In this document: positions 1 through 64,000 of the stretch, piece by piece | How positions within the stretch are numbered: position 1 is the stretch's first letter | How the letters are laid out: each line of letters opens with the position of its first letter | From: a virus | Lineage: Duplodnaviria > Heunggongvirae > Uroviricota > Caudoviricetes | Length of the DNA: 64,000 nucleotides | Direction: 5' to 3' (one strand) | IMG/VR virus record: IMGVR_UViG_3300047444_000299 | Coordinates: 1-64,000 of that record | The notes under the pieces: model-generated | Databases searched by the model: none | Told to the model about the DNA's origin: nothing | Seen by the model: only the letters and a program-made list of their open reading frames with translations | Program-made: the position numbers and the translations under genes

Positions 1-1
1 C

Positions 2-808
2 GGTATTACCCCTGAATACCTGAAATCGTTTGGTATTGATCCAAATCGTGTGATTCACATCCCGATTTACCATATCGAACAATTGACTTTCGAGTTCGCG
101 GCGCAGCTCAAAGAGATTCAGCGTAACGAGAAAGTTGTATTCTTGGTGGACTCGGTTGGTAACTTGGCTTCGAAGAAAGAAGTTGAGAACGCGGAAAACG
201 AAAACAGCGCTGCGGACATGACCCGTGCCCGTGCATTGAAATCGATGTTCCGTATTATCACCCCGCATTTCCAAGGTAAGAACATTCCTTGTATTGTGAT
301 TAACCACACATACAACGAAATCGGTATGTTCCCAAAACAAATCATGGGTGGTGGTCAGGGCGGTATGTTGTCCTCGAACACGGTTCTGTTTATTTCCAAG
401 TCGCAGGACAAGGACGGTACAGAACTGACTGGATTCAAGTTTACGTTGATCGTGGAGAAATCCCGATTCGTGGTTGAGAAATCCAAGTTCCCGATTCACG
501 TTAGTTTTGCCGGTGGTGTACAGCCACTGTCTGGGATCTTTGAATTGGCGCTTGAGGAAGGATCGCTTGTCAGTCCGACCAAAGGATTCTATCAAATGGT
601 CAACAAGGATACCGGCGAAGTCCTGTACGAAGGTAAGAAATTCCGTCGTGCCGAGCTGGAAGCAACGAATAACTATTTGATGGAAATCCTGAAACGCAAG
701 TCGTTCCGTGATTACGTCGAAGACACGTATATGCTGAAAGCGACTGAAATTGACACGAACCATCAGGAAGAATTCGAAAACTTCCTATCGGATTCGAAGA
801 ATGAATAA
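2..808 (+). CDS. uvsX: UvsX/RecA-like recombinase (5' truncated by window edge)
   Basis: RecA-fold C-terminal motifs (ARALKSMFRIITPHF.., GGGQGG); frame runs open from position 2; T4-like uvsX-41-61 synteny. Confidence 0.8.
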   Translation, partial: GITPEYLKSFGIDPNRVIHIPIYHIEQLTFEFAAQLKEIQRNEKVVFLVDSVGNLASKKEVENAENENSAADMTRARALKSMFRIITPHFQGKNIPCIVINHTYNEIGMFPKQIMGGGQGGMLSSNTVLFISKSQDKDGTELTGFKFTLIVEKSRFVVEKSKFPIHVSFAGGVQPLSGIFELALEEGSLVSPTKGFYQMVNKDTGEVLYEGKKFRRAELEATNNYLMEILKRKSFRDYVEDTYMLKATEIDTNHQEEFENFLSDSKNE

Positions 809-1037
809 GGCTGGAGAGCCTTATATTCTGTTTGATCTAAACGGACAGAATATCGGAGTGACGGAGGCTGGTATCGATGATACCGGCCAGCTTCGATGCA
901 CTTGGGTGTGTATCGACAAAGAACGCAAGTTCACGAACGAAGAAATTGAATTGATGCTCAATCGGGCATTCCAAGACATTCTTCGCCGTGAAGTTGAACG
1001 CGATGAACTAACCAACAGACCAATTGATTTAAATTAA
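801..1037 (+). CDS. hypothetical small protein
   Basis: ATG overlaps uvsX stop; 78 aa; no recognizable motif. Confidence 0.45.
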   Translation: MNKAGEPYILFDLNGQNIGVTEAGIDDTGQLRCTWVCIDKERKFTNEEIELMLNRAFQDILRREVERDELTNRPIDLN

Positions 1038-1046
1038 AGGTGTAGC

Positions 1047-2492
1047 ATGATCGAAGAAAGTATCTTCCAAAATTTGATCTACAACGAAGATTATTTTCGT
1101 ACAGTCATCCCACATCTGAAAAAAGAATACTTTTCGGATTTTGCTGATCAGCGTATGTTTTCGTATATCAGGGGGTTTGGTGACAAGTACAACAAACGCC
1201 CTGATACTACTGTTCTGAAACTGCTACTTGAGAAAGATACCTCTTTGAATGAAGGGGTATATGAATCGTTGTCGGCTCAAATCGACAATCTCAGGACCGC
1301 TGGACCGGATCTATCCCTTACAGATTTCATGGTTGAAGAAACTGAGAATTTCTGTAAGCAGCAAGCTTTGTACAATGCGCTGAAAGATGCGCTGGAAATC
1401 AAGGCTAACGCTGAAATGTCCCCGGACAAACGAAACAAAAAGCTTGCAGACATCGGCTGTATCCCTGATATGCTGCGTGATGCATTGGGCGTGTGTTTTG
1501 ATACATCGGTCGGCCATAACTACATGGAAGACTGGGAAACTCGTTACGAGTCGTATCACAACAAAGAAGCCAAGATTCCGTTTGACATTGAGATTTTGAA
1601 CAAGGTCACCAAAGGTGGTGCCGAGTACAAAACCCTTAACCTGATTCTAGCCGGTTCCAACGCCGGTAAGTCTCTGGGGTTGTGTCATTTGGCCGCTGGC
1701 TATTTGAACCAAGGGCTAAACGTCCTATACATTTCGATGGAAATGTCGGAAGAATCCATTGGTAAGCGTATTGATGCAAACCTACTGAATGTCAGTATGG
1801 ATGATTTGGATGCAATTCCTAAAGAGTATTTTGGTCAAAAGATCGCCAAGCTCAAGGAAAAGACTCTAGGTAAGCTGTTCTTTAAACAGTTCCCAACCGG
1901 TGCTGCGCACGTAGGGCATTTCCGTACCCTTCTGCAAGAGCTGAAAACCAAGAAGAATTTTGTTCCGAATGTTATCATCATCGACTACCTAGGGATCTGC
2001 GCAAGCTCCCGGATCGGCTACGGTGGTGAAAACTCCTATGGCTACGTGAAGGCGATTGCAGAGGAATTGCGTGGTATGGCTATCGAAACCAATACCTGCA
2101 TCTGGTCCGCTGCACAGACTACCCGTGGTTCGTGGGAAAAGAGCGACATTGATATGGGCGACACCGCTGAATCGGCTGGTCTGGTTCACACCGCTGACTT
2201 TATTCTGGGTATCGTTGAAACCGACGAGCTGGCCCAGCAAGGTCAACAGATGTTCAAGCAGGTGAAATCCCGATACGGTGACAAGTCGAAATGGTCCCGG
2301 TTCTTTATCGCCGTGGATAAGGGTCTACAACGCTGGTCTGAGCTTCCTAATAACGGATTCGCGGAAGTGGCTGAGCAACCTAACAAGCCTCAAACCCAGC
2401 ATCAGTCGGCTTCTATAGCTACTGATTCCAAGGTGCCGGGGCGACGTAAGAAAGGTGGGGACAACCCAGAGGCTGCGAAAGTAGTCTGGTAA
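1047..2492 (+). CDS. 41: replicative DNA helicase, DnaB-like (T4 gp41 family)
   Basis: Walker A GSNAGKS, DnaB-like motifs (YISMEMS..), 481 aa; follows uvsX as in T4. Confidence 0.9.
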   Translation: MIEESIFQNLIYNEDYFRTVIPHLKKEYFSDFADQRMFSYIRGFGDKYNKRPDTTVLKLLLEKDTSLNEGVYESLSAQIDNLRTAGPDLSLTDFMVEETENFCKQQALYNALKDALEIKANAEMSPDKRNKKLADIGCIPDMLRDALGVCFDTSVGHNYMEDWETRYESYHNKEAKIPFDIEILNKVTKGGAEYKTLNLILAGSNAGKSLGLCHLAAGYLNQGLNVLYISMEMSEESIGKRIDANLLNVSMDDLDAIPKEYFGQKIAKLKEKTLGKLFFKQFPTGAAHVGHFRTLLQELKTKKNFVPNVIIIDYLGICASSRIGYGGENSYGYVKAIAEELRGMAIETNTCIWSAAQTTRGSWEKSDIDMGDTAESAGLVHTADFILGIVETDELAQQGQQMFKQVKSRYGDKSKWSRFFIAVDKGLQRWSELPNNGFAEVAEQPNKPQTQHQSASIATDSKVPGRRKKGGDNPEAAKVVW

Positions 2493-2589
2493 GCCCCGCA
2501 AATCGATTCTGGGAGGCTTTACATCAAATTCCATGCGATGGTATGGGGTTCGGTGTAAAACCTTTCAAAACAAATTTTAGGCGATTCTG

Positions 2590-2618
2590 TTTAGGTTCGC
2601 CGGAAATAGTGGTATAGT
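2590..2618 (+). promoter_or_regulatory. sigma70-like early promoter TTTAGG-N17-TATAGT
   Basis: (ctg)TTTAGx-N17-TAtaxT pattern recurring in this genome. Confidence 0.45.
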
Positions 2619-2656
2619 TCAATTCTCTTGTGACAACAACCAACCGGAATTACATT

Positions 2657-2947
2657 ATGAGCAAGCCTTTCTCCTTTTCCTCCCTGTTCGGCGGCACCTC
2701 GGCTGCCAAACCAGTCAATCAAATCCTGTCGGGTATCGCTGACCTGATTAGCGAACTGAAAGCGGCTGTAGCAACCCACAACACCAAGATTGCAGAAAAC
2801 GATGCTCAGATCGAAGCTCTGAAAGCTGCATCTGACGCAAGCCGTGCTGAAATTGATGCTGCGACCAACGCACATACCAATCTGGCGGCACTGATCGGCA
2901 CCAAGCCAGTCGTTCAAGAACCCCCGGCACCAGTTGGTGCTGAATAA
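2657..2947 (+). CDS. hypothetical coiled-coil protein
   Basis: Ala/Lys-rich heptad-like sequence; first ATG of ORF (GTG possible at 2630). Confidence 0.4.
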   Translation: MSKPFSFSSLFGGTSAAKPVNQILSGIADLISELKAAVATHNTKIAENDAQIEALKAASDASRAEIDAATNAHTNLAALIGTKPVVQEPPAPVGAE

Positions 2948-3354
2948 TGCATATGAACGATTTGAATCGATTTAACATTCCAAAGCATTTTATTATCGAT
3001 TGGGATCATGTTGAACGTGTGATGCGTGAACGAAACTCCCCAATGGATCGTGACAATCTGGATCGTTATTTCCAGAAACATCCCGGTGGTGCTGGTGGTA
3101 CAACTACCGCAAGTTCTACCAGCGGTACAGTACCGGTCAGGCAAGTTCCTGCGGTACATGAACAATGGTGGGTGAAGGCTCCGAATCGTGATCGCCTGTA
3201 TCTGGTCAATATTCGTAAGATTTCCAGTGCTATCGTAGAAATCACCGTCGAAGGCCAGACCATTGATGGATTGCGCTCCGGTTGCTACGAACGCGATTAC
3301 CTCAAATTTGTTGAACAACATGTGCAACCGGGTCTGGAACCAAAATCAGTCTAA
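2947..3354 (+). CDS. hypothetical protein
   Basis: 135 aa ORF, ATG overlaps upstream stop. Confidence 0.45.
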   Translation: MHMNDLNRFNIPKHFIIDWDHVERVMRERNSPMDRDNLDRYFQKHPGGAGGTTTASSTSGTVPVRQVPAVHEQWWVKAPNRDRLYLVNIRKISSAIVEITVEGQTIDGLRSGCYERDYLKFVEQHVQPGLEPKSV

Positions 3355-3601
3355 TCTCCCGCGTGGGGCGATCTACATCGGTCGCCCTTCAAAATGGGAG
3401 AATCCATATGAAATTGGAATTGATGGAAATCGCACAGAAGTAATTCAAAAGTTCCGTGCGTACCTGTATTCATCTGGGTTGATCAATGACATTCATGAAC
3501 TCTGTGGTAAGGATTTGATTTGCTGGTGCAAACCGAAGAAATGCCACGGCGACATTTTGATTGAATTGGCTAACCCAAGATTGGGTCAATTCTTTGAGTA
3601 G
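3320..3601 (+). CDS. DUF4326-like protein (GRPSKWxNP...CWCxPxxCHGD motif)
   Basis: conserved motif IYIGRPSKWENPY...LICWCKPKKCHGDIL; start uncertain (overlaps upstream ORF). Confidence 0.5.
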   Translation: MCNRVWNQNQSNLPRGAIYIGRPSKWENPYEIGIDGNRTEVIQKFRAYLYSSGLINDIHELCGKDLICWCKPKKCHGDILIELANPRLGQFFE

Positions 3602-3606
3602 GTAAG

Positions 3607-4629
3607 ATGGATCATATAGACCAAGCGTACATCGGGCGGGTTTCCCTCCGATTAGATCAGTTCAAGCAGAAATCACCCGGACGGTACAACTTTAGATGTC
3701 CTATCTGCGGCGACTCGGCTAAGAATAAGTACAAGGCTCGCGCATGGTTCATCGGCCATGATGGTAAGACGTGGTTCAAATGCTTCAACGACGATACATG
3801 CGGGTCCGGTTTTGGATTCTTTCTGAAACGTCATGACCCAGCGCTGTATTCTGAATGGGCTCTTGAGAAATTCAGGGAATATGGTAACGGCAAGCGTCAA
3901 AGCTCGGTCCAAGAAGCCAAGCCGGTACGTCATATGGGTGATCCAGAATTGGTTCACGATTTACCGACGATTGCAAGCCTGCCACATGATCATTTTGCAC
4001 GGGCTTATATCGAAGACCGGAAGTTACCAACGCATTGGCTAGAAAAGTTGTATTTCTGTGAAAGCTGGAAAGAACTGACTAACCAATTTGAGCCGGATAC
4101 ATACAAAACAATCAAATCTGAGGAAGCTCGGATTGTGATTCCCGCTTACAACGAGAAGCGGGAATTGATCTGCTTTCAAGGTCGGAGTCTCGACCCAGAT
4201 GTGGATGAAAAGAAATACCTAACCGTCAAGGTTCAAGATTGCCTCAAAATCTGGGGCATGGACAAGGCGAAAAAGAATGCGCCGGTATTCCTGTTGGAAG
4301 GTGCATTTGATGCAATGTGTTTAAGCAACACTACGGCGATTCTCGGGGGCACTGCGAACCCTAATGATCTACCGGAAGGGTATGATTGGGTGTTCTCGCT
4401 CGATAATGAGCCGCGAAATGTTTCAGTCCTGCGACGATATCAACAATTGATTGATCGCAAGGCAAAGTTTGTGAACTGGCGTGGATGGCCCTACAAATTC
4501 AAAGATGTCAATGAGTGCATCAAGAATGGGATATCCGCCCGTGAGATTCAGCGTTATTTTGAATCAAATATTGTGTCCGGGCTACAAGCTCAACTTGAAT
4601 TTAATCTTTGGAAGAAAGCACCTTTATGA
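3607..4629 (+). CDS. 61: DNA primase (T4 gp61 family; Zn-ribbon + TOPRIM)
   Basis: N-terminal RCPICGDS..KARAW zinc-binding motif typical of gp61; position after helicase. Confidence 0.85.
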   Translation: MDHIDQAYIGRVSLRLDQFKQKSPGRYNFRCPICGDSAKNKYKARAWFIGHDGKTWFKCFNDDTCGSGFGFFLKRHDPALYSEWALEKFREYGNGKRQSSVQEAKPVRHMGDPELVHDLPTIASLPHDHFARAYIEDRKLPTHWLEKLYFCESWKELTNQFEPDTYKTIKSEEARIVIPAYNEKRELICFQGRSLDPDVDEKKYLTVKVQDCLKIWGMDKAKKNAPVFLLEGAFDAMCLSNTTAILGGTANPNDLPEGYDWVFSLDNEPRNVSVLRRYQQLIDRKAKFVNWRGWPYKFKDVNECIKNGISAREIQRYFESNIVSGLQAQLEFNLWKKAPL

Positions 4630-5189
4630 CAACTCCTATTACCCTCGCTACCGTACCTGTATTCGATCTGATCCGCCAATGGGGTTCCGACCGCAATCTG
4701 ATTCTGGGTGCGACTCCGAAAGATCAGTTCTCGAAACTGATTGAGGAATTCAGCGAAATCACTACCGGCATGGAAGAAAGCAACTACGCCGAAATCAAAG
4801 ACGGTATCGGTGATACTGCGGTGGTTCTGACCATTCTGGCAGCACAGATGGGCCTTACAGTCGAGGAATGTTTCGAATACGCCTCGGGTCTGGGTGCAAC
4901 ATTGGTGTACTTCGAGGACGAAGCTGAGTATTCGACCTATATCCGTGCCCTTGTTACCAACTTCGGTAAACTGGCTACCGGTATCAACAAGAAAAACCTG
5001 CCACTGGCGAAAGCTGGTATTGGTCATGGTCTGGGTCTGGTCTGCGCACTGGCTGGCTGCTTGCTGATCGAAGAAACCTTTGATGACGCTTTGCTGGCAT
5101 CGTACAACGTGATCAAAGACCGTAAAGGTAAAATGATCGACGGTGTATTCGTGAAAGAAGCCGACCTGCATATGGTTGGTGCGCTTTAA
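4626..5189 (+). CDS. MazG-like all-alpha NTP pyrophosphohydrolase (possible gp56-type dCTPase/dUTPase)
   Basis: MazG motifs LIRQWG..KLIEEFSE, C-terminal IKDRKG; ATGA overlap with primase stop. Confidence 0.6.
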   Translation: MTTPITLATVPVFDLIRQWGSDRNLILGATPKDQFSKLIEEFSEITTGMEESNYAEIKDGIGDTAVVLTILAAQMGLTVEECFEYASGLGATLVYFEDEAEYSTYIRALVTNFGKLATGINKKNLPLAKAGIGHGLGLVCALAGCLLIEETFDDALLASYNVIKDRKGKMIDGVFVKEADLHMVGAL

Positions 5190-5833
5190 TGCTGACAGTC
5201 GGTAACGATAGCAAACTGTATGGTTTCGATATCGAAACCTTGGGCACAAAGCCCGGTTGTGTAATCGTATCGGCGGCGTTTCTGGTTTTTGACTTCAACG
5301 AAACAAAAACGTTTGACGAATATGTCAACGATGCCCTTTACATCAAATTCAGTGTGAAGCAACAGAAGGATGAAGGTCGTAAGATCGATCCCGACACACT
5401 GGCTTGGTGGAAACGTCAGGATGATGTGGTTCGTAAAGAACTGATGCCATCTGCGAAAGACGTGAGCATTGAAGAAGGTTCGAAACAGATTCTGGAATAT
5501 CTGTCAGAGCGTGGTGTCAACAAAGGCAGTGAAAAGCGTACCTACCGATTCTGCCGGGGTCAGGATTTCGACATCCCGATTCTGGATGATGCAATGGGTA
5601 CGGTCGGGTTGAAATTGCCGGGTGCCTTCTGGAACTCCCGCGATATCCGTTCGTTCATTTCCGGGGCTTTGATGGATCTGACCGCGACTACGCTGTACAA
5701 GGATGATCGGGAATACAAAACCATTCCGGGTTTCCGTATGCATGATGCACGCCATGACATTGCCAAGGCTGTGATCGAAATGCAGAACTGCGTCAAGCTT
5801 GCAATGGGTCAAATGGAAATTACCGACCTGTAA
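5189..5833 (+). CDS. DEDDh 3'-5' exonuclease (DnaQ-like; DexA-like)
   Basis: Exo I motif FDIETLG, later HDARHD; 214 aa. Confidence 0.65.
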   Translation: MLTVGNDSKLYGFDIETLGTKPGCVIVSAAFLVFDFNETKTFDEYVNDALYIKFSVKQQKDEGRKIDPDTLAWWKRQDDVVRKELMPSAKDVSIEEGSKQILEYLSERGVNKGSEKRTYRFCRGQDFDIPILDDAMGTVGLKLPGAFWNSRDIRSFISGALMDLTATTLYKDDREYKTIPGFRMHDARHDIAKAVIEMQNCVKLAMGQMEITDL

Positions 5834-5837
5834 TGTG

Positions 5838-5866
5838 TTTAGATGAAATGGGATTCGTGATAGAAT
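5838..5866 (+). promoter_or_regulatory. sigma70-like early promoter TTTAGA-N17-TAGAAT
   Basis: upstream of the topoisomerase gene. Confidence 0.5.
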
Positions 5867-5893
5867 CCCTTTTCTATTTTAAAGGAATCACTA

Positions 5894-7720
5894 ATGAGCT
5901 TCAAGATTCTAGATGATAAGGCCCATATCCTGCTACGACCGGGAATGTACTGCGGATCGGTGGTTGAAGAAACCCAATCCTTGTTCCTGAATTATCAGTG
6001 GACAAGCGCGAAATTCGTACCGGGTCTGTTCAAGATCATCAACGAACTGATTGACAACTCAATCGATGAACACATTCGAACCAATGGCGAATTTGCCAAT
6101 GCGATTGATATCAAGGTCGATGCCAAAAGCTTTTGGATCAAAGACAATGGCCGGGGTATCCCTGTTGTCCTAGTCGATGACCTAGACGGCGAGAAAATCT
6201 ATACCCCTGTAGCCGCGTGGTGTAAAACCAAGGCTGGATCGAACTTCGGATCTGATACAGACCGGGATACAATCGGTATGAACGGTGTGGGTTCGGCACT
6301 GGCTAACATATTCAGTTCCAAATTCATAGGTACAACCTCAGACGGCAAAATGCATCTGGTGGTGACATGTGAAGACAACGCGACAATTCGTGATGTGTCG
6401 GTGAAGAAATCGACCAAGAAATTCACAGAGGTGTATATCGAACCAGATTTCCCACGGTTCGGTGTTACAGAAATTGATACAACCCTTATTGATTTGATCA
6501 AATCCCGATTGATCAATTTGGCGATTTGCTACCCGGCGATTACTTTCAAGTTGAATGGTGAATCGATCAAGACCGGATCAGCAAAGGCGTGGGTAGACAA
6601 GTTCGCCCCTGAAAACGTTCTACACCACGATGATTCCATCATTCTCGGGTTCATGAATTCTACGGATGAAGAATTCCGTTGCCTATCACTGGTCAACGGC
6701 TTGAACATCAGTCAAGGTGGTACGCATATTGATTACGTCTTGGGTCAAATCTGTGATGTTCTGCGGGATTTGATCAAAAAGAAACACAAGCTCGAAGTTA
6801 CCCCCGGTCAGATTAAGAGCCATCTACAAGTGGTGTCTGTGATCCGTGGTATGAAGAACATGAAATTCGATTCTCAGACCAAGGAACGAATCACCAACCC
6901 GCGTGGTGAAGTATCTGGTTTGTTTGCGAATGTCAAGTTTGACAAGCTGGCTCAGGGCATCATGAAAAATGATGCATTGATTCTGCCGATCATTCAGGCA
7001 CAGCTAGCCAAACAAATGGCGGCTGATGCTCGGGCGGCGACTCTGGCTGAAAAGGCTTTGCAAGCCAAGAAGGTTGCAAAACACATCCCCGCTACAAGCC
7101 GTAAGGCGAGCGAGAAGACCCTATTCATCACAGAAGGCGACTCTGCTATTGGCCCGTTCATTTCGGCCCGTACACAGGATCTGGCAAAGATTTACGGTGG
7201 GTATCCACTGCGCGGTAAGATTCCAAACATTACCGACATGACCACCACTGAAATTCTGAAAACCAAAGAGCTTGGCGATTTGATCAATATCCTTGGGTTG
7301 AAAATTGGTCAGAAAGCAGACGAACCAGATTACGGTACGATTGCGATCATGACTGACCAAGATATCGATGGATTCTCGATTCAAGGTTTGCTGTTGAACT
7401 TCTTTTGGCTTTGGCCGGAACTGTATCAAAAGAATAGAATCAAAATTGTTCGCACGCCTCTTTACGTGGCAACCAAGAAAGATGAACGGAAATATTTCTA
7501 TGACAAGGCTGATTACGAAGCCGCATCTAGCGGTTTGAAAGGCTATGAAATCCGATACATCAAAGGTCTTGGTTCGCTGCGGAAAACTGAGTACAAAGAC
7601 ATTCTGGCAAACCCAGTGATGATTACTGTACAGATTGATGACCCTGTACTATTTGATGCAATGTATGGCTCATACAATAAATTTGGTGATGCCCGTAAGA
7701 AATTAATTGGTGACGTATGA
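5894..7720 (+). CDS. 39: DNA topoisomerase II large subunit (GyrB-like ATPase + TOPRIM; T4 gp39 family)
   Basis: N-terminal ILLRPGMYCGS, GHKL ATPase and TOPRIM motifs; 608 aa. Confidence 0.9.
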   Translation: MSFKILDDKAHILLRPGMYCGSVVEETQSLFLNYQWTSAKFVPGLFKIINELIDNSIDEHIRTNGEFANAIDIKVDAKSFWIKDNGRGIPVVLVDDLDGEKIYTPVAAWCKTKAGSNFGSDTDRDTIGMNGVGSALANIFSSKFIGTTSDGKMHLVVTCEDNATIRDVSVKKSTKKFTEVYIEPDFPRFGVTEIDTTLIDLIKSRLINLAICYPAITFKLNGESIKTGSAKAWVDKFAPENVLHHDDSIILGFMNSTDEEFRCLSLVNGLNISQGGTHIDYVLGQICDVLRDLIKKKHKLEVTPGQIKSHLQVVSVIRGMKNMKFDSQTKERITNPRGEVSGLFANVKFDKLAQGIMKNDALILPIIQAQLAKQMAADARAATLAEKALQAKKVAKHIPATSRKASEKTLFITEGDSAIGPFISARTQDLAKIYGGYPLRGKIPNITDMTTTEILKTKELGDLINILGLKIGQKADEPDYGTIAIMTDQDIDGFSIQGLLLNFFWLWPELYQKNRIKIVRTPLYVATKKDERKYFYDKADYEAASSGLKGYEIRYIKGLGSLRKTEYKDILANPVMITVQIDDPVLFDAMYGSYNKFGDARKKLIGDV

Positions 7721-9015
7721 CCGAAACTACATTAAGTCAATTTGCTGCTGGCCCTTGGCGCGATTTCTCCCTGTACACAATCAGCGAGCGGGCTATCCCA
7801 TCGCTGATTGACGGGTTCAAACCATCACAGCGATTCATTATGTATTCCGCGTTTAAGAATGCATCAAATCGCTGGCTCAAGGTGTCGTCATTGGCGGCGA
7901 TTGCTGAATACGGCTATCACCACGGCGATGCAGCCGCACAGGAAACCGCTCAAAAGATGGCTGCGGATTGGTCGAACAACCAACCATGCCTGCTTGGCGA
8001 CGGTAACTTTGGCGACCGACTGGTTCAAGAGCCGTCAGCCCCTCGGTATGTGTTCGCACAGGTTCACCCGATGGTTCAAAAGCTGTTCAAAGACAACGAT
8101 CTTTGTCCAGCTCATGAAGACCCGGAACACATCCCACCGAAATACTACCTGCCAATCATCCCGATGGTTTTGGTCAATGGTGTTTCCGGGGTTGCAACTG
8201 GGTATGCGACGGACATCCCACCGTATGCATTAAATGATGTAAAAAACCTTTGCATCAAATATGTACAGGGTAAGGACATCGATTCAATTGATGTAATCCC
8301 GACATTCTACGGCTTCAAGGGTAAGATCGAACGTAACCCAAAAGGTGGGTTTGATCAGGTTGGTATTATCGAACTGAAAGGTAAGACTACCGCCATCATC
8401 AGTGAAGTACCGTTCAAGTACGACCGGGTGAAATACATCGCGGTTCTAGACGAGCTGCAAGAAAACGGGCTGATCCTGCGTTACGACGAGGATTGCGGCG
8501 ACCACGGCTTTAGATTCATTGTGGATTTGAAGCGTGGATTTGATACAAAGTCGAACGAAGAATTGATCAAATTGTTCAAGCTGCGTTCGTCTTTCACAGA
8601 AAACCTTACGGTACTGGATCAGGATCGTAAGCTGCGGAAATTCAGTGGGCCGCATGAGGTTGTTAGGGAGTTTTGCGACTTCCGTTTGCCATTCTATTCC
8701 GATAGGATCGCAAAGCAATTGGCGGAATCGGAACATAATTTCAAGGTAGCGGTTGCAAAGATCAAGTTTATCGGTATGATCCTCGACCAGAAGCTTGATT
8801 TTAAAGGGAAAACTAAAGCGGCACTCACAAAGGAGTTGACCGCTACCTTCGATAAGGATATTGTTCCGAGTCTATTAGGAATGGAATTCTACTCGCTGAC
8901 CAAGGATGAAATTGTAGTCCAGATGGGCAAGGCGAAAGCCCTTGACTCAAAACGGAATTACTGGAAAAATGCGACCCCTGCTGGGTTGTTCATAGAAGAT
9001 TTGGAACAGATTTAA
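7717..9015 (+). CDS. 52: DNA topoisomerase II medium subunit (GyrA-like; T4 gp52 family)
   Basis: GyrA-like N-terminus (SERAIPSLIDGFKPSQRFI); overlaps stop of gp39-like gene. Confidence 0.85.
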   Translation: MTETTLSQFAAGPWRDFSLYTISERAIPSLIDGFKPSQRFIMYSAFKNASNRWLKVSSLAAIAEYGYHHGDAAAQETAQKMAADWSNNQPCLLGDGNFGDRLVQEPSAPRYVFAQVHPMVQKLFKDNDLCPAHEDPEHIPPKYYLPIIPMVLVNGVSGVATGYATDIPPYALNDVKNLCIKYVQGKDIDSIDVIPTFYGFKGKIERNPKGGFDQVGIIELKGKTTAIISEVPFKYDRVKYIAVLDELQENGLILRYDEDCGDHGFRFIVDLKRGFDTKSNEELIKLFKLRSSFTENLTVLDQDRKLRKFSGPHEVVREFCDFRLPFYSDRIAKQLAESEHNFKVAVAKIKFIGMILDQKLDFKGKTKAALTKELTATFDKDIVPSLLGMEFYSLTKDEIVVQMGKAKALDSKRNYWKNATPAGLFIEDLEQI

Positions 9016-9033
9016 GGTTCCAGTATTAATCGC

Positions 9034-9060
9034 ACGGCCTGAATGATCGGGCCGTTTTTG
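9034..9060 (+). terminator. rho-independent terminator
   Basis: hairpin ACGGCC-N10-GGCCGT followed by TTTTT after the topoisomerase gene. Confidence 0.6.
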
Positions 9061-9076
9061 CCGGGGGTTGTTGTAA

Positions 9077-9367
9077 GTGTCTGAATTGTCAAAACGTGAT
9101 GTCCAACGTGCTAAACGTGAAGAAATTATCGAAACCCTGTTGGTGATTCGTAGCATTTTGTTCAAATTCGGTATCGATGATACCGCTGAGAACGACGAGT
9201 ATTTTGTTGCGTTTATCAATGAATTGCGAGAACCCCCGGTTACCATCACTGGGGCGCGATTCACGTACATGAGCTATCGCCAGTTGATGGCTCGCTGCCC
9301 AGAAGATCGAATGCGTCATATCTATGACAAAATCACATCTGAGCCGTATGCGATTCCGCTCGAATAA
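9077..9367 (+). CDS. hypothetical protein
   Basis: GTG start after GGGGG; 96 aa. Confidence 0.4.
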   Translation: MSELSKRDVQRAKREEIIETLLVIRSILFKFGIDDTAENDEYFVAFINELREPPVTITGARFTYMSYRQLMARCPEDRMRHIYDKITSEPYAIPLE

Positions 9368-9378
9368 GAGTAAAACTA

Positions 9379-10065
9379 ATGACCAAACGGATTGAACAGG
9401 GGCTGATCGTGGTATCGGCCTGCCTATCAGTTTTGTTGGTCGCGCAGCTACACAAAGCAGATGTACCGGATCAGGCGCGGCAACTCAACGAAATTGAATT
9501 GACCGGACAGCAAATAGCTGTCAGTGAACCAGTTCTAAAAACAGAACCGGCAAAAGAGGTTGTATCAAAACCTGTGGCGCATGTTCATAAAACGATTGAT
9601 GCAGCTCCATCCGAAGACCGGATGTTTGCGTATGCTCAAAAGTGTTTTAAAAACTGGGAATGCTACAAATTAGCGGAAGCGACCTATTTCGAGGATCGCG
9701 GGGGCGGTTTGGATGGCATGAAAGCAGTCGCCAATGTAATCGTGAATCGAACCAATACCGATGGGTTCCCTAGTTCCATCGCGGCGGTTGTGAATCAAAA
9801 GAAATATGTCAAGAAAACTGGGTGGGTGTGTCAATTCAGTTATATGTGCCAATTGAAAGATCGGCGGATGATTGACACCGATTCAAAATACATGGCTGGG
9901 TATGTGGCGTGGACTGCCTACGAAGGGGTGTTGAAAGATACTACCCGTGGGGCTACGCATTACCTGAATGAATCAAAGGTTGCATCAAAACCCAAGTGGG
10001 TCTATGCGTTCAATAAGACCGCAAAGATTGGTGCCCACACATTTTATGTCAGTAAAAACGGTTAG
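9379..10065 (+). CDS. SleB-like cell wall hydrolase (Hydrolase_2 family) with N-terminal TM anchor
   Basis: N-terminal hydrophobic helix; SleB-type motifs (EATYFEDRGGG.., VANVIVNRT.., FP.SI..VV.Q..Q). Confidence 0.65.
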   Translation: MTKRIEQGLIVVSACLSVLLVAQLHKADVPDQARQLNEIELTGQQIAVSEPVLKTEPAKEVVSKPVAHVHKTIDAAPSEDRMFAYAQKCFKNWECYKLAEATYFEDRGGGLDGMKAVANVIVNRTNTDGFPSSIAAVVNQKKYVKKTGWVCQFSYMCQLKDRRMIDTDSKYMAGYVAWTAYEGVLKDTTRGATHYLNESKVASKPKWVYAFNKTAKIGAHTFYVSKNG

Positions 10066-10073
10066 GAGTAGGT

Positions 10074-10457
10074 ATGACGCATTCGGCAGTGTTGTTGGTG
10101 ACTCGAATTCTCCAGAATCGAAACCTTCTGGAATGTAGCGGCGTAGCCAAATTCCGGGAAGACGATGAAGGGTATGTTTCGTGGATTGAATTCCCGAAAC
10201 ATAAAATTCGGATGTACGAAAAGGCAGACCAGAAGCATGGGATTGTGTTTCGATTCGAATTCTATGAATCGAGGAAACCATTCTTCACTGTCGAAGACTA
10301 CCTGCGCAACGGTTCGGAACAGGTGATTTACCTGAAAAAGTCCGAGCTGTTGCAGGCTCCGAAAATGAATAAAATCATTTCGGACATGAACACGGTTGTT
10401 CAGGAAACAATCAATTCCATCAATCATATCGGACGCTATCTGGCGGGTGCTGCATGA
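10074..10457 (+). CDS. hypothetical protein
   Basis: 127 aa ORF contiguous with neighbours. Confidence 0.45.
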   Translation: MTHSAVLLVTRILQNRNLLECSGVAKFREDDEGYVSWIEFPKHKIRMYEKADQKHGIVFRFEFYESRKPFFTVEDYLRNGSEQVIYLKKSELLQAPKMNKIISDMNTVVQETINSINHIGRYLAGAA

Positions 10458-10789
10458 CCACACGAAGTCGTCTGGGGCCGATTGTAGATGAGCCCCGGAA
10501 AAAGTACCGGATCAAACTTGTACCCGGTGCTGATAAGTTGACGTTCAATCGCTTGGTGCGTTATGACCCGGTTGAAAACTATTATATCCCAATATATGAG
10601 ACGGTAACCATCCCAGATGGTGAAGTGATCGATTACTTCCTTACAGAAGACTCGGAATCAAATCCCGTGCATCTGTTCGCTCGTCAATTTGATACAAGGC
10701 TGTTTGTCTTGACTCAAGACGTGGTGGACGGTGCTGTACTGGAACCCGGTAAGGGTAATAACCAGCATTTATGGCTACAAGAAATTTAA
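10454..10789 (+). CDS. hypothetical protein
   Basis: 111 aa ORF, overlapping stop/start. Confidence 0.45.
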   Translation: MTTRSRLGPIVDEPRKKYRIKLVPGADKLTFNRLVRYDPVENYYIPIYETVTIPDGEVIDYFLTEDSESNPVHLFARQFDTRLFVLTQDVVDGAVLEPGKGNNQHLWLQEI

Positions 10790-10806
10790 TCAAATTCGGA
10801 GTTTGT

Positions 10807-11940
10807 ATGTCCACCAACCCATTCCAGCTTTATGATCAATTGATGCAATTGACCTTGATCGGTGATGCATTCTTCTTCAAAGACTTCCCAGCGGACGACC
10901 CGGAACGTATGTATCGGATCTTTAACTACCGACTGGCTAGCTATTCGGATTTCTGCAAACCCGGTGCGCTGGAATGTCGTGGAACGATGTTTCTGGTAGA
11001 TCGCAAAGGCAACTTTGACGATCTGGTTTGCCGACCACCGAAGAAATTTTTCAATCTGGGTGAAAACCCATTCACGATGGAATTGCCGCTGGATGATTTG
11101 GCAATGTGCATGGTCAAGGAAGACGGTTCGTTGATGTCTACCTACTTGCACACCAACGGCGAATTGCGTCTGAAATCGAAAGGTTCTACCGGATCGGTTC
11201 AATGTAATGATGCAATGGCGTTCCTCAAGACCCAACCGGCCCTGCTGGCGGATCTGCGGTTCCTCGCAGCCCGTGACTTTACGGTCAATCTGGAATGGTG
11301 CGCGCCGTGGAACCGTATCGTGGTTGGCTATCAGCAACCGAAACTGATCGGTCTGAGCATCATCGACAATCACACCGGTACTGTTTACGGACAAGACCTG
11401 ATTGATGATTTGGGTCTGGCTGGGGTTGACGATATCTGGGTTGAAGAATTCCAGTACACCGGCTTGTTGGCGGCTGCAATCAACAACCTGACAGGCACCG
11501 AAGGCGTTGTAGCCCTGACCAAACAAGGGGTTTACTTCAAAATGAAATGCCCGTGGTATCTGGCGTTGCACCGTAACAAGGACAACGTACAGAACACCAG
11601 AGCGTTGATCGAACTGATCCTTTCAGAACAGATTGATGACCTCAAGGTTCTGTTCTCGGACGACCCAGCGGTATTGAACAAAATCAATGCTTACGAAAAA
11701 AGTATCAGTTCTGTTTATAACCATACCTGTTCTGTGGTAGAATCATTTCATGACCGCAACAAGGATCTGTCTCAAAAAGACTACGCCATTGCTGCGAAGG
11801 CTGAATATTCCGATTGGGTGTTTAACATCCAAATGTCCAGATTTGTTGGGCGTGACTGGGAAACTCAGGCCAAAGAGTTCATGCAAAAGAACTATTCCAA
11901 TTATATCTTGAAAGAATTTGAGAGTTCGTCTGGTGAATAA
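10807..11940 (+). CDS. rnlA: RNA ligase 1 (T4 Rnl1 / gp63 family)
   Basis: strong similarity to T4 Rnl1 (YRIFNYRLASYSDFCKPGALECRGTMF, KFFNLGENPFTM, KEDGSL nucleotidyltransferase lysine motif); GGAG SD 7 nt upstream. Confidence 0.9.
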   Translation: MSTNPFQLYDQLMQLTLIGDAFFFKDFPADDPERMYRIFNYRLASYSDFCKPGALECRGTMFLVDRKGNFDDLVCRPPKKFFNLGENPFTMELPLDDLAMCMVKEDGSLMSTYLHTNGELRLKSKGSTGSVQCNDAMAFLKTQPALLADLRFLAARDFTVNLEWCAPWNRIVVGYQQPKLIGLSIIDNHTGTVYGQDLIDDLGLAGVDDIWVEEFQYTGLLAAAINNLTGTEGVVALTKQGVYFKMKCPWYLALHRNKDNVQNTRALIELILSEQIDDLKVLFSDDPAVLNKINAYEKSISSVYNHTCSVVESFHDRNKDLSQKDYAIAAKAEYSDWVFNIQMSRFVGRDWETQAKEFMQKNYSNYILKEFESSSGE

Positions 11941-12550
11941 ATTGATCGTCGGTGGCGGTATCTATGAAAAGGGTCGCCACGAAGCATGGGACGCTAAGAG
12001 TAAGCGGAACACCAAAGAATATGAAACTTGGTATGGGTTCCTCAAGCGGTGTTCGGCTGCCATCCAAGCCACTGGAAAATTCAAATCCTATGTGGGATGT
12101 TCGGTTCATCCAGATTTTATCAAATTCCAAGACTTCGCGGAATGGTGCCAACATCAAATCGGATTTGGTAATGACGGCTGGGCATTGGATAAGGATATTC
12201 TGGTGCGGGGTAACAAGGTCTACGGACCTGATACCTGTGTGTTTGTGCCATCGGAATTGAATAGTCTGTTGACCCATGTACAGTCAACCAAAGGGGATCT
12301 ACCAACCGGTGTTTCTATAAAACCTATACGGGTTCCGAAATACAAGACCGATTATGATAAAACCCCAGTTTACAAGGCTCAAATTATGATCAGTGGGGCG
12401 GTGACATTCCTTGGATATTTTGATACCCCAGAAGCCGCCGAAGCTGTTTATAAAGTGGCCAAAACCAAAGAAATTCGTAGACGGGCTGAACTTGTGAAAG
12501 ATCAAATTGACCCACGGGCGTATAACGCATTGATGAATTATGTAGTTTAA
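11933..12550 (+). CDS. homing-endonuclease-like protein (degenerate HNH-like core + AP2 DNA-binding domain)
   Basis: GIYEKG..YxxW...FQDFAEW..WALDKDIL..YGPDTCVFVPSELN core and C-terminal AP2-like YKAQIMISGAVTFLGYFDTPEAAEAVY; non-ATG start; paralog at 45811. Confidence 0.5.
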   Translation: MNKLIVGGGIYEKGRHEAWDAKSKRNTKEYETWYGFLKRCSAAIQATGKFKSYVGCSVHPDFIKFQDFAEWCQHQIGFGNDGWALDKDILVRGNKVYGPDTCVFVPSELNSLLTHVQSTKGDLPTGVSIKPIRVPKYKTDYDKTPVYKAQIMISGAVTFLGYFDTPEAAEAVYKVAKTKEIRRRAELVKDQIDPRAYNALMNYVV

Positions 12551-12558
12551 GGAATATT

Positions 12559-13425
12559 GTGAGTAAATTAGTATTGACAATCGGGGTTCCCGGAAGTGGG
12601 AAGTCTACCCTTGCGCATAAATTTGTGTCGCAAGGGTATGTACAGGTCGAGCGAGACTTGTTGCGTAAAAAGTTCTACGGAACTTGGTATTCAAAAGGTG
12701 TTGATGAAAAACGCATCACCCACGCTCATGAAGAATTAATTCGTAATGCTTTGCGTAGTAACCTGAATGTATTTGTATCAGATACAAACATCAATCCAGT
12801 TACCCGCGAACATTTGATCAAATTTGGATCTAGCCTTGGTGCTGAAATCCAGTTGATCCACGTTGCACCTTACATGCTGCTTGATGATTTGATCCAACGC
12901 AATGCAAATCGCGATGATCAAACTAAAGTGGTTCCTGTAGGTGTGATGCAGCAAATGTATACCAGTTATCGGGAACAGTTTCCGATCATGGCCCCGGCTT
13001 ATGATTCATTGAAACAAGATGCGTTCTTGTTTGATTTGGATGGTACGGTTGCGGAAATGAATGGGATTCGCGGACCATTTGATTGGAAAAAGGTTGGAAT
13101 GGACGATGCACATTCTGATGTGATTGAAGTCTTGAAAGCTCTTGAAGTTGCTGGTAACAAACTGATCGGTGTATCTGGTCGGGATGAAGTATGCCGAGCT
13201 GAAACTATGGAATGGTTGCTGAAACACAATCTCCCAGAACATGGGCTGTGTATGCGCCCAACCGGATCGCAAATCAAAGATTCTGCTGTAAAACATGATT
13301 TGTATCATCGTTACATCGCACCGTATTACAACGTAAAAGGTGTCTTTGATGATAGGACACAAGTTGTAAAAACGTGGCGTAGCATGGGACTCCGGTGTTA
13401 CCAATGTGCCCCCGGCGACTTTTGA
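12559..13425 (+). CDS. pseT: polynucleotide 5'-kinase/3'-phosphatase (T4 PseT family)
   Basis: P-loop GVPGSGKST, HAD phosphatase motif FLFDLDGTVAEMNG, C-terminal WRSMGLRCYQCAPGDF nearly identical in pattern to T4 Pnk. Confidence 0.9.
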   Translation: MSKLVLTIGVPGSGKSTLAHKFVSQGYVQVERDLLRKKFYGTWYSKGVDEKRITHAHEELIRNALRSNLNVFVSDTNINPVTREHLIKFGSSLGAEIQLIHVAPYMLLDDLIQRNANRDDQTKVVPVGVMQQMYTSYREQFPIMAPAYDSLKQDAFLFDLDGTVAEMNGIRGPFDWKKVGMDDAHSDVIEVLKALEVAGNKLIGVSGRDEVCRAETMEWLLKHNLPEHGLCMRPTGSQIKDSAVKHDLYHRYIAPYYNVKGVFDDRTQVVKTWRSMGLRCYQCAPGDF

Positions 13426-13450
13426 TAAAAATATTTTAGAAATTTGTTAG

Positions 13451-13492
13451 AAATCTCCTACTAGATCGCTAAATAGATATAGAAGGAGATTT
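13451..13492 (+). promoter_or_regulatory. stem-loop sequestering the RBS of the GIY-YIG gene
   Basis: 8-bp inverted repeat AAATCTCC...GGAGATTT; 3' arm contains the AAGGAG SD 8 nt before ATG 13496. Confidence 0.5.
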
Positions 13493-13495
13493 TTA

Positions 13496-14197
13496 ATGAA
13501 CGAACATTATTGCTTATATCAAATTACAAACCTAATCAACGGTAAGATTTATGTTGGCGTCCACAAGACTGCTGACCCGCTAGATGGATATTTAGGATCT
13601 GGCCCATTAATACGAAAGGCTGTCGCGAAATATGGTCGTGAAAATTTCAGAAAAGATATTCTGGAAACTTATGAGGATTATGAATCCTTAAATCGCGCAG
13701 AAGCTGAAATCGTAACCAGAGAATTTATTGAACGTCCTGATACATATAACCTTGATTTGGGTGGTCGTGGTGGGAAGATTTTTACCGAAGATATGAAATC
13801 AAAAATTTCACAGTCTCAAAAAGATAGGTTTAAATCGAACCCAGACGCATGGAACACAGACATACGCCGCGTGGCTCAACGTAAGTATTTGGATTCCTTA
13901 ACCAAAGAAGATTATATAAGGATGTTTAGCAAACCGGGTGAATCAAATCCTATGTATGGGATTCCATGTCATTACAAAATGACAGATTCTGAGCGAGCTA
14001 ATTGGGCTGCCAATATTTCCGCTGCCAATAAAGGCAAGAAGCGAACCGATGCGCAAAAACAGAATTATTCTGACTACGCCAAACAGCGTTTTTGGATTGT
14101 GAATCAAAATGGTACGTGCGCTCATTGTCTGGATATTAATGATCCACGATTACTGGGTGGTGAATGGCAACGTGGTAAAAAGTGGAAAACTGTATGA
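13496..14197 (+). CDS. GIY-YIG homing endonuclease (Seg/I-TevI-like) with NUMOD3 repeats
   Basis: N-terminal YCLYQITNLINGKIYVGVH...GYLGSG (GIY-YIG), NUMOD3-like SERANWAANISAANKGKK. Confidence 0.8.
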   Translation: MNEHYCLYQITNLINGKIYVGVHKTADPLDGYLGSGPLIRKAVAKYGRENFRKDILETYEDYESLNRAEAEIVTREFIERPDTYNLDLGGRGGKIFTEDMKSKISQSQKDRFKSNPDAWNTDIRRVAQRKYLDSLTKEDYIRMFSKPGESNPMYGIPCHYKMTDSERANWAANISAANKGKKRTDAQKQNYSDYAKQRFWIVNQNGTCAHCLDINDPRLLGGEWQRGKKWKTV

Positions 14198-14442
14198 CTG
14201 ATAAGAAATTGTTCCAATTGGTTGCTAAGACCAAGCCTCAAGAAAAGATGACCCCAGAAATGAAAGCGGCTCTTGATGAAATGTATCAAGAGATTCTTAC
14301 AGGGGATGTTGATTTCATTATGGCAACAGGGGATTCTAACGGCGAAGACCCAGTTGGTTTTATTACCAATCTGGATACTGCGGGATCTAACCTGATGCTT
14401 GATCAAATGAAATTGGGCATTCTCATGGGCCAGATTGATTGA
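14194..14442 (+). CDS. hypothetical protein
   Basis: ATGA overlap with endonuclease stop; 82 aa. Confidence 0.4.
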   Translation: MTDKKLFQLVAKTKPQEKMTPEMKAALDEMYQEILTGDVDFIMATGDSNGEDPVGFITNLDTAGSNLMLDQMKLGILMGQID

Positions 14443-14768
14443 GAACCCTAACCGTGATTTTTGATGTGGTGTCGGTTTCATCGCCGTTCACCTCGTCAAG
14501 AATTACTCGGTATTACCAAGATACCCCAGAATCGGTGTTTGATATTATTCATGATTACCTAAAACTGTTCTTCAAAAATACAGGAATTGGGTATGTGGAT
14601 ATCGGTATCCGAGCTGATAGGGGTGCTTTCTCGAAGACATCCATGCAGAGGATTCGAGATATTATTGTGGAAAAAATTCTTGGTTATGCCGATGGCGATT
14701 TACCACTAACACAACTTCAACAATCGTTGTTATTCGACCGGTTAGAATCTGGTCGTCCAAAGAAATAA
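14439..14768 (+). CDS. hypothetical protein
   Basis: 109 aa ORF, non-ATG start; weak. Confidence 0.3.
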   Translation: MRTLTVIFDVVSVSSPFTSSRITRYYQDTPESVFDIIHDYLKLFFKNTGIGYVDIGIRADRGAFSKTSMQRIRDIIVEKILGYADGDLPLTQLQQSLLFDRLESGRPKK

Positions 14769-14778
14769 AGGATCTATT

Positions 14779-15822
14779 GTGAGCGAATTTGTTAAATATT
14801 CTTCCATCGAAAACTCTTACCAGCAACGTTTCCTCGACAAATGCGCTATGCATGTCGGGGATGCACAGATGGTTGCGGTGGAGAAAATCCACGGTGCCAA
14901 CTTTTCGTGGATTGCTGACGGGACATCTGTTCGGGTAGCCAGTCGTAACGATTTGATCGATGAATTGGAAACCTTCTACGGCCATACCCGGTTCTTCAAT
15001 CGGTACACACCGGTTGTAAAAGCTCTGTATGGTCTGGCTAAGAACGAGTTCCCCGGATTGGTTCAAATCAATCTGTTCGGTGAAATTTTCGGTGGTCGGT
15101 ATAATGGCGAATGCGCTCAGTCTGCCAAGAAAGTTCAAGATGGTGTGAACTACCATCCTGATAACGAATTCATGGCATTTGACCTGAAACTGACATTCGA
15201 TACCGGTGTGAGCCGTTATGTTCCATTCGTGGACTTGATCGATCTGCTATTTGATGCAAACTTCATCGCTCGGTTGCCGTTCGCAGACCGTATGCGTCAT
15301 GCGCCGGTTATCAAAATTGGTACTCTGGAAGAACTGATCAAAATTGATCCATTGTTCTATACCCACGTACCACAAGCATACGGACTCGAAACTGAATACC
15401 GTGAAAAGACTCCACTTGACTACGCGGAAGGTTTTGTGATCTGCGGGTATGAAGAAGACTTCTACATCGGCAACGAGCGTGTGATTCTGAAACAGAAAAA
15501 CGCCTTGTACGGTGAAAAAGTTAAAGAAGTCAAGATCAAATCGGCGGTGAACCTGTCGGAAGCCCAACAAGCCCTGCTGGATAAGGTTTGTTCGTACATG
15601 AACGAGAACCGCGTAAATGCAGTTCTATCAAAAGGTGTGTATGACCAGAAGTCGTTCGGCAGGCTGCAAGGCGATTTCACCCGTGATGCACTGGAAGACT
15701 TCGAGAAAGACGAGGGCTACCGGGCACAGGACTCCGAAGAATGGAATGTTCTGGGTAAACGTGTCGGTTCCCATGCGGCTCAGGTAATCAAGCCGGTTTG
15801 GATCAATCTCGATTTTTCGTAA
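14779..15822 (+). CDS. rnlB: RNA ligase 2 (T4 Rnl2 / gp24.1 family)
   Basis: N-terminus KYSSIENSY..VAVEKIHGANFS matches the Rnl2 KxHGxN adenylyltransferase motif; GTG start. Confidence 0.85.
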   Translation: MSEFVKYSSIENSYQQRFLDKCAMHVGDAQMVAVEKIHGANFSWIADGTSVRVASRNDLIDELETFYGHTRFFNRYTPVVKALYGLAKNEFPGLVQINLFGEIFGGRYNGECAQSAKKVQDGVNYHPDNEFMAFDLKLTFDTGVSRYVPFVDLIDLLFDANFIARLPFADRMRHAPVIKIGTLEELIKIDPLFYTHVPQAYGLETEYREKTPLDYAEGFVICGYEEDFYIGNERVILKQKNALYGEKVKEVKIKSAVNLSEAQQALLDKVCSYMNENRVNAVLSKGVYDQKSFGRLQGDFTRDALEDFEKDEGYRAQDSEEWNVLGKRVGSHAAQVIKPVWINLDFS

Positions 15823-15867
15823 TTGATGTAATCCTCCTAGGTAAATATGTCTAGGAGGACATCACTA

Positions 15868-16353
15868 ATGTCAAATTTTGAAAAAGCAATTAAAATTGTT
15901 CTGGCCCATGAAGGTGGGTATGTCAACAATCCGGCTGATCCGGGTGGTGAAACCAATTTTGGGATTACCAAACGAACCTACCCGAATGTAGATATCAAGA
16001 ATCTAACGGTAGACGGTGCAAAAGCCATCTATCTACGCGATTGGTGGCAGCCGAATGGTTATGATTCCATCATTAACGACGACGCGGCAACCAAGATTTT
16101 TGATACCGCCGTCAACGTCGGCAGCAAACGAGCATATCGATTCGCACAACAAGCCATGAATAAACAGGGTAAAGGTCTACAGGAAGACGGGGTGTTTGGG
16201 GTAGCTTCTATTACCGCACTGAATGCTTCCGATCCTGTACGATTCCTAGCCGATTTCCGTTCGATTCAAGCTGATTACTATAAAGGACTGGTAGCGGCCA
16301 AGCCGTCTCTATCTGTTTTCCTACGCGGTTGGCTGGCTCGGGCACAATCTTAA
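15868..16353 (+). CDS. GH108-family lysozyme-like protein with peptidoglycan-binding domain
   Basis: AHEGGYVNNPADPGGETNFGITKRTY motif (GH108) and PG_binding_3-like C-terminus; GGAGG SD. Confidence 0.75.
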   Translation: MSNFEKAIKIVLAHEGGYVNNPADPGGETNFGITKRTYPNVDIKNLTVDGAKAIYLRDWWQPNGYDSIINDDAATKIFDTAVNVGSKRAYRFAQQAMNKQGKGLQEDGVFGVASITALNASDPVRFLADFRSIQADYYKGLVAAKPSLSVFLRGWLARAQS

Positions 16354-16360
16354 AATAATC

Positions 16361-16400
16361 GAAACAGAATGTTGACACCCGTGTTTCATTCTGTTTTAAT
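16361..16400 (+). promoter_or_regulatory. sigma70-like promoter (TTGACA-N17-TTTAAT) embedded in a 10-bp inverted repeat AAACAGAATG/CATTCTGTTT
   Basis: perfect 10-bp inverted repeat whose loop contains TTGACA; lies upstream of natV. Confidence 0.45.
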
Positions 16401-16424
16401 GGCCACACATTGAGGGGATCAAGC

Positions 16425-17495
16425 GTGAGCAAAGTTAAAAAGTACGACCTAGCGGTTTTTATCGGGCGAATGGCACCACTGCATAATGCCCATCTGGAAA
16501 ACATTCAATTGGCAGATTCGATTGCTGATCGCGTTGTTGTGATTCTCGGCGGTGCTAACGCTCCGCGTGATGAACGAAATCCATTCAGTAACCAAGACCG
16601 TTCTCGAATGGTCGAAGCTGCAACCAGTGAAGCCGGGATCAAAGGTGTTGGCCTAGCCTTCATCAATGACAACCCATCCGATGATTTGTGGGCCGCTGAA
16701 ATCATGCGTCTGGCAAATCGTTACATTATGGGCATAGAGGCTCCGCGAATCGCAATCGTTGGGCACAAGAAAGATGATAGTTCATTCTATCTCGATTTGT
16801 TCCCAACGTGGGAATTCGTAGAAACCGGCGCAAAGATGCATGGCGACGAAGAAATGGCGGCAACATCAATCCGCAAACTGATGTTTGAGGATAATTTCGA
16901 ACCTGCCATGTACATGATGCCAGCATCTGTATACAACTACGTCAATTACGAATTCATCGGCTCCCCAGAGTATGATGCAATCCGTGAAGAATACATGTTC
17001 CACCAAGCTTACCCAGCAAAACGCCGTGCGTCTTACCCGATCAACGACGTTACCGCTGATGCTGTTGTTCTGTGCAAAAGCCACATCCTGTTGATTCGCC
17101 GTAAAAACATTCCCGGTAAAGGCAAACTGGCCCTACCCGGTGGATTCGTCAACACCAACGAAACGGTTGAAGACGGCGCGATTCGTGAACTGGATGAAGA
17201 AACAAAACTGCATGTACCTGAAAAGGTGTTGCGCAAGTCGATCATTGACGAAAAGCGGTTCGATAATCCGAAACGTTCCCTTCGCGGTCGGCTGATGACC
17301 TTCGCATTTACTTTCAAGATTGATACAAATCATGACGGTAGCTTGCCACGGGTTTACGGTTCCGATGACGCTGATAAGGCGTTCTGGGTTCCAATCTCGG
17401 ATATCTCGGCCCCTGAAAACGCGGCTGACTTTTTCGAAGACCACCACAACATCATCATGACCATGATCGGTCGTGCTGCGAAACAACAAAACTAA
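16425..17495 (+). CDS. natV: bifunctional NMN adenylyltransferase / Nudix hydrolase (NatV-like)
   Basis: N-terminal cytidylyltransferase motif (LAVFIGRMAPLHNAH), C-terminal Nudix box (GGFVNTNETVEDGAIRELDEET); GTG start with GAGGGGA SD. Confidence 0.85.
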   Translation: MSKVKKYDLAVFIGRMAPLHNAHLENIQLADSIADRVVVILGGANAPRDERNPFSNQDRSRMVEAATSEAGIKGVGLAFINDNPSDDLWAAEIMRLANRYIMGIEAPRIAIVGHKKDDSSFYLDLFPTWEFVETGAKMHGDEEMAATSIRKLMFEDNFEPAMYMMPASVYNYVNYEFIGSPEYDAIREEYMFHQAYPAKRRASYPINDVTADAVVLCKSHILLIRRKNIPGKGKLALPGGFVNTNETVEDGAIRELDEETKLHVPEKVLRKSIIDEKRFDNPKRSLRGRLMTFAFTFKIDTNHDGSLPRVYGSDDADKAFWVPISDISAPENAADFFEDHHNIIMTMIGRAAKQQN

Positions 17496-17520
17496 TTCAA
17501 TTTTCGAGGAGTTCGAAAGA

Positions 17521-19014
17521 ATGACAGCTTTCAATACAGAGTTTAACAAAGACAACGCAATCCTGATGGATTTCAACCCGGATAACCTGATCCTGAAATC
17601 CGATTCATACAAAGGTGGTCACTGGGAAATGCTCCCGGCTGGCGCTCAGTACCTGTATTCCTACGGGGAATCGCGTGGATCTGATCAATACGCTGTACGT
17701 GGTGTCAACGAAGGTTACACCTACACAGTTTTCCACGGTCTGCAAGGTATTCTGAAACGTCACTTCTCTAGTCGCCTGACTATGAAAGATGTTGATGAAG
17801 CCGAAGAACTGGTAGAGCTGCATATGGGACCGGGCGTTTTCAACCGTAAAGGTTGGGAACAGATTGTTACCCAGTTCAAAGGTAAACTGCCACTGCGTAT
17901 CCGCTGCCTGAAAGAAGGTACGGTTGTTCCTACCGGCAACGTTCTGTGGACTGTTGAAAACACCCACCCGGACTTTGCATGGTTGGTTTCGTACTTCGAA
18001 CCGCTGTTCCTGCAAGCGTGGTATCCAATTACGGTTGCTTCTGTTTCGTACAGCATCCGTCAAGTGGTAGAACAAGCTTTCCGTCAGTCGGTTGACGAAG
18101 GTGTTGGTAGCCAATTCAAGCTTCACGATTTCGGCTATCGCGGTGTATCCAGTAACGAATCGGCCCGTATTGGTGGTGCTGCTCACTTGGTGGCCGGTTG
18201 GATGGGTAGCGATACCATTCAGGCTGTTATCGAACTGAAAATGCACTACGGCGTGAAGAAAGGCGAAATGCCTGCCTTCTCGGTTCGTGCAACGGAACAC
18301 AGTGTTGTGTGTGCAAACTCCAACGCTGACACCCGCGACGATTCCAACGCTCTGGAAATGGCGATCCAACTGCTGGAGAAACACAAGGGCATCGTAGCCT
18401 GTGTGGGTGATACCTATAGCATTCGCCGTTTCGCGGAATGGTGTGCAACCGATCCGATCAAAACCCGAATCATCAATTCCGGTGGTACGTTTGTACTGCG
18501 CCCAGACTCTGGCAACCCGCTGGAAATTCCGGTCGAAATCATCGGTATCCTGATGGCTGGGTTTGGTTACACCGTGAACAGCAAAGGCTACAAAGTCCTG
18601 CCGAGCTGCATCCGAGTTCTGCAAGGCGACGGTATCAACGAATCCAGCATTCGTGGCATCTACGACAATATGTTCAAAAAGTCGCGTATGTACTCTGCTG
18701 ATAACATCGTTTTCGGTATGGGCGGCGCCCTGCTGCAACACTGCGACCGTGATTGGCTCAAATTTGCCATGAAAGCGGCTGCACTGTGCAAAAACGGCAT
18801 CTGGACTGACCTGTTCAAAGACCCGGACACCGATTCAGTTAAACGGTCGAAGAAAGGTCGAGTGACCACGTTCAAAGATTCGAGTGGGAAATACTTCTCG
18901 GATCGTATCGAACTGCAAGAAACCAATCACACAATCGTTGACCAACTGGTTACGGTGTGGGAAGACGGCGACCACATTATGCAGTGGGCGTTTAGCGAAA
19001 TCCGCATCCCGTAA
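17521..19014 (+). CDS. nadV: nicotinamide phosphoribosyltransferase (NAMPT, NadV-like)
   Basis: NAMPT motifs (LKSDSYKGGHW, FGYRGVSS, GSDT); 498 aa; GAGGAG SD. Confidence 0.9.
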   Translation: MTAFNTEFNKDNAILMDFNPDNLILKSDSYKGGHWEMLPAGAQYLYSYGESRGSDQYAVRGVNEGYTYTVFHGLQGILKRHFSSRLTMKDVDEAEELVELHMGPGVFNRKGWEQIVTQFKGKLPLRIRCLKEGTVVPTGNVLWTVENTHPDFAWLVSYFEPLFLQAWYPITVASVSYSIRQVVEQAFRQSVDEGVGSQFKLHDFGYRGVSSNESARIGGAAHLVAGWMGSDTIQAVIELKMHYGVKKGEMPAFSVRATEHSVVCANSNADTRDDSNALEMAIQLLEKHKGIVACVGDTYSIRRFAEWCATDPIKTRIINSGGTFVLRPDSGNPLEIPVEIIGILMAGFGYTVNSKGYKVLPSCIRVLQGDGINESSIRGIYDNMFKKSRMYSADNIVFGMGGALLQHCDRDWLKFAMKAAALCKNGIWTDLFKDPDTDSVKRSKKGRVTTFKDSSGKYFSDRIELQETNHTIVDQLVTVWEDGDHIMQWAFSEIRIP

Positions 19015-19030
19015 TTGATGTAAATAAAAA

Positions 19031-19052
19031 GGAGCCGAAAGGCTCCTTTTTT
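19031..19052 (+). terminator. rho-independent terminator
   Basis: GGAGCC-GAAA-GGCTCC followed by TTTTTT. Confidence 0.8.
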
Positions 19053-19053
19053 G

Positions 19054-19082
19054 TTTAGAATGAATCGAAACTGTGATATGAT
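19054..19082 (+). promoter_or_regulatory. sigma70-like early promoter TTTAGA-N17-TATGAT
   Basis: matches the recurrent (ctg)TTTAGA-N17-TAtaAT pattern of this region. Confidence 0.5.
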
Positions 19083-19106
19083 TCTGTTTCTAATGAGGAA
19101 TTAAGA

Positions 19107-19307
19107 ATGTACGACGAAACCGATGACAGCCTCCCGTTCAACTCTAGTTCGGAATTCAACGAGCGTAAGTTTCAATTCATTTTGAACTACTGCCTTGCCG
19201 AACGTACCAGTGGTAATGGCTCAGACATGGGATATGCCCACAACCGAAACGATTTGGTTGAAGCTGCGAGTAGCTTGTATGAAAAAGCCCTCGAAATCTG
19301 TCAGTGA
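19107..19307 (+). CDS. hypothetical protein
   Basis: 66 aa ORF downstream of promoter. Confidence 0.4.
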   Translation: MYDETDDSLPFNSSSEFNERKFQFILNYCLAERTSGNGSDMGYAHNRNDLVEAASSLYEKALEICQ

Positions 19308-19320
19308 GCCTGACGGCTTG

Positions 19321-19512
19321 ATGGCTGGGAAGGTAATCAAAATCACCCCACACGTCCCATTTTACAAACAGAATGGGTGTTCTGTCACGAAAGAGTGGCA
19401 AGAAAACTTTACAGATCGAATCGGAAACAAAGCAATCCTGACTCATTGTGAGTACACGGATAAGAAAGGCAAAATTCATACCTGTGTTATCCGGGTAAAG
19501 TGGAGTAATTGA
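19321..19512 (+). CDS. hypothetical protein
   Basis: internal ATG chosen to avoid overlap; 63 aa. Confidence 0.3.
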   Translation: MAGKVIKITPHVPFYKQNGCSVTKEWQENFTDRIGNKAILTHCEYTDKKGKIHTCVIRVKWSN

Positions 19513-20321
19513 TGGAATTCAGACTGATTTCTGATACACATTTAGAATGGTATGCATCCTTTGCGATGCCGTCACTGCCACACATCAACGGTGACAAGGA
19601 ACGTGTGTTGGTCATCGCCGGGGATTTCCATACCCTGAAACGGGCTGAGAACGTTGCACCCCTGTTGACTGAATACGGCCAGAGATTCAAGGCGGTTGTG
19701 TACGTTCCGGGGAATCACGAATACTACGGCAGCGTAATCAAACCGATGTCCAACCTGTTCAATTTCCAGAAAATGAACCCGGAAGGCTTGGATAACATCC
19801 ACTTCCTGATTCGTGACTCTATCGTAATTGATGGAATTCGTTTCGTCGGGGCCACGCTCTGGACTGACATGAATGATCGCGACCCTATCGCGGAATATCA
19901 ATTGAGTACCGGAATGAACGATTTCCGGGTGATTGATTACCATGATGAAAAGTTTGATCATTATGGTAAGTTCAAGGCGCGGCACTGGCAAGCCGAGCAT
20001 CACAAGGATTTGACGTATATCGCAGAGGAAGTTGGTAATTCGATGGAACCCTGTGTGGTTGTGACACACCATCCACCAAGTGCCCGTAGTCTCGACCCAA
20101 AGTTTGCAGATGCATCAAATTACTACATGAACTACGGCTATCACTCGGTATTGGACGAATTCATTCTGGATCGCCCTAGCATCAAATTCTGGTGCCACGG
20201 CCACGTTCATATCGTTCATGACTACATGATTGGTGACACCAATGTCATTTGCAACCCGTATGGCTACCCTGATCAAGACGACACAGGGTTTCTCGAAAAA
20301 AGTTTTTACAGAATTCATTGA
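19512..20321 (+). CDS. calcineurin-like metallophosphoesterase (CpdA/Icc-like phosphodiesterase)
   Basis: MPP motifs DTHLE, AGDF, GNHEYYG, TLWTD..., VVTHHPP, HGHVH; 270 aa, the size of cAMP phosphodiesterase CpdA. Confidence 0.7.
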   Translation: MEFRLISDTHLEWYASFAMPSLPHINGDKERVLVIAGDFHTLKRAENVAPLLTEYGQRFKAVVYVPGNHEYYGSVIKPMSNLFNFQKMNPEGLDNIHFLIRDSIVIDGIRFVGATLWTDMNDRDPIAEYQLSTGMNDFRVIDYHDEKFDHYGKFKARHWQAEHHKDLTYIAEEVGNSMEPCVVVTHHPPSARSLDPKFADASNYYMNYGYHSVLDEFILDRPSIKFWCHGHVHIVHDYMIGDTNVICNPYGYPDQDDTGFLEKSFYRIH

Positions 20322-20345
20322 CATTATGTTTTGAGTCGGTAGAAT
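20318..20345 (+). promoter_or_regulatory. sigma70-like promoter TTGACA-N16-TAGAAT
   Basis: near-consensus hexamers overlapping the 3' end of the phosphoesterase gene. Confidence 0.6.
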
Positions 20346-20374
20346 GGCGATATCAAAACAAAACGGTGATTGTA

Positions 20375-20644
20375 ATGAAACAGATTAAAGCGTTCTACGC
20401 GGCAAAGGTTACCCCTGTGCTTCGCCCGGTAGCGGTCTTCTTGATCATTCTGGGTAGTGCCGCACCGGTCGGTAAAGCAATCGGTATTATGGTATATGGT
20501 TGGATTTGTGGTATGAGCCAACCTACCACGATGTACGAAGACGTATTTGTCATGATCGGTTCGGCATTCGTCGGGGTTATGACTATCGCCTATTACATGA
20601 GTGCAATTTACCGAATTATGAAAAAACATTTCGAAACTGTTTAA
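20375..20644 (+). CDS. small integral membrane protein (NfeD-like partner candidate)
   Basis: about 3 hydrophobic helices; immediately upstream of the SPFH gene. Confidence 0.5.
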   Translation: MKQIKAFYAAKVTPVLRPVAVFLIILGSAAPVGKAIGIMVYGWICGMSQPTTMYEDVFVMIGSAFVGVMTIAYYMSAIYRIMKKHFETV

Positions 20645-20688
20645 AACAGAATCAAAATGTAGTATGATGTACATGTAACCCGGTCATA

Positions 20689-22071
20689 ATGACCACAAAC
20701 AAAACAAAGGATAGATTAGTGAGCAGTATTCTCGGATTTGAAGTAAACAAGAAACTCGGTTGGATGGCTGGTGTCGCAGTCGCCGCTCTGTTGTTCGTTT
20801 GGCTCATGTTTAGCAGCATGTTCTATTACAACAGCGCTGGCTACATCACTCAGGTTCAAACCAAGTTCCCAACTCAGGGTGAAAAGGTTGTTAGCACTAC
20901 AGGTTACACCTACATCGGTTTCGGTACGGTAACCCCGTGGCCCCGTCAGATGTCGGTTCAATCTGTTCTGGATACATCGACATTGCCGAAAGGTGACTTC
21001 GACGGATTGGGTTCTTCTCTGATTCCAGCCTTCGGCGTAACGTTCCTTGGTGGTGTGGTTGCCACGGTTGATGCAAACGTTCGTGTGGCCCTGCCAGAAG
21101 GTGAAACCTTCCTGCAACTGGCTCGAACCTACCGCACCCCGGACAACTTTGTTCTGCAATCGATCATGCCGGTAATGAAATCTACGCTGCAATCGACTGC
21201 CCAGTTGATGACCGCCGATGATTACTACAACGGACGTTCGACTGAATTCCGTCAGAGCTTTCAAGATCAAATCACCGATGGTTCGTATGTTGTGAGCCGC
21301 GTTGAAAAACAAGTCAAGAACACCCGTGCTGCGGCTCAAGGTGCAATCGTACAGAATGGTACAGCTCAAGGTGAATTCGGCGGCGACACCACTACTGTTG
21401 TGACCACCGAAAAGGTACTCGACCCAAAATCCGGTCTGCCGATTCGTCTGGAACGTCAGTTCTCGAAACTCGGTGTAACCGTAGCCGATGCGAACATTTT
21501 GAACATCGATCCGTCGCCTCAGTTCAAAGAGCGTATGAAAGCGGTTCAACAGTCGCAAGCTGATTTGTCTATTGCTCGCCAAGGTCGTCAGACTGCCGAC
21601 GAACAAAAGAAATTGGTTACCGCCAAGGGTGAAATGGAAGTTGAGCAGAAACGCCAAACTACCATGAAAGATCAGGTTGAACGTACCACCAACGCCGAAA
21701 CCGAAAAGCAATTGGCACTGACCAATGCTAATCGTGAGCAGGAAAAGGCTTCGATTGAGAAAGCAACTTCTCAGATCAAATACGAACAAGCCCAGATTGA
21801 TGCAAAGACCACCAAAGAGAAAGCCGAAGCCGAGGCGTATGCCAAGAAAGCGGTAATCATGGCGGATGGTGCTTTGACTCAGAAACTGGCGGCGCGTGTT
21901 GAAATCGAAAAGGTTTGGGCTAACGCATTCGAACATGCCAAGGTTCCACAACTGGTTATGGGTGGTTCTGGTGATGGCACTGGTCGTCAATCCGATGCAC
22001 AAACCCTGCAACAACTGGTAGGTATCAAAGCTGCGAAAGACCTCATGCTGGATATGAAAGTCTCTCAATAA
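20689..22071 (+). CDS. SPFH/band-7 (flotillin/HflKC-like) membrane protein with long C-terminal coiled coil
   Basis: N-terminal TM helix; SPFH-like core; Ala/Glu/Lys/Gln-rich coiled coil; alternative GTG start at 20720 has a better SD. Confidence 0.65.
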   Translation: MTTNKTKDRLVSSILGFEVNKKLGWMAGVAVAALLFVWLMFSSMFYYNSAGYITQVQTKFPTQGEKVVSTTGYTYIGFGTVTPWPRQMSVQSVLDTSTLPKGDFDGLGSSLIPAFGVTFLGGVVATVDANVRVALPEGETFLQLARTYRTPDNFVLQSIMPVMKSTLQSTAQLMTADDYYNGRSTEFRQSFQDQITDGSYVVSRVEKQVKNTRAAAQGAIVQNGTAQGEFGGDTTTVVTTEKVLDPKSGLPIRLERQFSKLGVTVADANILNIDPSPQFKERMKAVQQSQADLSIARQGRQTADEQKKLVTAKGEMEVEQKRQTTMKDQVERTTNAETEKQLALTNANREQEKASIEKATSQIKYEQAQIDAKTTKEKAEAEAYAKKAVIMADGALTQKLAARVEIEKVWANAFEHAKVPQLVMGGSGDGTGRQSDAQTLQQLVGIKAAKDLMLDMKVSQ

Positions 22072-22087
22072 TCAAAATTGAATAAGG

Positions 22088-22110
22088 AACCCGGCGAAAG
22101 TCGGGTTTTT
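22088..22110 (+). terminator. rho-independent terminator (family B: ACCCGGCGAAAGTCGGGTTTTT)
   Basis: hairpin + T-tract; identical sequence recurs at 53551 and 55893. Confidence 0.75.
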
Positions 22111-22113
22111 AAT

Positions 22114-22386
22114 ATGAAAAAGATCCCAAATTTGTTTCTAAAAGGTTTCGCCTCGGTACGTGCTAATGACGGTTTCCAATTTGGTGTAACCGGTCACAGT
22201 ACGATGATCGTCAAGCGACGTTTCACCGAAAACTTCAAATCGCATTACACCAAGTTCGATGATCAAACCGATTATATTCTGGTTCAACCTGTCAACCCGG
22301 TGGCCCTGAAAGGCTTCTTGAATGACATGAAAGGCACCAACGTAAGCGGCGACGAGCTGATTCGTCTTTTGATGGAACAGCTTTGA
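22114..22386 (+). CDS. hypothetical protein
   Basis: ATG immediately after the terminator; 90 aa. Confidence 0.45.
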   Translation: MKKIPNLFLKGFASVRANDGFQFGVTGHSTMIVKRRFTENFKSHYTKFDDQTDYILVQPVNPVALKGFLNDMKGTNVSGDELIRLLMEQL

Positions 22387-22979
22387 TCGTCACCGGTATT
22401 GGCTCTAGGGATATTGATGCAATCCAATTTGAGATTTGTCAGAAAGTCGCTAGAGTCTTCGCTAATAAAGGCTGGCATTTGCGGTCTGGTGGTGCTAGAG
22501 GCGCGGATAGTGCTTGGGAATTGGGATTTTCCGAATCTGATCGAAAGACAATCTATCTCCCAGAACCAAATTTCAACGGTCGCCCTAATACCGGGTGTTA
22601 TAAAGTCCCTGATACATTCGGGGATGTTTGGTTCGAAGCCCGCGAAATAGCAAGCCGACTTCATACCCGATTTGATCAACTCGATGAATTTGGACAGAAC
22701 GCCCATACCCGCAACGTGTTTCAGGTATTAGGTGACGACCTCAAGTCAAAAGCTGATTTGGTCGTCGTGTGTGCCCCACCAAGAGGCAAAACGGTCAAGG
22801 GTGGTACGGCTACAGCGTTCAATCTTGCAAAGGGCTTGAGAATCACCACATTCAATCTCTGGGAGCCCCAAGATCGGGAAGCCCTTTATAAAATCTACGC
22901 ACAGGAATTGATGCATGAACTCGCTCAGCGTTCCAACACCGGTCACGATCTTTTCGCAGCGTGTGTTGATTCACCTTAA
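22383..22979 (+). CDS. SLOG/DprA-like Rossmann-fold protein (standalone)
   Basis: GIGSRD...GWHLRSGGARGADSAWELG...TIYLPEP...VVVCAPP pattern typical of DprA/LOG/SLOG domains. Confidence 0.55.
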   Translation: MIVTGIGSRDIDAIQFEICQKVARVFANKGWHLRSGGARGADSAWELGFSESDRKTIYLPEPNFNGRPNTGCYKVPDTFGDVWFEAREIASRLHTRFDQLDEFGQNAHTRNVFQVLGDDLKSKADLVVVCAPPRGKTVKGGTATAFNLAKGLRITTFNLWEPQDREALYKIYAQELMHELAQRSNTGHDLFAACVDSP

Positions 22980-23007
22980 CGAAATCAAAGAAGTCATCGC
23001 CAAGGCG

Positions 23008-23217
23008 ATGGTTAACGCCCCGGTAACCGGGTTGAATCGAAAATCCCTCAAGCTGGAATTTGATGTAAAGGTTTCACCTGCATGTTGGGATTTCTTCGAG
23101 GCGAACGGTCACGATTTGCTGTATCTCGGTGGCTGGGAATTCAACGAATTCAATATGGGTGAGGATTTCACAATCGAAATCGGTATTACCGGCACCTACG
23201 AATCCAGCTTTCGATAA
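23008..23217 (+). CDS. hypothetical protein
   Basis: start uncertain (ORF extends upstream to 22915). Confidence 0.3.
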   Translation: MVNAPVTGLNRKSLKLEFDVKVSPACWDFFEANGHDLLYLGGWEFNEFNMGEDFTIEIGITGTYESSFR

Positions 23218-23233
23218 TTATTTTTCGATTCTG

Positions 23234-23262
23234 TTTATTACAACTCAAAACTGATATAGAAT
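23234..23262 (+). promoter_or_regulatory. sigma70-like promoter TTTATT-N17-TAGAAT (possibly leaderless)
   Basis: -10 ends 6 nt before ATG 23269 and there is no SD. Confidence 0.4.
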
Positions 23263-23268
23263 AGGCTC

Positions 23269-23571
23269 ATGAGCAAACAACTAAGCAATACATTGGTGCA
23301 ATATTCGGCGGTAGCTGATACCCAAAAGATCAAACTGAATATCGGTGATGTTCGGGATCTGACTGCCCGCAAGACCTTCTACGAATCCGCAACTGTTTCG
23401 GCTATCACCATCCTCAGTTGGGTTGCCGACAATCTGCCGATTTCGTTTGAAGAACGCAAAAACATCGAAGCCCTGATTCAATCGGTGGCGAAAGAACCGG
23501 GTTTGGACAAAATCGAGCTGTCTGAGCAGCTTAACACCCTGTTGGCGATTGCCAACCACTACACCAAGTAA
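23269..23571 (+). CDS. hypothetical protein
   Basis: 100 aa ORF. Confidence 0.45.
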   Translation: MSKQLSNTLVQYSAVADTQKIKLNIGDVRDLTARKTFYESATVSAITILSWVADNLPISFEERKNIEALIQSVAKEPGLDKIELSEQLNTLLAIANHYTK

Positions 23572-23579
23572 GGTATTTG

Positions 23580-23939
23580 ATGAAAAGTCAAAAAGGCAAT
23601 TCGGCGGTTGAATTACTGATCTACGGCGCAATTCTGATGGTGATCCTGTTGTTTGGCGGTGCCAAAGCGATTCTGTATCTGGCTACCGGCAATGATGTGG
23701 TTGTCACTGTGTCCGACAAGGGCGAACGCTGTAAGTCGGTCGGCAACTGCACGTACCTGATTTATACCGATCATGGCACATTCGAGAACCGAGATTCGTG
23801 GTTGAATTGGAAATTCAATTCGTCCGACATCTACGGCGATATCAAGCGTGATACCAAGTATCAGTTCCATACCAATGGTATTCGCGTACCGTTCCTGAGC
23901 TGGTATCCAAACATTTCTAAGGTACAGGAAGTCAAGTAA
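23580..23939 (+). CDS. hypothetical membrane-anchored/secreted protein
   Basis: N-terminal hydrophobic segment (AVELLIYGAILMVILLFGGA). Confidence 0.45.
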   Translation: MKSQKGNSAVELLIYGAILMVILLFGGAKAILYLATGNDVVVTVSDKGERCKSVGNCTYLIYTDHGTFENRDSWLNWKFNSSDIYGDIKRDTKYQFHTNGIRVPFLSWYPNISKVQEVK

Positions 23940-24421
23940 TGGGAACACTTCTGGGTGGTATTTTCGCAGTCGCCGCATTGGCACATCAATTTGATGTGGA
24001 CAAGGGTGGTAAGGCATACATCCTGCATTGCATTACCGTAATGCAGAATGCTCAAAAGATGGGCGTTACCAGCGAAGTCAGTCTTGCACTCGCGGCTTGC
24101 CATGATGTCAAGGAAGACCACCCGGAACTGCTTCAACATTTATTGATTCATGCCAAAGCCCACGGTGTCATTGACGAATTCGAATCTGGTCTGGATTTAC
24201 TGACCCGGCGCCCTGATGAATCCTATGAGGATTTCATCAAACGCATTATCGCATCGGGCAGGATCGACATTATTCGGATTAAAAAGGCCGATCTTAAACA
24301 CAACTCCTGCATTACAAGGCTCAAGGGCGTGCGTCCTAGCGATATCGCTAGGATTCAGACCTACCACAAAGCTTGGATGGAATTGGAGAACACGGAAAAA
24401 AATCTGAATGTTGTTATCTGA
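23939..24421 (+). CDS. HD-domain phosphohydrolase, SpoT/Mesh1-like small alarmone hydrolase candidate
   Basis: H...LALAACHDVKED motif equals the RelA/SpoT hydrolase LLHDVVED signature; 160 aa, the size of SAH enzymes. Confidence 0.6.
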   Translation: MGTLLGGIFAVAALAHQFDVDKGGKAYILHCITVMQNAQKMGVTSEVSLALAACHDVKEDHPELLQHLLIHAKAHGVIDEFESGLDLLTRRPDESYEDFIKRIIASGRIDIIRIKKADLKHNSCITRLKGVRPSDIARIQTYHKAWMELENTEKNLNVVI

Positions 24422-24599
24422 TTATAAAAAATTGCTTGCAAGTCACGACTGGTTCTATCAGTATAGCGATGACGGCAAGGTGTATCGCTCGGGGAGAGCA
24501 GCGTTTGAGACACTTTGCCGTCAACAGGCAATTTTGGATTTGGACGCTTCGATCTGGAACGAACATTGCCCACCTGATTACAAGCTGTACAAAAAATAA
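24408..24599 (+). CDS. hypothetical small protein
   Basis: 63 aa. Confidence 0.3.
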   Translation: MLLSDYKKLLASHDWFYQYSDDGKVYRSGRAAFETLCRQQAILDLDASIWNEHCPPDYKLYKK

Positions 24600-24632
24600 C
24601 CAAAAACATAAAGCATTAGGAGCAGGGTCGGA

Positions 24633-25466
24633 ATGGGCGCAGTTGCGGCAGTTGCAGATATGGGTTGTGCAGAAAGTGTTTGCATTTCCTTTGCAGGTGG
24701 TGTAGTCAAATTTGGTCCGTCCTACGACGATCTGGTACATCAAGCAGTCGATGATGTCAAGGTCATCCAAGGGGATGTCCGCAACCTTCCGAAGAATTTG
24801 ATTAAAATCTTCGACAAGTATGCAACCAAGCAATCGCTCGGCAGCGAGTTTACTCCCTGCGATGATGTCGGAGATAGTGGGTACGACATCGAATTTATCT
24901 CCGAAGTGTTGGGTAAGTGCTTTATTTTCATCGGGAATGGCTCGTTCGCGGAGGTTTTCAGCATCGACCCTGAATGGGTGCTGAAAGTCAACTGCCATGA
25001 CAACTTTCATTCGCCGGTTGACGGTGGGTTTGGGTGGATGAAGACCTGCACCAAGCATCAAGGGAACCCGTACATTCCTAACCTTTCATCGATTGAACAG
25101 CGTGGACATCTGTACATCGCTGTGGTAGAGCATCTGCATTTGGGTGTTGGCCTGTCGTTTGAGGATGGTTCGCTGGGTGACCTGTCAGAAGAATCCTATA
25201 GCCCTGACTTTGATGTAAACCTGTACATGGACGAAGCTGAATTTACATTCGGCCAGTTCATCAAACACAGCCCAAAAGATGCAATTGAAGCAGCTCGGGT
25301 TTACGAATCACATCGTAAAGATGTACGCGGCTGTGATGACATCAGCCGGGACAATGTTATGCACCGGGGCGGGTTTCCGGTACTGACAGACCCGATCTGT
25401 GATACAGGTAGTGGCTATACGCAATTGGAACAAGGCTCGTCGTTTTCATGGATGTCGAAAAACTGA
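24633..25466 (+). CDS. protein-kinase-fold protein 1 (APH/ePK-like)
   Basis: Gly-rich loop IGNGSFAEVF, VLKV lysine, catalytic DDISRDN, metal-binding LTDPI. Confidence 0.5.
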   Translation: MGAVAAVADMGCAESVCISFAGGVVKFGPSYDDLVHQAVDDVKVIQGDVRNLPKNLIKIFDKYATKQSLGSEFTPCDDVGDSGYDIEFISEVLGKCFIFIGNGSFAEVFSIDPEWVLKVNCHDNFHSPVDGGFGWMKTCTKHQGNPYIPNLSSIEQRGHLYIAVVEHLHLGVGLSFEDGSLGDLSEESYSPDFDVNLYMDEAEFTFGQFIKHSPKDAIEAARVYESHRKDVRGCDDISRDNVMHRGGFPVLTDPICDTGSGYTQLEQGSSFSWMSKN

Positions 25467-26059
25467 TTGATTGTCTAATTACTGGTGATTTGCAGGGGGC
25501 ATTCCAACATGCTCCCCGCGTTTTCCACGAAACCCTAGAGCTGCAACGCTTGATGCCGGTGGGTTGGAAATATCACGGAACAGGGTTCTACTCGTCGGTG
25601 ATTGGGCAAATTGATTCTGATAAGGTGTTCAAGCTGTCGTGGAAAGGGTCCGATCCTTGGATTCAGTACGCGGAGCATGTAACCCGGCATATGGATTTAA
25701 ATCCATTGATGCCGAAAATTTATAATCTGGTTGTAGATGATGGTCGAGCAATTGCCTGTATGGAACGGCTCTATGAGTCTGAAATCGTTCATAGTGTTGG
25801 TATGTCGAATGTTGTAAAACTCTGTAGAAATCAATGGTTTAGCAATCAGTTTAAAACTCTGAATGCCAAGCGAAAGAAAATTGCAGATTTTTTGCGATAT
25901 CAGTTTGACATGCGCGGGAACCGGAATTACAATACAAACAACCTAGCAGATATTGTGATTTGGATGGCTGGGTTACCGGATGCGAAAGTGGATTGTCACG
26001 GGTCAAACTGGATGATTCGCACCACCGGACAACTCGTTCTTACCGATCCAATTGGATAA
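25448..26059 (+). CDS. protein-kinase-fold protein 2 (paralog of upstream gene)
   Basis: HGTGFYSSVI G-loop, VFKL lysine, catalytic VDCHGSNWMI (HxDxxxxN), LVLTDPI. Confidence 0.5.
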   Translation: MDVEKLIDCLITGDLQGAFQHAPRVFHETLELQRLMPVGWKYHGTGFYSSVIGQIDSDKVFKLSWKGSDPWIQYAEHVTRHMDLNPLMPKIYNLVVDDGRAIACMERLYESEIVHSVGMSNVVKLCRNQWFSNQFKTLNAKRKKIADFLRYQFDMRGNRNYNTNNLADIVIWMAGLPDAKVDCHGSNWMIRTTGQLVLTDPIG

Positions 26060-26074
26060 ACAAAGGAAATTGTT

Positions 26075-26467
26075 ATGAAAACTTCTATGATGGTATTGGC
26101 ACTTGCACTCGGTTCTCTGGCACTGACAGGCTGTGCCTCGAAACAAGACGAACAGCACAGCGAAGCTCGAACCGATGGTACGCGGGTATTCTACAACTGC
26201 TCGTCCCTCATTCAGAAACAGTTGGTGATCCAACAGTTCAACCAATGCTACCTGAATGGGCCGAAGACCAAAGAAAACCGATTCGACTGTGAAGAAGTCG
26301 CCCGGTCGATGGCATGTGATCGGATGGTGGAAATCACCCGGAGCGAACCAGCTCCGGTTCAAGCACCGGCCCCTGTAGTAGTCTCCCCGGTGGTGATTTC
26401 GCCCCCAGCTTCGGTGGTACAGGTTAACCCTGTTCCAACCCCGGCCCCAGTGGCAACCGTTCAGTAA
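26075..26467 (+). CDS. lipoprotein with Pro-rich C-terminal tail
   Basis: signal peptide + lipobox LALTGC; PAPVQAPAPVVVSPVV tail. Confidence 0.6.
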   Translation: MKTSMMVLALALGSLALTGCASKQDEQHSEARTDGTRVFYNCSSLIQKQLVIQQFNQCYLNGPKTKENRFDCEEVARSMACDRMVEITRSEPAPVQAPAPVVVSPVVISPPASVVQVNPVPTPAPVATVQ

Positions 26468-26487
26468 TACAACCCAACCCCTCAAAG

Positions 26488-26510
26488 GGCGGCGTTAGCC
26501 GCCTTTTTTA
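26488..26510 (+). terminator. rho-independent terminator
   Basis: GGCGGC-GTTA-GCCGCC + TTTTTT. Confidence 0.8.
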
Positions 26511-26527
26511 TTGCTCGGAATAATTTG

Positions 26528-26845
26528 ATGCAACCTATAATTGATAAAATCGACCAGCCGTATAAGGTTGGTGACATCGTTGTTTATTCGGCCCTGAAAG
26601 GTCAATCGGCGGTTACCCAAATTCATGTGGTTCGAAAGGTCGATGAAAAGAAGGGGAATGTCAGTACCCATAAATTAGGTCGAGTACGCGATTCGCAACC
26701 ACCTTATGCATACATCGGCCCGTATTATGTGGTTGGTGATCGCAAGTCCTGTATCCAAACCCCATCCCGTGGTGTAATTCTTCCACCCGGTTACATTCAG
26801 TTCGTGGATGAAACCCATCCTGATATGAGCCCATATTCACACTAA
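26528..26845 (+). CDS. hypothetical protein
   Basis: 105 aa. Confidence 0.45.
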   Translation: MQPIIDKIDQPYKVGDIVVYSALKGQSAVTQIHVVRKVDEKKGNVSTHKLGRVRDSQPPYAYIGPYYVVGDRKSCIQTPSRGVILPPGYIQFVDETHPDMSPYSH

Positions 26846-26849
26846 ACTG

Positions 26850-26878
26850 TTTGTAATTCTGTTTCGGTATGGTATTAT
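26850..26878 (+). promoter_or_regulatory. sigma70-like promoter TTTGTA-N17-TATTAT within inverted repeat TTCTGTTT/AAACAGAA
   Basis: pattern as in other early promoters here. Confidence 0.4.
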
Positions 26879-26908
26879 GGTCGTACCAAAACAGAATGGG
26901 TGTCGGTA

Positions 26909-27187
26909 ATGCTTGTTGACAGATTTGGCAGAGAAATGTATCCGGGTGACTGGTTTATTCGAATGGATCAAAACAATGAAGGTCGTCTGTACCTCATTGA
27001 AGGTTATCCGAAAGAAGGTCATGTAGCCGTCCATGAACACTTACCGGCATTTGCCGGTGCGTATCCGCGTGACAAGATCCAGTCTTATACCCCGGCACGT
27101 TTGAAACAGGTGATCAAACTCCCACGTTTCGCTCTCTGGTATCCGAAAGAGCTATTGCCGAAGGTGGTTGCATCCAATGAGCAATAG
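26909..27187 (+). CDS. hypothetical protein
   Basis: 92 aa. Confidence 0.4.
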   Translation: MLVDRFGREMYPGDWFIRMDQNNEGRLYLIEGYPKEGHVAVHEHLPAFAGAYPRDKIQSYTPARLKQVIKLPRFALWYPKELLPKVVASNEQ

Positions 27188-27482
27188 CCGTCGCAAATTC
27201 CTTTGCATGGATTGTAAAGTGGATACCGGTAAAATCGGTGAGCATTACATGCTGGCCGATTCGACTTGGAATTTGATCCATGATTCTAATAAAGGTATGC
27301 TCTGTATTGGTTGTGTCGAATCCCGATTGGGGCGCCAGCTAATCAGTACAGATTTCAATGATTCTCATGTAAACAAACCGTTTCCGGGGAAATTTTTCAG
27401 TGGACGACTCCACAATCGAATTAACAATATCGAAATTGATGCAAATCGAACAGGCCACCAGAGCGTTAGAAGCGCTGCGTGA
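27177..27482 (+). CDS. hypothetical Zn-ribbon protein
   Basis: CMDC...CIGC cysteine pairs. Confidence 0.4.
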   Translation: MSNSRRKFLCMDCKVDTGKIGEHYMLADSTWNLIHDSNKGMLCIGCVESRLGRQLISTDFNDSHVNKPFPGKFFSGRLHNRINNIEIDANRTGHQSVRSAA

Positions 27483-27575
27483 ATTGATGGAATTGGGTAA
27501 ACCAGTCGATCAAGATCATATGGACCTGTTGGATTCGGCGTTGTTTCGACTCAACACAGGATTGGAAAGCTAGTA

Positions 27576-27851
27576 ATGACAACAAAGATTTTCGGCGCAA
27601 CTTGGTGTGCTAATTGCAAAACCGCAAAACAGTTTCTCGAAGCAAACGGCTATATCGTAAGCGAGCAACGTGAAACCTCTGCGCCATATGAAGCAAATCC
27701 GAAGTACGTTCGGTATGTGAATATCGATGAATTCCCGGACGAAGCCCAAGCGAACAACATCCGTTCACTCCCAACCCTGATTACCGAAGCCGGTGATCGT
27801 GTGATTGGCTCTGCGAAGATTAAAGAGTATGTCACTTCTCAAAGCAATTGA
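27576..27851 (+). CDS. glutaredoxin/NrdH-like redoxin
   Basis: KIFGATWCANCKTAKQFL thioredoxin-fold CxxC. Confidence 0.6.
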   Translation: MTTKIFGATWCANCKTAKQFLEANGYIVSEQRETSAPYEANPKYVRYVNIDEFPDEAQANNIRSLPTLITEAGDRVIGSAKIKEYVTSQSN

Positions 27852-28329
27852 TCGTGCTTACCGGGTATCCCAAGAGCGCAAATATGATCGTATCTACTGG
27901 TCCCTTGACCTGCATGGTACGGTTCTGCATGGGAACTACCAACAGAATACATATGAATGGATTTCGCCAGAGATTCCGGGCATCTTGAAACAGCTCTCAG
28001 AATTTAATGAAACCCATTTCATCCTCTGGAGTTCTCTACACCCGGAAGAAATTCCGAATGTATTGAAGTTTTTCAAGAATGCGGGTATCCATGTATTCGC
28101 AGTCAACAGCAACCCACTGGAAGGCAACACCCAGACTGGGAATTTTGATGCAAAGTTTTACACCTCCATCATCGTAGATGATAAAGCTGGGTTTGATCCT
28201 GCTGACTGGGATCATGTTTACCGGGCTACGCTTCATTACCGGGAACGATATGGGTTTGCCGATAGGTATCATCACCCACATCGATCCAACATCGAACCGT
28301 GGCCGCTTGGCTGTGCGCAATACAAATAA
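27805..28329 (+). CDS. HAD-like hydrolase with atypical motif I (DLHGT)
   Basis: IYWSLDLHGTVL, ILWSS, IVDDKAG resemble HAD motifs I/II/IV; start uncertain. Confidence 0.35.
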   Translation: MALRRLKSMSLLKAIDRAYRVSQERKYDRIYWSLDLHGTVLHGNYQQNTYEWISPEIPGILKQLSEFNETHFILWSSLHPEEIPNVLKFFKNAGIHVFAVNSNPLEGNTQTGNFDAKFYTSIIVDDKAGFDPADWDHVYRATLHYRERYGFADRYHHPHRSNIEPWPLGCAQYK

Positions 28330-28332
28330 TAA

Positions 28333-28357
28333 AAGGCCCGGTTTTCCGGGCTTTTTA
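28333..28357 (+). terminator. rho-independent terminator
   Basis: GCCCGG-TTTT-CCGGGC + TTTTT. Confidence 0.8.
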
Positions 28358-28403
28358 TTGCCTACAGATTCTATCGATACAAAATCTTTTTGTTTTGAAA
28401 GTG

Positions 28404-28432
28404 TTTAGAATAGGCGGAAACTGCGGTAGAAT
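28404..28432 (+). promoter_or_regulatory. sigma70-like promoter TTTAGA-N17-TAGAAT (near-leaderless)
   Basis: shares the GAAAGTGTTT...TAGAAT module with 37231-37266; ATG 8 nt after the -10. Confidence 0.5.
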
Positions 28433-28440
28433 GACACCAT

Positions 28441-28824
28441 ATGGCAGATACAGCCGACCACCAAAACAGAATTAGGAGCATTATGATGTATTCAACAAAT
28501 CAATTCAGTCGTGACCTCGCCATTGCTACCTATCGCGAATATCGTGATCCGAACGTCCGTCGTAACAAGGTCAATTCCTTGTACGAAAAGTTTGGTGTGT
28601 CCGAAGTTCTGTTTGATGGTCGAATTGTTGGTTGGAATATTGGTTCGAATCAATTTGTCTGCTTCAAGAAACGTTACGCCACCGAAGCTGATGCCAGACT
28701 GGTTACGTCTGTGGGTATGGTCAAATCAAGAGGCCGTCACGCCGCAACCAATGTTTATCACTGCAAAAACTGCGACGGTTGGCACGCGACCAGTAAAGGT
28801 CATATGGCCGGGAAGTATAAATGA
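28441..28824 (+). CDS. hypothetical protein
   Basis: 127 aa; C-terminal CKNCDGWH. Confidence 0.45.
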   Translation: MADTADHQNRIRSIMMYSTNQFSRDLAIATYREYRDPNVRRNKVNSLYEKFGVSEVLFDGRIVGWNIGSNQFVCFKKRYATEADARLVTSVGMVKSRGRHAATNVYHCKNCDGWHATSKGHMAGKYK

Positions 28825-29021
28825 TTCTCCACACAGAATTTGATACAAAGATTGAATGCAACCCTAGCCGTGCGGTAATGGAAGACTTTTCTGTTCGCAC
28901 CGGCCAAGCTGTAGAAGATTTGATGTTATGTGACGTTGATTCCATGTTTCACGATATCGCGGGTATTGTAGAACGCGAATTTGACTGGTCTGAGCGTATT
29001 ACTGATCGTATGGGAGAGTAA
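28821..29021 (+). CDS. hypothetical protein
   Basis: ATGA overlap; 66 aa. Confidence 0.4.
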   Translation: MILHTEFDTKIECNPSRAVMEDFSVRTGQAVEDLMLCDVDSMFHDIAGIVEREFDWSERITDRMGE

Positions 29022-29026
29022 GAAGT

Positions 29027-29224
29027 ATGTTTGATATTCTGGTTAAATCGGTTCGTATGGCTCTGGCTAACACCCCACACGGTCGTAAATTGCTGGCAAG
29101 TTGGAAAGACTCCCAGATCAAAGCGGAATTGAAAGACCCATGCTTCTTTGGTGCGAAGAATGCACTCAAGACAAAGGAACATGCTGTAAAGCATTTTGAG
29201 AAATTGGCGGATATGCGTAAATGA
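29027..29224 (+). CDS. hypothetical protein
   Basis: GGAGAG SD; 65 aa. Confidence 0.45.
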   Translation: MFDILVKSVRMALANTPHGRKLLASWKDSQIKAELKDPCFFGAKNALKTKEHAVKHFEKLADMRK

Positions 29225-29883
29225 CAGAATACAAGGATTACCTCGGAAGGCCACTCAAGGTGGGCGATTTCGTGGTAGCTGCCGGGAATCGCGGTTGGTT
29301 CGACAAAGGTGTGGTAGTCGGATATACCCCGACAATGGTTCGCACTAGCTGCGGCCTATACGGGGCTGGGCAATTGATGATTTCCACCGAACAGTTCCAC
29401 GCGTCTGGGCATTCGGAATGGATGCAACAGACCCATGACCAGTACAAAGACAAGCTCGACCCAAGCAAGCCGATTGAAAAGCCGAAACAAACTTGGAAGT
29501 ACCTGATTTCCATTGTGCAGGACCGAGACACCAAGGCTCGTTTCGGTGTTGTTATGAAACTGAATGGTAATTCCCAAGAGCTGTTCAATGATTCACGTCA
29601 AGTTTGGCTGAAAGATCGTAACTATTTCGACGGTGATAAGGCACATTACCTGAGAAAGATCCGTAACCCAGTTTGGTCGTACAGTAGCGGTAGTAAGATC
29701 CAACAATACATTGATGGGTTTGATACAAACTATAGCTGGTATAGCGGTAAGGGTGAAACCCTGTCCACTGTCAAAGTGCATGGTATGGAAACCCTGATCA
29801 ATAGCCCAATGCCAATTGATCAATTCATTACATCGTTCCCGAAATTTAATCTAGCCGAGCTACGTTCAAACGGTAAAATCTAA
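29221..29883 (+). CDS. hypothetical protein
   Basis: 220 aa. Confidence 0.5.
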   Translation: MTEYKDYLGRPLKVGDFVVAAGNRGWFDKGVVVGYTPTMVRTSCGLYGAGQLMISTEQFHASGHSEWMQQTHDQYKDKLDPSKPIEKPKQTWKYLISIVQDRDTKARFGVVMKLNGNSQELFNDSRQVWLKDRNYFDGDKAHYLRKIRNPVWSYSSGSKIQQYIDGFDTNYSWYSGKGETLSTVKVHGMETLINSPMPIDQFITSFPKFNLAELRSNGKI

Positions 29884-30521
29884 TGCCAAAGCGAATTCGA
29901 ACTAAGACTAAGCGGTACTGGTATTTTGTGACCCAAGATTTTATGGGTAACGAAATGGAATTGAAACCTCGCCTACCACATTCAGCCGGTGAAGACGAAC
30001 CGCGTGTTAAACGCATCTGTGTGGCTCCGACCGCTGGGCATTGTATGTCAGCGATCAATATATTCGGTAGCGATCCGGTGTTTGTGTATCGAACTACCCG
30101 CCAACTGAAAGCCGAAAAGGCGTGGGATGTTGGGGATTCTCCAATCACCCACGAACATTTCCTACGCCGTCCAAGCAAGTTCGAATTCGTCTCTGCGATT
30201 TCCCCTGAGTGGGTTAAGAAATGTCGCAGTCGTGGTGCATTTGATGACCGGGGATTCAAACCCGGCACCAATGGCTATAAAGAGCAGAGGCGCCAAAAGG
30301 AACAAGTGATCCGTGCGGTTGTCCAATTAGATCGGCGGTTAGGTATTATTGCTGAATCCAATGATCGATTCCATTACGAAGGTGAACAGAAGCTGTTGGG
30401 TGAGGTCTGGCCTGAGCAATCCCCGTGGAATGATATGAACACCCGTGGTTATGTTCTGGAAATGCTTGGGATTGCACAGCGAGCCGTCAAAGAGCCCATC
30501 GTGATTCCCTGCCTACCATAA
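29883..30521 (+). CDS. hypothetical protein
   Basis: 212 aa. Confidence 0.5.
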   Translation: MPKRIRTKTKRYWYFVTQDFMGNEMELKPRLPHSAGEDEPRVKRICVAPTAGHCMSAINIFGSDPVFVYRTTRQLKAEKAWDVGDSPITHEHFLRRPSKFEFVSAISPEWVKKCRSRGAFDDRGFKPGTNGYKEQRRQKEQVIRAVVQLDRRLGIIAESNDRFHYEGEQKLLGEVWPEQSPWNDMNTRGYVLEMLGIAQRAVKEPIVIPCLP

Positions 30522-30539
30522 CAAAATTTTCAAATTCTG

Positions 30540-30568
30540 TTTAGATTCATCGGAAACAGGTGTATCAT
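30540..30568 (+). promoter_or_regulatory. sigma70-like promoter TTTAGA-N17-TATCAT
   Basis: ctgTTTAGA pattern, inverted repeat CTGTTT/AAACAG in the spacer. Confidence 0.45.
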
Positions 30569-30650
30569 TAGCCTAACAACCCAGAACGACTAACGATAAT
30601 CTGGGTAAGGAATAATATCGAAATAAAAATCAAATTAACGGTGGAGTAGC

Positions 30651-30860
30651 ATGGGTACATATCTAAAGAGTTTGCATTACATCAATATGACGCTATCAAT
30701 GATGGGGATCATATTCAGCCTGTACATCATTGGGTGGGTTCCGGTAGAAAACAATTTCTTGATTGGAGCCTCATGTTTCTTCATGTTTCTGGGCTGCATG
30801 GTCGCAAGCACCCTCGGGTGGCTCAAGTCCATCGCCAAGAAGACCCCACCGGGAGTTTGA
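30651..30860 (+). CDS. small membrane protein (2 TM)
   Basis: GGTGGAG SD; hydrophobic helices. Confidence 0.5.
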   Translation: MGTYLKSLHYINMTLSMMGIIFSLYIIGWVPVENNFLIGASCFFMFLGCMVASTLGWLKSIAKKTPPGV

Positions 30861-30994
30861 TGTAATACCCCAGCAACGAGCTGTGGTGCGATTACAGACG
30901 TTTTTAAAACACTACCTATGCGATGGTATAGGTAATTTGATTAAAAGGCTTACAGAGGCTTACAGAGCCTCTTAGGCATTGTGAGATTTATAGC

Positions 30995-31387
30995 ATGTCG
31001 AATTTGATTCAAATCTCGGAGAAAATCCGCGACCACCTAACCAAACAGCGTAAGCAGTCCAAAACCCCATATGGCGGTATGATTACCCCTAACTGCGCAT
31101 ATCGCGGTGGTAATGGGTTGATGTGTGCAGTTGGATGTCTGATCAAAGATGAAGTCTATTCTGAAAATCTGGAATCGCTGACCGCCGATATGCCCGAAGT
31201 TGTCAACGCGATTCGCGATTCGCTTGGGGTTGAAATCACTTCGGATATGATCCAACTGTGCATGGATTGGCAATCGTATCATGATGATAGTCATAATGGG
31301 TTTCACTACGAAAATTGGACGGATGGTACTAGCGGCGAGTCCAGCCCAGAGCTGTTCCACATCCACATGATGGGTGTTCACGGCTAA
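30995..31387 (+). CDS. hypothetical protein
   Basis: 130 aa. Confidence 0.45.
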   Translation: MSNLIQISEKIRDHLTKQRKQSKTPYGGMITPNCAYRGGNGLMCAVGCLIKDEVYSENLESLTADMPEVVNAIRDSLGVEITSDMIQLCMDWQSYHDDSHNGFHYENWTDGTSGESSPELFHIHMMGVHG

Positions 31388-31587
31388 TGAAAATCCAGAT
31401 CGGCAACACTCAATGGGCAACGGTTTGTGATCGGTGTAACAGAACCATTCATACTGGGGTTTATGTTGCTGATCTGGATCTTTGCACCTATTGCATCAAT
31501 ATGGGGAATATCCGCAATGTCTTGGCTAAAGTGGCAGAACGGGCGACAAAACAGTGGGTACGACACACTCCGGCTTTTGCAAGGTAA
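31387..31587 (+). CDS. Zn-ribbon small protein
   Basis: CDRC...CTYC; ATGA overlap with upstream gene. Confidence 0.45.
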   Translation: MKIQIGNTQWATVCDRCNRTIHTGVYVADLDLCTYCINMGNIRNVLAKVAERATKQWVRHTPAFAR

Positions 31588-31858
31588 GAAATTCGATTTC
31601 TGGCTTCTGCGATTCCGTCAAGGTAGTTGTATTAAATGGCACGTCGATCCGGTTGAAACTGGTCTTCGCCATTTCCGATTGAACATCTTTGTCAAACCAG
31701 CCGAGATTGGTGGGGAATTCCAAACCACCGGTTCAATCATCAAGAACAGAATTTTCTGTCTGTTCCGCCCCGATATTCATCGACATTCCGTAACGCCTAT
31801 CATTAAAGGCACGCGTTACGTTTTATCATTTGGTTTTGTATTGAAAGAGAAAGTATGA
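31517..31858 (+). CDS. 2OG-Fe(II) oxygenase-like (PF13640-like HxD...H...R core); N-terminus unresolved
   Basis: WHVDP (HxD), GGEF, RHSV, RYVLSF pattern; overlaps the Zn-ribbon ORF in another frame (ORF extends to 31427). Confidence 0.4.
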   Translation: MSWLKWQNGRQNSGYDTLRLLQGKKFDFWLLRFRQGSCIKWHVDPVETGLRHFRLNIFVKPAEIGGEFQTTGSIIKNRIFCLFRPDIHRHSVTPIIKGTRYVLSFGFVLKEKV

Positions 31859-32349
31859 TTACAATTCGTAAAACAACACCTAGTAAGGCATGGCGTCTGA
31901 TTCGGCATAAACCTACCGGGGATATTCTGACCGATGAACACAACCTGTATCAACTAAACCACGAAGACCTCAAAAATAAGATGATTGCAACTCATGATGC
32001 AATCGCCAATGGTCAAACCGTTCCGATGTACAATTTCGGTCGGTACTGGCAGCAACCAAAGCCTAGCTCACTCGAAGAATTTGAACAATTGGATCATATT
32101 CCAGTGATGCGTGGTGATTTCGAGTTTGATGCAATCCACAACGGCACCAGTAGCATTCAGATTTACTTTAGATCCCGTGCCGGGACGCGGTACACCCTAA
32201 AAGGTGACCACGCCAACGATTTCTTCCAGCGTGTGGGTAAAAGCAAAATCCTGATGTCGCCGGATGGGTTTTACACGTTTAACTTCACATTTACAAAATC
32301 CAGCACGAAAGTCTTTCTATTACTTGAACCGGACAACGCCCATGTCTAA
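31855..32349 (+). CDS. hypothetical protein
   Basis: 164 aa. Confidence 0.45.
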   Translation: MITIRKTTPSKAWRLIRHKPTGDILTDEHNLYQLNHEDLKNKMIATHDAIANGQTVPMYNFGRYWQQPKPSSLEEFEQLDHIPVMRGDFEFDAIHNGTSSIQIYFRSRAGTRYTLKGDHANDFFQRVGKSKILMSPDGFYTFNFTFTKSSTKVFLLLEPDNAHV

Positions 32350-32554
32350 TCCTGTTCGATACGCCTATACAGGCAACGGGAAGAACAAGGGTGGCGTTTA
32401 CGAACTGGTGTTGGATGCGACGGAACATAACACCATCATTTGCGCCGGGATTCTGAAACATATTGAAGTCATTATGTATCGGGATATCGGTACACATCAA
32501 ATCTACCTGCGTGAGAAATCTGATTTCCATAGCAAAATGAAGATCCTTGTATGA
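32342..32554 (+). CDS. hypothetical protein
   Basis: 70 aa. Confidence 0.35.
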   Translation: MSNPVRYAYTGNGKNKGGVYELVLDATEHNTIICAGILKHIEVIMYRDIGTHQIYLREKSDFHSKMKILV

Positions 32555-33075
32555 ATTCAGTCACAACCGATAGCGGGCTAACCATTTATGAAACCCCTAC
32601 ATTCTACGAACGATCCGATTGGGAACATCTTATGCCATTCGGATTTGCGCCGGGTGGCTATATGTTTCGCTGCACCGGCTGCAAGGACAGTTGGAATGGC
32701 GTCGATAAGCGAGCGTCTTATTGTTTTGAATGTGCCACAAAGCGACATGCAGAATACAAAGTCGAAATCGAAACTTTCGATCCGCTTGTTGAAATCCAGA
32801 AAGTCGCCAGAATCGTCGGGAACACCAGAGAACACCAAAAAGATGTTCTGGCTAGCGCCCTCGAAGAACTGGGAGAGCTTTCCGTCGAGGTTCGAATCGC
32901 CCACGGCACCAAACCCGGACCTGCCGGGGTCGATGGTATCGTAGGTGAAGCGATTGATTTGATCCTTTGCGGCTTCGACATGATCCACACAGAGCTTGGT
33001 GTGCTTGACCCGGATGTTATCTATCCGATCATGAGAAAGAAGCTCGCCAAGTGGCAGCGAAAATATTCGAAATAA
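32551..33075 (+). CDS. Zn-ribbon + MazG-like NTP pyrophosphohydrolase fusion
   Basis: N-terminal CTGC...CFEC; C-terminal MazG-like EHQKDVLASALEELGELSVE. Confidence 0.5.
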   Translation: MNSVTTDSGLTIYETPTFYERSDWEHLMPFGFAPGGYMFRCTGCKDSWNGVDKRASYCFECATKRHAEYKVEIETFDPLVEIQKVARIVGNTREHQKDVLASALEELGELSVEVRIAHGTKPGPAGVDGIVGEAIDLILCGFDMIHTELGVLDPDVIYPIMRKKLAKWQRKYSK

Positions 33076-33080
33076 AATGC

Positions 33081-33108
33081 TTGCACCCGGAACAGAATCT
33101 GGTATTCT
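33081..33108 (+). promoter_or_regulatory. sigma70-like promoter TTGCAC-N16-TATTCT
   Basis: weak. Confidence 0.3.
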
Positions 33109-33134
33109 AGTCGAAATCAAACAGCAAGGAATGA

Positions 33135-33473
33135 ATGATGTCCTTTATCACTGTAACCCCGAAGTTCGATGCGTTTGTCAAATTCTGTTCCGAACAGGAT
33201 CCCGAAGCCAAGATCGATCATTTCACCTACGACACCTGCGCGATTGGTGAATTCACCCCAACGTACAATGAACTGTACCCGGATGACCTGAAAAGCCCTA
33301 CAGGTGTTGTCCATCAAATTATCGATGAACTGTCTGTGGTGAAACCTGAGTTGAGTGATAATTTCGGCAACAAGCTCGGCTACGCATTGGGTCGCCCTGA
33401 TATCGCCACCTACGGCGGTATGTCCCAGTGGTTACATCAATTCCAACATACCGTAATCGAGGCTGCACAATAA
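33135..33473 (+). CDS. hypothetical protein
   Basis: 112 aa; AAGGAA SD. Confidence 0.45.
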   Translation: MMSFITVTPKFDAFVKFCSEQDPEAKIDHFTYDTCAIGEFTPTYNELYPDDLKSPTGVVHQIIDELSVVKPELSDNFGNKLGYALGRPDIATYGGMSQWLHQFQHTVIEAAQ

Positions 33474-33664
33474 TGTGGGCTTTGGGTTACATCATCATGT
33501 GGCTTGTTGTCATCTGGTGTTTGTGTGCTGGGTTCATGTTGACATTCATCGGGAGTCAGTTCCAAAAGGAATTGGGTATCGTTGGGGTTATCATGATGAT
33601 CATCGGCGCGGTCGGTGGTTGGAAGCTGTACACCATGATCAATATTACGGTAGCGATTTCATGA
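33473..33664 (+). CDS. small membrane protein (2 TM)
   Basis: hydrophobic; ATG overlaps upstream stop. Confidence 0.4.
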   Translation: MWALGYIIMWLVVIWCLCAGFMLTFIGSQFQKELGIVGVIMMIIGAVGGWKLYTMINITVAIS

Positions 33665-34107
33665 AAAACGTAAAACTGAAAGATTTCCGCCAAGGAGTGA
33701 CCATGTATTACGTGATGGCGTTCCCGCTCGAAAATAAATGTGGTGATGCCAAGGTCGAGACGTATAGCATCAAATCCCGTGCGTATCTGAAACCGCTACG
33801 TGGTAAAGGTTTCATGCGTACCATTCTGGCGGGGTCGTTGTGGTTCAAAGAATCGCACCCTAGTAGTTTTTACACAGGCCGCAAACCATATGTTTCGGAA
33901 CATTCCATTCAAGATTCCGGTGTGGCGGTTGGGAAGACTAACTACAACTTCCATCGGATGTTCCATACCCGGAAACAAGCCCAGCGTTATGCAGATCGGA
34001 TGAACGCCGGTCGCCTGACTCACGAAGAACGTCTGCACGCTCTTGAAATGATTGACCGCGATCGTATGTTCGCAAGTTTTGACACATATTGGGATGATCG
34101 GTACTGA
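33661..34107 (+). CDS. hypothetical protein
   Basis: ATGA overlap; 148 aa. Confidence 0.45.
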   Translation: MKNVKLKDFRQGVTMYYVMAFPLENKCGDAKVETYSIKSRAYLKPLRGKGFMRTILAGSLWFKESHPSSFYTGRKPYVSEHSIQDSGVAVGKTNYNFHRMFHTRKQAQRYADRMNAGRLTHEERLHALEMIDRDRMFASFDTYWDDRY

Positions 34108-34403
34108 TGCACGTTCCATTTTCGATGAGTGACGAGCCGGATCTAGGCGACGAATTCAACGGGATGACCAGCTATGGTGCTGGGGATCGTGACACCAGTT
34201 GGCGGGATTACGAAGAAATTCGTATCCCACCAGAACCCAAACCTGAATTCGTATTCATGACAGAAATGGATTTAGTTCGATCTGATGTGTTCATGAAACA
34301 TATCCGAATGGCGCTGAAAGGCAAAGACCGGCAAATTCATGAACTCCGCGTGGAAAATCTCCAGTTGGCGGAAAGGCTCGGGTGGAAACAGATTGGTAAG
34401 TGA
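34107..34403 (+). CDS. hypothetical protein
   Basis: 98 aa. Confidence 0.4.
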   Translation: MHVPFSMSDEPDLGDEFNGMTSYGAGDRDTSWRDYEEIRIPPEPKPEFVFMTEMDLVRSDVFMKHIRMALKGKDRQIHELRVENLQLAERLGWKQIGK

Positions 34404-34677
34404 CGATTGCTGGGAATTCCAATTATTCGTAGAAGAACATTCGTTCGACGGTGGCATTGACATTTTCGAACGAATCGGTGATGCGTGTTGGAATGACGGC
34501 AAAGTGGATGGTGTTTCCATCAATAGCAGTTCGTCCTACGGGCCGGAAACTCCGGGTGGTGAATACTATGGTGATTTTGAAATAGGTGATGAAACTTTTA
34601 GCTTCCACCTTGAATCATCAAATAGACGCGGTGATGTAATGCACTCATGGGAACGGCATGTATACGACGAATCTTGA
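34393..34677 (+). CDS. hypothetical acidic protein
   Basis: TTG start with GGTGGA SD (ATG alternative at 34339). Confidence 0.3.
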   Translation: MVSDDCWEFQLFVEEHSFDGGIDIFERIGDACWNDGKVDGVSINSSSSYGPETPGGEYYGDFEIGDETFSFHLESSNRRGDVMHSWERHVYDES

Positions 34678-34858
34678 TCCAAGCCTTGAACAACAGCGGG
34701 ATATGTTCGCGAATGCGATCCAAGACGCTGTGACGCGGGCTGGTATTATCAGAAAAGACGCGGGTGAACTGTCTGGCCCGCAATTGCTTCAATTTCTCGG
34801 TGACCTGACAGACCACTACATCCAACTTTGTGAGAATCAGAATGAAACGTTGGCTTAA
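34658..34858 (+). CDS. hypothetical protein
   Basis: 66 aa. Confidence 0.35.
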   Translation: MYTTNLDPSLEQQRDMFANAIQDAVTRAGIIRKDAGELSGPQLLQFLGDLTDHYIQLCENQNETLA

Positions 34859-35063
34859 AAATTTGATGGAAGTTCCTCAGAATATGATGGAAATCGGGCC
34901 AACCGCTATGATTGACCTGAATGAAGTCTCTGCGGTCTACAAGGAATCGCTTGAGCTGGTCATTCGCATTGGTGGGATGGGCGTAATCAAGCTATCCAGT
35001 CGCCAATTGCATCAATCGGTTGATTACACCTACAATGCCATCGCGGAACGTCTGATCAAATGA
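34842..35063 (+). CDS. hypothetical protein
   Basis: 73 aa. Confidence 0.35.
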   Translation: MKRWLKNLMEVPQNMMEIGPTAMIDLNEVSAVYKESLELVIRIGGMGVIKLSSRQLHQSVDYTYNAIAERLIK

Positions 35064-35332
35064 CAGATATCGTTCGCACTATGTACGGTGAAACCGTGAT
35101 GGGAATGAAGGTCGCCGGGTATCGGTGGGAAACTCCAATCCCTATAGAGCTGCAAGGCTCCGAAACCATGCCGTCCTATGCTTCGCATTGGAGTACCGGC
35201 CCGAAGGATTCTGTTCGTTTGTTCACCGAACCGGATGTTCGAAACCTGATTGCCGAATTACTTGCAACAAGAAAGCTTGACTCGAAACAGATTGATCTTG
35301 TACAATCGATCCAAGTTAACCAACCTGAGTAA
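35060..35332 (+). CDS. hypothetical protein
   Basis: 90 aa. Confidence 0.4.
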   Translation: MTDIVRTMYGETVMGMKVAGYRWETPIPIELQGSETMPSYASHWSTGPKDSVRLFTEPDVRNLIAELLATRKLDSKQIDLVQSIQVNQPE

Positions 35333-35337
35333 ACAGA

Positions 35338-35748
35338 ATGAATATCAAGAAAACATCGTGGCATTTCAAGCTGGTCGCTTTCTTCAACGATAGCTACCCA
35401 TCCAGTAGCCTTTGCATCTATATCCGCCAACTGATCATCGCAATGGGTATGGCTCTGTTTCTGGCGGTGATTTGTGTAGCGGGACTTATTGTTTTCGTGG
35501 GTGCCCCTCTACAGGCAATCGCCGGGTGGTTCGGGTTGATTTCTATCACCAAAGGTGAGTTGATCGCTGGTGGTGTTGTCCTCGGTGTCTATCTGGCCGC
35601 TGGTGTGGTGTCCGGTGCTGTCTGGTCGTGGAAGCAATACCGCGCCCGGAACCCGTACAAAAAACCATTGCCGAAAGAACCGAACATTGTTATGGCGTAC
35701 ATCAAAGCCAAGAAAGAAATGTTCTGCCCGCAAATCAAATTTGTTTAA
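35338..35748 (+). CDS. membrane protein (3 TM)
   Basis: hydrophobic helices. Confidence 0.45.
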   Translation: MNIKKTSWHFKLVAFFNDSYPSSSLCIYIRQLIIAMGMALFLAVICVAGLIVFVGAPLQAIAGWFGLISITKGELIAGGVVLGVYLAAGVVSGAVWSWKQYRARNPYKKPLPKEPNIVMAYIKAKKEMFCPQIKFV

Positions 35749-35757
35749 GGAAGTAGC

Positions 35758-35952
35758 ATGAGTACCATTTTTAAAAATGATGAAGGTAAGGTTGTCTGGG
35801 AACACCATGAAACCTTTACCCCACAAATCGGAACCCAATTCGAAGCAGATTATGTTTTGTATAAGGTTAAATCCGTGAAGCTGCAAGTCGTATCGCAAGG
35901 GCAGGGTGCCGCCGTCGTCCAAGCTCTTACCTCATTTGTCGAGCTGGAATAA
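35758..35952 (+). CDS. hypothetical protein
   Basis: AGGAAG SD; 64 aa. Confidence 0.4.
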   Translation: MSTIFKNDEGKVVWEHHETFTPQIGTQFEADYVLYKVKSVKLQVVSQGQGAAVVQALTSFVELE

Positions 35953-36137
35953 TGAAACTTACCGGGAATTGCCGCTATCGCAGTACATTTTTCGGTAAAT
36001 TGGTTCTTCAAGTCGAATATTCTCGCGAATACTCCACCTGTGGCGGTATGGATTCTGAAACCGCCTTGGAATGGCGTGACGCGAAGCTCCAAGACTTGAA
36101 TATCATCCAACCTGTTGAAGTGAGACGTGATGCCTGA
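35952..36137 (+). CDS. hypothetical protein
   Basis: 61 aa. Confidence 0.35.
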   Translation: MKLTGNCRYRSTFFGKLVLQVEYSREYSTCGGMDSETALEWRDAKLQDLNIIQPVEVRRDA

Positions 36138-36672
36138 GCCAACTCTATACACATGCCATGCCTGCAACGGCCACTGCCGATTTGAATACGATTTGAACAA
36201 ATCGATTGATTGTGCGGTTTGTAAAGGCGAAGGCTACGTGCCACTCGAATTGCTGGATGTTAAACCAGTTAAACAATCGTTTGATGAAAATTTTAGCATT
36301 CATGGCATTCTGGCTATGGCTGGGGTTACCGATTTCTCCCACGGTATGAAAGGATCAATTCCGTTCAAAATCGGGGATAAGTTCAAAACACTTCGCGGTA
36401 TCGAAGTCGAATGCATCCAGCTCAGTGACACCAGAGGCTATGAAACCGCCCGGTTCTCTGACGGTGGGTGGCGTTATAACCGGGATCATGACCGTGGGCG
36501 TGCAACCGCTTCTCGGTGGGATAGTCCTTGGAACATTTTACCGAATTACCCAAAACCAGTTACCGAACCTGTGTGGGGTCTATGCCCGCACAAAAAGAAA
36601 ACCGGTGGATGTCCTTTCCACAACCTTCAATGCGGGTATCCGAAATGCGATACCACACCAACTGAGAAATAA
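36130..36672 (+). CDS. Cys-rich hypothetical protein
   Basis: CHAC..C...CAVC and C-terminal CPFHNLQCGYPKC. Confidence 0.45.
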   Translation: MPEPTLYTCHACNGHCRFEYDLNKSIDCAVCKGEGYVPLELLDVKPVKQSFDENFSIHGILAMAGVTDFSHGMKGSIPFKIGDKFKTLRGIEVECIQLSDTRGYETARFSDGGWRYNRDHDRGRATASRWDSPWNILPNYPKPVTEPVWGLCPHKKKTGGCPFHNLQCGYPKCDTTPTEK

Positions 36673-36675
36673 AGA

Positions 36676-36963
36676 ATGATTATTGCAATCGCAATCGTAA
36701 CCAACAAGCAATTGATGCAAACCATCCACAATCTGACCCCAAAACTGTTGGCAGAAGACAACCTTGCCGAACGTATCGCAGGTAATGCACTCAATCGTAT
36801 TTCGGATGTAAGTGCGCCGGACGAACTGTTCGCAAACGCAATGGTTACCGCACTGGATCAAGCTGACCAGCCGTTTGCTGTTGAAGTGCGTGATTGGATC
36901 TACAAGCACCTCAAAATCGAACCAACTCCGGTTACCATGACCAACGATAAGGTTGCCGGATGA
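36676..36963 (+). CDS. hypothetical protein
   Basis: 95 aa. Confidence 0.4.
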   Translation: MIIAIAIVTNKQLMQTIHNLTPKLLAEDNLAERIAGNALNRISDVSAPDELFANAMVTALDQADQPFAVEVRDWIYKHLKIEPTPVTMTNDKVAG

Positions 36964-37190
36964 TTCTCTCGGTAGCAGTCGCCACTAATATGGCCCTATT
37001 CAGTTATGCGGTGGAATCGTCTGGTGTTGACAATGCGGTGGAAAAAGCATTCACCGAAATTGATGCGATGTTGGAACATGATGAATTTGTGATCAATGTA
37101 GTCATCGATCCACTCAAACCAGAAGACCAGAATGCGTCTGATGAAGTAGAACGGTTGCTGAGTTTGCGATACAACATCGCAGACCTGTAA
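36960..37190 (+). CDS. hypothetical acidic protein
   Basis: 76 aa. Confidence 0.4.
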   Translation: MILSVAVATNMALFSYAVESSGVDNAVEKAFTEIDAMLEHDEFVINVVIDPLKPEDQNASDEVERLLSLRYNIADL

Positions 37191-37200
37191 TTTGATACAA

Positions 37201-37226
37201 AGCCTCGGGAAACCGGGGCTTTTTTA
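37201..37226 (+). terminator. rho-independent terminator (family A: AGCCTCGGGAAACCGGGGCTTTTT)
   Basis: 8-bp stem with GAAA tetraloop + T-tract; identical at 47794 and 53927. Confidence 0.8.
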
Positions 37227-37238
37227 TTTCGAAAGTGT

Positions 37239-37266
37239 TTGACATAGAATAGAATCGTGGTAGAAT
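37239..37266 (+). promoter_or_regulatory. sigma70-like promoter TTGACA-N16-TAGAAT
   Basis: near-consensus; shared module with 28388-28432. Confidence 0.65.
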
Positions 37267-37290
37267 TCTCACATCGACGGAGGAATCAAC

Positions 37291-37674
37291 ATGGCAGCCA
37301 ATCAAATACACCCTTGCATGTGGTGTCAATACCCACTTCACCATCTGGAAGAATGTCCAGAATGCGCCAAGCCGGTGGATGAAGAACTGCTTGATCGGGT
37401 TATGTTTCAAGAAAATATGTTGCGGGTGGTTCGCACTCTGAAATTGATGCAAATGAGTTTGAACAAAACCCGAACCGAGAAACTGCAAGGCACCTATCCA
37501 TCTGATGGTGAATATCAACCCGAAATCGAGCTATGTGATGCTTGGGGTAATATCATCGTCTGGGAAGTTGATAAGCGACGGTGGACGATTGTATCCCTGA
37601 CCCACTGGGAACAATACAAGGTCTGCTATCCGCGTTGGGCCTATTTACCACAAACACCGGAGATTGTATTGTGA
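37291..37674 (+). CDS. hypothetical Zn-binding protein
   Basis: GGAGG SD; CMWC..ECPEC. Confidence 0.5.
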   Translation: MAANQIHPCMWCQYPLHHLEECPECAKPVDEELLDRVMFQENMLRVVRTLKLMQMSLNKTRTEKLQGTYPSDGEYQPEIELCDAWGNIIVWEVDKRRWTIVSLTHWEQYKVCYPRWAYLPQTPEIVL

Positions 37675-37895
37675 AACTGAAATCGAAACATAAATGGTTT
37701 GGCGTTGGTGGGGTGTTCTTCCTGAGCTTGGTTGGGATGTTCTCATTACCAGAACATAATATCTTGTTTGGGTTCTTGCAATTTCTTGTATCGTTCATTT
37801 TTATGCTGGTTTCGGTTTGCTACGGACTCGCTGGTATGGAAGACGCTAAAGTATTCGAACGGTTCTTTAAATGGTTGAAAACCGATGACGTGTAA
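37671..37895 (+). CDS. small membrane protein
   Basis: GTG overlapping upstream stop; 2 TM. Confidence 0.35.
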   Translation: MKLKSKHKWFGVGGVFFLSLVGMFSLPEHNILFGFLQFLVSFIFMLVSVCYGLAGMEDAKVFERFFKWLKTDDV

Positions 37896-38325
37896 TTGTG
37901 ATATCGAATCAATTGCCAAGCGTGAAATGATCAAATTGGTGTACAACCAAGATTATTTCTTCGCCAAGAAAGGTGATGTGGTCTACGCGGATCGCGCTGA
38001 CTGGAAGGATAAACATAGTTCATGTTTGTCCTATTGGTTCACCCCGGAAGACTTTGGTAAATCTTATGCTGAATGTCGGGTTGGTAAACAACTTCTGGAT
38101 CAAGAAACCCCAGATCCATTGTTCCAATTGGTGTTCTCCCAGCATTATCATGGAACCAATTCGTTGCAACAAGTCAAGTTTCCGTCGATGGAATGGAATG
38201 ATGTTTCATTAGCCGCGATGCAGTTTGCCAGAGCAATGGAAATCCCAGAAATCCGCCGCAACTTCTGGAAGCTCGACACCCCGGAAGTAATGTATACAAT
38301 CCGAATTGATAAGGTTGAAGTATGA
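37885..38325 (+). CDS. hypothetical protein
   Basis: 146 aa. Confidence 0.45.
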   Translation: MTCNCDIESIAKREMIKLVYNQDYFFAKKGDVVYADRADWKDKHSSCLSYWFTPEDFGKSYAECRVGKQLLDQETPDPLFQLVFSQHYHGTNSLQQVKFPSMEWNDVSLAAMQFARAMEIPEIRRNFWKLDTPEVMYTIRIDKVEV

Positions 38326-38888
38326 ATATTGATGGATATGTAAAAATCACTGGTACAGAACTTACCACCAAGGCAAGCGCTGTATTGCAATACCTCACAG
38401 AACAAAACAAGCTTCTTGAACAACAAGATGTTGCGAATCGACTGGAATTTGAAGCAAAGTGTGTTTCAGATACCGCTGAGCTTGACGCATACCGGGACTC
38501 TGGTAAGGCGTGGGGCGATTACGAACGGGCTCGAATCAAACACACCACCTACGAACCGGTCAAGTTCCTTGGGTTGTTCAAAGTCGGCACCAACGAAGTC
38601 GTAAGTGTTTACGGTATCAACCGTGAATTGGAATCGATCAATTACAAGTTCTGGTCGAATATGTACGATGTGGCTGACCTGACCTTTGACGCTCTCAATC
38701 ATTTCTATGATTACGAGTTGGATTGGCGCCCGGATGCCACCAAGAAATACGACATCGGTTTTGTGACGAATTTGATCGGTATGGCCGATAAGCCGGAAAT
38801 CTATCTGAGCATCGATATCTACCAGAAGCTCAATGCCCTGTGGTCGGGTCTGTCTGCGGACAACACCCAAGAGCTGTTGGTGGGTTAA
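38322..38888 (+). CDS. hypothetical protein
   Basis: 188 aa. Confidence 0.5.
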   Translation: MNIDGYVKITGTELTTKASAVLQYLTEQNKLLEQQDVANRLEFEAKCVSDTAELDAYRDSGKAWGDYERARIKHTTYEPVKFLGLFKVGTNEVVSVYGINRELESINYKFWSNMYDVADLTFDALNHFYDYELDWRPDATKKYDIGFVTNLIGMADKPEIYLSIDIYQKLNALWSGLSADNTQELLVG

Positions 38889-38932
38889 TAGCTACAAAAA
38901 TTGAAATTCACTGTTGATTTAACGAGAATAGA

Positions 38933-39220
38933 ATGAATCAAGAACATCCAAAATATCCGGGCTTTTACTTTGTTCCTCTGGAAGCCGATCCAAATTTGGT
39001 CGAATTAACTTTGGCCGAACGTCAGGTTATGTTGTCCGAGGAAGGCAACTACGCGGTTATGCTGGCGGATATGTCCAATCCAAGTTATCGGGTAGACGTG
39101 CATTGCGCGTGTGATAACGCACGAATCCCAACCCACCGCCATAAAGAAAATCTGGTTCACAAGACCGATGGTTTCAAAGACTACCTGCAACATCGAGTTG
39201 CTGCGGTATTGATGCATTGA
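38933..39220 (+). CDS. hypothetical protein
   Basis: 95 aa. Confidence 0.4.
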   Translation: MNQEHPKYPGFYFVPLEADPNLVELTLAERQVMLSEEGNYAVMLADMSNPSYRVDVHCACDNARIPTHRHKENLVHKTDGFKDYLQHRVAAVLMH

Positions 39221-39498
39221 GTACATGTGATCATGATGACCCGGACGCTACCTGTCCGTTCGCGTTCACAATGGAAAGCGAAAAGGTTCAAAACTATGGC
39301 TGCCTCCCGGAACCGTGGGATATCCGCACCATGCGGGTACATCACGGTAAGACATGGGCGTGTCATAAAGACAATACAAAACCATGCGTTGGCGGTATTC
39401 AGTTCTTGAAAGAACGCGGGGAACCGTACAAGGTCATTGATTCGGTATTGCTTACCGAAGACGATGACTGGAACAAATACATCAGGCCAGTGGAATAA
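39217..39498 (+). CDS. hypothetical Cys/His-rich protein
   Basis: 93 aa. Confidence 0.4.
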   Translation: MSTCDHDDPDATCPFAFTMESEKVQNYGCLPEPWDIRTMRVHHGKTWACHKDNTKPCVGGIQFLKERGEPYKVIDSVLLTEDDDWNKYIRPVE

Positions 39499-39728
39499 TG
39501 AACAAATTTAAAGATTTGCTGGAAATGTTGGGTGAAGCCCCGGATGGTCAGTTGGATAAATCGATGGCGGTCAAGTTCGCAGAAATGGCGAAAAAAGATA
39601 CCAACCCAACCGCTAAAGAAGTCCTCGACATTCTAGATCAATCCGCGTATGCCGCGTTGGCGAGTCAATTCACCATGATTGTTATGGACCACCTCTGGAA
39701 ACAGTTGAAAGAATTGGAAGCCGCGTAA
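39498..39728 (+). CDS. hypothetical protein
   Basis: 76 aa. Confidence 0.4.
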   Translation: MNKFKDLLEMLGEAPDGQLDKSMAVKFAEMAKKDTNPTAKEVLDILDQSAYAALASQFTMIVMDHLWKQLKELEAA

Positions 39729-39835
39729 TGGGATATGTCGAATGCACTCGTTGCCCTTGGTGGGCGCATTGGAAATTCATGGGGCCGAACTATTCATGCC
39801 CTAAATGTGGCTCGGCCACAAGGAGTCTGGATTGA
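39728..39835 (+). CDS. Zn-ribbon mini-protein (35 aa)
   Basis: CTRC...CPKC; TAATG overlap. Confidence 0.3.
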   Translation: MGYVECTRCPWWAHWKFMGPNYSCPKCGSATRSLD

Positions 39836-39901
39836 CAGAACAAGAATGGCAAGAAGCCGAGGAATTGGCGGAACGTCGGCGCAATCAAGAGGACTGGGAT
39901 A

Positions 39902-40366
39902 GTGACCATGACTAATGTTCTGGGATGGGCTGTTGTGAACCTCGAAACCCAACAGTTGCATTTGTGCGGGATCGATGATCGCGATGTAATCGAACGACTG
40001 TTCGGCTCAGACCCAAAGTGCAAGATCGTCAATTTGATTGATGAACAACTGCTGTTGGATGCCAAAGCAGATGCGGAACGAATGCACAATCTGTTCCCAG
40101 ATGAACGACGCCGGAGCATCGATTTTCATTTCGCGTTGTGTAAGATCCATAATGAGCAAGCCCAATGGTTAATGCGGTTCTCGAAGTATGGGGATAGCAC
40201 AGACCGGGCGTTGTACAAAGAACTGAATCGCCGGGATAAGCAACTCAAACGGTTCCGTGAGTTGGTTCGTGACATCCGCAATTCCAAGGCTCACTGCACA
40301 ACCAATCTTTGGTATGCGGAAATTGATGCAGTTGTCCGCGATATTGATGCAATGGTGGGTGAATGA
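39902..40366 (+). CDS. hypothetical protein
   Basis: 154 aa; GTG or ATG(39908) start. Confidence 0.45.
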   Translation: MTMTNVLGWAVVNLETQQLHLCGIDDRDVIERLFGSDPKCKIVNLIDEQLLLDAKADAERMHNLFPDERRRSIDFHFALCKIHNEQAQWLMRFSKYGDSTDRALYKELNRRDKQLKRFRELVRDIRNSKAHCTTNLWYAEIDAVVRDIDAMVGE

Positions 40367-40623
40367 CTTTGCGTAAGGGTATCAAACCAACAATTGGCGA
40401 ATTGAAATACGTTTTTCCGGGGTTTGATGTTATTATCCCCGGTGAACGATTCACCTACAAGGGATATGATATATTCCAAAATCAATATGGTCATTTTATG
40501 ATCAAGTTGAACGGTGAGGGGATTGATGTTGCATATAGCACATTGAGCGAAACCTTGCAGGTTATTGATCGATTGAATGGTAAACCCGAAGTCATGGGCA
40601 TCAACATTTGTGGTGGCTGGTAA
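40363..40623 (+). CDS. hypothetical protein
   Basis: 86 aa. Confidence 0.4.
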   Translation: MTLRKGIKPTIGELKYVFPGFDVIIPGERFTYKGYDIFQNQYGHFMIKLNGEGIDVAYSTLSETLQVIDRLNGKPEVMGINICGGW

Positions 40624-40922
40624 TGCTGACATTAGAATATCACCCAGACGGGCTTTGTGTTCCTGATGCAAAGACTATGCAAATCGCTAAAAGTTTTGTC
40701 GCGGCGGCGAATGATACATCCTCACATACCATCTTGTTTTCTCAGGCAATGCTTCTGGATGCGTTCCGGGTTTTGATCAAACGTGGTGATGTTGACCCGA
40801 CAAGGGTTGTTATCCGATTCGAGAACAACGCCATGTATTGCAACAGGGATGGTCATGTGAGTGATTGGCCGCGTGGGTTCTGTGACCACACCGAAAACTA
40901 CCTGATGGAACTGCTGTCATGA
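40623..40922 (+). CDS. hypothetical protein
   Basis: 99 aa. Confidence 0.4.
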   Translation: MLTLEYHPDGLCVPDAKTMQIAKSFVAAANDTSSHTILFSQAMLLDAFRVLIKRGDVDPTRVVIRFENNAMYCNRDGHVSDWPRGFCDHTENYLMELLS

Positions 40923-41242
40923 ATCGGTTCGATATCACAGCCTACGCCGAAGCCACCACAAGTTGGGGAGAGGATTGCTATGTAGGGGCTCTAACAATTA
41001 CCCCGTCTGAGAAAGGTCAGTGGGTAAAGGCCGAAGACATGGAATTGCTGCAACTCAAGCTGGATACCATTACCGCTGATCGTGATGCCGAAAAGGCCAT
41101 GAAAGCCACCGCCCGGATGCAACGGGATGAACAGACCAAATTGGCTAGAATCCGTCAAGAAGCTCTGGATGATATCTGCGGTAGGTATAAACGCGGTACT
41201 TTGACAATTCTGGATATTCTTCCGCACTGTGGGAATTTATAA
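40919..41242 (+). CDS. hypothetical protein
   Basis: 107 aa. Confidence 0.4.
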   Translation: MNRFDITAYAEATTSWGEDCYVGALTITPSEKGQWVKAEDMELLQLKLDTITADRDAEKAMKATARMQRDEQTKLARIRQEALDDICGRYKRGTLTILDILPHCGNL

Positions 41243-41421
41243 TGAAAATTTTCATCTTGTGGGTAATGCTTAGTTCCCACGGTATTGCCATATCCAATCA
41301 AGAATACAATTCGCTGGAAGCTTGTCATGCAGCCGAATTGCAGCTCCAAAAAGAATTTCCACAAGGAGGGGATTGGGGCGACTACTCAATCCATGTCAAA
41401 ACATCATGTACACAGAAGTAA
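41242..41421 (+). CDS. small secreted protein (signal peptide)
   Basis: MKIFILWVMLSSHGIAIS signal-like N-terminus; 59 aa. Confidence 0.35.
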   Translation: MKIFILWVMLSSHGIAISNQEYNSLEACHAAELQLQKEFPQGGDWGDYSIHVKTSCTQK

Positions 41422-42149
41422 ACCTAAGCTCGGAAGCTATTGCAAACTTCCGGGCGGTATTGGCGGATTTACCGCCATATGATCCAAATAACCCAGTATT
41501 CAATCTCCCTGATCTAACCGGGAAGGTTGTCAGAGATTACGGCCCAATTCATAAATTTGAGAGTATTGATAGAATGAAAACCAAAACCACCGTACAAGCC
41601 TTGCTCAACGTTCTGGTAGGCCGCGACCCAAACGAAGAAATTATCATCGAAGACAATCAACTTCGGGTTGTGTCTACGGTTGACCTATTGTCCGAACGAC
41701 CTATGCCGGGTGGCAAGCAAACCCACTCGTTTCCCACCACAACATTTATCCGGGATGCAATTCGGGAACAACTTCCAAAAGCCATCTGTAATGCCGATAC
41801 CAAAACCGACCCAGAATTGCGCGCATTGGTTAATCAACCACTAGCCACATCGGTTAAAGTTGAAACCCGTGGCCGTCCGCGTAAACCAGCGGGTGCCCCA
41901 AAATCGCCATATACTACGAAAGCTTCCAAACCGGTTAAACCTGCCAAGGGTATTGACAACGCCCGTAGAGCATGGAAACCAGAAGACATCAAAACAATGG
42001 CAGCCCTGCGGGAGAACGGCGCAAGCTTCGAGGATATTGGTAAAGTCTTCGGACGTTCCGGGAAAGCAATTGAATGTCAGTTGAATTACCTGCGCAACCC
42101 ACGACCTAAGCCACCAGCCCCGGTCAGTAATTCGGTTCCATTGATGTAA
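41406..42149 (+). CDS. DNA-binding protein (AT-hook RGRPRKP + C-terminal HTH)
   Basis: GRPRKPAGAPKSP AT-hook-like; C-terminal MAALRENGASFEDIGKVFGRSGKAIECQLNYL helix-turn-helix. Confidence 0.5.
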   Translation: MYTEVNLSSEAIANFRAVLADLPPYDPNNPVFNLPDLTGKVVRDYGPIHKFESIDRMKTKTTVQALLNVLVGRDPNEEIIIEDNQLRVVSTVDLLSERPMPGGKQTHSFPTTTFIRDAIREQLPKAICNADTKTDPELRALVNQPLATSVKVETRGRPRKPAGAPKSPYTTKASKPVKPAKGIDNARRAWKPEDIKTMAALRENGASFEDIGKVFGRSGKAIECQLNYLRNPRPKPPAPVSNSVPLM

Positions 42150-42319
42150 TGCTTTTGATCATTTTATGGGGCGTAATGATTGTTTACGCCCTTGGCTGGG
42201 TTATCGCCTCGGCTATATTGATTTTGATTGATAAACACAATAAATGGTTCTATTTGGTGCTGGCATTGAGTTGGCCGTGGTTATTGTGGAATCTATGGGG
42301 ATTCAGGGTATGGAAGTAA
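42149..42319 (+). CDS. small membrane protein (56 aa)
   Basis: two hydrophobic helices; TAATG overlap. Confidence 0.35.
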   Translation: MLLIILWGVMIVYALGWVIASAILILIDKHNKWFYLVLALSWPWLLWNLWGFRVWK

Positions 42320-42588
42320 AAGGTAAAGGAATTGAAGTCGGGGATATTGTCCTCGGCTACCACAAAGGCTATTGGTTGGTTCTTGAACAAACCAAAAGGC
42401 TGGGTGGTAATACCAATCTGCTCAGATACCAACGAGTTGATAGAGTTTCCAAGACGCCACTAATCAAATCCTGCGACCAAGCATGGTGTACAAAGATCGA
42501 TCCAGAAGCGTTGTATCACAAACAAATCACAGAAGCATATGAATTGATGGATATGCTGATGAAGGCCAAATCTAAAGGTACTAATTGA
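42310..42588 (+). CDS. hypothetical protein
   Basis: 92 aa. Confidence 0.4.
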   Translation: MEVKGKGIEVGDIVLGYHKGYWLVLEQTKRLGGNTNLLRYQRVDRVSKTPLIKSCDQAWCTKIDPEALYHKQITEAYELMDMLMKAKSKGTN

Positions 42589-42947
42589 TGGAAAGAACAC
42601 AAATCGCCCTAGCGGATAAAATCCGTGAATGGGAATTGAGCGCTGGGGAAAGCTTTACCGACTATTACATGCACGATTCTGTAAAGGATGTATCGTGGGC
42701 GTTTTGGTTGCTGGGGAAAGGTTTCACCGAACGAGCCAATGAATTGATCGATTTGATTCAAGCCGGTGAAACATGCATCGATCAAGAGTTGCTGTATGAG
42801 ATTTATCCACAAGATATCACCGAGGGTGAATCTAGTTGGGATTCGGATATACATTCCGCGAATATCTGTTTGTGGGCTGAATTTCTGGTAGCGTCTGATC
42901 GGTATTGGAAAGACATTACCGAATGGTTCGCAGATCAAAATGATTGA
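42585..42947 (+). CDS. hypothetical acidic protein
   Basis: 120 aa. Confidence 0.45.
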   Translation: MMERTQIALADKIREWELSAGESFTDYYMHDSVKDVSWAFWLLGKGFTERANELIDLIQAGETCIDQELLYEIYPQDITEGESSWDSDIHSANICLWAEFLVASDRYWKDITEWFADQND

Positions 42948-43413
42948 AATCGAACGCAAATTCCTAATTGATGCAACCATGTTGCCGGGATGCTTAACCC
43001 CAACCCGAATCGCCCAAGGCTATTTGAATCAAGATCCTGACAAGACCGTCAGGATTCGGATCGCCGGGGATAAAGGATTCATTACCATCAAAGGTAAATC
43101 CAGCGACAACGGCCTATCCCGGTACGAATGGGAAAAGGAAATTGATCTAAACGACGCCAAAGACTTGTTGGGAATGTGTTCCAATATCATCGACAAGTCC
43201 CGGTATCATATGATTCATCAAGGCAAGCTCTGGGAAATTGATGTATTCCACGGCTTGAACGAAGGATTGGTTGTCGCAGAAATTGAGTTGACTTCCGAAA
43301 CAGAATTGTTTAATTTACCGGAATGGATTACCCAAGAGGTTACGGGCAACCCAGATTACTACAATTCGAATTTAGCTGTATGTCCCTTTAAGTGGTGGTT
43401 TGAGTATGAATAA
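42940..43413 (+). CDS. CYTH-domain protein (triphosphate tunnel metalloenzyme; CyaB/ThTPase-like)
   Basis: N-terminal MIEIERKFLI (ExExK signature), later VAEIEL. Confidence 0.6.
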   Translation: MIEIERKFLIDATMLPGCLTPTRIAQGYLNQDPDKTVRIRIAGDKGFITIKGKSSDNGLSRYEWEKEIDLNDAKDLLGMCSNIIDKSRYHMIHQGKLWEIDVFHGLNEGLVVAEIELTSETELFNLPEWITQEVTGNPDYYNSNLAVCPFKWWFEYE

Positions 43414-43627
43414 ATTTGACATTTCGACCCGGATGGATACCGTCCGGGGATTCTTGGACGACCCCGATACCCATCAAGCCATTCTGGTAATTACCGATAC
43501 CCCGAATGGTCAGTGGGTGCGGGTAGGGGATGTTGAAGCTTATGCCAAGATCAAAGTCGAAAGGGCTACTAAGGTTTTGATGCAACAACATGCGGATGAA
43601 ATCTCCGAATTGTTAGGGTGTAAGTAA
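43400..43627 (+). CDS. hypothetical protein
   Basis: 75 aa. Confidence 0.4.
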   Translation: MSMNKFDISTRMDTVRGFLDDPDTHQAILVITDTPNGQWVRVGDVEAYAKIKVERATKVLMQQHADEISELLGCK

Positions 43628-43827
43628 TGCTAAGAAAATATCCCAAGGGTGCTACCCACTGCGTCTATCCGAATGATATGCAAGACGAGCTGTTTTATCG
43701 CCGGGGATCGGAAACCCTCGAAATCTTTATCATGGGTAGACATGAATGGTTCCCATCTAGGAAACCATTTGGTTATCTCGATGAAATCCATAAGCTGGAA
43801 AATCCAGATCAATTGGTGGGCGAATGA
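43627..43827 (+). CDS. hypothetical protein
   Basis: 66 aa. Confidence 0.35.
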   Translation: MLRKYPKGATHCVYPNDMQDELFYRRGSETLEIFIMGRHEWFPSRKPFGYLDEIHKLENPDQLVGE

Positions 43828-44321
43828 AAGTACAAATCAAAGATATCTATAATCAATTTGATGGTAGAATTTCGGTAGGTCCGCTGGGGATGTTCAAACA
43901 CGCTTTGTTTTGCAAAGTCCCGGATCATGGTCGAACCATCATCACCGATTATGAGTCCCTGAAAAACCTTCGGGATGAATTGGGCAAATACCTGAATGAT
44001 GTCAGGCCGGTGGTGATTCCACAAGAGCTGTGCAATACCATCAATGCCAAAAGCGAACAGCACAGAAAGGAATTGTTCAACCTGAATTTCCTGCTTGAAG
44101 CTATGACCGCTGATCGGGATTCTGAAATCGAACATAAAAACCTTGCTCGGTATCATCGGGATTTGAAGGAACAACAAATCAAGGATCTTGAATCGAAATT
44201 GAATGATGCCAATATGATCAAATCCCAATGGCGTAGTTTGGCCCACAAACATGAGCAAACTATCCTCGATTTGAAATACCGGATTGTCGAGCTGGAAAAT
44301 CCAGTTGTGGTGGGTGACTGA
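43824..44321 (+). CDS. hypothetical coiled-coil protein
   Basis: 165 aa. Confidence 0.45.
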   Translation: MKVQIKDIYNQFDGRISVGPLGMFKHALFCKVPDHGRTIITDYESLKNLRDELGKYLNDVRPVVIPQELCNTINAKSEQHRKELFNLNFLLEAMTADRDSEIEHKNLARYHRDLKEQQIKDLESKLNDANMIKSQWRSLAHKHEQTILDLKYRIVELENPVVVGD

Positions 44322-44509
44322 TGGATCTACCTAATGTGTTTAGAAGCTTTTGGTGTGACCATCGGTATAAGCAGATTCGGACATGGAATGCCTGTTTCTT
44401 CGGAATTCCTCTGTGGAGTTATGCTGATATCCAATGCATCAAATGTGGTCGGACCAAGACCATCACCGGATCGCAATATCTGGACAGTGATGGGAAATTG
44501 ATCAAATGA
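44321..44509 (+). CDS. hypothetical Zn-binding small protein
   Basis: 62 aa. Confidence 0.35.
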   Translation: MDLPNVFRSFWCDHRYKQIRTWNACFFGIPLWSYADIQCIKCGRTKTITGSQYLDSDGKLIK

Positions 44510-44697
44510 GCATGGAAGAATTGTTTGAAAAGGCCCGGTTGGCTATGGGAGCTACCCCAGAAATACGCCTAGCTAAAGCCAGAGCAAGGACTATCGCATT
44601 CAATAAGAAATTGATTGAACAATATCGGTGCTCTGAATGTGGGGTTGATACCTTGAATTACTCCCATACCTTCAAATGTTCCTATAGGGGCTTGTGA
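44506..44697 (+). CDS. hypothetical small protein
   Basis: 63 aa; CSECG. Confidence 0.35.
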   Translation: MSMEELFEKARLAMGATPEIRLAKARARTIAFNKKLIEQYRCSECGVDTLNYSHTFKCSYRGL

Positions 44698-44870
44698 TGT
44701 TTTTACAAATCGAGAAATGTCCGTTTTGTGGTGGAAATGCTGACACCGACAATAATATGCGGTCTGTCTGGGTAGAATGCTATACCTGCGGTGGTAAAGG
44801 CCCATGCTTCAATGGTAGAGACGCTACCTATAATGCGGTCAGGGCTTGGAATCAGCGGGTGACCAAATGA
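44697..44870 (+). CDS. Lar-family restriction alleviation protein-like (57 aa)
   Basis: EKCPFCGG...VWVECYTCGGKGP...AVRAWNQRV matches the Lar signature CPFCGG...C..CGA.GP...AWN.R. Confidence 0.55.
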   Translation: MFLQIEKCPFCGGNADTDNNMRSVWVECYTCGGKGPCFNGRDATYNAVRAWNQRVTK

Positions 44871-45088
44871 CAGCATTCAGAGTTAGGCGGATTGTCGATA
44901 AAGCAGAATTCGGGGTAATTGAATCAAATCATATTGGGTTATTCGATATGGTCGATGAATTCACCGATCCGTATGCTTTCGAATTCACCAGTACCCGATT
45001 CAGTACCCGGACAAATAATTGGGGTCATGGTATCATGTGGCAGCGGTTTGTGTACCCATCCCGGATGTTGGAGCATTTTCATACATGA
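44867..45088 (+). CDS. hypothetical protein
   Basis: ATGA overlap; 73 aa. Confidence 0.35.
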   Translation: MTAFRVRRIVDKAEFGVIESNHIGLFDMVDEFTDPYAFEFTSTRFSTRTNNWGHGIMWQRFVYPSRMLEHFHT

Positions 45089-45429
45089 AAGAATTGATCG
45101 GTCAAGAAGTTCGGCGGATTCATCCCTGTGTAGGTGAATTAGTGGTAGGTGGGGTTTATACCATTACCAATGTCAATCTAAGGATACCGACCAGAATCAT
45201 GGTTTCCGGGGCTGATACGTGGTTTCTATTTGATGCATTCGAGGTAATCAAAAAGGTCTGGATTCTATATGAATGGTATTACGATTTCTGCAATACATGG
45301 GATTGCATCGTCAATATATTCGATTCCGAAGACAAGGCTATCGCCGCCAAGATTGTGGAAGAACAAAAACCCCAGTACAAGAACAAAGAGCAGTATTACA
45401 CCACAATAGATTGTCGGGAAGTATTGTAA
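45085..45429 (+). CDS. hypothetical protein
   Basis: 114 aa. Confidence 0.4.
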   Translation: MKELIGQEVRRIHPCVGELVVGGVYTITNVNLRIPTRIMVSGADTWFLFDAFEVIKKVWILYEWYYDFCNTWDCIVNIFDSEDKAIAAKIVEEQKPQYKNKEQYYTTIDCREVL

Positions 45430-45656
45430 TGTTGCATGACCTTGACGAAATCGAGAGGCTTTATCCGGTATTACCCAAATGCCCATTCTGTCAAGGATAT
45501 TCATCCCCAAATAGCCATATGGGTAAATGCTGGGTAGGATGTGATGTCTGCGGAGCAAGAGGCCCGAAGTTTGTCATGGAATTTAATGATACAAAACCAG
45601 CCTATGTCCGAGCGATCATGGCATGGGCATCCAGAAATGGGAATATTGTTTTATGA
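45429..45656 (+). CDS. Lar-family restriction alleviation protein-like (paralog)
   Basis: LPKCPFCQG...KCWVGCDVCGARGP...AIMAWASRNG. Confidence 0.55.
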   Translation: MLHDLDEIERLYPVLPKCPFCQGYSSPNSHMGKCWVGCDVCGARGPKFVMEFNDTKPAYVRAIMAWASRNGNIVL

Positions 45657-45814
45657 TCAAAATCGAAGACTGGATTCTAGAAGACATCCGAAGACTCCGT
45701 AAAATCCCCCAGCCATCCAGAAGCTCCGACGAGCATCAATACTTAAAGCTGTTGATGGAATACAACAATAAGGTTGAAGAATTCAATATCAGGCTTCGGC
45801 GGTTGAAGAAATGA
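45653..45814 (+). CDS. hypothetical small protein
   Basis: 53 aa. Confidence 0.3.
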   Translation: MIKIEDWILEDIRRLRKIPQPSRSSDEHQYLKLLMEYNNKVEEFNIRLRRLKK

Positions 45815-46374
45815 AGAAAGTGGCTGGTATCGGTATATACGAAAAGGGTAAGTACCCTGCATCAATTACATTGAATGGTGAAACCACCCAAACCAAGGCG
45901 TATAAGGATTGGGTCAATCTATGTAGTTTCTGTGGGTCTGAATCCTACCTGACCCAGAGTCCGTCGTATGTCGGTAAAATCCTTGACCAGCAATGGATCA
46001 AATTCCAAGACTTCGCGGAATGGCATTCAGAGAATCATAGGGAAGGGTGGGTATTATCCACCAGTTGTTCCAATTTGATTGGCCCTGATACCAGCTTTTT
46101 TGTCCCTAGGGAAGTGATGCAATTCATCAATCCCCGAAAGAAACCTATGGTCGTGACCAAAACCCATGTCAAGTTGTCCATGACCCTACAAGGGGTTGAA
46201 TGTACATTCGGGAAATATCGAAACATCCCGGACGCCATGATGGTCTATAGCGGACTGTTTCTGGTAGAGATTACCAGATTGATTAAAGAATATGCCCTAT
46301 CTGAATGGTTGGGCGGCAAGTTGAAAACATTAGCAAACACCACACCGAATATCCGGTATGCGAAAAATATCTAA
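45811..46374 (+). CDS. homing-endonuclease-like protein (paralog of 11933..12550 core, without AP2)
   Basis: GIYEKGKY...YKDW...SYVG...FQDFAEW...IGPDTSFFVPREV shared with the rnlA-pseT intergenic gene. Confidence 0.45.
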   Translation: MKKVAGIGIYEKGKYPASITLNGETTQTKAYKDWVNLCSFCGSESYLTQSPSYVGKILDQQWIKFQDFAEWHSENHREGWVLSTSCSNLIGPDTSFFVPREVMQFINPRKKPMVVTKTHVKLSMTLQGVECTFGKYRNIPDAMMVYSGLFLVEITRLIKEYALSEWLGGKLKTLANTTPNIRYAKNI

Positions 46375-46388
46375 AGAGAATTGAAAGA

Positions 46389-46865
46389 ATGAACAAAAAG
46401 AACATCGCTGTCGCCCTTTGCTTCGAAAACATCAGTACCTTGATGAACGGCCAATTTGAATCAATGGAAGAAGTATTGAAGGATGTCAAGGACGCTATTG
46501 CTGGTTTGGATGAACCCGCCAATGGTGATTTAGGCGAGCTGACATTGGTGATGATTTCCGCCCAAGATGATGAAACCCAAGATACCATCGATGAAGCCAA
46601 TCTACTGGGGCAAATCCTTGAGCATTGGTTCGGCCCATCCTTGGCTAAACTCGCCATGTCCGGTAATGTCGAAGTTGGTATGACGGTGTATCTGTATAAT
46701 CCGGGTCAGGCTGGAATCGTCGGACGGGTGATTGACTTTGATACCGAAACCTGTGACGAACCTTATATTGGGGTTGAATGGTTGAATGAAGACGGGGATG
46801 TTATCGCTGGTAGTGCTGGTGGCCCGGAAATGTTTACATCGGTATTTGATTACCCTATGCTGTAA
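46389..46865 (+). CDS. hypothetical acidic protein
   Basis: 158 aa. Confidence 0.45.
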   Translation: MNKKNIAVALCFENISTLMNGQFESMEEVLKDVKDAIAGLDEPANGDLGELTLVMISAQDDETQDTIDEANLLGQILEHWFGPSLAKLAMSGNVEVGMTVYLYNPGQAGIVGRVIDFDTETCDEPYIGVEWLNEDGDVIAGSAGGPEMFTSVFDYPML

Positions 46866-46907
46866 AAATGTAAAAGATGTAGGGGAAAAGTTTTAGACCA
46901 GAATTTT

Positions 46908-46987
46908 TTGGTGGGAAATTTTTTTGGAATCGACATTGGGGAAACTTTTTGTCGATTTCTATATGGTGGGAAATTTTTTTGGAATCG
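46908..46987. repeat. 23-bp direct repeat GGTGGGAAATTTTTTTGGAATCG x2
   Basis: two identical copies about 55 bp apart in an ORF-free region. Confidence 0.7.
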
Positions 46988-47058
46988 GGTAGGGTGTCTA
47001 ATAACCTGCCCAAAACCACTAAACTGCCAAGGAATCCATAGGTATGGAACCTTAAATT

Positions 47059-47107
47059 CACCCCCTCCCCACCCCCGGCACCCCCACCACACCACTAGCC
47101 CCTCCCC
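47059..47107. repeat. C-tract cluster (CCCCCTCCCCACCCCCGGCACCCCCACCACACCACTAGCCCCTCCCC); G4-prone on complement
   Basis: six or more C-runs of 4-5 within 49 nt. Confidence 0.7.
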
Positions 47108-47384
47108 ATTCGGAATAGAACTAGTATCCACCACTCACTAGTCTACCATATCAATTCCCAATAGTTCAACCCTATTCTACTACCATTCATCCGTTCCCGA
47201 ATCGATACACAATAGACTCCATTCCTTTGCATCAATTCCTAACCCATTGCATCAAACTCCCTAGTAGTCTGTAAGCCTCTGTAGTCGCGTATAACCCGTG
47301 ATAGAATCAAATCCACCTAATGCCCTAGGCTATACCATATCGAGTCCTATAGATCATTGTAGTTCGATTGAATCATATTAGAAT

Positions 47385-47472
47385 TGATTGCATCAAATGC
47401 TTGACACACTCACTGTATGGTATAGAATGAGCATACACCAACCGAAACCCTGAACCATATAGGAGTTACACA
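47385..47472 (+). promoter_or_regulatory. promoter TTGACA-N16-TAGAAT + conserved leader (CACCAACCGAAAC..AGGAG)
   Basis: near-consensus hexamers, leader shared with downstream cassettes. Confidence 0.6.
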
Positions 47473-47778
47473 ATGTCTAAACGTACTGAATTCGAACTAC
47501 TCGAAGCGCATCTAACCCTACAACTGAAAAAGCATGTCGAAGCCAAGACTACCGGGAAACCATCAAAGAAAGGTTCTAAGGTAGCTCGGGACTTTATCCA
47601 AGTGTCTATGTTGTGTGGTAAGTGGTCATTAGATGGGATGCATTACATTCCGCTTGTGGTTGATGTTGAGGCGATTGATAACGCTATAGCCGAAATGGAA
47701 GCAAAGAAAGCTGCTAGGGCATTGGGTTATCAGGACCGAGATATCAAGGTCGAAGGGTTTGTAAAGGTTAGTAAGTAA
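47473..47778 (+). CDS. Lys-rich small basic protein (possible DNA/RNA-binding)
   Basis: 101 aa, strong promoter + SD. Confidence 0.5.
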   Translation: MSKRTEFELLEAHLTLQLKKHVEAKTTGKPSKKGSKVARDFIQVSMLCGKWSLDGMHYIPLVVDVEAIDNAIAEMEAKKAARALGYQDRDIKVEGFVKVSK

Positions 47779-47793
47779 CCTAAACCATTGATA

Positions 47794-47818
47794 AGCCTCG
47801 GGAAACCGGGGCTTTTTG
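47794..47818 (+). terminator. rho-independent terminator (family A)
   Basis: AGCCTCGGGAAACCGGGGCT + TTTTT. Confidence 0.8.
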
Positions 47819-47869
47819 TTATGTGATCCAATCCCTATAATAGAATCAAAAATAATTTGTTTTGGGGGG

Positions 47870-47897
47870 TTGACACCATAAAAACCCATGCCATACT
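47870..47897 (+). promoter_or_regulatory. sigma70-like promoter TTGACA-N16-CATACT
   Basis: lies about 130 nt upstream of ATG 48031. Confidence 0.45.
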
Positions 47898-48030
47898 GAC
47901 ATCACGCAAAAGGAATACAGATTTTAAAGATTTAAGGAACTTGTTAGCAGATGCACGCACTAAACGACTCAATTGCCTAGGTTCGCATTATCAACCGACC
48001 AAACCAATTTGATGTTTAGGAGATTCAAAA

Positions 48031-48507
48031 ATGCGCCAAGTATCTAAAGCTGCTCAGGAACAAACTGTTACCACAAACGTTCTGGAAACCGCTACTACCG
48101 CGTTGTCACTCGCGGAGGATGCATTGATCAAGGCTAAAGAAGCTTTGGCCGCTGCTGGGGGTTCCAAGGGCTCTAAAGGTGGTTCCAAGGGTAAGGCTGT
48201 GACCATTCAACCCCAAACCCCTGTAAACGGTTCTGATGCGTCCAAGGGATCGGCTGGACGTAACCCAAGCCCGGAACAACTCGAAATTCGATCTGCGATT
48301 ATCGAGGCTTTGCAGTCCGGGGAAATCCGATTCTTTACCATTGCCGAAGTTACCGACGCAATGAAAGCCGATAGAATCCAAACCCGAAACGCGGTTAACT
48401 ATCTGGAAGCCCAAGGGGTAGTAACCCGATACGGTGAAAAACTCCCAGAAGGTCGCGGCCAGCGGGAACTGATCTACAAGGCCGGGACCATTCCACCGGT
48501 TGCCTAA
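48031..48507 (+). CDS. putative winged-helix DNA-binding protein with Gly/Ser/Lys-rich linker
   Basis: disordered GGSKGSKGGSKGK segment; C-terminal wHTH-like region. Confidence 0.45.
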   Translation: MRQVSKAAQEQTVTTNVLETATTALSLAEDALIKAKEALAAAGGSKGSKGGSKGKAVTIQPQTPVNGSDASKGSAGRNPSPEQLEIRSAIIEALQSGEIRFFTIAEVTDAMKADRIQTRNAVNYLEAQGVVTRYGEKLPEGRGQRELIYKAGTIPPVA

Positions 48508-48527
48508 AAGATCCTGATAAGCTCTAA

Positions 48528-48551
48528 AGCCCCTTAACCGGGGCTTTTTTG
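48528..48551 (+). terminator. rho-independent terminator
   Basis: AGCCCC-TTAACC-GGGGCT + TTTTTT. Confidence 0.75.
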
Positions 48552-48562
48552 TTTTCAATAGC

Positions 48563-48590
48563 TTGACAATCTGTTTCAATGGGTTACATT
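48563..48590 (+). promoter_or_regulatory. sigma70-like promoter TTGACA-N16-TACATT
   Basis: upstream of the 48640 ORF. Confidence 0.45.
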
Positions 48591-48639
48591 ACCATATAGG
48601 AACATTCTTACATTCTCATACCTTAATCAATGGTGACTT

Positions 48640-48870
48640 ATGAAACTGTTTTATGTAGCAATCTATATGGTTGTGTGTAGTCTCCCTGTAGCGTTCCTGT
48701 CAATCTATATGGCATGGGATAGGACTCCCCCAAACCTGCGCCTAGTACAGTTGGATCAAATCCTTAGAACCGGTTCCCTGACCTATATCGGGTTGATTGT
48801 CGGTAGTCTGTTGGTGTTTCTGGTTTGGCTGATGCTTCCGGGTGACCGGGTTCGCAATGTGTATCAGTGA
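48640..48870 (+). CDS. small membrane protein (2 TM)
   Basis: 76 aa. Confidence 0.45.
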   Translation: MKLFYVAIYMVVCSLPVAFLSIYMAWDRTPPNLRLVQLDQILRTGSLTYIGLIVGSLLVFLVWLMLPGDRVRNVYQ

Positions 48871-49439
48871 ATAATTGCTGAATTTGATGGAATTCTAGTG
48901 AATTATTCTGAATGGTTCCGGGGCTGATTAGTGAATTCTGCTGTAATTTGATGCTATTGCGGGATTTGATGCATTTATTATTGCATCAAAATATTGAACA
49001 CTCACTAGGCAGCCCGAACGAATTCCCCATTTTTCTGTAACGTTTTCGATACACCGTAACGTTTTCAATACACCACATAAATTTTCGATCAATTCAATTC
49101 CCCAACCATTTCCGAACCATTCCTAAGCTGATTCTATTACCTTCCAACCATTCCAAATCTATATCTATTTTCCTGATATTCTCCCCTAAAAATATGCATA
49201 ATACCAATATACATTATGGATTTAATCAATCCCAATATATGGGATGATTTTGATTGATTTAGGCTTGCATTCTGTTCTGAATCTGCTAGGCTATTGTCTA
49301 TTCACTAATGCTTTTCTAACCTTCTAATGGTTATATGACTACTCACTTGATGGCTGGATTGATTGTTATCGGGTTGTTGCTATCCCTAACCGGATCAATG
49401 GTTTGTGGTTATGGTGATATGCCTAGGCATTCCCTTTGC

Positions 49440-50030
49440 TGGATTATTTGGTTTGATATCTCTATAGGTATGTTGGGGGTATCCCTGCTATTGCTTATTG
49501 GTTTGATGATGTTCTAGGGGTTTGATGATGTTCTATATGGTTTGGATGATATCATTGGTTTGTGATGGTTTGATGATCTATGCGGTTCAATGCATGGTTA
49601 AACATTCGTTTTGGCAGGTGGTGGTTTTTGATTCATCCTTATTGATTAGTGGTATTGCAATGTTTGTGGTATTGTGCTATGGGTTTAAATCTCTGCGGCT
49701 TGTTCGGTTGAATAGGGGTTGATATTATGTTTCGGTTGATTAATGCTTTAGAGGTTTGCGGCTGGTTTGGATTGATTTGTGTTTCTGGTTTGATTTTGGA
49801 ATCATTCCGGGTTATCATTTGATTCTACTGATTGAGGGGATTTGATCATGGTTACTATGATTCTAGGCTTCGCGGTATTGCTGGGGTTTTTGTTTCACTA
49901 TTGCCCGGTTGATACTGCTAAGGGTTGATATTCTGCTAGGTTTGGGGCGATTCTGGTGGAATATTAGCATTTAGGGTTTGCATTTAATTTTGAATTGGTT
50001 TATTGTTTGATTTTGATTTAATCACTTGAC
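49440..50030. repeat. iteron-like degenerate GGTTTGAT / GGTTGAT repeat array
   Basis: more than 20 occurrences of GGTTTGAT-like words, including tandem GGTTTGATGATGTTCTA x2. Confidence 0.6.
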
Positions 50031-50042
50031 TTGGCGAATTAC

Positions 50043-50396
50043 ATGACTCTGTATAACTCTATCAAATTGTTGGAAGCGTTCCGGGACTTTTGTTTGTCTA
50101 AGGGCAAATCGGTTATTGTTCACATTGAACCGGGTAAGGGTGCAAACTGGAATGTTTGCGCGGTTGGTCAATTCGGGGAATTCAAAAAGGTAAAGGTCGG
50201 GAATTGGGGCCGGGGCCATACAATGGCCGAAAAGCTGTCTGATGCGTTTGATTGTTTCAATAACCGTCAAACCTATCAGGATTTGTGTAAAGCTGATCGA
50301 GCCGAGGAATTGTTCCCGACATTCGATAAGCTGGCGGTTCGATTGACTGCTGATATCGAAGCATTCCAAGCCCAATGGATGAAAGCTAAAAAGTAA
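50043..50396 (+). CDS. hypothetical protein
   Basis: 117 aa. Confidence 0.45.
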   Translation: MTLYNSIKLLEAFRDFCLSKGKSVIVHIEPGKGANWNVCAVGQFGEFKKVKVGNWGRGHTMAEKLSDAFDCFNNRQTYQDLCKADRAEELFPTFDKLAVRLTADIEAFQAQWMKAKK

Positions 50397-50399
50397 TTT

Positions 50400-50457
50400 G
50401 CATTTGATGCAATCCCCTGTATACTGCTGATACCAACCAAATACAGGGGATTTGAAA
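50400..50457 (+). promoter_or_regulatory. PeSL-like cassette (stem-loop + TTGCAT-N16-TATACT + conserved leader)
   Basis: TTGCATTTGATGCAA palindrome, TATACT, CCAACCAAATACAGGGGA leader. Confidence 0.55.
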
Positions 50458-50841
50458 ATGGCTTTAGAAATATCGGCGGTATCTGATCTGTTTAACTACG
50501 GTATGACTGAAGACGGAACCCCTTTTATAGCTGAACGTTATTTCATAGAAGCCGAAGCGACTAACGGCCAGCGTTGGATTCATACCGCACGGTTTGATTC
50601 TGTTGTCAAGGTTGACGGCGGCGAAGAATGCGACGGAATGGTATTTTTTGAAGACCATCGCCAAGAAGCAAGCGATAAATGCGAAGCATTGGCCGAACGT
50701 ATCCGGTTATTCATGAATGCCGGTGGTAAGCTTGATCCTGTACACTGGATTGAATCTGATCCTAGATATGGTTCGAATGCCTATCAAACCCTAGATTCAC
50801 AAGGATATTTCCGGGATCTGGAAAGAAAAGAAGAATATTAA
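50458..50841 (+). CDS. hypothetical protein
   Basis: 128 aa after cassette. Confidence 0.5.
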   Translation: MALEISAVSDLFNYGMTEDGTPFIAERYFIEAEATNGQRWIHTARFDSVVKVDGGEECDGMVFFEDHRQEASDKCEALAERIRLFMNAGGKLDPVHWIESDPRYGSNAYQTLDSQGYFRDLERKEEY

Positions 50842-50845
50842 GCAT

Positions 50846-50870
50846 AAGCCCCTGATTCTAGGGGCTTTTT
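50846..50870 (+). terminator. rho-independent terminator (family C: AGCCCCTGATTCTAGGGGCTTTTT)
   Basis: identical at 58604, 60314 (1 mismatch) and 61886. Confidence 0.8.
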
Positions 50871-50880
50871 ATTTCTTCAA

Positions 50881-50955
50881 AATAATTGCATCAAATTGCT
50901 TGCATTGGTCTGGGGTTGGGTTATACTGACCATACACCAACCGGAGACATCAACC
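50881..50955 (+). promoter_or_regulatory. PeSL-like cassette (type a: TTGCATCAAATTGCTTGCATT-N15-TATACT + leader)
   Basis: conserved with about 30 other copies. Confidence 0.55.
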
Positions 50956-51189
50956 ATGAAATCCAAAATCAAAGTTACCGTACAAGTTGAAGACTACAAA
51001 GGCAATATGGTTGATGTTGTTGGATGCAAAAGCCTGAAACAAAATATCCACGGTAACTGGGTTGGTTATGTTGGCCGGGAACGTATCGAAAACTTTAGCT
51101 GCGCATTTGATGCCGCCCAATGGTTCCTAGGCGCTGATATGGCTGGCGACGAAATCACCGCTTTCATGACCAAACATATCATGCATTAA
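50956..51189 (+). CDS. hypothetical protein
   Basis: 77 aa. Confidence 0.5.
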   Translation: MKSKIKVTVQVEDYKGNMVDVVGCKSLKQNIHGNWVGYVGRERIENFSCAFDAAQWFLGADMAGDEITAFMTKHIMH

Positions 51190-51267
51190 TTGATGCAAAG
51201 GGGCTTGCATTTGATGTAAACCCCTGCTAGAATGATCTTACACCAACCAAATACAGGATTCGCCAAC
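51190..51267 (+). promoter_or_regulatory. PeSL-like cassette
   Basis: GGGGCTTGCATTTGATGTAAACCCC hairpin, TAGAAT, leader. Confidence 0.55.
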
Positions 51268-51579
51268 ATGAAATTTTACAGCCTCCCAGTGAACGTACAA
51301 GCTCAAGTCAAAGCCGAATGGATGGCAGGTAAGATCATGTCGGCTAATGATCGTATGCGGTACTTTGCCCAAAATGGCTACAAAACAGCGGCGGAATATC
51401 ATCAAGCTGTACTAGCCGAAGCCCCAACCGTTGAAGAACTGAAAATAATCATTATCGAATTGATGAAATCCCGGTTTATCCAACATGGTTTTGAGGACTG
51501 GATGAATCAAATCCCTAACGCGGCCATGATCTGCCGTAACTATAACGAACTGGTCATGATGACTAAGGCCGGGAAATAA
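51268..51579 (+). CDS. hypothetical protein
   Basis: 103 aa. Confidence 0.5.
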   Translation: MKFYSLPVNVQAQVKAEWMAGKIMSANDRMRYFAQNGYKTAAEYHQAVLAEAPTVEELKIIIIELMKSRFIQHGFEDWMNQIPNAAMICRNYNELVMMTKAGK

Positions 51580-51648
51580 TTTCATCAAAGGGGTTGCATC
51601 AAATGCAGCCCCTGCTATACTGATGACACACAAACAGGAGTTACCAAC
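51580..51648 (+). promoter_or_regulatory. PeSL-like cassette
   Basis: hairpin + TATACT + leader with AGGAG. Confidence 0.55.
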
Positions 51649-51861
51649 ATGCAATTGATCAAAGCGGTTGACGCGAAGCTGGGCAACATTATAGCCATGC
51701 CGGTGACTGTCCATACTGGGGTTGTCCAAATGGTTATGGGCAAACTGGTATCCCGGACGTTTGAAGACGTTGACGGCTGGATTACCTTGACCATTGAAAC
51801 CAAGGCCGGTAAGGTCGCGCATGATTATCCCTTTGATGATTTGATTGTAAAGGAGGTTTGA
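51649..51861 (+). CDS. hypothetical protein
   Basis: 70 aa. Confidence 0.5.
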   Translation: MQLIKAVDAKLGNIIAMPVTVHTGVVQMVMGKLVSRTFEDVDGWITLTIETKAGKVAHDYPFDDLIVKEV

Positions 51862-51863
51862 AC

Positions 51864-51980
51864 ATGATCGGCCAAACCCGGATAACAAAGAAAGAGTTTT
51901 ATAAACTCGGTGGTTTGTCAAATCCTAAGTTGTTTCGCAAATCCGCTAATGGTGTTTGGTCCTATTGGAAAGGGGAATAA
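51864..51980 (+). CDS. mini-protein (38 aa)
   Basis: AAGGAGG SD 7 nt upstream. Confidence 0.4.
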   Translation: MIGQTRITKKEFYKLGGLSNPKLFRKSANGVWSYWKGE

Positions 51981-51983
51981 ACC

Positions 51984-52187
51984 ATGTATAACCATAAGGC
52001 TTTGATGGGGTTGGAAGCGCGTATAAACGATGATCTAGAGGTCATTGGGATTATCACCGATTCCTATCATGAGGGGCAAACCCACTGGCTGCAAATCGAT
52101 GGCAGCTATGAACTCGCTGTGCAAGCGGTGGCGGTTGTTCTGGATCTGGGCAAGGGTACAAGCTTTGCACGTCCTAAAGCGTTCTAG
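51984..52187 (+). CDS. hypothetical protein
   Basis: 67 aa. Confidence 0.45.
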   Translation: MYNHKALMGLEARINDDLEVIGIITDSYHEGQTHWLQIDGSYELAVQAVAVVLDLGKGTSFARPKAF

Positions 52188-52199
52188 GGGCGGTTTAAA

Positions 52200-52320
52200 C
52201 GATATTCTAAACCCGGCATTGTCCGGGTTTTATTTTGTCTATTGGTATTGACAAGCTGTCGGAGAATATGAGAAAATGAATTGACGACCTATATTTGTGG
52301 TTGGCATGAAAATTTCCTCA
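52200..52320 (+). repeat. conserved intergenic element (TTGACA...AATATGAGARAATGAATTGACGACC...TTGGCAYGAAAATTTCC), copy 1
   Basis: three near-identical copies (52200, 53571, 53953). Confidence 0.6.
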
Positions 52321-52400
52321 ATTATTTGCATCAAATTGCTTGCATTCTGTTTTGATTCAATTATACTGACCACACACCAAACGAAATCGGGGGCTACAAC
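52321..52400 (+). promoter_or_regulatory. PeSL-like cassette (type a)
   Basis: as above. Confidence 0.55.
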
Positions 52401-52610
52401 ATGAACCGTAAAGAAGTTTTCCTAAAGATCAAAGCTGTCGCGGCGGTTGATGGTTTTACTAAACTTGACGTGCTGCCGATGTTCAAAGGCGTAGCACCCT
52501 CGGTTGTTGATTCGTACCTGAAAAAAGCGTATGAACTCGGGTTTATTACCCTGAATGCAGGCAACCCGCTTTGCATGTACCCGACTATCAATCTGATCAA
52601 TCTCAAATAA
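52401..52610 (+). CDS. hypothetical protein
   Basis: 69 aa. Confidence 0.5.
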   Translation: MNRKEVFLKIKAVAAVDGFTKLDVLPMFKGVAPSVVDSYLKKAYELGFITLNAGNPLCMYPTINLINLK

Positions 52611-52685
52611 TTTGATGGAAAGGGGTTGTATTTGATGCAACCCCTGTTATACTAACCACACCAAACGAAATCAGGAGTTACCAAA
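52611..52685 (+). promoter_or_regulatory. PeSL-like cassette
   Basis: GGGGTTGTATTTGATGCAACCCC + TATACT + leader. Confidence 0.55.
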
Positions 52686-53015
52686 ATGATCGTTGACCAA
52701 ACCCCAGTAATGAAAACAATCGAAATCAAGATCATAAACCAGTCCGGCGAAGTGGTGTATCATCAATCCGAAATAACTTTCGGCTTCCCGCCAGCCTTTG
52801 TCGGTGCTGTTATCGAAAAGGTTTGCGTCTGCGAATTAGACGATGATGATCATGGTGATTTGAACAACTTGCATGTAATGGGCAATATGTCAAGCCGTCG
52901 ATTCGGTAAGGATTGGGAATTTACAGTTTCGGCGGTTGTTGTTTACCCTAAATCGGTGGGGGTGGCTGATGGCGACATGCACGCCATGTCACTGGCCTAT
53001 AAAAACACCCTGTAA
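52686..53015 (+). CDS. hypothetical protein
   Basis: 109 aa. Confidence 0.5.
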   Translation: MIVDQTPVMKTIEIKIINQSGEVVYHQSEITFGFPPAFVGAVIEKVCVCELDDDDHGDLNNLHVMGNMSSRRFGKDWEFTVSAVVVYPKSVGVADGDMHAMSLAYKNTL

Positions 53016-53092
53016 TTAATTGATGTAAAGGGTTTGACATTTGATGCAAACCCTTTATACTGATCATACACCAACCGAAACAGGATTTGATC
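53016..53092 (+). promoter_or_regulatory. PeSL-like cassette
   Basis: as above. Confidence 0.55.
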
Positions 53093-53320
53093 ATGGCCGC
53101 CACTGAACTGCAAAAATGGCAAGCAATGCAAACTAAAGCACATGCCCAAGCAAATGCGGGGTTTGCATTGTCGGTTAATGTTGAAATGTTGTTGAACCAC
53201 GAACTGCCAGCCGAAAAGATGCGCGAAGAATTGGCAAAGTTTTTGGAAGACTGGAAACAGGGTTGGGATAAAGCAATTGACGATTATGTTCAAACCGGTA
53301 TTAAATTAGGGGAAATTTAA
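53093..53320 (+). CDS. hypothetical protein
   Basis: 75 aa. Confidence 0.5.
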   Translation: MAATELQKWQAMQTKAHAQANAGFALSVNVEMLLNHELPAEKMREELAKFLEDWKQGWDKAIDDYVQTGIKLGEI

Positions 53321-53321
53321 A

Positions 53322-53525
53322 ATGAAAGCAGTTTCATTCTTTACTGATGACATCAAGATCATAGCCCACACCGCAACCCATGCCGATGATATTGGCAAAC
53401 CGATATCAGTCCGGGAGTTTGCGCAAGGCCAGCCGGTAAGCCTGTACACCATGCACAATGGTGACCTGATGCTGATTCGCAATGATGCACACCGGACGTT
53501 TATCGAAGGCCCGGAAATGGTTTAA
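53322..53525 (+). CDS. hypothetical protein
   Basis: GGGGAA SD; 67 aa. Confidence 0.45.
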   Translation: MKAVSFFTDDIKIIAHTATHADDIGKPISVREFAQGQPVSLYTMHNGDLMLIRNDAHRTFIEGPEMV

Positions 53526-53549
53526 ATCAAATCCTAATGAACCCGGCGA

Positions 53550-53577
53550 AAGTCGGGTTTATTTTTGTCTGTACTAG
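53550..53577 (+). terminator. rho-independent terminator (family B)
   Basis: ACCCGGCGAAAGTCGGGT + T-tract. Confidence 0.75.
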
Positions 53578-53640
53578 TTGACACACCCCAGAAAAATATG
53601 AGAGAATGAATTGACGACCCTAAAAACATATTGGCACGAA
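53571..53640 (+). repeat. conserved intergenic element, copy 2
   Basis: as 52200. Confidence 0.6.
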
Positions 53641-53728
53641 AATTTCCCGAATTATTTGCATCAAATTGGTTGTATTGCATCAAATACCCTGTATACTGAC
53701 CATACACCAACCGAAAGAGGCTGCAAAA
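53641..53728 (+). promoter_or_regulatory. PeSL-like cassette (type a)
   Basis: as above. Confidence 0.55.
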
Positions 53729-53920
53729 ATGAAACAGCAAATCATAAAATCCGCTGATGAATCGAAAATCGCTAAAATCAAGTTTGATTCTGAATATCAA
53801 GAATGGCAAGTCCGGTTGTATCATGTTGTAGGCGGTAAAGAAGTGTTTCAAAAGGATGCAACCTATTTCACCACTGATAAAGAAGACGCAACCGGCACCG
53901 CCCAAGCAATGATCAAGTAA
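53729..53920 (+). CDS. hypothetical protein
   Basis: 63 aa. Confidence 0.5.
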   Translation: MKQQIIKSADESKIAKIKFDSEYQEWQVRLYHVVGGKEVFQKDATYFTTDKEDATGTAQAMIK

Positions 53921-53926
53921 GAAAAG

Positions 53927-53951
53927 AGCCTCGGGAAACCGGGGCTTTTTA
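53927..53951 (+). terminator. rho-independent terminator (family A)
   Basis: AGCCTCGGGAAACCGGGGCT + TTTTT. Confidence 0.8.
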
Positions 53952-53952
53952 T

Positions 53953-54049
53953 TGCATCAAATACTTGACCTGAATAAATTTTTCATGTTAAAATGGGCTG
54001 ACGACCCCAAAAAGGTGTTGGCATGATTATTTCCCGAAAAAATTTTAAA
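53953..54049 (+). repeat. conserved intergenic element, copy 3
   Basis: as 52200. Confidence 0.55.
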
Positions 54050-54128
54050 ATAATTGCATCAAATGGCTTGTATTGCATCAAATTAGGCGTATACTGACCA
54101 CACACCAACCGAAACAGGGAACACGAAC
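54050..54128 (+). promoter_or_regulatory. PeSL-like cassette (type a)
   Basis: as above. Confidence 0.55.
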
Positions 54129-54602
54129 ATGAACGCATTTGCCCAAGCCCACAAGTTGACTAAAGAAATCATTCAACCGGGTGACAGCTATGCAGCCACG
54201 TTTGCCCTGTGCCTGAAACACCTAAACCAGAAGGCCAAGACCATGCAAATCAAACCAGAAGCCGTACAGTTTATCGAAACCGCTATTGCCGATTCCAAGG
54301 CTTATATAGCGCGTCTGGAAGCGTTCAAGGCAACCGACCCTAAAGGTTACATTGTAGTCACTGGCTCGGGCCGCATCCCGGTTACATTCAACATTCAAGC
54401 GGATACCGCGAATATCGGCAACATTGAAACCGCGAACCGCTTCAATGATCTGCGGATTGCCCAAGCAATGGGCCGCAAAGTAACCAACGGCAACAAAGAA
54501 CAAGGGGTAGCGGTTTACGTTGTTGACCAAATCGAATGGGAAATCGGTCAACAGCAAAAACTGATCGATGACTTAACCGAAGCCCTGAAAAAACACAAAT
54601 AA
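54129..54602 (+). CDS. hypothetical protein
   Basis: 157 aa. Confidence 0.5.
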   Translation: MNAFAQAHKLTKEIIQPGDSYAATFALCLKHLNQKAKTMQIKPEAVQFIETAIADSKAYIARLEAFKATDPKGYIVVTGSGRIPVTFNIQADTANIGNIETANRFNDLRIAQAMGRKVTNGNKEQGVAVYVVDQIEWEIGQQQKLIDDLTEALKKHK

Positions 54603-54677
54603 ATCAAAATAGGGGTTTGCAATTTGATGCAAACCCCTATAGAATGATCTTACACCAACCAAATAGAGGGTTTGAAC
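54603..54677 (+). promoter_or_regulatory. PeSL-like cassette
   Basis: as above. Confidence 0.55.
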
Positions 54678-55004
54678 ATGGATCACCATTACTACGCATC
54701 ATCCTGCTACGGCTGGGGAACTGGTGACACAAAGGAAGCTGCGATAAAGGAATCGGCAAAGCAACTGGGGGTTAGCACTCTAAGCCGTCATAAACCTGAT
54801 GGGGTTATGACTGTTGTGTGTCGTGTGGCCTTGCCGAAGGCTGCGCACTATTCAATCAGCCACTATATGCCGAATCTGATCACGAAAGAAGACGGCGTAA
54901 ACGATACCCGCAAGGGTGAAACCGTGCCGATATCTGAGGTTGAATATGTACGGGTTGTTTCGACTACCGGGAAATTTAAACCCGCACCGAAAGACCCTGA
55001 ATAA
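54678..55004 (+). CDS. hypothetical protein
   Basis: 108 aa. Confidence 0.5.
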   Translation: MDHHYYASSCYGWGTGDTKEAAIKESAKQLGVSTLSRHKPDGVMTVVCRVALPKAAHYSISHYMPNLITKEDGVNDTRKGETVPISEVEYVRVVSTTGKFKPAPKDPE

Positions 55005-55080
55005 AAATAAAATAGGGGGTTGCATTTGATGCAATCCCCTTTTATACTACTATCACACCAAACGAAATCGGGGCTACAAA
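55005..55080 (+). promoter_or_regulatory. PeSL-like cassette
   Basis: as above. Confidence 0.55.
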
Positions 55081-55320
55081 ATGCATACCATCAAAATCAC
55101 CAAATCCCCACGCGCAATAACCGAAGTCGATGCCTCGAACCTGATGTTTACCGGGTTCCGCCGCATCATGCGCGACGATGAACCATGCGCCTATGGTTCG
55201 ATTGGTTCGACCCTGTACCGTATCGAGTGCGAACCGCCGACCAATGGGGAATATCTGGTTAAGGTTTATATCGAGCAAGAATTGCTTGCATCGGCGTATA
55301 TGGATCGTTTCGACAACTAA
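55081..55320 (+). CDS. hypothetical protein
   Basis: 79 aa. Confidence 0.5.
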   Translation: MHTIKITKSPRAITEVDASNLMFTGFRRIMRDDEPCAYGSIGSTLYRIECEPPTNGEYLVKVYIEQELLASAYMDRFDN

Positions 55321-55389
55321 AATCAAAATAGGGGTTGTATTTGATGCAACCCCTGTTATACTGACCATACCAACTAAGGAGCGGCCAGC
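55321..55389 (+). promoter_or_regulatory. PeSL-like cassette
   Basis: leader ends AAGGAGCGGCCAGC. Confidence 0.55.
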
Positions 55390-55560
55390 ATGTTAGACAA
55401 CAAATTCTCAAAGGGTGACAAAGTGCTGGCCGCTGGCCCTTTTTGGTTGACGATTACCGAAGTACGCGCAAACGGCTGGTATAGCTGCCGGTTTGGTTCT
55501 ATCGGCGGTGATGCTGGATCTTTCCGGGAACGCGAACTAATCCCATATACAGGAGCATAA
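55390..55560 (+). CDS. hypothetical small protein (56 aa)
   Basis: AAGGAG SD; below the ORF-track length cut-off. Confidence 0.45.
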   Translation: MLDNKFSKGDKVLAAGPFWLTITEVRANGWYSCRFGSIGGDAGSFRERELIPYTGA

Positions 55561-55563
55561 TCC

Positions 55564-55878
55564 ATGCCAATGATTACAACCCCCGGCGAATATAAAGCCT
55601 ATATTGACGTTTTCGTTTCGGATAATGGGCATTTGCGCCATATCGCCAGCTTTCAACTAGGTTCGGATTCTAGTCGGGTATTTGCCAAATCATGGCTAGA
55701 CCGGTTTGCCGAACATGGCGAAGCCCTGTTATCTAAGCCCATACAAGCCTATTTGGAAGCTTTGCGGGCGAAAGGCGCAGACCTGACCATCAAACCGCAT
55801 TTAACCGGCTCAGAACGCATCCAGACCCTCGAAGAAATGGAAAAAGAAGACCCGGACATTTTCAAAAACCCGGAATAA
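55564..55878 (+). CDS. hypothetical protein
   Basis: CAGGAG SD; 104 aa. Confidence 0.5.
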   Translation: MPMITTPGEYKAYIDVFVSDNGHLRHIASFQLGSDSSRVFAKSWLDRFAEHGEALLSKPIQAYLEALRAKGADLTIKPHLTGSERIQTLEEMEKEDPDIFKNPE

Positions 55879-55891
55879 CACCAACCCAATA

Positions 55892-55919
55892 GACCCGGCG
55901 AAAGTCGGGTTTATTTTTG
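55892..55919 (+). terminator. rho-independent terminator (family B)
   Basis: ACCCGGCGAAAGTCGGGT + T-tract. Confidence 0.75.
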
Positions 55920-56059
55920 TTCCGGGGTTGCATTTTGTTTTGAGTGTGGTATGCTTTAGTTACTGGGGAGGCCCGGAGGAAATCATCGGAGGAACCTGAG
56001 ATTTGAGTTGGCATGATTCTTGATATAGCAATTTGAATGCCAGAAATTATTTTAAAATA

Positions 56060-56133
56060 ATTGCATCAAATGCTTGCATTGCATCAAATTGCTGCCATAA
56101 TAACCACACACCAACCGAAACCGGAGAAACAAA
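56060..56133 (+). promoter_or_regulatory. PeSL-like cassette (type a, -10 CATAAT)
   Basis: as above. Confidence 0.5.
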
Positions 56134-56343
56134 ATGTCTACTTCTACTAAAGCATTCCTAGCCGCGATTGACATCGAATCGAAAAATGCGATTCTGGATT
56201 CCATCGCCAAGCATTGCGGCATTACCCGTGAAGCCGCGTATGATGAGGTAACAGACCCGGAAGCCGAACACCTGTTAGATTATATGGTCGCGCCGTTTCG
56301 GTTGGGTGCGTCGGTTTTGATGCAAAAACACGGATTCAAATAA
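56134..56343 (+). CDS. hypothetical protein
   Basis: 69 aa. Confidence 0.5.
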   Translation: MSTSTKAFLAAIDIESKNAILDSIAKHCGITREAAYDEVTDPEAEHLLDYMVAPFRLGASVLMQKHGFK

Positions 56344-56419
56344 TTTGATAGAAAGGGGTTGCATTTGATGCAATCCCTTGCCATAATAACCACACACCAA
56401 CCGGAAAGAGGCTTTCAAA
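56344..56419 (+). promoter_or_regulatory. PeSL-like cassette
   Basis: as above. Confidence 0.55.
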
Positions 56420-56725
56420 ATGTCCGATATGACTGTAGCAAATACCATCCGTCAACAACTCGGCGGGCATAAATTCGCGGTAATGTGTGGCGTCAAGCAA
56501 TTTGTAGGCGGTGAGAATTTCCTACAATTCAAAATGCCGTCCAATTTCGCGAAAGATAAAATCAATTTGGTTAAAATTATCTTGACCCCGGCTGATTTGT
56601 ACGATATCGAATTTTATTATGTCCGTGGAATCAACCTGAAAATGGTTTGCAAAGTCGAGGGAATTTATAACGATATGCTGCAAAGCGAATTTACCCGCGT
56701 AACTGGTCTGGATACGCACCTGTAA
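56420..56725 (+). CDS. hypothetical protein
   Basis: 101 aa. Confidence 0.5.
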   Translation: MSDMTVANTIRQQLGGHKFAVMCGVKQFVGGENFLQFKMPSNFAKDKINLVKIILTPADLYDIEFYYVRGINLKMVCKVEGIYNDMLQSEFTRVTGLDTHL

Positions 56726-56802
56726 AAATTTGATAAAAAGGGTTTGCAATTTGATGCAAACCCTTTATACTGATCATACACCAACCGAAACGAGTAACCA
56801 TC
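56726..56802 (+). promoter_or_regulatory. PeSL-like cassette
   Basis: as above. Confidence 0.55.
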
Positions 56803-56964
56803 ATGACCCTGACTTACAAGCAAATCCAGATTATCGAACTAGTCAAGTCCGCTGGTCAAGAAGGCGCGGAGGATATGCTTGTTTGCATGGGTTGGGCGGC
56901 TGACCACAAGGCGGCAAAGGCTATGATTAAAAAGGCCCAAGCTGCGCAAAATAAACCAAAATAA
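56803..56964 (+). CDS. hypothetical small protein (53 aa)
   Basis: follows cassette; below the ORF-track cut-off. Confidence 0.4.
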   Translation: MTLTYKQIQIIELVKSAGQEGAEDMLVCMGWAADHKAAKAMIKKAQAAQNKPK

Positions 56965-56965
56965 A

Positions 56966-57028
56966 ATTTGTATTGCATCAAATTGATGTTATACTGACCA
57001 TACACCAACCGAAACAGGAGTTACAAAA
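56966..57028 (+). promoter_or_regulatory. PeSL-like cassette
   Basis: TATACTGACCATACACCAACCGAAACAGGAG. Confidence 0.55.
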
Positions 57029-57475
57029 ATGAACTATGCAGACAACGGCGAAAACATCAGTAACAAACTGTTTAAATATCTGCCATTGGGCGACATAATG
57101 CGCGTTCGGGCTGGGCATGATCTGGGGCTTTGCCGAATCGTCATGATTCAAGACGATGATTATAACTTTGAGGATCTTTGCGGTGACTGCTACAAGCCGG
57201 AAGCTTGCCCGGATATCGAAGTAACTACATTAGCACGCCAGAAACGAGCATTCCGCGCCCGTGTGAACCGTGAAGGCGTATGGGGCGTGATTTTGCAATG
57301 CCGACCTGATCCAACGTGCGAATGGGTTGACGTGGAATCGGTGTGGGGGTTGGTTGGCAAGGATTTTTTCGAATCAGGCTATGATTCTGAATTTGTCAAG
57401 CTCGCGGATCAATGGTTGATGGAAAAAGTCGATTTTGATTATATGATTGGGTTGATTCGTACCTTTTCAAAATAA
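57029..57475 (+). CDS. hypothetical protein
   Basis: 148 aa. Confidence 0.5.
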   Translation: MNYADNGENISNKLFKYLPLGDIMRVRAGHDLGLCRIVMIQDDDYNFEDLCGDCYKPEACPDIEVTTLARQKRAFRARVNREGVWGVILQCRPDPTCEWVDVESVWGLVGKDFFESGYDSEFVKLADQWLMEKVDFDYMIGLIRTFSK

Positions 57476-57549
57476 AATCAAAATAGGGGGTTGTATTTGA
57501 TGCAACCCCTTGCCATAATAACCACACCAACCGAACCGGAGTTAACAAA
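57476..57549 (+). promoter_or_regulatory. PeSL-like cassette
   Basis: as above. Confidence 0.55.
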
Positions 57550-57840
57550 ATGTCTTTTCGCCTCCCAGCTAAAACCAACCCATTGCGCGCACTGTTTGAC
57601 CTAGAACTGTTGGTCAAGATCGAAAGCCGGGAATTGGTTGTTACCCTGTTCGAAGCTCGCGGTTCGGCTCGCCGGTTGTTTGAATCTGATATCCGCGTGC
57701 AATCGGTTGCCTTTGTCATTGTCGAGGCTAATGGAATGGTTAGCCTTATCGCGTTTGAACGGAACCGCGAACATGGTGGAACCCCAGTTCATAAAATTTT
57801 GTGGAATTTCGGCAAGGCATGGGAAACCATCAAAATTTAA
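57550..57840 (+). CDS. hypothetical protein
   Basis: 96 aa. Confidence 0.5.
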   Translation: MSFRLPAKTNPLRALFDLELLVKIESRELVVTLFEARGSARRLFESDIRVQSVAFVIVEANGMVSLIAFERNREHGGTPVHKILWNFGKAWETIKI

Positions 57841-57914
57841 TTGCATCAAAGGGGTTGTATTTGATGCAACCCCTGCTATACTAACCCCATACCAACCAAC
57901 AAAGGGGTTTGATC
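57841..57914 (+). promoter_or_regulatory. PeSL-like cassette
   Basis: as above. Confidence 0.55.
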
Positions 57915-58004
57915 ATGGGCCAGCCACACACAAACGTCGATACACTGGGACTCTGGTTAGTAACCATTCTGGCGGTATTGTCCGTGGTCTGGACGTTTAG
58001 TTAA
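57915..58004 (+). CDS. membrane mini-peptide (29 aa)
   Basis: cassette-driven; hydrophobic LGLWLVTILAVLSVVW. Confidence 0.3.
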   Translation: MGQPHTNVDTLGLWLVTILAVLSVVWTFS

Positions 58005-58041
58005 TTTCTTGTTAGCCTGACCTTTTCCCGGAGTCTATCCC

Positions 58042-58239
58042 ATGCTCAATGTCATAACCCCAGCTACAAGCTCGCCTAAGCCCCTACAAGGCGTTTTCGG
58101 TCAATACGTGGCATATCGGGCCGAACATAACCCGCTTTCGGGCCGCTGGATGGTTCTGAGCGAGTTTGACCAATGTATTCAGGCAGGTCTAAGCAAGGCT
58201 GCCGCCGAATCGCTGGCGGATACCCTTAATCAAATTTAA
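58042..58239 (+). CDS. hypothetical protein
   Basis: 65 aa. Confidence 0.4.
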   Translation: MLNVITPATSSPKPLQGVFGQYVAYRAEHNPLSGRWMVLSEFDQCIQAGLSKAAAESLADTLNQI

Positions 58240-58315
58240 ATTTGATCCAAACCCTTGACCGGTGGATTTTGTTCTGTAATAATCCACCTATACCAATCGA
58301 AACGGAATTAACACC
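58240..58315 (+). promoter_or_regulatory. PeSL-like cassette variant (TTGACC-N17-TAATAA)
   Basis: leader CCAATCGAAACGGAA. Confidence 0.45.
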
Positions 58316-58588
58316 ATGTTGACCCAAACCAGCCTAAAACATCCGGTTATGCAGGAACGAATTCTCGCCGGGTTGATCGAAGCCCAAGAAAAGGCCGAAA
58401 AGACCGGGCATGGTCGGGCGTATGTCGCGAACTCGAAAAGCAATAACATCATGCGAATCGATGTTTTCAAGCCTGACCAATTGGCATGGCTGCCTAAAGG
58501 CGGCGTCATTGTGTACGGTGCCGAGTCCCGGACCATTACCCCTATGGTCGAGGCGGCATTAGGCTCGAAGCTGTCCGACCTGATCTAA
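58316..58588 (+). CDS. hypothetical protein
   Basis: 90 aa. Confidence 0.5.
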   Translation: MLTQTSLKHPVMQERILAGLIEAQEKAEKTGHGRAYVANSKSNNIMRIDVFKPDQLAWLPKGGVIVYGAESRTITPMVEAALGSKLSDLI

Positions 58589-58603
58589 CCCGGATTCAAT
58601 CAA

Positions 58604-58630
58604 AGCCCCTGATTCTAGGGGCTTTTTTAT
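58604..58630 (+). terminator. rho-independent terminator (family C)
   Basis: AGCCCCTGATTCTAGGGGCT + TTTTTT. Confidence 0.8.
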
Positions 58631-58632
58631 TT

Positions 58633-58718
58633 CTTAAAATAATTTGATGCAACCCCTTGCAATGGTCTGAATTAGGTGTAAACTTACCCCATACCAAACG
58701 AAATCAGGAGTTAAGAAC
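58633..58718 (+). promoter_or_regulatory. PeSL-like cassette variant
   Basis: leader CCAAACGAAATCAGGAG. Confidence 0.45.
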
Positions 58719-59141
58719 ATGAAATTCGAAGCCGGTCAAACCTACGCAACCCGCTCAATTTGTGATGCTGATATGGTCATATCGATTAAGGTTGTATCGC
58801 GTACCGCCAAACGTCTCAAAACAGAAGACGGCAAAACCCTCGGGATCTATGAATATGAGGGGATCGAACAGGTTCGCCCGTGGGGCCGTTATAGCATGTG
58901 CCCAATTATCGGCGCTGATGATCTGGTAAAGGCCAAACAACCAACCCAAGCCCCGGCGGTTAAAGCCCCGGTAACCCTTAACAGCCTGATGGCCGAAGGC
59001 GAGAAACTGTTTACCCCGGATCAATTCAGCGACCTTAAAAACATGTTGGGCGGTCTGCTAGGGGTAGCGATTCAAACCAAACCAGAACCGAAACCAACCG
59101 CGCAAATTATCAACTTTGCCGACTACAAGAAAAGGGGTTGA
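58719..59141 (+). CDS. hypothetical protein
   Basis: 140 aa. Confidence 0.5.
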   Translation: MKFEAGQTYATRSICDADMVISIKVVSRTAKRLKTEDGKTLGIYEYEGIEQVRPWGRYSMCPIIGADDLVKAKQPTQAPAVKAPVTLNSLMAEGEKLFTPDQFSDLKNMLGGLLGVAIQTKPEPKPTAQIINFADYKKRG

Positions 59142-59143
59142 TC

Positions 59144-59494
59144 ATGCTGTATACATTGATGGGTTTGGTTCTGATGAATGGGGCAACAGGCCCAATGGAT
59201 ACCGTCGATACAATCGAGGGGATGCATTTGGAACAATCGGTTTGTGTGGCTCGGGCAAAGGTTCTGGCGGAGGAACTCGGGGGCGCAAAATGCCGACCTG
59301 AAAAGGAATTAGATCCTGATTCGCCATATGAAAACTCAAATACAAAAATTCAATTGCCCTCGGGCCGGGTGATTGACTTGTTCTATACTCGGGGATATTG
59401 GTTCTATCCAATGGATTTAACCGACCCTGACCGGGAGCTAGTCGAGCAATGGACCGGGTTTGTGTATAGCCGCGACGATGGCAAACGATATTGA
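59144..59494 (+). CDS. hypothetical protein (hydrophobic N-terminus)
   Basis: 116 aa. Confidence 0.45.
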   Translation: MLYTLMGLVLMNGATGPMDTVDTIEGMHLEQSVCVARAKVLAEELGGAKCRPEKELDPDSPYENSNTKIQLPSGRVIDLFYTRGYWFYPMDLTDPDRELVEQWTGFVYSRDDGKRY

Positions 59495-59564
59495 TTAAAA
59501 AGTTTGCATTGCATCAAATAGCTGTTATACTGCTAACACACCAACCGAAACAGGGAATTGAAAC
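59495..59564 (+). promoter_or_regulatory. PeSL-like cassette
   Basis: as above. Confidence 0.55.
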
Positions 59565-59816
59565 ATGAAAACCACTCGCCAAACCTTCGACCTAGTAGAC
59601 GTTAAGAAATTCGAATTTTCGCACGTTACTGGTAATGGGAATTCGGTTTATAGTTTTATCATTCAAACCCCAGCCGGTGACCTGATCGAAGGCAAGACCC
59701 AACCGGGGCTAAAACAGCACCTGTCGAGCAACCCTGAAAAGCTGGCAAACGTGGCAATTGATACAACCCCAGCCGGTCGGGTTATCATGAAAGATGCCAG
59801 CCGGGTACAAAAATAA
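59565..59816 (+). CDS. hypothetical protein
   Basis: 83 aa. Confidence 0.5.
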   Translation: MKTTRQTFDLVDVKKFEFSHVTGNGNSVYSFIIQTPAGDLIEGKTQPGLKQHLSSNPEKLANVAIDTTPAGRVIMKDASRVQK

Positions 59817-59890
59817 TTTGATTCAAGGGGTTGTATTTGATGCAACCCCTGCTATACTAACCACACCAACCGAAACCGGGAGTTTACAAA
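59817..59890 (+). promoter_or_regulatory. PeSL-like cassette
   Basis: as above. Confidence 0.55.
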
Positions 59891-60121
59891 ATGGCTAAAG
59901 TTATACGATGCAAGAAATCGACCAACCCAAATCCGCCAGCCTTTACTGTTACGTTTGCGGGCCGTCCGTTGAATGCCCCGGTTGGTGCGAATTTGAATGT
60001 TTCTTGCACGGTGTACGCGGATGATCTGGAATCGGCAAGAATCGCGATATATCAGGAATACGAACATTTGGTTCGGGTTGATATCAAACCCCGCGTTTTC
60101 ATTCCCGGCGATATATTGTAG
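59891..60121 (+). CDS. hypothetical protein
   Basis: 76 aa. Confidence 0.5.
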   Translation: MAKVIRCKKSTNPNPPAFTVTFAGRPLNAPVGANLNVSCTVYADDLESARIAIYQEYEHLVRVDIKPRVFIPGDIL

Positions 60122-60147
60122 GACTCAAACCAAAACCCCGCGAACAA

Positions 60148-60309
60148 ATGCGCGGCGTGTGTCCTGAGAATGGCCGGGATGATAATAACACCGCGCAGGT
60201 TCGGGCCTGTTACGGTGACCACGGGGAATGCTGGTTAGATCAAGATTTGCATGGCGTCAAGTATTGGAATCAAGAAGACTTGATTTTGATTAAAGCGGCG
60301 GACGAATAA
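60148..60309 (+). CDS. hypothetical small protein (53 aa)
   Basis: no SD and no cassette; weak. Confidence 0.25.
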   Translation: MRGVCPENGRDDNNTAQVRACYGDHGECWLDQDLHGVKYWNQEDLILIKAADE

Positions 60310-60313
60310 GCTA

Positions 60314-60339
60314 AGCCCCTGATCCTAGGGGCTTTTTAT
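60314..60339 (+). terminator. rho-independent terminator (family C variant)
   Basis: AGCCCCTGATCCTAGGGGCT + TTTTT. Confidence 0.8.
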
Positions 60340-60340
60340 T

Positions 60341-60424
60341 TTCAATTATTTGCATCAAATCGCTTGACCATGATTCAAAACACTGTAAACTGACCATATC
60401 GAAACCAAAAACAGGAATTCAAAC
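60341..60424 (+). promoter_or_regulatory. PeSL-like cassette variant (TTGACC-N18-TAAACT)
   Basis: as above. Confidence 0.45.
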
Positions 60425-60838
60425 ATGACTACCCAAATCGAATTGATAGCCGAAGCTGTAGCCAATGCCGCCGAAGGTTGCGAAGCGTTCAATGTCAAGA
60501 TCAAAGAACTGTTTCCGACCTTTCTAGCTAAAGCTCGCCCATACAAATGTTTGGGTGATAATGTGACGGTTGATTTTTACAACGTCGCGGATAAATCGGA
60601 ATGCGCAAGCGGTATCCTGTTAAATGCAACCGGCCAAATGCGTTTTATGATGCATCTAAACGGCAACTCGGCGCATAATGTAGCTGCATCTTTTGATGTT
60701 GAATTGCTTAGTTGGTCGCACCACTTGCGAAATGCTGGCGTGAAATTCCGCAAGATCAAAGGCAAAACCCCAGCCGAAGCCCTGCAAAAGTTGGTGGTAT
60801 GGTTCGAAAAGAACGCGGATCTAATCAAATCGGTCTAA
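60425..60838 (+). CDS. hypothetical protein
   Basis: 137 aa. Confidence 0.5.
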   Translation: MTTQIELIAEAVANAAEGCEAFNVKIKELFPTFLAKARPYKCLGDNVTVDFYNVADKSECASGILLNATGQMRFMMHLNGNSAHNVAASFDVELLSWSHHLRNAGVKFRKIKGKTPAEALQKLVVWFEKNADLIKSV

Positions 60839-60840
60839 TT

Positions 60841-61188
60841 ATGGACAACGAACTGTTAGCCCCGTGTGGCAAATGCCCACGGGTTACCGATAAAGAATCG
60901 GGCTATATCGCTGGGGCGTCTGTAATGCTGTTTAAGACGTTCAACGGTTCAAGCCGATACGTTTATCAGGTTCAAGGCCGAAACGTCGCTGTGATGCTTA
61001 TAGCGAGCCATAGCAGCCAATTAGGCCGGGTTGTATCGGTGTTTTGCATGGGGGATTATGCGAACGCTGGATTGTTCCGAAAGTTGTGGTATGTTGCGGC
61101 AAAAGACTTTAAACATTTGCGGTTAGGGGATGAACTTTCAACCTGTCCGCAACTAGCCGAATTAATTCATGAAATCAAGGGGATTTAA
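60841..61188 (+). CDS. hypothetical protein
   Basis: 115 aa. Confidence 0.45.
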   Translation: MDNELLAPCGKCPRVTDKESGYIAGASVMLFKTFNGSSRYVYQVQGRNVAVMLIASHSSQLGRVVSVFCMGDYANAGLFRKLWYVAAKDFKHLRLGDELSTCPQLAELIHEIKGI

Positions 61189-61190
61189 CC

Positions 61191-61412
61191 ATGTGCAAAC
61201 AATTTATTAAAAATTCAGATATGCGCGAACTAGTCAAGTTTGCCGAAGGGATCGGCTATACTGTTGAACTAACCAAAAACAAACATTTAAAGTTTTTGCT
61301 ACCGGGTAACTCCCCAATTTTTACCAGTTCCACCCCTTCGGATTATCGAAGCTGGACCAATTGCAAAGCTCGACTAAAACGCCTTGTGTCCGGCTCGGGG
61401 GTTGCGGCATGA
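61191..61412 (+). CDS. hypothetical protein
   Basis: 73 aa. Confidence 0.45.
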   Translation: MCKQFIKNSDMRELVKFAEGIGYTVELTKNKHLKFLLPGNSPIFTSSTPSDYRSWTNCKARLKRLVSGSGVAA

Positions 61413-61591
61413 TCGAACGCAATAGGGCCGCATCCGGGCGCGTAGGGAACGTGGTTTTTGGTCTGGCTTGTGTAGGTGATGGGTTGGTACGGGTTTTGTC
61501 GCTGGGGTTCCTACACACCCGACTAACCCTGACCGTTTCCAAATACCAGACAAAACGCCATATTATGCGGCTCAAATCCAGCCGAAAATAA
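61409..61591 (+). CDS. hypothetical protein
   Basis: ATGA overlap; 60 aa. Confidence 0.35.
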   Translation: MIERNRAASGRVGNVVFGLACVGDGLVRVLSLGFLHTRLTLTVSKYQTKRHIMRLKSSRK

Positions 61592-61667
61592 TTTGATGCA
61601 ACCCCTTGACGTGGCTTGTGTGGCCTGTATACTGACCACACACCAACCAAAAACAAGGAATTCAAAA
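61592..61667 (+). promoter_or_regulatory. PeSL-like cassette variant (TTGACG-N17-TATACT)
   Basis: as above. Confidence 0.5.
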
Positions 61668-61880
61668 ATGGCAAACCATATCCAGAACCTGCAAACACAA
61701 GTTGACCAACTAACCACACAAGTTAACTTGGCGGATGATAGCCTGCAAGCGTTTCGCGCATATCTGGCGTCACCTAAGTTTACAGGCGACGGGGCTGGCG
61801 AGCTACAAGGTTACATATCGATTCAAGACGTTGAACACCGTCTAAGCGAAATTTGGCGGGAGTTGCACGGCCTGAATTGA
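61668..61880 (+). CDS. hypothetical coiled-coil protein
   Basis: 70 aa. Confidence 0.5.
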   Translation: MANHIQNLQTQVDQLTTQVNLADDSLQAFRAYLASPKFTGDGAGELQGYISIQDVEHRLSEIWRELHGLN

Positions 61881-61885
61881 ACGAA

Positions 61886-61911
61886 AGCCCCTGATTCTAG
61901 GGGCTTTTTCT
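61886..61911 (+). terminator. rho-independent terminator (family C)
   Basis: AGCCCCTGATTCTAGGGGCT + TTTTT. Confidence 0.8.
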
Positions 61912-61920
61912 TTTCTTTAA

Positions 61921-62001
61921 AATAATTGCATCAAATGCTTGCATTGCATCAAAACCCCTGCAATAATACAGGCACACCAACCAACAACGGGGAACACCAA
62001 C
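61921..62001 (+). promoter_or_regulatory. PeSL-like cassette (type a)
   Basis: as above. Confidence 0.5.
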
Positions 62002-62334
62002 ATGAATCAGCACCCAATGGCAAAAGCATACGTTTCGGCCTTTGTCAAGAATGGCGGCAAGAAATTTAAACACAAATTCAATCTGTACGGGTTGGATCAA
62101 ATCATAACCTTCGGATATCGTCGGTTTGCTTTTAACCTGAAAACAGTGTACGGCACTGCCAGCTATGAACTGGAATTCATTCCCCAGTGCGCAACCCGTC
62201 CGGGCGACTGTGATGAAATTTATCTAAGCCCATACCCGAATTTTGGGGATTGGTTAGAATGCGATTCAGTTGCAAAGGCTGAATATGAGGAATTTATGGG
62301 GATTGTATCCAAGACAATTGGAATCCGAAAATAA
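62002..62334 (+). CDS. hypothetical protein
   Basis: 110 aa. Confidence 0.5.
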   Translation: MNQHPMAKAYVSAFVKNGGKKFKHKFNLYGLDQIITFGYRRFAFNLKTVYGTASYELEFIPQCATRPGDCDEIYLSPYPNFGDWLECDSVAKAEYEEFMGIVSKTIGIRK

Positions 62335-62410
62335 TTTGATAGAAAGGGGTTGCATTTGATGCAATCCCTGTTATACTGCTAACACACCAACCGAAACAGG
62401 GGATTCACAA
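62335..62410 (+). promoter_or_regulatory. PeSL-like cassette
   Basis: as above. Confidence 0.55.
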
Positions 62411-62611
62411 ATGGCTTTCAAACTCACTAAAACCCGGTTCACTGGCCTAGCGTATTATCAGCAACAGCCGGGCTTGTGGCGGATTGCGGACATACATGAT
62501 TCACCGTTAAACGCGCAGGGGTTGCCGCGTGCGGTTGGTCCCCAGTACCAGACCAAATCGGAATTACTGGCGGATCTGGAAAGATACGCAAAAGAAAGCT
62601 GGGGCTATTGA
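62411..62611 (+). CDS. hypothetical protein
   Basis: 66 aa. Confidence 0.5.
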   Translation: MAFKLTKTRFTGLAYYQQQPGLWRIADIHDSPLNAQGLPRAVGPQYQTKSELLADLERYAKESWGY

Positions 62612-62790
62612 GAATGATTTTTAAAGATACTTTTATCGACAAAAAGACCGGCAAACAATTTACCGTCGAAATTCAATTAGACCAGATTGAAATTGCCAAA
62701 ATTATGGCACAACGGGCGATTGATTCACAAGCTGGCCTGTCGGTATCGCTAAACGGTAATATCAGGTGCCGGGTTATTAAAAAGCTCTAA
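62608..62790 (+). CDS. hypothetical protein
   Basis: ATGA overlap; 60 aa. Confidence 0.4.
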   Translation: MRMIFKDTFIDKKTGKQFTVEIQLDQIEIAKIMAQRAIDSQAGLSVSLNGNIRCRVIKKL

Positions 62791-62866
62791 AATCAAAAAT
62801 AGGGGTTGTATTTGATGCAACCCCTGCTATACTACTGGAAAGCCAACCAAAACAGGGAATCGAAAA
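62791..62866 (+). promoter_or_regulatory. PeSL-like cassette
   Basis: as above. Confidence 0.55.
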
Positions 62867-63082
62867 ATGGTCATGAAATTAGCCCAAATCATAGAAGCAA
62901 TCAAAAACAACCATCTGGAAACAGTTAAAAAGGAATTGGTCCGGTATGGGGATATTTTGGAATCGAACGATTGGGAAAGCGAGAAAGGTTGTCACCGCCG
63001 CTATATCATCAAACGGCTGGATTCGGTTTTTGTGGTGGCAATGTTGAACGGTGATACCCTCACAATTAAACAACAAAACTAA
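62867..63082 (+). CDS. hypothetical protein
   Basis: 71 aa. Confidence 0.5.
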   Translation: MVMKLAQIIEAIKNNHLETVKKELVRYGDILESNDWESEKGCHRRYIIKRLDSVFVVAMLNGDTLTIKQQN

Positions 63083-63091
63083 TTGACAACC

Positions 63092-63134
63092 AACCCGGCC
63101 TAGACTATGATTGGTTCTAGGCCGGGTTGTTTTA
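63092..63134 (+). terminator. rho-independent terminator (13-bp stem AACCCGGCCTAGA/TCTAGGCCGGGTT)
   Basis: long perfect hairpin followed by GTTTTA. Confidence 0.65.
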
Positions 63135-63180
63135 CCGGGAGACAAACACCCCGGCTGCCTGTTAGAATTTTTCCAAAAAT

Positions 63181-63263
63181 TTTAAAATAATTGCATCAAA
63201 TGCTTGCATTGCATCAAATACATGTCATAATGTCCCTACACCAACCGAAAAGAGGGTTACAAA
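63181..63263 (+). promoter_or_regulatory. PeSL-like cassette (type a, -10 CATAAT)
   Basis: as above. Confidence 0.5.
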
Positions 63264-63599
63264 ATGGAACTGCAAAACATAGCTAAGCTGGCGTTTGATG
63301 CAATGGGGCCAGCCGGTCACCATGCAAGGGTTGGGCGCGGTTGTGGTCGGGTTTACGTTGAACTGTTTACAGACCAATATAAAAGCATTCGCAAGGGTTC
63401 GGTGGTTGCCAAGGCTTTCGAGAAAGCCGGGTTTAAAATGTTCCCACGTCCAAACCATACCGGCGTGCAAATTTATATCGGTTACGACAATTCGACCGGG
63501 ATCGAATGGAATAAGGCCGAAGCTGTAGCCGCTTCCCTCAAGGCTAACGGGTTGGGCGAACATGGTTTAAAATGCACCGTTAGCGGTGACGGTGATTAA
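63264..63599 (+). CDS. hypothetical protein
   Basis: 111 aa. Confidence 0.5.
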   Translation: MELQNIAKLAFDAMGPAGHHARVGRGCGRVYVELFTDQYKSIRKGSVVAKAFEKAGFKMFPRPNHTGVQIYIGYDNSTGIEWNKAEAVAASLKANGLGEHGLKCTVSGDGD

Positions 63600-63678
63600 A
63601 ATTTGATACAAAGGGGTTGTATTTGATGCAACCCCTGTTATACTGACCCTACCAAATACGAATTTAGGAGTTTCAAAA
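63600..63678 (+). promoter_or_regulatory. PeSL-like cassette
   Basis: leader CTACCAAATACGAATTTAGGAG. Confidence 0.55.
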
Positions 63679-63921
63679 ATGGCACGTCAATCCCGTTACA
63701 CCGTTAAAGACCTACGCGCAGATATCGCGGAAATGAATAAAACCCTGATGCCGTCCGGTTACTATCTGGGGGTTGAATGTCGCAACGGCTATACCGGTCT
63801 GGATGAATACCGGGTAAGTACAGACCCGGCAAAGCGCGACACTTGTGTACGAAATATCGAATGCGGTTCGCCTCGGGATTGTTGGGACGCGGCTCGCATG
63901 TATTCACCCCGCGAAGCCTAA
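63679..63921 (+). CDS. hypothetical protein
   Basis: 80 aa. Confidence 0.5.
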   Translation: MARQSRYTVKDLRADIAEMNKTLMPSGYYLGVECRNGYTGLDEYRVSTDPAKRDTCVRNIECGSPRDCWDAARMYSPREA

Positions 63922-64000
63922 AAATTTCATCAAATAGGGGTTGCATCAAACTGTAATCCCTATATACTGACCCTACCAAATACGAATTTAGGAGTTTCAA
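63922..64000 (+). promoter_or_regulatory. PeSL-like cassette (runs off window end)
   Basis: same hairpin/TATACT/leader as 63600. Confidence 0.5.

Follow-up and report, generated by a model that had tools for sequence, protein, structure and literature searches.

NARP2 has only recently been recognised as a counter-defence, and its control by phages is poorly understood. The 64,000-nt stretch of viral DNA analysed here (the window) raises this question in a specific form, as genes resembling a NARP2 pair stand behind promoter hexamers embedded in a perfect inverted repeat. Is this element a repressor operator, an RNA hairpin, a promoter cassette or a neutral repeat? The window is T4-like, with genes for a gp41-type helicase, a gp61-type primase, topoisomerase II subunits, RnlA, PNK and Rnl2.

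Assignment of the natV-nadV pair to NARP2

The operon consists of natV and nadV only, in this order and with 25 nt between them:

16412-16417, + strand: natV Shine-Dalgarno sequence GAGGGG, common to all relatives, including those without the element
16425-17495, + strand: natV, bifunctional NMN adenylyltransferase/Nudix hydrolase, 356 aa, GTG start; PF01467 (CTP_transf_like) and PF00293 (NUDIX)
17506-17511, + strand: nadV Shine-Dalgarno sequence GAGGAG, inside the 25-nt natV/nadV gap
17521-19014, + strand: nadV, nicotinamide phosphoribosyltransferase, 497 aa, ATG start; PF18127 (NAMPT_N) and PF04095 (NAPRTase)

The flanks hold GH108, small ORFs and a metallophosphatase; the upstream neighbours of natV are the Rnl2-GH108 genes, and the GH108 stop lies at 16353. 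Adjacency of natV and nadV is retained in every gene-called relative.

NatV matches the NadM-Nudix protein 2qjo over its full length (residues 6-349 of 356; 3.7e-71), and its HxxH motif (HNAH), its T-x-I-R motif and the Nudix box residues E246, R254, E255, E258 and E259 are invariant across 17 homologues. NadV contains both expected Pfam domains (4.5e-23 for PF18127 and 1.6e-38 for PF04095), and residues 21-495 of 497 are matched to Xanthomonas and mammalian NAMPT structures (1e-97 to 1.7e-110). Its active site is intact in a comparison with chain 2gvl_A (F193, R196, D219, H247, R311, D313, G353, D354, G383, G384 and R392, native numbering), and the protein is ~42% identical to the NAMPT of a KVP40-like Vibrio phage. 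Domains and structure matches thus agree with the earlier note, which had identified the pair as the NAMPT (NadV) and NMNAT-Nudix (NatV) of the KVP40-type pathway. Given the Pfam domains, the full-length structure matches and the conserved active-site residues (all those checked), natV and nadV are, as judged from their sequences, NARP2, the already-known two-enzyme NAD+ rebuilding pathway.

The KVP40 Nampt and Nmnat pair constitutes NARP2 and counters Thoeris and DSR2; the pathway consumes PRPP, and its over-expression is toxic or costly in E. coli (bioRxiv 10.1101/2024.02.11.579819, which also covers the earlier KVP40 enzymology). As in KVP40, the NAMPT gene of the window lies beside that of a bifunctional NMNAT-Nudix. 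Among the operon and flanking genes inspected, none encodes a Prs-like Adps. An Adps partner would indicate NARP1 rather than NARP2. The locus differs from that of KVP40 in its natV-then-nadV order, in its compact operon with a cassette and terminator of its own, and in its phage lineage, whose nearest isolates are the Pseudomonas phages Astolliot and Milchi and in which NARP2 is the predicted function of the pair.

A candidate promoter nested in a stem-loop upstream of natV

The sequence between GH108 and natV contains the following elements:

16361-16397, + strand: stem-loop of 10 perfect pairs plus a G.U pair (16361/16397), with an inner helix GACA/UGUU inside the loop
16362-16371, + strand: 5' arm AAACAGAATG, which includes the lineage word AAACAGAAT
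16372-16377, + strand: -35 hexamer TTGACA, within the loop; TTGACA, TTGCAT or TTGCAA at this place in relatives
16387-16396, + strand: 3' arm CATTCTGTTT, the final two T of which start the -10 hexamer
16392-16393, + strand: TG in the 3' arm, at -15/-14, the extended -10 position
16395-16400, + strand: -10 hexamer TTTAAT, 17 nt after the -35 hexamer and lacking -11A; TTCAAT in some relatives
16403-16409, + strand: start region CCACACA, with a predicted transcription start near 16407

The perfect 10-bp inverted repeat described in the earlier note can be read directly at 16362-16371 and 16387-16396, with a 15-nt loop between the arms, and TTGACA-N17-TTTAAT indeed occupies the loop and the 3' arm, with an additional TG extension that the note had overlooked. 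In sequence only, the arrangement resembles E. coli trp-type and extended -10 sigma-70 promoters (consensus TTGACA, 17-bp spacer, TG at -15/-14), and a sigma-70-type promoter before natV-nadV is plausible on these features. In addition, the G(A/G)CCACACA that follows the -10 hexamer recurs in the same place in the early cassettes repeated at 47-64 kb. The missing -11A is a genuine weakness of this candidate promoter, whose activity may be low or depend on a factor; the -10 hexamer of the E. coli trp promoter, TTAACT, likewise has T at position 2. The natV candidate is absent from our consensus promoter scan solely because that scan demands A as the second base of the -10 hexamer.

The view that this is the only plausible promoter is a fair one for the intergenic region, as the other nearby candidates score 9/12 and fall in the GH108 coding sequence. 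They are ATGTCA-17-TAAAAT (15868) and TTGGCT-16-TAAAAT (16329-16356), both weaker than the natV promoter, and the latter is not conserved in the relative L003. The element does not belong to a second promoter class (TGTTTA-N19-TAnnnT), having no -10 hexamer at the required distance, and it contains no match to TATAAATA of T4 late promoters.

As RNA, the stem-loop has a predicted folding energy of -14.3 kcal/mol, with a z score of -3.1 on the + strand versus -0.7 on the - strand. With the -10 hexamer at 16395-16400, transcription is expected to start at ~16407, 10 nt past the 3' arm, so that the hairpin can form only in RNA that reads through from upstream genes; a 5' hairpin in the promoter's own transcript, one of the two regulatory roles envisaged previously, is thereby excluded. 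The stem has three G-C pairs in 10, the loop comprises 15 nt, the U-run lies partly within the stem, and the terminator scan did not call the hairpin; these properties suggest that it would act as a weak terminator at most. We discarded translational control, as 15 nt separate the end of the hairpin from the Shine-Dalgarno sequence and the two do not overlap, and an RNase III site, which would need a longer helix than the 11 + 4 bp present. An Rfam scan of 13-21 kb gave nothing above any gathering score.

Conservation of promoter and stem among relatives

The element is carried by 12 loci (nine distinct sequences) with NatV identities of 68-100%. Most relatives came from exact-protein look-ups; a metagenome scan and a viral-contig profile scan added only L125. 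A loose scan of viral contigs for AACAGAA-N12-36-TTCTGTTTYAAT returned 120 matches, mostly due to chance, and was set aside, as was a nick-associated motif from a paper mentioning Astolliot, which belongs to an unrelated phage.

The full order of 5' arm, -35 hexamer in the loop, 3' arm, TT(T/C)AAT at N17 and ACACA is found in 11 of the 12 loci. In the same proportion, and despite turnover of the loop, a -35 hexamer scoring 5-6/6 stands exactly 17 nt before TG-n-TT(T/C)AAT; the -10 hexamer reaches only 4/6 (TTCAAT) in several relatives. The same hairpin was predicted in all 11 loci that were folded, and it was more stable on the + than on the - strand in nine of them.

TTCTGTT is invariant in all element-bearing relatives, and the outer 7 bp do not vary where the stem is intact. 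The inner stem does vary: the first inner pair is T:A in seven loci and C:G in four, the second is G:C or C:G, and the third is G:C, A:T, T:A or C:G. These pairs were counted by a script anchored on the invariant cores, as MAFFT/RNAalifold misaligned the variable inner stem; the sole non-canonical position among the loci counted is one bulged A at the second inner position of L004/L129. At least four independent both-sided substitutions preserve pairing, which points to selection on the paired stem.

Two relatives carry only part of the element. L134 has AAACAGAACCC-TTCG-GGGTTCTGTT, a hairpin with a C(UUCG)G tetraloop, and neither a -35 nor a -10 hexamer; the U-tract is lost as well. L125 has lost the 5' arm and kept the promoter. 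As L134 retains the hairpin without the promoter, the hairpin would appear to be the conserved core of the element; L125, conversely, indicates that pairing is not indispensable. In Astolliot, L136, L137 and L138 the element is absent, with 8 nt in place of ~49 nt between identical flanks, while L132 has kept it next to a different upstream gene. Milchi presumably falls in, or close to, the cassette-less Astolliot clade. Judged from the layouts, read-through must transcribe natV-nadV in Astolliot and L134.

Such polymorphism between clades, with clean indel boundaries, would also be expected if the element were a neutral dispersed repeat or a scar of recombination, left behind when cassettes were shuffled and without a regulatory role of its own, and PeSLs (see below) are known substrates of recombination. 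The both-sided substitutions that hold the stem paired, together with the persistence of the element down to 68% NatV identity, argue against neutrality, and we consider this origin highly improbable.

Another possibility is that the hexamers are unused, that upstream read-through supplies all natV-nadV transcripts, and that the stem-loop acts within a polycistronic transcript, in RNA processing, RNA stability or the binding of a protein. The -10 hexamer without -11A and the favoured + strand fold are in line with this idea, as are the four cassette-less relatives and the hairpin-only one, all of which have the operon and the same Shine-Dalgarno sequence. Against it stand the strict 17-nt spacing of the hexamers in an otherwise changing loop, the match of the CCACACA start region to ~20 repeated early cassettes, and the retention of the promoter minus the 5' arm in L125. 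A hairpin without a working promoter is, on balance, decidedly unlikely.

Terminator and next cassette downstream of nadV

Two further elements follow the operon:

19026-19051, no strand assigned: intrinsic terminator AAAAAGGAGCC-GAAA-GGCTCCTTTTT, closing the operon; perfect repeat, -19.6 kcal/mol, z -6.5
19052-19089, + strand: next cassette, with TGTTTAGA (-35 region), N17 and TATGAT, overlapped by ATTCTGTTT (19081-19089); predicted to drive the small ORF downstream, with its ATG at 19107

A terminator hairpin lies 3' of nadV in 10 of 10 relatives compared, and also in L144. The arm word is present at the post-nadV promoter in most relatives, at differing positions, and the small ORFs downstream of this cassette differ among relatives. 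Farther along the window, ~21 repeated early cassettes are found at 47-64 kb, roughly half of them with the -35 hexamer inside an AAAGGGG...CCCCTTT hairpin.

Recurrence of inverted repeats and of the arm word

The window contains 12 perfect repeats (arms of 10 bp or longer, loops of 3-20 nt), versus 1.0 +/- 1.0 in Markov-1 random sequences; a single such repeat is unremarkable alone, and the class is strongly over-represented. At least seven of the 12 embed promoter hexamers, and six of 29 promoters, versus 2.6% of random 60-nt windows, carry a perfect repeat with arms of 8 bp or longer. The nesting of promoters in inverted repeats is thus the general design of this genome. The earlier note had missed this, as well as the existing description of the design as PeSL cassettes (see Discussion).

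ACAGAAT has 31 copies in the window (9.85 +/- 3.15 expected) and AAACAGAAT has 16 (0.95 +/- 0.88 expected; 17-fold enrichment), 13 of them at intergenic, promoter or gene-boundary positions. Only three word sites are true repeats (825, 16362 and 26856), the two besides natV spanning 825-851 and 26856-26897; most remaining copies are single and unable to form hairpins. The word flanks other promoters in different registers, at 26856-26897 of the window and, in L132, at 5954-5988 and at the post-nadV promoter. The count behind the earlier statement that the word recurs at six or more other promoters holds; most of these, however, are promoters of another class, TGTTTA-N19-TAnnnT, and the placement of the word with respect to the hexamers varies.

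A DNA-binding regulator specific to this lineage might recognise AACAGAA(T) and thereby repress or time ~10-13 promoters, including that of NARP2, with two copies of the word at natV. The enrichment and regulatory placement of AAACAGAAT fit this proposal, as does the invariance of the 7-bp core in relatives whose inner stem varies. Enrichment of the core is confined to the element-bearing clade (0.8-1.7 per kb, versus 0-0.5 per kb in the Astolliot clade), the shifts of the word at the post-nadV promoter represent a turnover typical of binding sites, and regulation would be sensible for a pathway that is toxic or costly when over-expressed. However, two half-sites of fixed spacing and orientation, as in a dimeric operator, are not what we observe: the arm cores are 17, 26, 27, 28 or 30 bp apart (centre-to-centre, 12 relatives), and both head-to-head and tail-to-tail arrangements of AACAGAA are present, which is incompatible with one fixed dimer geometry. 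Moreover, pairing rather than duplex recognition is indicated both by the compensatory inner-stem changes and by the UUCG-capped hairpin that L134 keeps without a promoter; the word holds no consistent position relative to the -35 and -10 hexamers, and a candidate reader protein was not found. The variable spacing, the compensatory substitutions and the bare L134 hairpin make a fixed-geometry dimeric operator unlikely, so that the repressor operator suggested previously is disfavoured; a regulator of any geometry acting through this word we also regard as unlikely.

Discussion

Promoter-early stem-loops (PeSLs) are cassettes of the T4-like phages RB49/phi1, T4/PST and KVP40/nt-1, in which sigma-70-like early promoters are combined with stem-loops between or overlapping the -35 and -10 boxes; their stem sequences are lineage-specific, they lie at indel boundaries, and terminator and promoter activities have been demonstrated for them (PMC2839356, PMC4122927). 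Like a PeSL, the natV element occupies an intergenic site of a T4-like genome, flanked by the stop codon of GH108 (16353) and the Shine-Dalgarno sequence of natV (16412), and comprises a stable stem-loop that overlaps promoter boxes. Again like PeSLs, it belongs to a genome with many copies sharing a lineage-specific stem sequence, lies at an indel boundary between relatives (with the upstream gene replaced in L132) and has degraded "half" copies, here those of L125 and L134. Unlike the Gn/Cn or A3-4G3/C3T3-4 stems of PeSLs, its stem word AACAGAA/TTCTGTT is A/T-rich and weak; the PeSL-like stem type AAAGGGG/CCCCTTT is used by the window's own 47-64 kb cassettes. The natV element also differs in having its -35 hexamer in the loop and a 3' arm that doubles as TG extension, and in preceding a conserved metabolic/anti-defence operon in a core-gene region, whereas PeSLs are associated with ORFans in hyperplastic regions.

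The observed anatomy, conservation and recurrence of the element lead us to suggest that 16361-16409 is probably a PeSL-type composite cassette fronting the NARP2 operon. A host sigma-70-type promoter would be nested in the stem-loop, with the -35 hexamer in the loop and the 3' arm contributing the TG as well as the start of the -10 hexamer, and would give natV-nadV their own transcription start, presumably near 16407. The stem-loop would form in read-through RNA from the upstream Rnl2-GH108 genes and would most likely attenuate or end that RNA, or protect its 3' end. In that case natV-nadV expression would depend chiefly on the operon's own promoter and not on transcription from upstream and, with the strong terminator at 19026-19051 closing the operon, the whole would represent a self-contained transcriptional module. 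The arm word, dispersed in regulatory regions of the lineage, may in addition serve as a homology patch for modular recombination.

Several observations count against a PeSL-type cassette: the -10 hexamer has T and not A at its critical position 2, the hairpin is a poor canonical terminator, most word copies are single, L125 is without the 5' arm and the Astolliot clade is without the cassette. The invariance of the outer 7 bp is likewise not predicted by pure selection for pairing, and this never-varying outer stem word AACAGAA, enriched in this lineage only, is the residue that a PeSL-type cassette leaves unexplained. The base of the stem is constrained in sequence while its top needs only to pair, a pattern that hints at a reader of the stem. 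It is conceivable, if doubtful, that a lineage-specific factor reads AACAGAA/TTCTGTT, as duplex DNA or as hairpin base, and ties NARP2 and about a dozen promoters into a timed regulon. For such a factor, the hairpin base would offer the same shape at any loop size; the promoter within the hairpin would be a switch, setting read-through or factor binding against initiation, and would limit a PRPP-draining pathway that is toxic when over-expressed.

With NARP2 and PeSLs both already described, the case is tidy but largely ordinary, and nothing here overturns current understanding. A PeSL-type cassette at natV would bring a new lineage, with two distinct stem words, under the PeSL concept, and would place a NARP2 operon under its own promoter/stem-loop cassette in one uncultured T4-like, probably Pseudomonas-infecting lineage, while sister phages would express the same operon by read-through. 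Cassette-bearing and cassette-less phages would thus offer a natural comparison of whether insulated expression of this counter-defence matters.

A NARP2 operon in an uncultured T4-like phage

The natV product (16425-17495) contains cytidylyltransferase-like and Nudix domains, and the nadV product (17521-19014) NAMPT_N and NAPRTase domains. NatV aligned end to end with 2qjo, a Synechocystis-type NadM-Nudix structure (3.7e-71), and its HxxH, TxIR and Nudix-box residues did not vary across 17 homologues. NadV could be aligned over its whole length with NAMPT structures from bacteria and mammals, and it retains F193, R196, D219, H247, R311, D313, G353, D354, G383, G384 and R392. Domains, structure matches and active-site residues thus support the NadV-NatV NAD+ salvage pair proposed in the earlier note and, judged from sequence, the two genes are the Nampt-Nmnat pair of KVP40, NARP2. 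According to the published work, this pathway defeats Thoeris and DSR2, is present in about 1.1% of phages, consumes PRPP and is toxic in E. coli (10.1101/2024.02.11.579819); the gene content of the operon was therefore already known.

The operon begins with natV, separated from nadV by a 25-nt gap containing GAGGAG, and this adjacency is kept in all gene-called relatives. A strong hairpin followed by a T-run (19026-19051; -19.6 kcal/mol, z -6.5) closes the operon; our consensus scan overlooked it, probably because the stem was extended through A/T tracts, leaving no T-tail. RNA-repair and NAD+-rebuilding genes stand side by side in one co-oriented block (10771-20321). All relatives share the synteny of this block, a possible counter-defence neighbourhood.

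Genes of the co-oriented block
10771-11940, RnlA
12559-13425, PNK
14779-15822, Rnl2
15847-16353, GH108 lysozyme
16425-19014, NARP2 operon
19509-20321, metallophosphatase

The T4-like genes in the window (gp41-type helicase, gp61-type primase, both topoisomerase II subunits, RnlA, PNK and Rnl2), together with its closest match, Pseudomonas phage Astolliot (74% nucleotide identity across the operon), indicate that it derives from an uncultured T4-like phage. Astolliot, a phage of 174 kb, has reportedly been assigned to Otagovirus in error. An identical NatV (100%) is encoded on contigs, up to 183 kb long, from a JGI metagenome.

A putative promoter nested in an inverted repeat precedes natV

Direct reading of the sequence bore out the earlier description of the region 5' of natV, with slightly shifted coordinates.

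Elements between the GH108 lysozyme gene and natV
16353, end of the GH108 lysozyme gene
16362-16371, 5' arm of a perfect 10-bp inverted repeat, AAACAGAATG
16372-16377, -35 TTGACA, the first bases of the 15-nt loop
16387-16396, 3' arm of the repeat, CATTCTGTTT
16392-16393, TG at the extended -10 position, before TTTAAT
16395-16400, -10 TTTAAT, 17 nt after the -35
directly 3' of TTTAAT, GGCCACACA
16412-16417, GAGGGG, between GGCCACACA and the natV start
16425, GTG start of natV

The combination of TTGACA, N17, TG and TTTAAT makes the promoter proposed here plausible. The consensus promoter scan, which demands an A at the second -10 position, did not list it (16372-16400), and the missing A is a genuine weakness; the other nearby promoter-like matches in that scan were poorer and all lay within coding sequence. 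After the -10, the natV site has the same G(A/G)CCACACA as early cassettes at 47-64 kb.

We compared 16 related loci and one duplicate from another sample. The element was found in 12 loci (68-100% NatV identity; nine distinct sequences), and 11 of these keep the same order of parts, namely (A)AACAGAA..., a -35 in the loop (TTGACA, TTGCAT or TTGCAA), ...TTCTGTT, TT(T/C)AAT exactly 17 nt downstream of the -35, and ACACA. Four loci (Astolliot, L136, L137 and L138) lack it; in the first three, 8 nt replace the roughly 49 nt that separate the same flanks, TAATAATC and TTGAGGGGATCAA, in the window. In the related locus L132, the upstream gene differs and the cassette remains with natV.

The outer seven stem pairs are invariant, except in locus L125, which has a degenerated 5' arm. 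The inner pairs changed on both sides with pairing kept, the first being T:A in seven loci and C:G in four, the second G:C or C:G, and the third G:C, A:T, T:A or C:G. The stem is under two layers of constraint, the outer part for sequence and the inner part for pairing.

The hairpin would act on RNA arriving from upstream

Transcription from the natV promoter is predicted to start at about 16407, 10 nt beyond the 3' arm, so that the hairpin would not be part of the promoter's own transcript; with this predicted start, the suggested role as a 5' hairpin of that transcript is excluded. Lying 5' of the start, the hairpin could form only in RNA coming from the upstream Rnl2-GH108 genes, and we found no terminator between these genes and natV. 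The RNA fold was more stable on the + than on the - strand in 9 of 11 loci. By sequence criteria the hairpin appears to be a weak terminator, and these weak features make attenuation or 3'-end protection just as probable as full termination. In locus L134 (2447-2470), the orthologous site is a bare hairpin, AAACAGAACCC-TTCG-GGGTTCTGTT with a C(UUCG)G cap, that lacks -35, -10 and U-run alike. It gives the clearest hint of an RNA-level role of the stem-loop itself. Transcription must pass through this hairpin to reach natV, and the loss of the U-run there fits the view that the hairpin need not be a full terminator.

The repressor operator put forward as the other possibility is disfavoured in its fixed-geometry form, a symmetric dimer site: among orthologous elements the distance between the conserved cores is 17, 26, 27, 28 or 30 bp, copies of the arm word elsewhere are found in either orientation to each other, and the natV stem is selected for pairing.

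Promoter-like sites within inverted repeats recur across the genome

Promoter-early stem-loops (PeSLs) of T4-like phages fall into five subclasses, with the stem-loop between, overlapping or flanking the -35/-10 boxes; their stem sequences are lineage-specific, their promoter and terminator activities have been demonstrated, and they adjoin indels, with degraded half-copies known (PMC2839356; PMC4122927). At the sequence level, the natV element shows every feature of this description, with the sigma-70-like promoter as a candidate.

By chance, about one perfect 10-bp short-loop repeat is expected per 64 kb; the window holds 12 (1.0 +/- 1.0 expected), at least seven with embedded promoter hexamers (natV, 50411, 53026, 54609, 56737, 57841 and 63091). 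Perfect repeats of at least 8 bp occur at 6 of 29 promoter-like sites, compared with 2.6% of random 60-nt windows. In addition, about 21 near-identical early cassettes, roughly one per small ORF, lie at 47-64 kb (e.g. 53026-53057, 54609-54640 and 56737-56766). They consist of an A/T-rich stretch, TTGCAT/TTGACA, N16-17, TATACT, the leader GACCACACACCAACCGAAAC, conserved in all, a Shine-Dalgarno sequence and ATG. One type has TTGCATCAAAT direct repeats around the -35; in the other, about half, the -35 lies within a AAAGGGGTTGCA...TGCAACCCCTTT hairpin (AAAGGGG...CCCCTTT). The repeat excess and the recurring cassettes indicate that promoters are generally placed in inverted repeats in this genome and that natV is no special case, and 47000-64000 looks like a PeSL-rich hyperplastic region.

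Across the whole window, the 11-mer TTGCATCAAAT has 90 copies at up to one mismatch (3.6 expected), in both orientations, in promoter cassettes and within the coding sequences of genes for replication and RNA repair; core genes contain exact copies at 4305, 7651, 8250, 15249 and 26523. A rough ORF map placed four further perfect inverted repeats, whose arms measure 10-13 bp, within or at the edges of ORFs (4138-4165, 7778-7810, 12606-12638 and 34439-34475).

A recurring word and a second promoter class

ACAGAAT occurs 31 times in the window (9.85 expected) and AAACAGAAT 16 times (0.95 expected), 13 of the 16 at regulatory positions. Three inverted pairs (825/845, 16362/16388 and 26856/26889) account for six of the AAACAGAAT copies; the remainder are single. 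The repeats at 825-851, 26856-26897 and L132 5954-5988, built from this word, have the arm order opposite to that of natV, and the last two carry a -10-like hexamer in the loop, so that transcription would include only one of the arms. Among relatives, AACAGAA brackets other promoters in other registers (e.g. L132 5954-5988), and its position at the post-nadV promoter shifts. Its density is 0.8-1.7 per kb in element-bearing relatives versus 0-0.5 in the Astolliot clade.

Two readings suit the word: it may be a stem sequence and patch of homology common to members of a PeSL family, or the binding word of a putative lineage-specific factor. That the outer stem does not vary speaks for some reader of its sequence. 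At the 3' arm, part of the constancy comes from a second role of these bases, which also supply the TG extension and the beginning of the -10. A regulon based on this word, with NARP2 as a member, seems unlikely.

Several copies of the word lie at class II promoters, TGTTTA-N19-TAnnnT. In the window, TGTTTA(G)-N19-TAnnnT has eight matches on the + strand and none on the - strand (0.63 expected).

Class II matches
2588, 5836, 19052, 20638, 23232, 28402 and 30538, + strand, class II sites
46831, + strand, eighth match, not clearly intergenic

The spacer often contains a cGGAAAC(A/T)G motif. Class II is a candidate for the lineage's middle-type promoter; its spacing is unlike that of T4 MotA-box promoters. 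GAAACAG (29 copies, 8.1 expected) is common to the natV 5' arm, the class II spacer and the transcribed leader of early cassettes (sites include 16361-16367, 30553, 35284, 53077, 54111, 57011, 59547 and 62393), in transcribed and untranscribed positions alike.

natV-nadV as a probable self-contained transcription module

The best reading of these features is that natV-nadV form a PeSL-started, terminator-closed module, in which the PeSL-type cassette would supply the genes with their own start and also act on read-through RNA, and the strong terminator would end the unit. Immediately after this terminator comes the next cassette, TGTTTAGA-N17-TATGAT (19052-19082). The analysis adds one NARP2 operon and one PeSL-type cassette, both of known kinds, in a little-studied phage lineage.

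Follow-up and report, generated by a model that had tools for sequence, protein, structure and literature searches.

A stretch of about 7.5 kb (positions 19,031 to 26,510) in the genome of a T4-type myovirus lies between two strong intrinsic terminators and encodes enzymes and membrane proteins that raise the question of whether it is an accessory anti-defence island, a single new system or a regular part of the phage genome. The window analysed here is the 64,000 nucleotides at positions 1 to 64,000 of IMG/VR record IMGVR_UViG_3300047444_000299. An earlier note on this DNA had read the stretch as a terminator-bounded island of genes outside the T4 core, and indeed none of its named genes (metallophosphoesterase, SPFH protein, HD hydrolase, lipoprotein) is T4 core. 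Our comparison nevertheless identifies the stretch as a conserved part of the phage group's genome with separately distributed genes, neither a mobile island nor a single new system.

The stretch follows a series of T4-type genes (gp41-like helicase, primase, topoisomerase II subunits and RnlA), with RnlB, lysozyme, NatV and NadV directly upstream, and with few exceptions the ORFs are on the + strand. Its GC content is 0.45–0.50, against a window mean of 0.458. The nearest phages are not schizo-T4 phages, as the note had supposed, but Pseudomonas phages Milchi and Astolliot. We compared seven relatives (Milchi, Astolliot, three IMG/VR contigs and two Logan contigs), five of which were covered by a hairpin scan. 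The features are as follows.

19026..19052, + strand: intrinsic terminator after NadV, a GC stem-loop AAAAAGGAGCC-GAAA-GGCTCC-T6 (sequence reading and RNAfold scan)
19054..19082, + strand: promoter-like site TTTAGA-N17-TATGAT (motif search), adjoining the 19026–19052 terminator in a PeSL-like composite
19107..19307, + strand: variable small ORF of 66 aa (ORF list; homologues in 3/7 relatives), without a match in the family search
19321..19512, + strand: variable small ORF of ~63 aa (long form from 19195), phrog_18660
19509..20321, + strand: calcineurin-like metallophosphoesterase (MPE), predicted active (Pfam, PHROG, motifs; 7/7 relatives)
20318/20375..20644, + strand: small membrane ORF with 2–3 TM segments (hydropathy), earlier called NfeD-like, a lineage-specific insertion
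20689..22071, + strand: membrane-anchored SPFH/band-7 protein (Band_7, phrog_11908, TM segment; 7/7 relatives)
22088..22110, + strand: terminator-like hairpin inside the block, AACCCGGC-GAAA-GTCGGGTT-T5, directly after SPFH, with 3 nt between it and the following start codon
22114..22386, + strand: small ORF of 90 aa (ORF list; homologues in 5/7 relatives)
22383..22979, + strand: standalone SLOG-fold, DprA-like Rossmann protein (family and structure comparisons; 7/7 relatives)
22915..23217, + strand: variable small ORF of 100 aa (ORF list; 3/7 relatives)
23269..23571, + strand: conserved small ORF of 100 aa (ORF list; 7/7 relatives)
23577..23939, + strand: small protein, predicted to be signal-anchored or secreted, phrog_301 (PHROG and hydropathy; 6/7 relatives)
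23939..24421, + strand: RelA/SpoT-type HD hydrolase, Aph1-like small alarmone hydrolase (PDB, NCBIfam, catalytic residues)
24408..24599, + strand: variable small ORF of 63 aa (ORF list; 3/7 relatives)
24633..25466, + strand: T7 gp0.7-family protein kinase K1, without the shut-off domain (family and motif comparison; 7/7 relatives)
25448..26059, + strand: T7 gp0.7-family minimal protein kinase K2, a paralog of K1 (family and motif comparison; 7/7 relatives)
26075..26467, + strand: small lipoprotein; four Cys are conserved, and a Pro/Val-rich tail occurs in this phage alone (lipobox alignment)
26484..26509, + strand: intrinsic terminator after the lipoprotein gene (consensus terminator search and RNAfold scan)

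Structure and family comparisons identify the HD protein as a RelA/SpoT-type hydrolase, a small alarmone hydrolase. Its best PDB match is the (p)ppApp hydrolase Aph1 (7SMG, 5.9e-15), with further matches to 7qps (deposited as 'ACT domain protein', 2.6e-4) and RelSeq (0.03), and NCBIfam returns a partial SpoT match (1e-6). Together with the invariant catalytic residues H30, H55-D56, E59-D60, D118 and N122, these matches uphold the initial reading of an HD hydrolase with a SpoT signature. Aph1-family enzymes are (p)ppApp-specific hydrolases marked by D24, R96, D116, R119, K133 and Y134 (PMC10083569). Like Aph1, the protein is a single-domain HD protein of ~150–160 aa that retains every catalytic residue (H, HD, ED, D, N), it conserves the ppApp-specificity residues D24 and R119 and, as with Aph1 and the phage SAH PaSpo (PMC9712102), it is encoded by a phage. 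Four of the six signature residues (D24, R96, R119 and Y134) are kept, whereas D116 is replaced by Cys/Ser and K133 by Thr in the clade; also unlike Aph1, the gene has no adjacent (p)ppApp synthetase toxin and belongs to a lytic T4-type phage. By homology, the enzyme would hydrolyse (p)ppApp and possibly (p)ppGpp or 3′-pyrophosphorylated tRNA, which would blunt stringent or toxSAS-type responses; toxSAS toxins are known to be neutralised by phage SAHs (PMC9712102).

The two tandem kinase-fold paralogs already recognised in the sequence can be assigned more precisely. Membership of the T7 gp0.7 (T7K) family is recognised by a kinase fold, a G-loop, the β3 Lys, a catalytic D..N, DP[V] in place of DFG and homology to the T7K kinase domain. 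Family and motif comparison places K1 and K2 in this family: both share with T7K the fold, the G-loop, the β3 Lys, a catalytic loop with D..N and the DP[V/I/L] motif that replaces DFG in this family (both carry the DP[I/L/F] motif of the family), their profiles resemble T7K residues 8–227, and their genes lie among putative early genes. They differ in that a C-terminal host shut-off/DNA-binding domain was not found in either protein, K1 (277 aa) and K2 (203 aa) ending at the DP motif region; the T7K homologues of jumbo phages likewise lack the shut-off domain (PMC13645617). Whereas T7 has one gene, this T4-type phage has two divergent tandem paralogs, K2 being a minimal 203-aa domain. T7K has been shown to disarm defences (PMC13645617), and T7K and JSS1_004 (Jiang et al. 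2024, cited in PMC13645617) are the closest known counterparts of K1 and K2. By homology, both kinases would, like T7K, have a wide range of host proteins as substrates.

The earlier description of a standalone SLOG/DprA-like Rossmann protein also stands: the protein has a Rossmann-like SLOG fold with glycine-rich GGxxGxD and GGT motifs, which place it in the DprA-like clade of the SLOG superfamily, and its closest solved structures belong to the DprA clade. DprA proper was considered and rejected, as only the Rossmann domain is present and the scores (PF02481, 21.6 against 29.6; TIGR00732, 14.9 against 191) lie below threshold. Unlike DprA, ShosA and PsyrA (PDB 3MAJ, 4LJK and 8ZVA; PMC11961720), the 198-aa protein has no SAM N-domain, DprA C-terminal domain or unstable ShosA C-terminus, and unlike ShosA and PsyrA its gene does not adjoin a PRTase or helicase toxin; a great many unrelated phages carry members of its family (phrog_768). 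It would act on a nucleotide or ssDNA ligand, between which the sequence does not choose.

A role at the cell envelope, either in organising the membrane or in excluding superinfecting phages, would fall to three products: SPFH, the secreted protein and the lipoprotein. The first is assigned to the SPFH/band-7 family by a domain above the cut-off (Band_7, PF01145, 6.9e-9, 36.4 bits against 23.6) and a predicted membrane anchor (TM segment at residues 22–47), and it matches phrog_11908 at 6e-70. In its N-terminal anchor, SPFH domain and long Ala/Glu/Lys-rich C-terminal region it resembles the proteins of bacterial SPFH–NfeD operons (flotillin FloT/YqiK with NfeD; HflK/C), although against the PDB it gives only weak HflC and prohibitin matches. 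Unlike those operons, it has no NfeD partner. The note had paired it with an NfeD-like TM protein; the SPFH half of that pair survives, but the upstream ORF (20375–20644) gave no NfeD or other family match in Pfam, PHROG or NCBIfam, and its 89 aa leave no room for an NfeD OB-fold domain because they consist of TM segments. The closest relative (L006) lacks the ORF, and no homologue was found in the six other relatives. The upstream neighbours of SPFH differ in every other phage group, and in phiN3, Slicko01 and pVp-1 they are unrelated PHROGs. The lipoprotein, rightly called so from the start, is recognised by a signal peptide and a bacterial lipobox (L-x-[GA]-C), which as L-[TGA]-G-C is invariant in eight orthologs; its NCBIfam matches are driven by the signal peptide. 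Six further small ORFs in the block had gone unmentioned.

The MPE is assigned to the calcineurin-like metallophosphoesterase superfamily by Pfam Metallophos (PF00149, 8e-12, 46.4 bits, cut-off 21.5), by phrog_1649 (9e-53) and by the DxH, GD, GNHE, HH and GHxH motifs, all invariant in six orthologs (D9/H11, G38-D39, N69-H70-E71, H187/H188 and H230-G231-H232/H234). Its earlier designation as CpdA/Icc-like holds only at superfamily level, since an NCBIfam search gave no match at E ≤ 0.1. The single sequence had no match in the PDB; a profile reached 6UNC (1.5e-3) and Lmo2642 (0.02) through the N-terminal motifs only. The enzyme would act on some phosphoester that sequence cannot name. The stretch adjoins NatV and NadV (16410–19014), as first described, in the same early array; the pair constitutes the NARP2 NAD+ reconstitution pathway of NadV/Nampt and NatV/NMNAT-Nudix (10.1101/2024.02.11.579819). 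A conserved terminator sets these genes off from the block, none of the block proteins belongs to NARP1, 2 or 3, and the phosphatase that extends NARP1 is a macro-domain enzyme (10.64898/2026.01.28.702374), a different kind of enzyme from the MPE.

This setting suggests that the enzymes might serve phage nucleotide or cofactor metabolism instead of immunity conflict, extending the neighbouring NAD+ and RNA-repair genes, with MPE and HD as nucleotidases or phosphodiesterases recycling host nucleotides and SLOG as a LOG-like nucleotide N-glycosidase or ssDNA-binding recombination mediator. Metabolic and repair genes do surround the block (RnlA, RnlB, NatV, NadV, thioredoxin and a HAD phosphatase, with PNK in relatives), Milchi has a MazG-like NTP-PPase as a neighbour, and in Rak2-like jumbo phages MPE homologues are surrounded by dCMP deaminase and ligase genes, with NatV and NadV 5–15 kb away. 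We nevertheless consider this reading unlikely: the HD protein is specifically of the RelA/SpoT type (Aph1, SpoT, Rel) and not of the dNTPase or YfbR type, the structures closest to SLOG are those of DprA-type proteins, and no metabolic role is evident for the kinases, SPFH, the lipoprotein or the secreted protein.

Transcription signals bear on whether the block is a unit. The strong terminators placed at 19031 and 26488 were recovered as 19026–19052 and 26484–26509; the consensus terminator search did not list the former, whose core has −11.4 kcal/mol in the RNAfold scan. A hairpin occupies the post-NadV position in all five relatives scanned with differing stem sequences, so its retention is more than chance, and a terminator at the 26484–26509 position occurs in two of the five (L006 and L008). 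The claim of one terminator-bounded block fails, however, on a third terminator within it (22088–22110), its position conserved in 5/5 scanned relatives with different stems, which divides the block into two transcription units. The promoter-like motif has four sites in the window against 0.39 expected; its family, TTTAGA-N17-TAnnAT, stands directly after terminators at 19054 and 28404, and L006 and L011 share the 19054..19082 site. A PeSL-like arrangement of stem-loop then predicted promoter is present at 19026–19082 and 28336–28432, and no promoter of this family follows the hairpins at 22088–22110 and 26484–26509. From gene position and these promoter-like and terminator-like motifs we infer early timing and read-through at 22088–22110. 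The first unit would run from the promoter-like site at 19054 to that hairpin, with two small ORFs, MPE, the small membrane ORF and SPFH. The second would run from 22114 to the terminator at 26484–26509, probably fed by read-through, with small ORFs, the DprA-like SLOG protein, the secreted or anchored protein, the Aph1-like hydrolase, the two T7K-type kinases and the lipoprotein.

The order RnlB–lysozyme–NatV–NadV–MPE–SPFH–SLOG–HD–K1–K2–lipoprotein–thioredoxin is collinear in all seven relatives, save for lysozyme in one, and collinearity extends past both ends of the block. A gene-neighbourhood comparison had been proposed to ask whether the block is variable; the answer goes largely against an island, with eight genes (MPE, SPFH, SLOG, the small ORF g100b, HD, K1, K2 and lipoprotein) in identical order in 7/7 relatives at ~25–60% amino-acid identity. 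Turnover among relatives is limited to small ORFs, and the block itself is never gained or lost. The strict SLOG...HD–K1–K2–lipoprotein order in these seven would also be expected of a co-functional operon. All seven form one clade, so conserved order may reflect shared ancestry alone. Across phage records the SLOG family occurs in 1516, HD in 212, MPE in 195 and SPFH in 21; in phiN3 the block families are scattered at 132, 200 and 206 kb, and SLOG and HD lie 74 kb apart there and 43 kb apart in ChuuTotoro. Because the families differ so greatly in number of records and lie far apart in other genomes, we regard the parts as most likely independent.

We give a slim chance to the alternative that the genes of the second unit (SLOG, HD, K1, K2, perhaps with the lipoprotein) work together as a single counter-defence module, in which, for example, the kinases would stop host functions while SLOG and HD neutralise the toxin–antitoxin or abortive-infection systems so triggered (ShosTA/PsyrTA-type, toxSAS). 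Gene order is unchanged despite the divergence, no terminator was detected between the genes, intergenic spacing is short or overlapping, and ShosTA is triggered by T7 gp0.7, with ShosA as its DprA-like antitoxin (PMC11961720). Yet ancestry and the separate distribution of SLOG and HD weigh against it, tblastn finds K2-like genes only in Milchi and Astolliot, in relatives the members are interrupted by small ORFs that vary and by an additional Phage_30_3 gene, and the phage SLOG protein lacks the ShosA SAM domain and C-terminus. A mobile, recently acquired accessory island delimited by the outer terminators would fit the terminator–promoter composite at the left border and the known presence of PeSLs around shuffled modules in T4-type phages (PMC2839356, PMC4122927), but we reject it as having almost no chance, given block and flank collinearity in 7/7 relatives, composition like that of the rest of the window, a right-border terminator that is not conserved and has no same-family promoter, and indels of single small ORFs instead of the whole block.

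The stretch is instead well explained as part of the long unidirectional early ('hyperplastic') region in a Milchi/Astolliot-clade T4-type myovirus, inherited vertically within that clade and with independent products, a reading we hold to be likely because relatives are collinear beyond both ends, GC is unremarkable and the families lie tens of kilobases apart elsewhere. In T4-type hyperplastic regions, terminators are combined with early promoters in PeSL elements (Arbiol et al. 2010, PMC2839356; Comeau et al. 2014, PMC4122927). As in those regions, unidirectional, small, non-core, presumably early genes lie here between core replication and repair genes, GC stem-loops precede predicted σ70-like promoters at the two PeSL-like sites, and relatives differ by the gain or loss of individual small ORFs. 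Unlike in those regions, the larger genes are stably inherited clade-wide instead of shuffled, no promoter half accompanies the right-hand hairpin and the promoter consensus is clade-specific.

The suggestion of anti-defence or host-takeover functions thus keeps its substance, the HD and kinase families having experimentally characterised relatives that act in conflict, and loses the words 'island' and 'unit'. Early in infection, the gene products would work separately as host-takeover and counter-defence effectors, most likely acting independently of one another. The alarmone hydrolase, the two T7-type kinases, the flotillin-like membrane protein and others are real early genes, judged by sequence, that probably aid host takeover, and the stretch holds many plausible host-takeover and counter-defence genes. 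It serves as a list of candidates for such roles, whose members belong to known kinds.

The window has a GC content of 45.8%, and its plus strand carries almost all plausible open reading frames (ORFs). Replication and repair genes of T4 type lie upstream of the interval 19031-26510, identifying the phage as T4-type and placing this block in an early non-core region. The list below runs from these upstream genes, ending with NadV, into the block's main parts and its two bounding terminators:

1047-2492, gp41-like helicase
3607-4629, primase
5894-9015, topoisomerase II, two subunits
10771-11940, RnlA
16410-17495, NatV, accompanied by RnlB and a GH108 lysozyme
17473-19014, NadV
19026-19052, terminator after NadV (AAAAAGGAGCC-GAAA-GGCTCC-T6; found by an RNAfold-based scan, missed by the consensus tool)
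19509-20321, metallophosphoesterase (MPE)
20689-22071, SPFH protein
22383-22979, SLOG protein
23939-24421, HD protein
24633-25466, kinase K1
25448-26059, kinase K2
26075-26467, lipoprotein
26484-26509, terminator after the lipoprotein (consensus tool)

A megablast search with the block found no match among 50,697 phage records and thus no close GenBank phage; relatives are detectable at the protein level only. The nearest records by protein are the Pseudomonas phages Milchi and Astolliot (80% identity for NadV, 64% for SPFH), and all NadV matches outside these two fall below 60%, so the earlier note's 'schizo-T4' frame was inaccurate in its details. Together Milchi and Astolliot make up one genus, as yet without a name, and for the small ORF after NadV the Milchi paper gives no more than a negligible match to KlcA (PMC11780129). 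The mechanically called NadV ORF has a GTG start overlapping the NatV end (17473-17566); because alignments with homologues begin only at about residue 8-32, translation probably starts at an internal Met near residue 17 (MTAFNTEF). Downstream of the block, a 174-aa protein (27805-28329) matches a BT0820-family HAD phosphatase model (4e-9), and the 'phosphoheptose isomerase' label on its Milchi ortholog is probably a mis-annotation.

The block had been proposed to be an accessory island forming a unit. We compared it with seven relatives (Milchi, Astolliot, three IMG/VR contigs and two Logan contigs; 25-94% identity per protein to the window), all of which carry MPE, SPFH, SLOG, g100b (a small ORF, 23269-23571), HD, K1, K2 and the lipoprotein. 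The order RnlB-lysozyme-NatV-NadV-MPE-SPFH-SLOG-g100b-(sec120)-HD-K1-K2-lipoprotein-...-thioredoxin-HAD phosphatase, in which sec120 is a small secreted or anchored protein, is common to all seven, except that relative L011 has no lysozyme match and a different 109-aa gene in that position. Gain and loss are confined to small ORFs, plus an extra Phage_30_3 gene in some relatives, so it is the small ORFs that vary while the block itself is constant. Collinearity continues across both supposed boundaries, and GC is unremarkable. The relatives largely display the identical synteny that the earlier note itself had named as evidence against its reading. Four relatives have an additional gene, about 150 aa long and absent from the window, between the homologue of g90 (a small ORF, 22114-22386) and SLOG; gene calls for the last two listed are Phage_30_3 (PF08010):

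L001, 10666-11115
L002, 10914-11366
L011, 6419-6892
L012, 6723-7196

Both bounding terminators are real, but they give an incomplete picture of transcription, as a third canonical hairpin found by the RNAfold-based scan divides the block at 22088-22110, beginning 17 nt past the SPFH stop and ending 3 nt ahead of the next ATG. The hairpins after NadV and SPFH are positioned alike in five of five relatives scanned, with differing stem sequences, and the one after the lipoprotein was seen in two of the five. The block is therefore predicted to be two transcription units rather than one. Comparable terminators recur every 1-10 kb along the window in the RNAfold-based scan, which makes being 'terminator-bounded' ordinary here. 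No Shine-Dalgarno sequence separates the internal hairpin from the following ATG (22088-22116), and beyond termination alone this hairpin may influence mRNA stability or the initiation of translation. Four promoter-like sites of one family, TTTAGA-N17-TAnnAT, are present in the window against 0.39 expected, and they share an internal GAAAC-N-G-N-G:

5838-5866, promoter-like site
19054-19082, promoter-like site directly 3' of a terminator, kept in relatives L006 and L011
28404-28432, promoter-like site directly 3' of a terminator
30540-30568, promoter-like site

The motif search of the window found no such site after 22110 or after 26509. The terminator and promoter-like composites at 19054 and 28404 resemble the PeSL elements of T4-type hyperplastic regions, which combine a terminator with an early promoter (PMC4122927). 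Near-identical terminator hairpins are also repeated across the distal early region (37200-62000). The families listed here may be PeSL-like mobile regulatory cassettes, and the block's internal hairpin (22088-22110) is a variant belonging to the third:

T-runs 37220, 47813, 53946, hairpin family GCCTCGGGAAACCGGGGC
T-runs 50866, 58623, 60333, 61905, hairpin family GCCCCTGATTCTAGGGGC
T-runs 53562, 55914, hairpin family ACCCGGCGAAAGTCGGGTTTA
T-runs 54609, 55012, 55328, 56739, 62799, minus strand, further hairpin family AGGGGTTGCATCAAAT..CAACCCCTA

The two tandem genes just before the lipoprotein gene do encode kinase-fold paralogs, as had been claimed. Plain BLASTP between K1 and K2 is not significant; the paralogy is visible only with ortholog profiles, which align at 95.9% probability (E 5e-9), and both proteins retain the G-loop, the beta3 Lys, the D..N catalytic loop and a DP[I/L/F] motif. 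The K1 profile matches residues 8-227 of the T7 gp0.7 kinase (T7K), DPV motif included (E 1.6e-8), and K2 matches its N-lobe (E 1.9e-6). Replacement of DFG by DP[V] is a hallmark of T7K homologues, and T7K phosphorylates host proteins broadly and disarms defences (PMC13645617). K1 and K2 are accordingly predicted T7K-type kinases. Pfam holds no model for the K2-like family, which comprises about 1300 representatives at 50% identity. Seven metagenomic proteins of 600-1340 aa (P0061, P0063, P0064, P0065, P0067, P0071 and P0074) contain three to five tandem T7K-like minimal kinase domains of about 200 aa each, echoing the K1/K2 gene tandem; they could be real multi-kinase proteins or fused gene calls. 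Among the region's conserved genes, K1 and K2 (24633-26059) also diverge fastest: their identity with the more distant relatives is 25-42%, against 54-81% for NadV, SPFH and the lipoprotein. Such a pattern would be compatible with diversifying pressure on genes that interact with the host.

The HD protein is a SpoT-type hydrolase, as first proposed: its best solved relative is the (p)ppApp hydrolase Aph1 (7SMG, 5.9e-15), followed by Rel/SpoT hydrolase domains, and its catalytic residues are invariant in orthologs. Of the six residues in the Aph1 signature it keeps four, among them D24 and R119, which determine ppApp specificity (PMC10083569). From this homology we predict an alarmone hydrolase of the Aph1 or small alarmone hydrolase (SAH) type; phage SAHs counteract toxSAS toxins (PMC9712102).

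ThsA-type SLOG domains bind gcADPR. The block's SLOG protein matches the PsyrA and ShosA models of PADLOC, whose matches in the block are weak or partial only. T7 gp0.7 triggers ShosTA, whose antitoxin ShosA is DprA-like (PMC11961720). A link between the SLOG protein, ShosTA and the T7K-type kinases is attractive but unsupported, and the probability we give it is low, since members of the SLOG family phrog_768 are often found in phages that lack kinases of this kind. A broader reading would make SLOG, HD, K1 and K2 a coordinated 'shut-off plus insurance' module, in which the kinases would inactivate host proteins while SLOG and HD pre-empted the abortive-infection systems that shut-off would trigger. 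SLOG might then stand in for labile DprA-like antitoxins (ShosA/PsyrA) or act as a nucleotide-signal sponge like ThsA-type SLOG domains, and the Aph1-like HD protein might remove (p)ppApp or tRNA pyrophosphorylation. We consider such coordination very unlikely. Because the seven relatives are one clade, their conserved gene order cannot by itself tell ancestry from functional linkage. The families differ widely in phage records (SLOG 1516, HD 212, MPE 195, SPFH 21, and K2 only 2 by tblastn); those co-occurring in phiN3 lie far apart, at 132, 200 and 206 kb, and 43 kb separates SLOG and HD in ChuuTotoro.

Assignments for the remaining genes were more mixed. The MPE exceeds the Pfam Metallophos cut-off, matches phrog_1649 (9e-53) and has metal-binding motifs that are all invariant among orthologs, which upholds the family; sequence, profile, NCBIfam and PDB searches gave no specific support for the CpdA/Icc identity once suggested. 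PDB sequence searches for MPE, SLOG, SPFH and K2 returned nothing useful. A link between MPE and NAD+ salvage was set aside: in Rak2-like jumbo phages numerous unrelated genes fill the 5-15 kb that separate an MPE from NatV and NadV, and the phosphatase known to be associated with NARP1 is of the macro-domain type (10.64898/2026.01.28.702374). The SPFH/band-7 assignment holds (Band_7 above cut-off, a hydrophobic segment near the N-terminus), but its pairing with an NfeD-like gene does not: the small membrane ORF (20375-20644) has TM segments only, with no family match and no conservation, being an insertion relative to L006, the closest relative, with no homologue in the others. Genes upstream of SPFH in phiN3, Slicko01 and pVp-1 fall in unrelated families. 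An MPE-SPFH module beyond the clade was likewise rejected, the phiN3 MPE near SPFH belonging to another family, phrog_547 (hhalign 1.5%). An invariant lipobox confirms the lipoprotein, in which four Cys are conserved; membership of the Exc2 entry-exclusion family was discarded, one of eight orthologs matching, under cut-off. At its C-terminus is a Pro/Val-rich tail, about 45 aa long (26330-26464; …APAPVVVSPVVISPPASVVQVNPVPTPAPVATVQ), that is missing in all seven orthologs.

The best-supported reading is that the block's early auxiliary genes act independently of one another and are arranged as two transcription units. For three of them homology suggests concrete functions, HD as an alarmone hydrolase and K1 and K2 as T7K-type kinases; for the SPFH, secreted and lipoproteins, envelope functions are a weaker statement. 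The earlier note was thus largely right about genes and folds, wrong in its NfeD and CpdA specifics and incomplete on transcription; the anti-defence or host-takeover role it proposed is plausible and now better grounded, and the evidence does not support an island or a unit. What the region adds are new members of families already known, in a genome region of a known kind, and not a new kind of system. Non-core gene blocks between terminators are normal T4-type early-region architecture, and an island reading needs a synteny check. If the homology-based functions hold, the early region in a clade of T4-type Pseudomonas phages would place several counter-defence tools next to one another, namely the NARP2 pathway for NAD+ reconstitution, an alarmone hydrolase and a pair of T7K-type kinases. 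Plant-associated Pseudomonas phages would thereby offer a short list of candidates for counter-defence genetics, and the range of T7K-type kinases, which have so far been studied in Autographiviridae, would widen to T4-type phages.

Follow-up and report, generated by a model that had tools for sequence, protein, structure and literature searches.

A standalone DprA-like SLOG protein of a tailed phage belongs to a widespread family, part of which lies beside or is fused to NAD+ and ADP-ribose enzymes

Estimates put the share of bacteria protected by NAD+-centred immunity above 15-20%. Among the phage genes set against it, Adpp (a Macro protein) and RyDEP (a RyR-domain protein), both from NARP1 operons, act on ADP-ribose (ADPR) derivatives and supply NARP1 with ADPR. 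[quoted passage not shown] A 2026 report, which followed the screening of lysates from 72 phages, described RyDEP as the first known 2'/3'cADPR-degrading enzyme; some of its homologues sequester their ligand instead of cleaving it. The phage proteins AdfN (NADAR) and AdfM (Macro) strip ADP-ribose off DNA.

Domains of the SLOG superfamily have conserved polar and glycine-rich loops, one following strand 1 and one strand 2, and further conserved residues in the loop or helix that comes after strand 3 (PMC9503650). Iyer, Burroughs, Anantharaman and Aravind predicted in 2022 that viral SLOG domains sense, or process and degrade, ADPr derivatives, and that they attack N-glycosidic ribosyl bonds in cADPr-like molecules, the kind of bond hydrolysed by catalytic SLOG/LOG proteins (PMC9503650); the idea that viral SLOG proteins sense ADPr is therefore not new. 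In DprA, signature motif 1 (G-S/T/A-R) corresponds to Gly50-Arg52 of HpDprA, with Arg52 acting as the pocket switch, and motif 2 (F/L/Y-x-x-R-N/D) takes the form A-M-x-R-N/D in second DprA copies (PMC3950713, which also gives the LOG motif, PGGxGTxxE). The DprA-like ShosA binds ssDNA and RecA and acts as an antitoxin without binding the toxin, its SAM domain and C-terminal helix being required for dimerisation and stability. For phage DprA/Smf proteins, a 2021 survey of jumbo phages proposed a role as an additional ssDNA-binding protein. In the literature searched, no experiments on DprA-like or SLOG proteins of phages were found, binding or activity data included, and the papers on NARP1/2, NARP1-AP, NARP3, RyDEP, sponges found by structural modelling, AdfN, HIDEN-SEQ and phage Tn-seq mention neither DprA nor SLOG.

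The window analysed here, a stretch of 64,000 nucleotides of a tailed phage, is a T4-like replication region with genes for a helicase, a primase and topoisomerase II; no tRNA genes were found in it. The gene under study and its upstream neighbour are arranged as follows:

22114..22386, plus strand: 90-aa ORF directly upstream of the SLOG gene, its TGA overlapping the TTG of that gene
22383..22979, plus strand: gene for a standalone DprA-like SLOG protein of 198 aa (PHROG 768 family), from the ORF and a family profile match

The SLOG gene starts at a TTG that forms a TTGA stop/start overlap with the upstream ORF, an arrangement also present in two close relatives (L003 and L004), and translational coupling of the two genes is likely. 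This start codon is right, because the N-termini of the homologues align at MIVTGIGSR. The 90-aa ORF is confined to close relatives, with six homologues, one of them (P0271) 100% identical over 90 aa. It matched nothing in Pfam or PHROG, and its AF2 model (pLDDT 49.7) was too poor for a fold search.

A preliminary description of this stretch had pointed to the 198-aa product as a SLOG/DprA-like protein. The ORF is real: its product matches PHROG 768 ('DprA-like DNA recombination-mediator protein') in a full-length alignment to the profile (E 1.3e-53; residues 2-174 pair with positions 5-181 of the 191 in the profile), and the similarity is far beyond chance (48 homologues, best E 3.8e-120). 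Annotated homologues occur in many phages. An exhaustive HMM search of 1.84 billion proteins gave 6,631 cluster representatives (clusters of 50% identity) at E<=1e-3, and tblastn located the family in 1,458 of 50,697 phage records. The 198-aa protein is thus a genuine member of a large family catalogued earlier, with a DprA fold, and its gene is an ordinary further member of that family. Carriers include Pakpunavirus and T4-like phages of Klebsiella, Acinetobacter and Cronobacter, among them phages used in therapy. Megablast of positions 20000-26000 of the window against the phage collection returned no match, so there is no close isolate relative; Pseudomonas phage Milchi comes nearest, its protein being 45% identical. 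Everywhere the family is labelled a recombination mediator, by homology alone.

The AF2 model of the SLOG protein (pLDDT 92.5) holds a single SLOG domain, and beyond it there are just about 25 poorly predicted C-terminal residues, in agreement with the earlier statement that no effector is fused to it. The motifs cited at that time, GSRD (7-10), G..LRSGGARGAD.A...G (30-48), IYLPEP (57-62) and VVVCAPP (127-133), are all found, and fold and motifs agree on a standalone SLOG protein of the DprA type. Four elements make up the putative pocket:

22401..22409, plus strand: G7-S8-R9, DprA signature motif 1 (G-S/T/A-R), from the HMM alignment to HpDprA (Gly50-Arg52)
22479..22508, plus strand: L33-RSGGARGA-D42, glycine-rich loop after strand 2, matching SGLARGID of Smf, from HMMER and hhalign alignments to DprA
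22701..22715, plus strand: A107-H-T-R110-N111, DprA signature motif 2 (F/L/Y-x-x-R-N/D) in a variant like A-M-x-R-N/D, in the helix after strand 3
22800..22817, plus strand: G140-G-T-A-T-A145, loop equivalent to SGSLxTA of DprA, at the place of PGGxGTxxE in LOG and lacking its catalytic Glu, from the HMM alignment to HpDprA residues 147-183

Conservation was counted over 74 distinct family sequences. In motif 1 the glycine is present in all 74, the second position is Ser in 66, Thr in five and Ala in three, and the arginine occurs in 73. In the glycine-rich loop, G36, A38 and D42 are found in 74 of 74 and G40 in 72, all four being invariant in alignment A1. Position 107 of motif 2 is Leu in 52 sequences, Ala in eight, Met in eight and Phe in six; it is followed by R110 in every sequence and by Asn (70) or Asp (4) at position 111. 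G141, T142 and A145 of the GGTATA loop are each present in all 74. Taken over the whole domain, the invariant or near-invariant residues are G7, R9, G36, A38, D42, R110, N111, Q114, G141, T142, A145 and N158, and in the AF2 model they are located where the strands end on their C-terminal side and in the helix that follows strand 3. Motif 2 lies in that helix (residues 102-116), where the active or binding site of SLOG domains falls and where Smf has FPRRN. GIGSR, RSGGAxGAD and HTRNVFQVLG show little or no variation, placing the protein in the SLOG superfamily of the Rossmannoid TIR-DrHyd-SLOG class.

Both in structure and in sequence the protein matches DprA and ShosA best; the nearest structures also include the Moco carrier protein. 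A single-sequence search of the PDB gave one spurious match only, and a profile search found DprAs at marginal E-values. Aligned by hhalign with E. coli Smf, the family profile matched over its N-terminal 48 columns only; the remaining Smf correspondences were read off the Smf sequence and the HMMER alignment. Both signature motifs of the DprA/Smf RF domain (PF02481; HpDprA 4LJK/4LJR, RpDprA 3MAJ, SpDprA 3UQZ) are common to the phage family, yet the protein stays below the DprA cut-offs (PF02481, 21.6 against 29.6 bits and residues 6-56 only; TIGR00732, 14.9 against 191.15), while some homologues carry a precomputed PF02481 match. Canonical DprA has an N-terminal SAM domain, a C-terminal winged-helix domain (DML1) or both, whereas the phage proteins, of about 180-200 aa, have neither; these domains are not strictly required, since single-domain DprAs exist (PMC3950713). 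The phage family further differs from DprA in residing on phage and ICE-like elements, beside or fused to NAD/ADPR enzymes instead of competence genes.

The pocket residues are exactly those that DprA uses for ssDNA (PMC3950713), so that the sequence points just as directly to plain ssDNA as the ligand. The protein may then be a minimal DprA that binds ssDNA as a mediator of recombination or as a protector; it would coat phage ssDNA, load a RecA/UvsX-type recombinase and have no direct link to NAD, its NAD neighbours merely sharing an early accessory region; we regard this as unlikely on balance, while giving it real weight. Both published ssDNA-binding motifs are retained family-wide, with exactly the substitutions that the motifs allow, and the position equivalent to the third DNA-binding arginine of ShosA and HpDprA is Arg or Lys in 40 of the 74 sequences. 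The ssDNA and RecA binding of ShosA, the proposal of the jumbo-phage survey, the location within a replication region and the occurrence of bacterial homologues in ICE- or plasmid-like regions, whose DNA arrives as single strands, point the same way. The 198-aa protein itself, however, has Asn at the third arginine position and a slightly negative net charge, and it lacks the additional domains of most DprAs. The family also has invariant polar residues that are all absent from E. coli Smf (R34, H94, H108, Q114 and N158), which suggests a more specific ligand. Recombinase or UvsY-like families are absent from the recurrent neighbours in the 57 lineages described below, and a minimal DprA does not explain why the family is fused to, or shares operons with, NADAR, DUF4326 and Adps-Namat.

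PADLOC matched residues 6-53 to PsyrA (E 4.4e-6) and ShosA (E 0.0086), and phages are known to carry orphan antitoxins (AdfN, AdfM). Since ShosA acts without binding its toxin, a phage homologue could substitute for it, and the protein might be a copy of the DprA-like antitoxin of ShosTA or PsyrTA that stands in for the labile host antitoxin during infection. We think this very improbable: the matches are limited to some 48 residues of the common Gly-rich core, the SAM domain and C-terminal helix that ShosA needs are missing, and the links to NARP, NADAR and DUF4326 would stay unexplained. Unlike ShosA, the phage protein has neither RecA binding nor a ShosT partner to its name; its gene has unrelated neighbours, with no adjacent PRTase-type toxin gene, and it lacks the full-length ShosA/PsyrA architecture.

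Other SLOG groups were compared as well. The SLOG domain of ThsA, the type I Thoeris 3'cADPR sensor (7UXS), shares superfamily and fold with the phage protein and binds an NAD-derived nucleotide without catalysis; assignment to the ThsA-like sensors was rejected, as the resemblance is weaker than that to DprA and no effector is fused. LOG and PpnN phosphoribohydrolases carry PGGxGTxxE with a catalytic Glu, which the phage protein lacks; membership of the LOG-type N-glycosidases (PF03641) was likewise rejected, with KGGTATAFN at residues 139-147 and no Pfam LOG match. The Moco carrier protein, a cofactor carrier, has no match to the phage protein at the sequence level. The preliminary description had proposed comparing a model with ThsA-SLOG, DprA and LOG, and it is DprA that comes closest. 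It had also likened the protein to known sponges while allowing that it might process ADP-ribose derivatives. Binding is indeed favoured over catalysis, because the LOG catalytic motif is absent and the nearest structures (DprA, ShosA, Moco carrier protein) are binders. The validated sponges (Tad1, Tad2, Acb2, Sequestin, Lockin, RyDEP-type) show no homology to it in sequence or fold, and none is among the structure matches listed; a sponge role is thus a hypothesis about function.

Three further genes of the window bear on the link with NAD+:

3263..3601, plus strand: standalone DUF4326 protein (Pfam DUF4326, 84.5 bits)
16410..17495, plus strand: bifunctional NMNAT (cytidylyltransferase-like) and Nudix enzyme, first NARP2-type gene (Pfam NUDIX 1.8e-16, CTP_transf_like 1.9e-7)
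17473..19014, plus strand: nicotinamide phosphoribosyltransferase (NAMPT), second NARP2-type gene (Pfam NAPRTase 1.7e-38, NAMPT_N 4.7e-23; PHROG 448, E 6e-138)

The NMNAT-Nudix and NAMPT genes make up a NARP2-type pair for NAD+ reconstitution, and the former is syntenic with a 'cytidyltransferase' gene of phage Milchi. The nearness of NAD+ salvage genes, suggested from the start, is real: the pair lies upstream on the same strand, with about 3.4 kb and five unrelated ORFs between NAMPT and the SLOG gene, hence near and not adjacent. A scan of positions 15500-25000 for promoters and terminators gave nothing exceeding shuffled expectation, so operon boundaries around the SLOG gene are not defined. 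Viral SLOG proteins of the NAD+-ADPr conflict network (PMC9503650) are likewise standalone proteins of large phages or occur fused to or beside Macro, NADAR and DUF4326; the family agrees with this in its fusions and neighbourhoods, and the window in its NARP2-type genes and in the DUF4326 gene 19 kb upstream.

At the level of the family, NAD is more firmly connected than the preliminary description could know. Eighty IMG/VR loci, two isolate loci and the window were grouped into 57 lineages that share less than 60% identity. Among gene families within 10 kb, the NAMPT/Namat-like one recurs most often, in 13 of the 57 lineages, which reduce to about six or seven independent clades; Prs/Adps-like genes occur near the family in eight lineages and Macro genes in eight. 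At least one of NAMPT, Prs and Macro is present in 16 lineages, and all three are absent from the available flanks in the other 41 (about 72%). The gap between NAMPT and the DprA-like gene is below 1.2 kb in 5 of the 13 (binomial p = 0.014). Around PhoH, none of 21 loci without a DprA-like gene had NAMPT, Prs or Macro within 10 kb; this control, drawn from a 4-sequence alignment, is weak because it is small (28 loci only) and partly overlaps the test set, some loci sharing contigs with DprA-like loci. In L029 and L049 the DprA-like, Adps-like and Namat-like genes are consecutive, the first two overlapping by 4 nt in both; between the Adps-like and Namat-like genes there is an overlap of 23 nt in L029 and a gap of 10 nt in L049. 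The order is Adps-Namat-x-DprA in L047 and L050, and Prs-NAMPT-x-Macro-x-x-DprA in the Pakpunavirus isolate LCK69 (orthologue AZF89725).

In L029, L049, L047 and Pakpunavirus the SLOG gene is thus placed comparably to Adpp and RyDEP, whose genes lie within or beside phage Adps-Namat operons. The folds of those two proteins are unrelated to SLOG, and their roles are characterised whereas that of the SLOG protein is predicted; in the window, moreover, the partner pathway is of the NARP2 type and 3.4 kb away. The operon-type coupling to Adps-Namat (L029, L049), together with the fact that both characterised accessory proteins embedded in NARP1 are ADPR-yielding enzymes, would fit a third NARP accessory enzyme, one that cleaves a glycosidic or phosphoester bond in a non-canonical NAD+ breakdown product or immune signal (N1-/N7-cADPR, His-ADPR or an ADPr-base adduct) and yields linear ADPR, from which NARP1 would rebuild NAD+ or which the Nudix/NARP2 route would recycle. 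The predicted attack of viral SLOGs on ribosyl bonds is in line with this, and the invariant H94, H108, D42, Q114 and N158 could conceivably make up an active site. Such an enzyme seems to us distinctly unlikely, as the LOG glutamate is missing, the R-N helix and GSR loop are common to non-catalytic DprA, and the nearest structures are binders. That RyDEP was the first 2'/3'cADPR degrader after a 72-phage screen also speaks against widespread cleavage, with a weight that depends on how many of those phages carry the family.

NADAR immediately adjoins the DprA-like gene in L026, L143 and L159, and DUF7831 does so in L024. Among fused proteins there are NADAR-SLOG (P0175, P0186), DUF7831-SLOG(-NADAR) (P0213, P0253) and DUF4326-SLOG, the last in at least six proteins (the five cluster representatives P0142, P0166, P0167, P0200 and P0270, and L076); polyproteins of about 1,480 aa combine three SLOG types with NADAR. 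These fusions surfaced only with the exhaustive HMM search, the best 120 word-indexed homologues being all standalone (158-213 aa). Through its neighbours and its fusions the family is connected with the set of phage functions that repair or intercept NAD-derived molecules used in bacterial immunity. The supposed link to NAD and ADP-ribose therefore stands at the family level, with NARP1/NARP2, Macro, NADAR and DUF4326 as neighbours and NADAR, DUF4326 and DUF7831 as fusion partners; a cADPR-type Thoeris signal is not singled out among the possible ligands.

Our preferred reading, tentative and slightly short of probable, is that the SLOG protein binds a ligand containing ADP-ribose, without catalysis, and serves counter-defence in this way. 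The analysis shows the fold, the motifs, the family membership and the counts of neighbours and fusions; binding instead of cleavage, a ligand containing ADPR and a counter-defence outcome are what we infer. Expressed from the early/middle accessory region of the phage, the protein would use its DprA-type pocket, in which the Gly-Ser-Arg and SGGAxGxD loops follow strands 1 and 2, the R-N helix follows strand 3 and the GGT loop is the fourth element, to grip a single nucleotide-like moiety, most likely without catalysis. The ligand most likely contains ADP-ribose. It could be free and derived from NAD+, either ADPR itself or a signal made of cyclic or conjugated ADPR, or it could be a base of ssDNA that carries ADP-ribose. 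It may be sequestered or passed on to partner enzymes of NAD+/ADPR counter-defence; the predicted partner is NARP2 in the phage of the window, whereas for relatives NARP1, Macro/Adpp, NADAR and DUF4326 are proposed.

A more specific version, which we consider doubtful, is that the family is an unrecognised, very widespread NAD+-reconstitution accessory. It would capture an ADP-ribose-containing immune product that is not a direct substrate of NARP enzymes. Candidates are ADPR signals cyclised or conjugated through an N-glycosidic bond, for example N7-cADPR or His-ADPR, and ADP-ribose on ssDNA. The protein would then sequester it or pass ADPR to the Adps/Namat or Nudix/NAMPT route. If immune signals are intercepted in this way, about 3% of sequenced phages, with therapeutic Pakpunavirus and T4-like Klebsiella phages among them, have turned a fold known from DNA uptake to this new use. 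Recurrent in or beside NARP operons and fused to NADAR and DUF4326, the SLOG gene is a concrete and cheaply testable candidate for the next layer of the arms race. If it encodes a plain ssDNA mediator instead, the published prediction for viral SLOG domains would need correcting.

The 198-aa protein has a pI of 6.5, against a family median of 8.3 and a range of 4.9-9.7; with such mixed values, pI gave no discrimination between a DNA binder and a sponge. Bacterial homologues lie chiefly in sphingomonad ICE- or plasmid-like regions (DUF1173, DUF736, SNase), a setting that is also compatible with the handling of incoming ssDNA.

The gene under study lies in a T4-like replication and RNA-repair region, in which all the genes listed are on the + strand.

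Genes of the window (coordinates, strand, product)
1047-2492, +, DnaB-like helicase
3263-3601, +, standalone DUF4326 protein (Pfam 84.5 bits)
3607-4629, +, primase
5894-9015, +, topoisomerase II subunits
10771-11940, +, RNA ligase 1
12559-13425, +, polynucleotide kinase
14779-15822, +, RNA ligase 2
16410-17495, +, NMNAT (cytidylyltransferase-like)-Nudix fusion
17473-19014, +, NAMPT (513 aa, GTG start)
19509-20321, +, calcineurin-like metallophosphoesterase
20689-22071, +, SPFH protein
22114-22386, +, coupled 90-aa ORF
22383..22979, +, SLOG gene (ORF of 198 residues)
23939-24421, +, metal-dependent phosphohydrolase-like protein (PHROG 990, without Pfam match)
25448-26059, +, gp0.7-like kinase

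The SLOG ORF is a genuine gene, not a chance reading frame, and contains all the SLOG/LOG/DprA motifs quoted in the preliminary description. Its TTG start shares bases with the TGA stop of the preceding ORF (TTGA), as it also does in the two metagenomic relatives nearest to it, and the choice of start codon is sound, because the N-termini of homologues coincide at MIVTGIGSR. There are 48 homologues (best E 3.8e-120), and an identical protein is encoded on a 130-kb metagenomic contig. Residues 2-174 match PHROG 768, "DprA-like DNA recombination-mediator protein" (E 1.3e-53), while Pfam DprA (21.6 bits, cut-off 29.6), the SLOG LDcluster4 model (16.1, cut-off 26.3) and TIGR00732 (14.9, cut-off 191) score below threshold. 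When 1.84 billion cluster representatives were searched exhaustively with the family profile, 6,631 matched at E<=1e-3, of which 2,903 reached E<=1e-30. By tblastn, the family is present in 1,458 of 50,697 phage records, all at <60% identity, with Klebsiella, Pseudomonas, Escherichia, Aeromonas, Vibrio and Acinetobacter as the main hosts. The 90-aa ORF that runs into the SLOG start codon has six homologues, in close relatives only, no family match and an unusable AlphaFold2 model (pLDDT 49.7); its product could be a partner of the SLOG protein.

The AlphaFold2 model of the SLOG protein, calculated from a 49-sequence alignment, is confident (mean pLDDT 92.5, pTM 0.86) and poor only in the last ~25 residues.

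Structure-comparison scores of the window protein
DprA 3MAJ, 14.9
HpDprA 4LJK, 13.9
Moco carrier protein, 13.9
ShosA, 13.1
LOG-like proteins, about 12-13
YpsA, 11.2
ThsA SLOG with 3'cADPR, 10.1

Foldseek ranks the matches alike, with E-values of 7e-6 for HpDprA, 6e-5 for ShosA, 2e-4 for the Moco carrier protein, 2e-3 for LOG and 3.7e-3 for the ThsA SLOG, and a profile search of PDB sequences with the family returned DprAs only (E about 1e-3). The structure and profile matches therefore bear out the description of a SLOG/DprA-like protein without a fused effector. Among members of the superfamily, it is closest to DprA, not to ThsA. ShosA is a DprA-like defence-associated protein that binds ssDNA and RecA; it is highly improbable that the window protein is an orphan antitoxin like ShosA or PsyrA.

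DprA domains that bind ssDNA carry the signatures G-S/T/A-R and F/L/Y-x-x-R-N/D, the second motif varying to A-M-x-R-N/D in second DprA copies, and in HpDprA Arg52, Arg143, Asn144 and Gly164 grip a thymine flipped into a conserved pocket (HpDprA structure paper, PMC3950713). Among 74 distinct family sequences, motif 1 has Gly in 74/74, then Ser (66), Thr (5) or Ala (3), and Arg in 73/74; motif 2 begins with Leu (52), Ala (8), Met (8) or Phe (6) and, after two variable positions, has Arg in 74/74 followed by Asn (70) or Asp (4). The window protein has G7-S8-R9 and A107-H-T-R110-N111, and the motifs of E. coli Smf are laid out alike (VVGSR, SGLARGID, FPRRNRII, SGSLVTAR). The third DNA-contacting arginine of HpDprA and ShosA (R170/R261) has as its counterpart N147, a position occupied by Arg or Lys in 40 of the 74 members. 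The intact DprA motifs favour a plain ssDNA recombination mediator, a reading that we consider somewhat unlikely.

Five invariant or near-invariant polar residues of the family, Arg34, His94, His108, Gln114 and Asn158, are absent from Smf. They are situated where strands end or in the helix that follows strand 3, the positions at which SLOG domains have their ligand or active site (PMC9503650). The family pocket may thus be DprA-like yet more tightly specified than generic ssDNA binding requires. [quoted passage not shown]

The NMNAT-Nudix and NAMPT genes (16410-19014) overlap by 23 nt and form a NARP2-type NAD+ reconstitution pair; the stretch between NMNAT and the DprA-like gene has a syntenic counterpart in Pseudomonas phage Milchi. 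A scan for promoters and terminators around the SLOG and NAD genes gave no signal above shuffled expectation, so co-transcription of the SLOG gene with the NAD genes is possible rather than shown.

Neighbourhoods were sampled at 80 IMG/VR loci with 10-kb flanks, calling ORFs and clustering the neighbours; anchor proteins were de-replicated at 60% identity into 57 lineages.

Neighbours within 10 kb of the family gene (lineages)
NAMPT/Namat-like, 13
PhoH, 11
Clp-protease-like, 10
Metallophosphoesterase, 9
Prs/Adps-like, 8
Macro, 8
ATP-dependent DNA-ligase-like (judged from sequence, no profile search), 8
RNA ligase, 7

NAMPT, Prs, Macro or more than one of them is near the family gene in 16/57 lineages, and all three are absent from the flanks in 41/57; unrelated genes surround it in phAPEC8 and in the T4-like Aeromonas phage AS-zj. 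As a small control, PhoH-anchored loci lacking a DprA-like gene were examined, and 0/21 had NAMPT, Prs or Macro nearby. The 13 NAMPT-linked lineages represent roughly 6-7 independent clades, and in 5/13 the gap to the NAMPT-like gene is <1.2 kb (p = 0.014 against uniform spread). These NAMPT-like neighbours are of two groups: Namat-like, always with a Prs/Adps-like gene (NARP1), and NAMPT, including that of the window (NARP2-type).

In two loci, L029 (9974-13030) and L049 (9986-13111), the order is DprA-like, Adps-like, Namat-like, with a 4-nt overlap of the first two genes in both; the last two share 23 nt in L029 and are separated by 10 nt in L049, where a DUF4326 gene comes after Namat. The arrangement looks like an extended NARP1 operon, of which we found no earlier description. 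Loci L047 and L050 have Adps-Namat-x-DprA, and Pakpunavirus-like phages, including isolate LCK69, Adps-Namat-x-Macro-x-x-DprA. Locus L020 (8407-12801) contains, in this order, DprA-like, a PolyA_pol/CCA-adding-like nucleotidyltransferase, an AAA_28 protein, Adps-like and Namat-like; AAA_28 is the family containing the NadR ribosylnicotinamide-kinase domain, and the locus could be a composite NAD-salvage cluster. NADAR directly adjoins the family gene in L026 and, downstream, in the bacterial contigs L143 and L159, as DUF7831 does in L024. In cellular genomes (L117-L166, mostly Novosphingobium and Sphingobium), the gene is part of a conserved block that also includes DUF1173, DUF736 and a staphylococcal-nuclease-like gene, presumably an ICE or conjugative-plasmid region; this ICE-like setting is a further point for the ssDNA mediator. 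In Escherichia phage phAPEC8_ev052 (L085), a SIR2-family protein is encoded at 12593-13408, 5 kb downstream of the DprA-like gene, with a Ser/Thr-phosphatase-type metallophosphoesterase upstream of it and one 309-nt ORF between.

Most family members are standalone; the exhaustive profile search also recovered fusions: NADAR-SLOG (proteins P0175, P0186), DUF7831-SLOG (P0213), DUF7831-SLOG-NADAR (P0253) and DUF4326-SLOG (P0142, P0166, P0167, P0200, P0270 and locus L076). Two metagenomic proteins of about 1,480 aa, P0134 and P0135, combine DprA-like, YAcAr and LDcluster4 SLOG domains with a C-terminal NADAR, reminiscent of the polyvalent injected proteins that the Aravind group has described.

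The window protein belongs to a known, catalogued and already theorised kind. Jumbo-phage DprA/Smf was regarded as a possible extra ssDNA-binding protein (Iyer et al. 2021). In 21,191 viral proteomes, SLOG domains occur in 7% of small, 19% of medium and 31% of jumbo phages, co-occurring and fusing with Macro, NADAR and DUF4326; the proposal was that they act as sensors of ADPr derivatives or cleave the ribosyl N-glycosidic bonds of cADPr-like signals, and they were termed experimentally uncharacterised (Iyer et al. 2022, PMC9503650). Characterised since then are NARP1, NARP2 and NARP3, Adpp (the Macro phosphatase of NARP1 operons), RyDEP (a cADPR glycosidase or sponge encoded within a NARP1 operon) and the DNA de-ADP-ribosylases AdfN (NADAR) and AdfM (Macro); the papers on these systems make no mention of SLOG or DprA. 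The family's repeated physical association with NARP1 and NARP2 operons, of which no description was found, may be new.

The sequence points to a DprA-type nucleotide pocket, and the gene context points to NAD+/ADP-ribose counter-defence. We tentatively prefer, at a little under even chances, a non-catalytic binder that would act together with NARP, Macro, NADAR or DUF4326 enzymes, because it accounts for both; its ligand would contain ADP-ribose, free or attached to ssDNA. An enzyme releasing ADPR to feed NARP would have precedents in Adpp and RyDEP, but the LOG motif is missing and the nearest relatives are non-catalytic, making it an improbable reading. The observation of a SLOG-only protein near NAD+ salvage genes is confirmed, and its interpretation is supported in part; a sponge for cADPR-like immune signals would be one candidate sub-case of the ADP-ribose-ligand binder, which the evidence neither specifically favours nor disfavours.

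Elsewhere in the window, the DUF4326 gene (3263-3601), of a family predicted to be a phosphatase on ADPr-linked phosphates (Iyer et al. 2022, PMC9503650), is located between the genes for the replicative helicase and primase. A complete RNA-repair set (10771-15822) is immediately upstream of the NAD genes, and the metallophosphoesterase (19509-20321) and phosphohydrolase-like protein (23939-24421) flank the SLOG region. Antisense ORFs of 450 aa (20716-22068, -) and 378 aa (17605-18741, -) nearly span the SPFH gene and the NAMPT gene; among the loci compared, only close relatives gave BLAST matches to them, in each case together with the sense genes. They are probably not genes but a consequence of codon composition.
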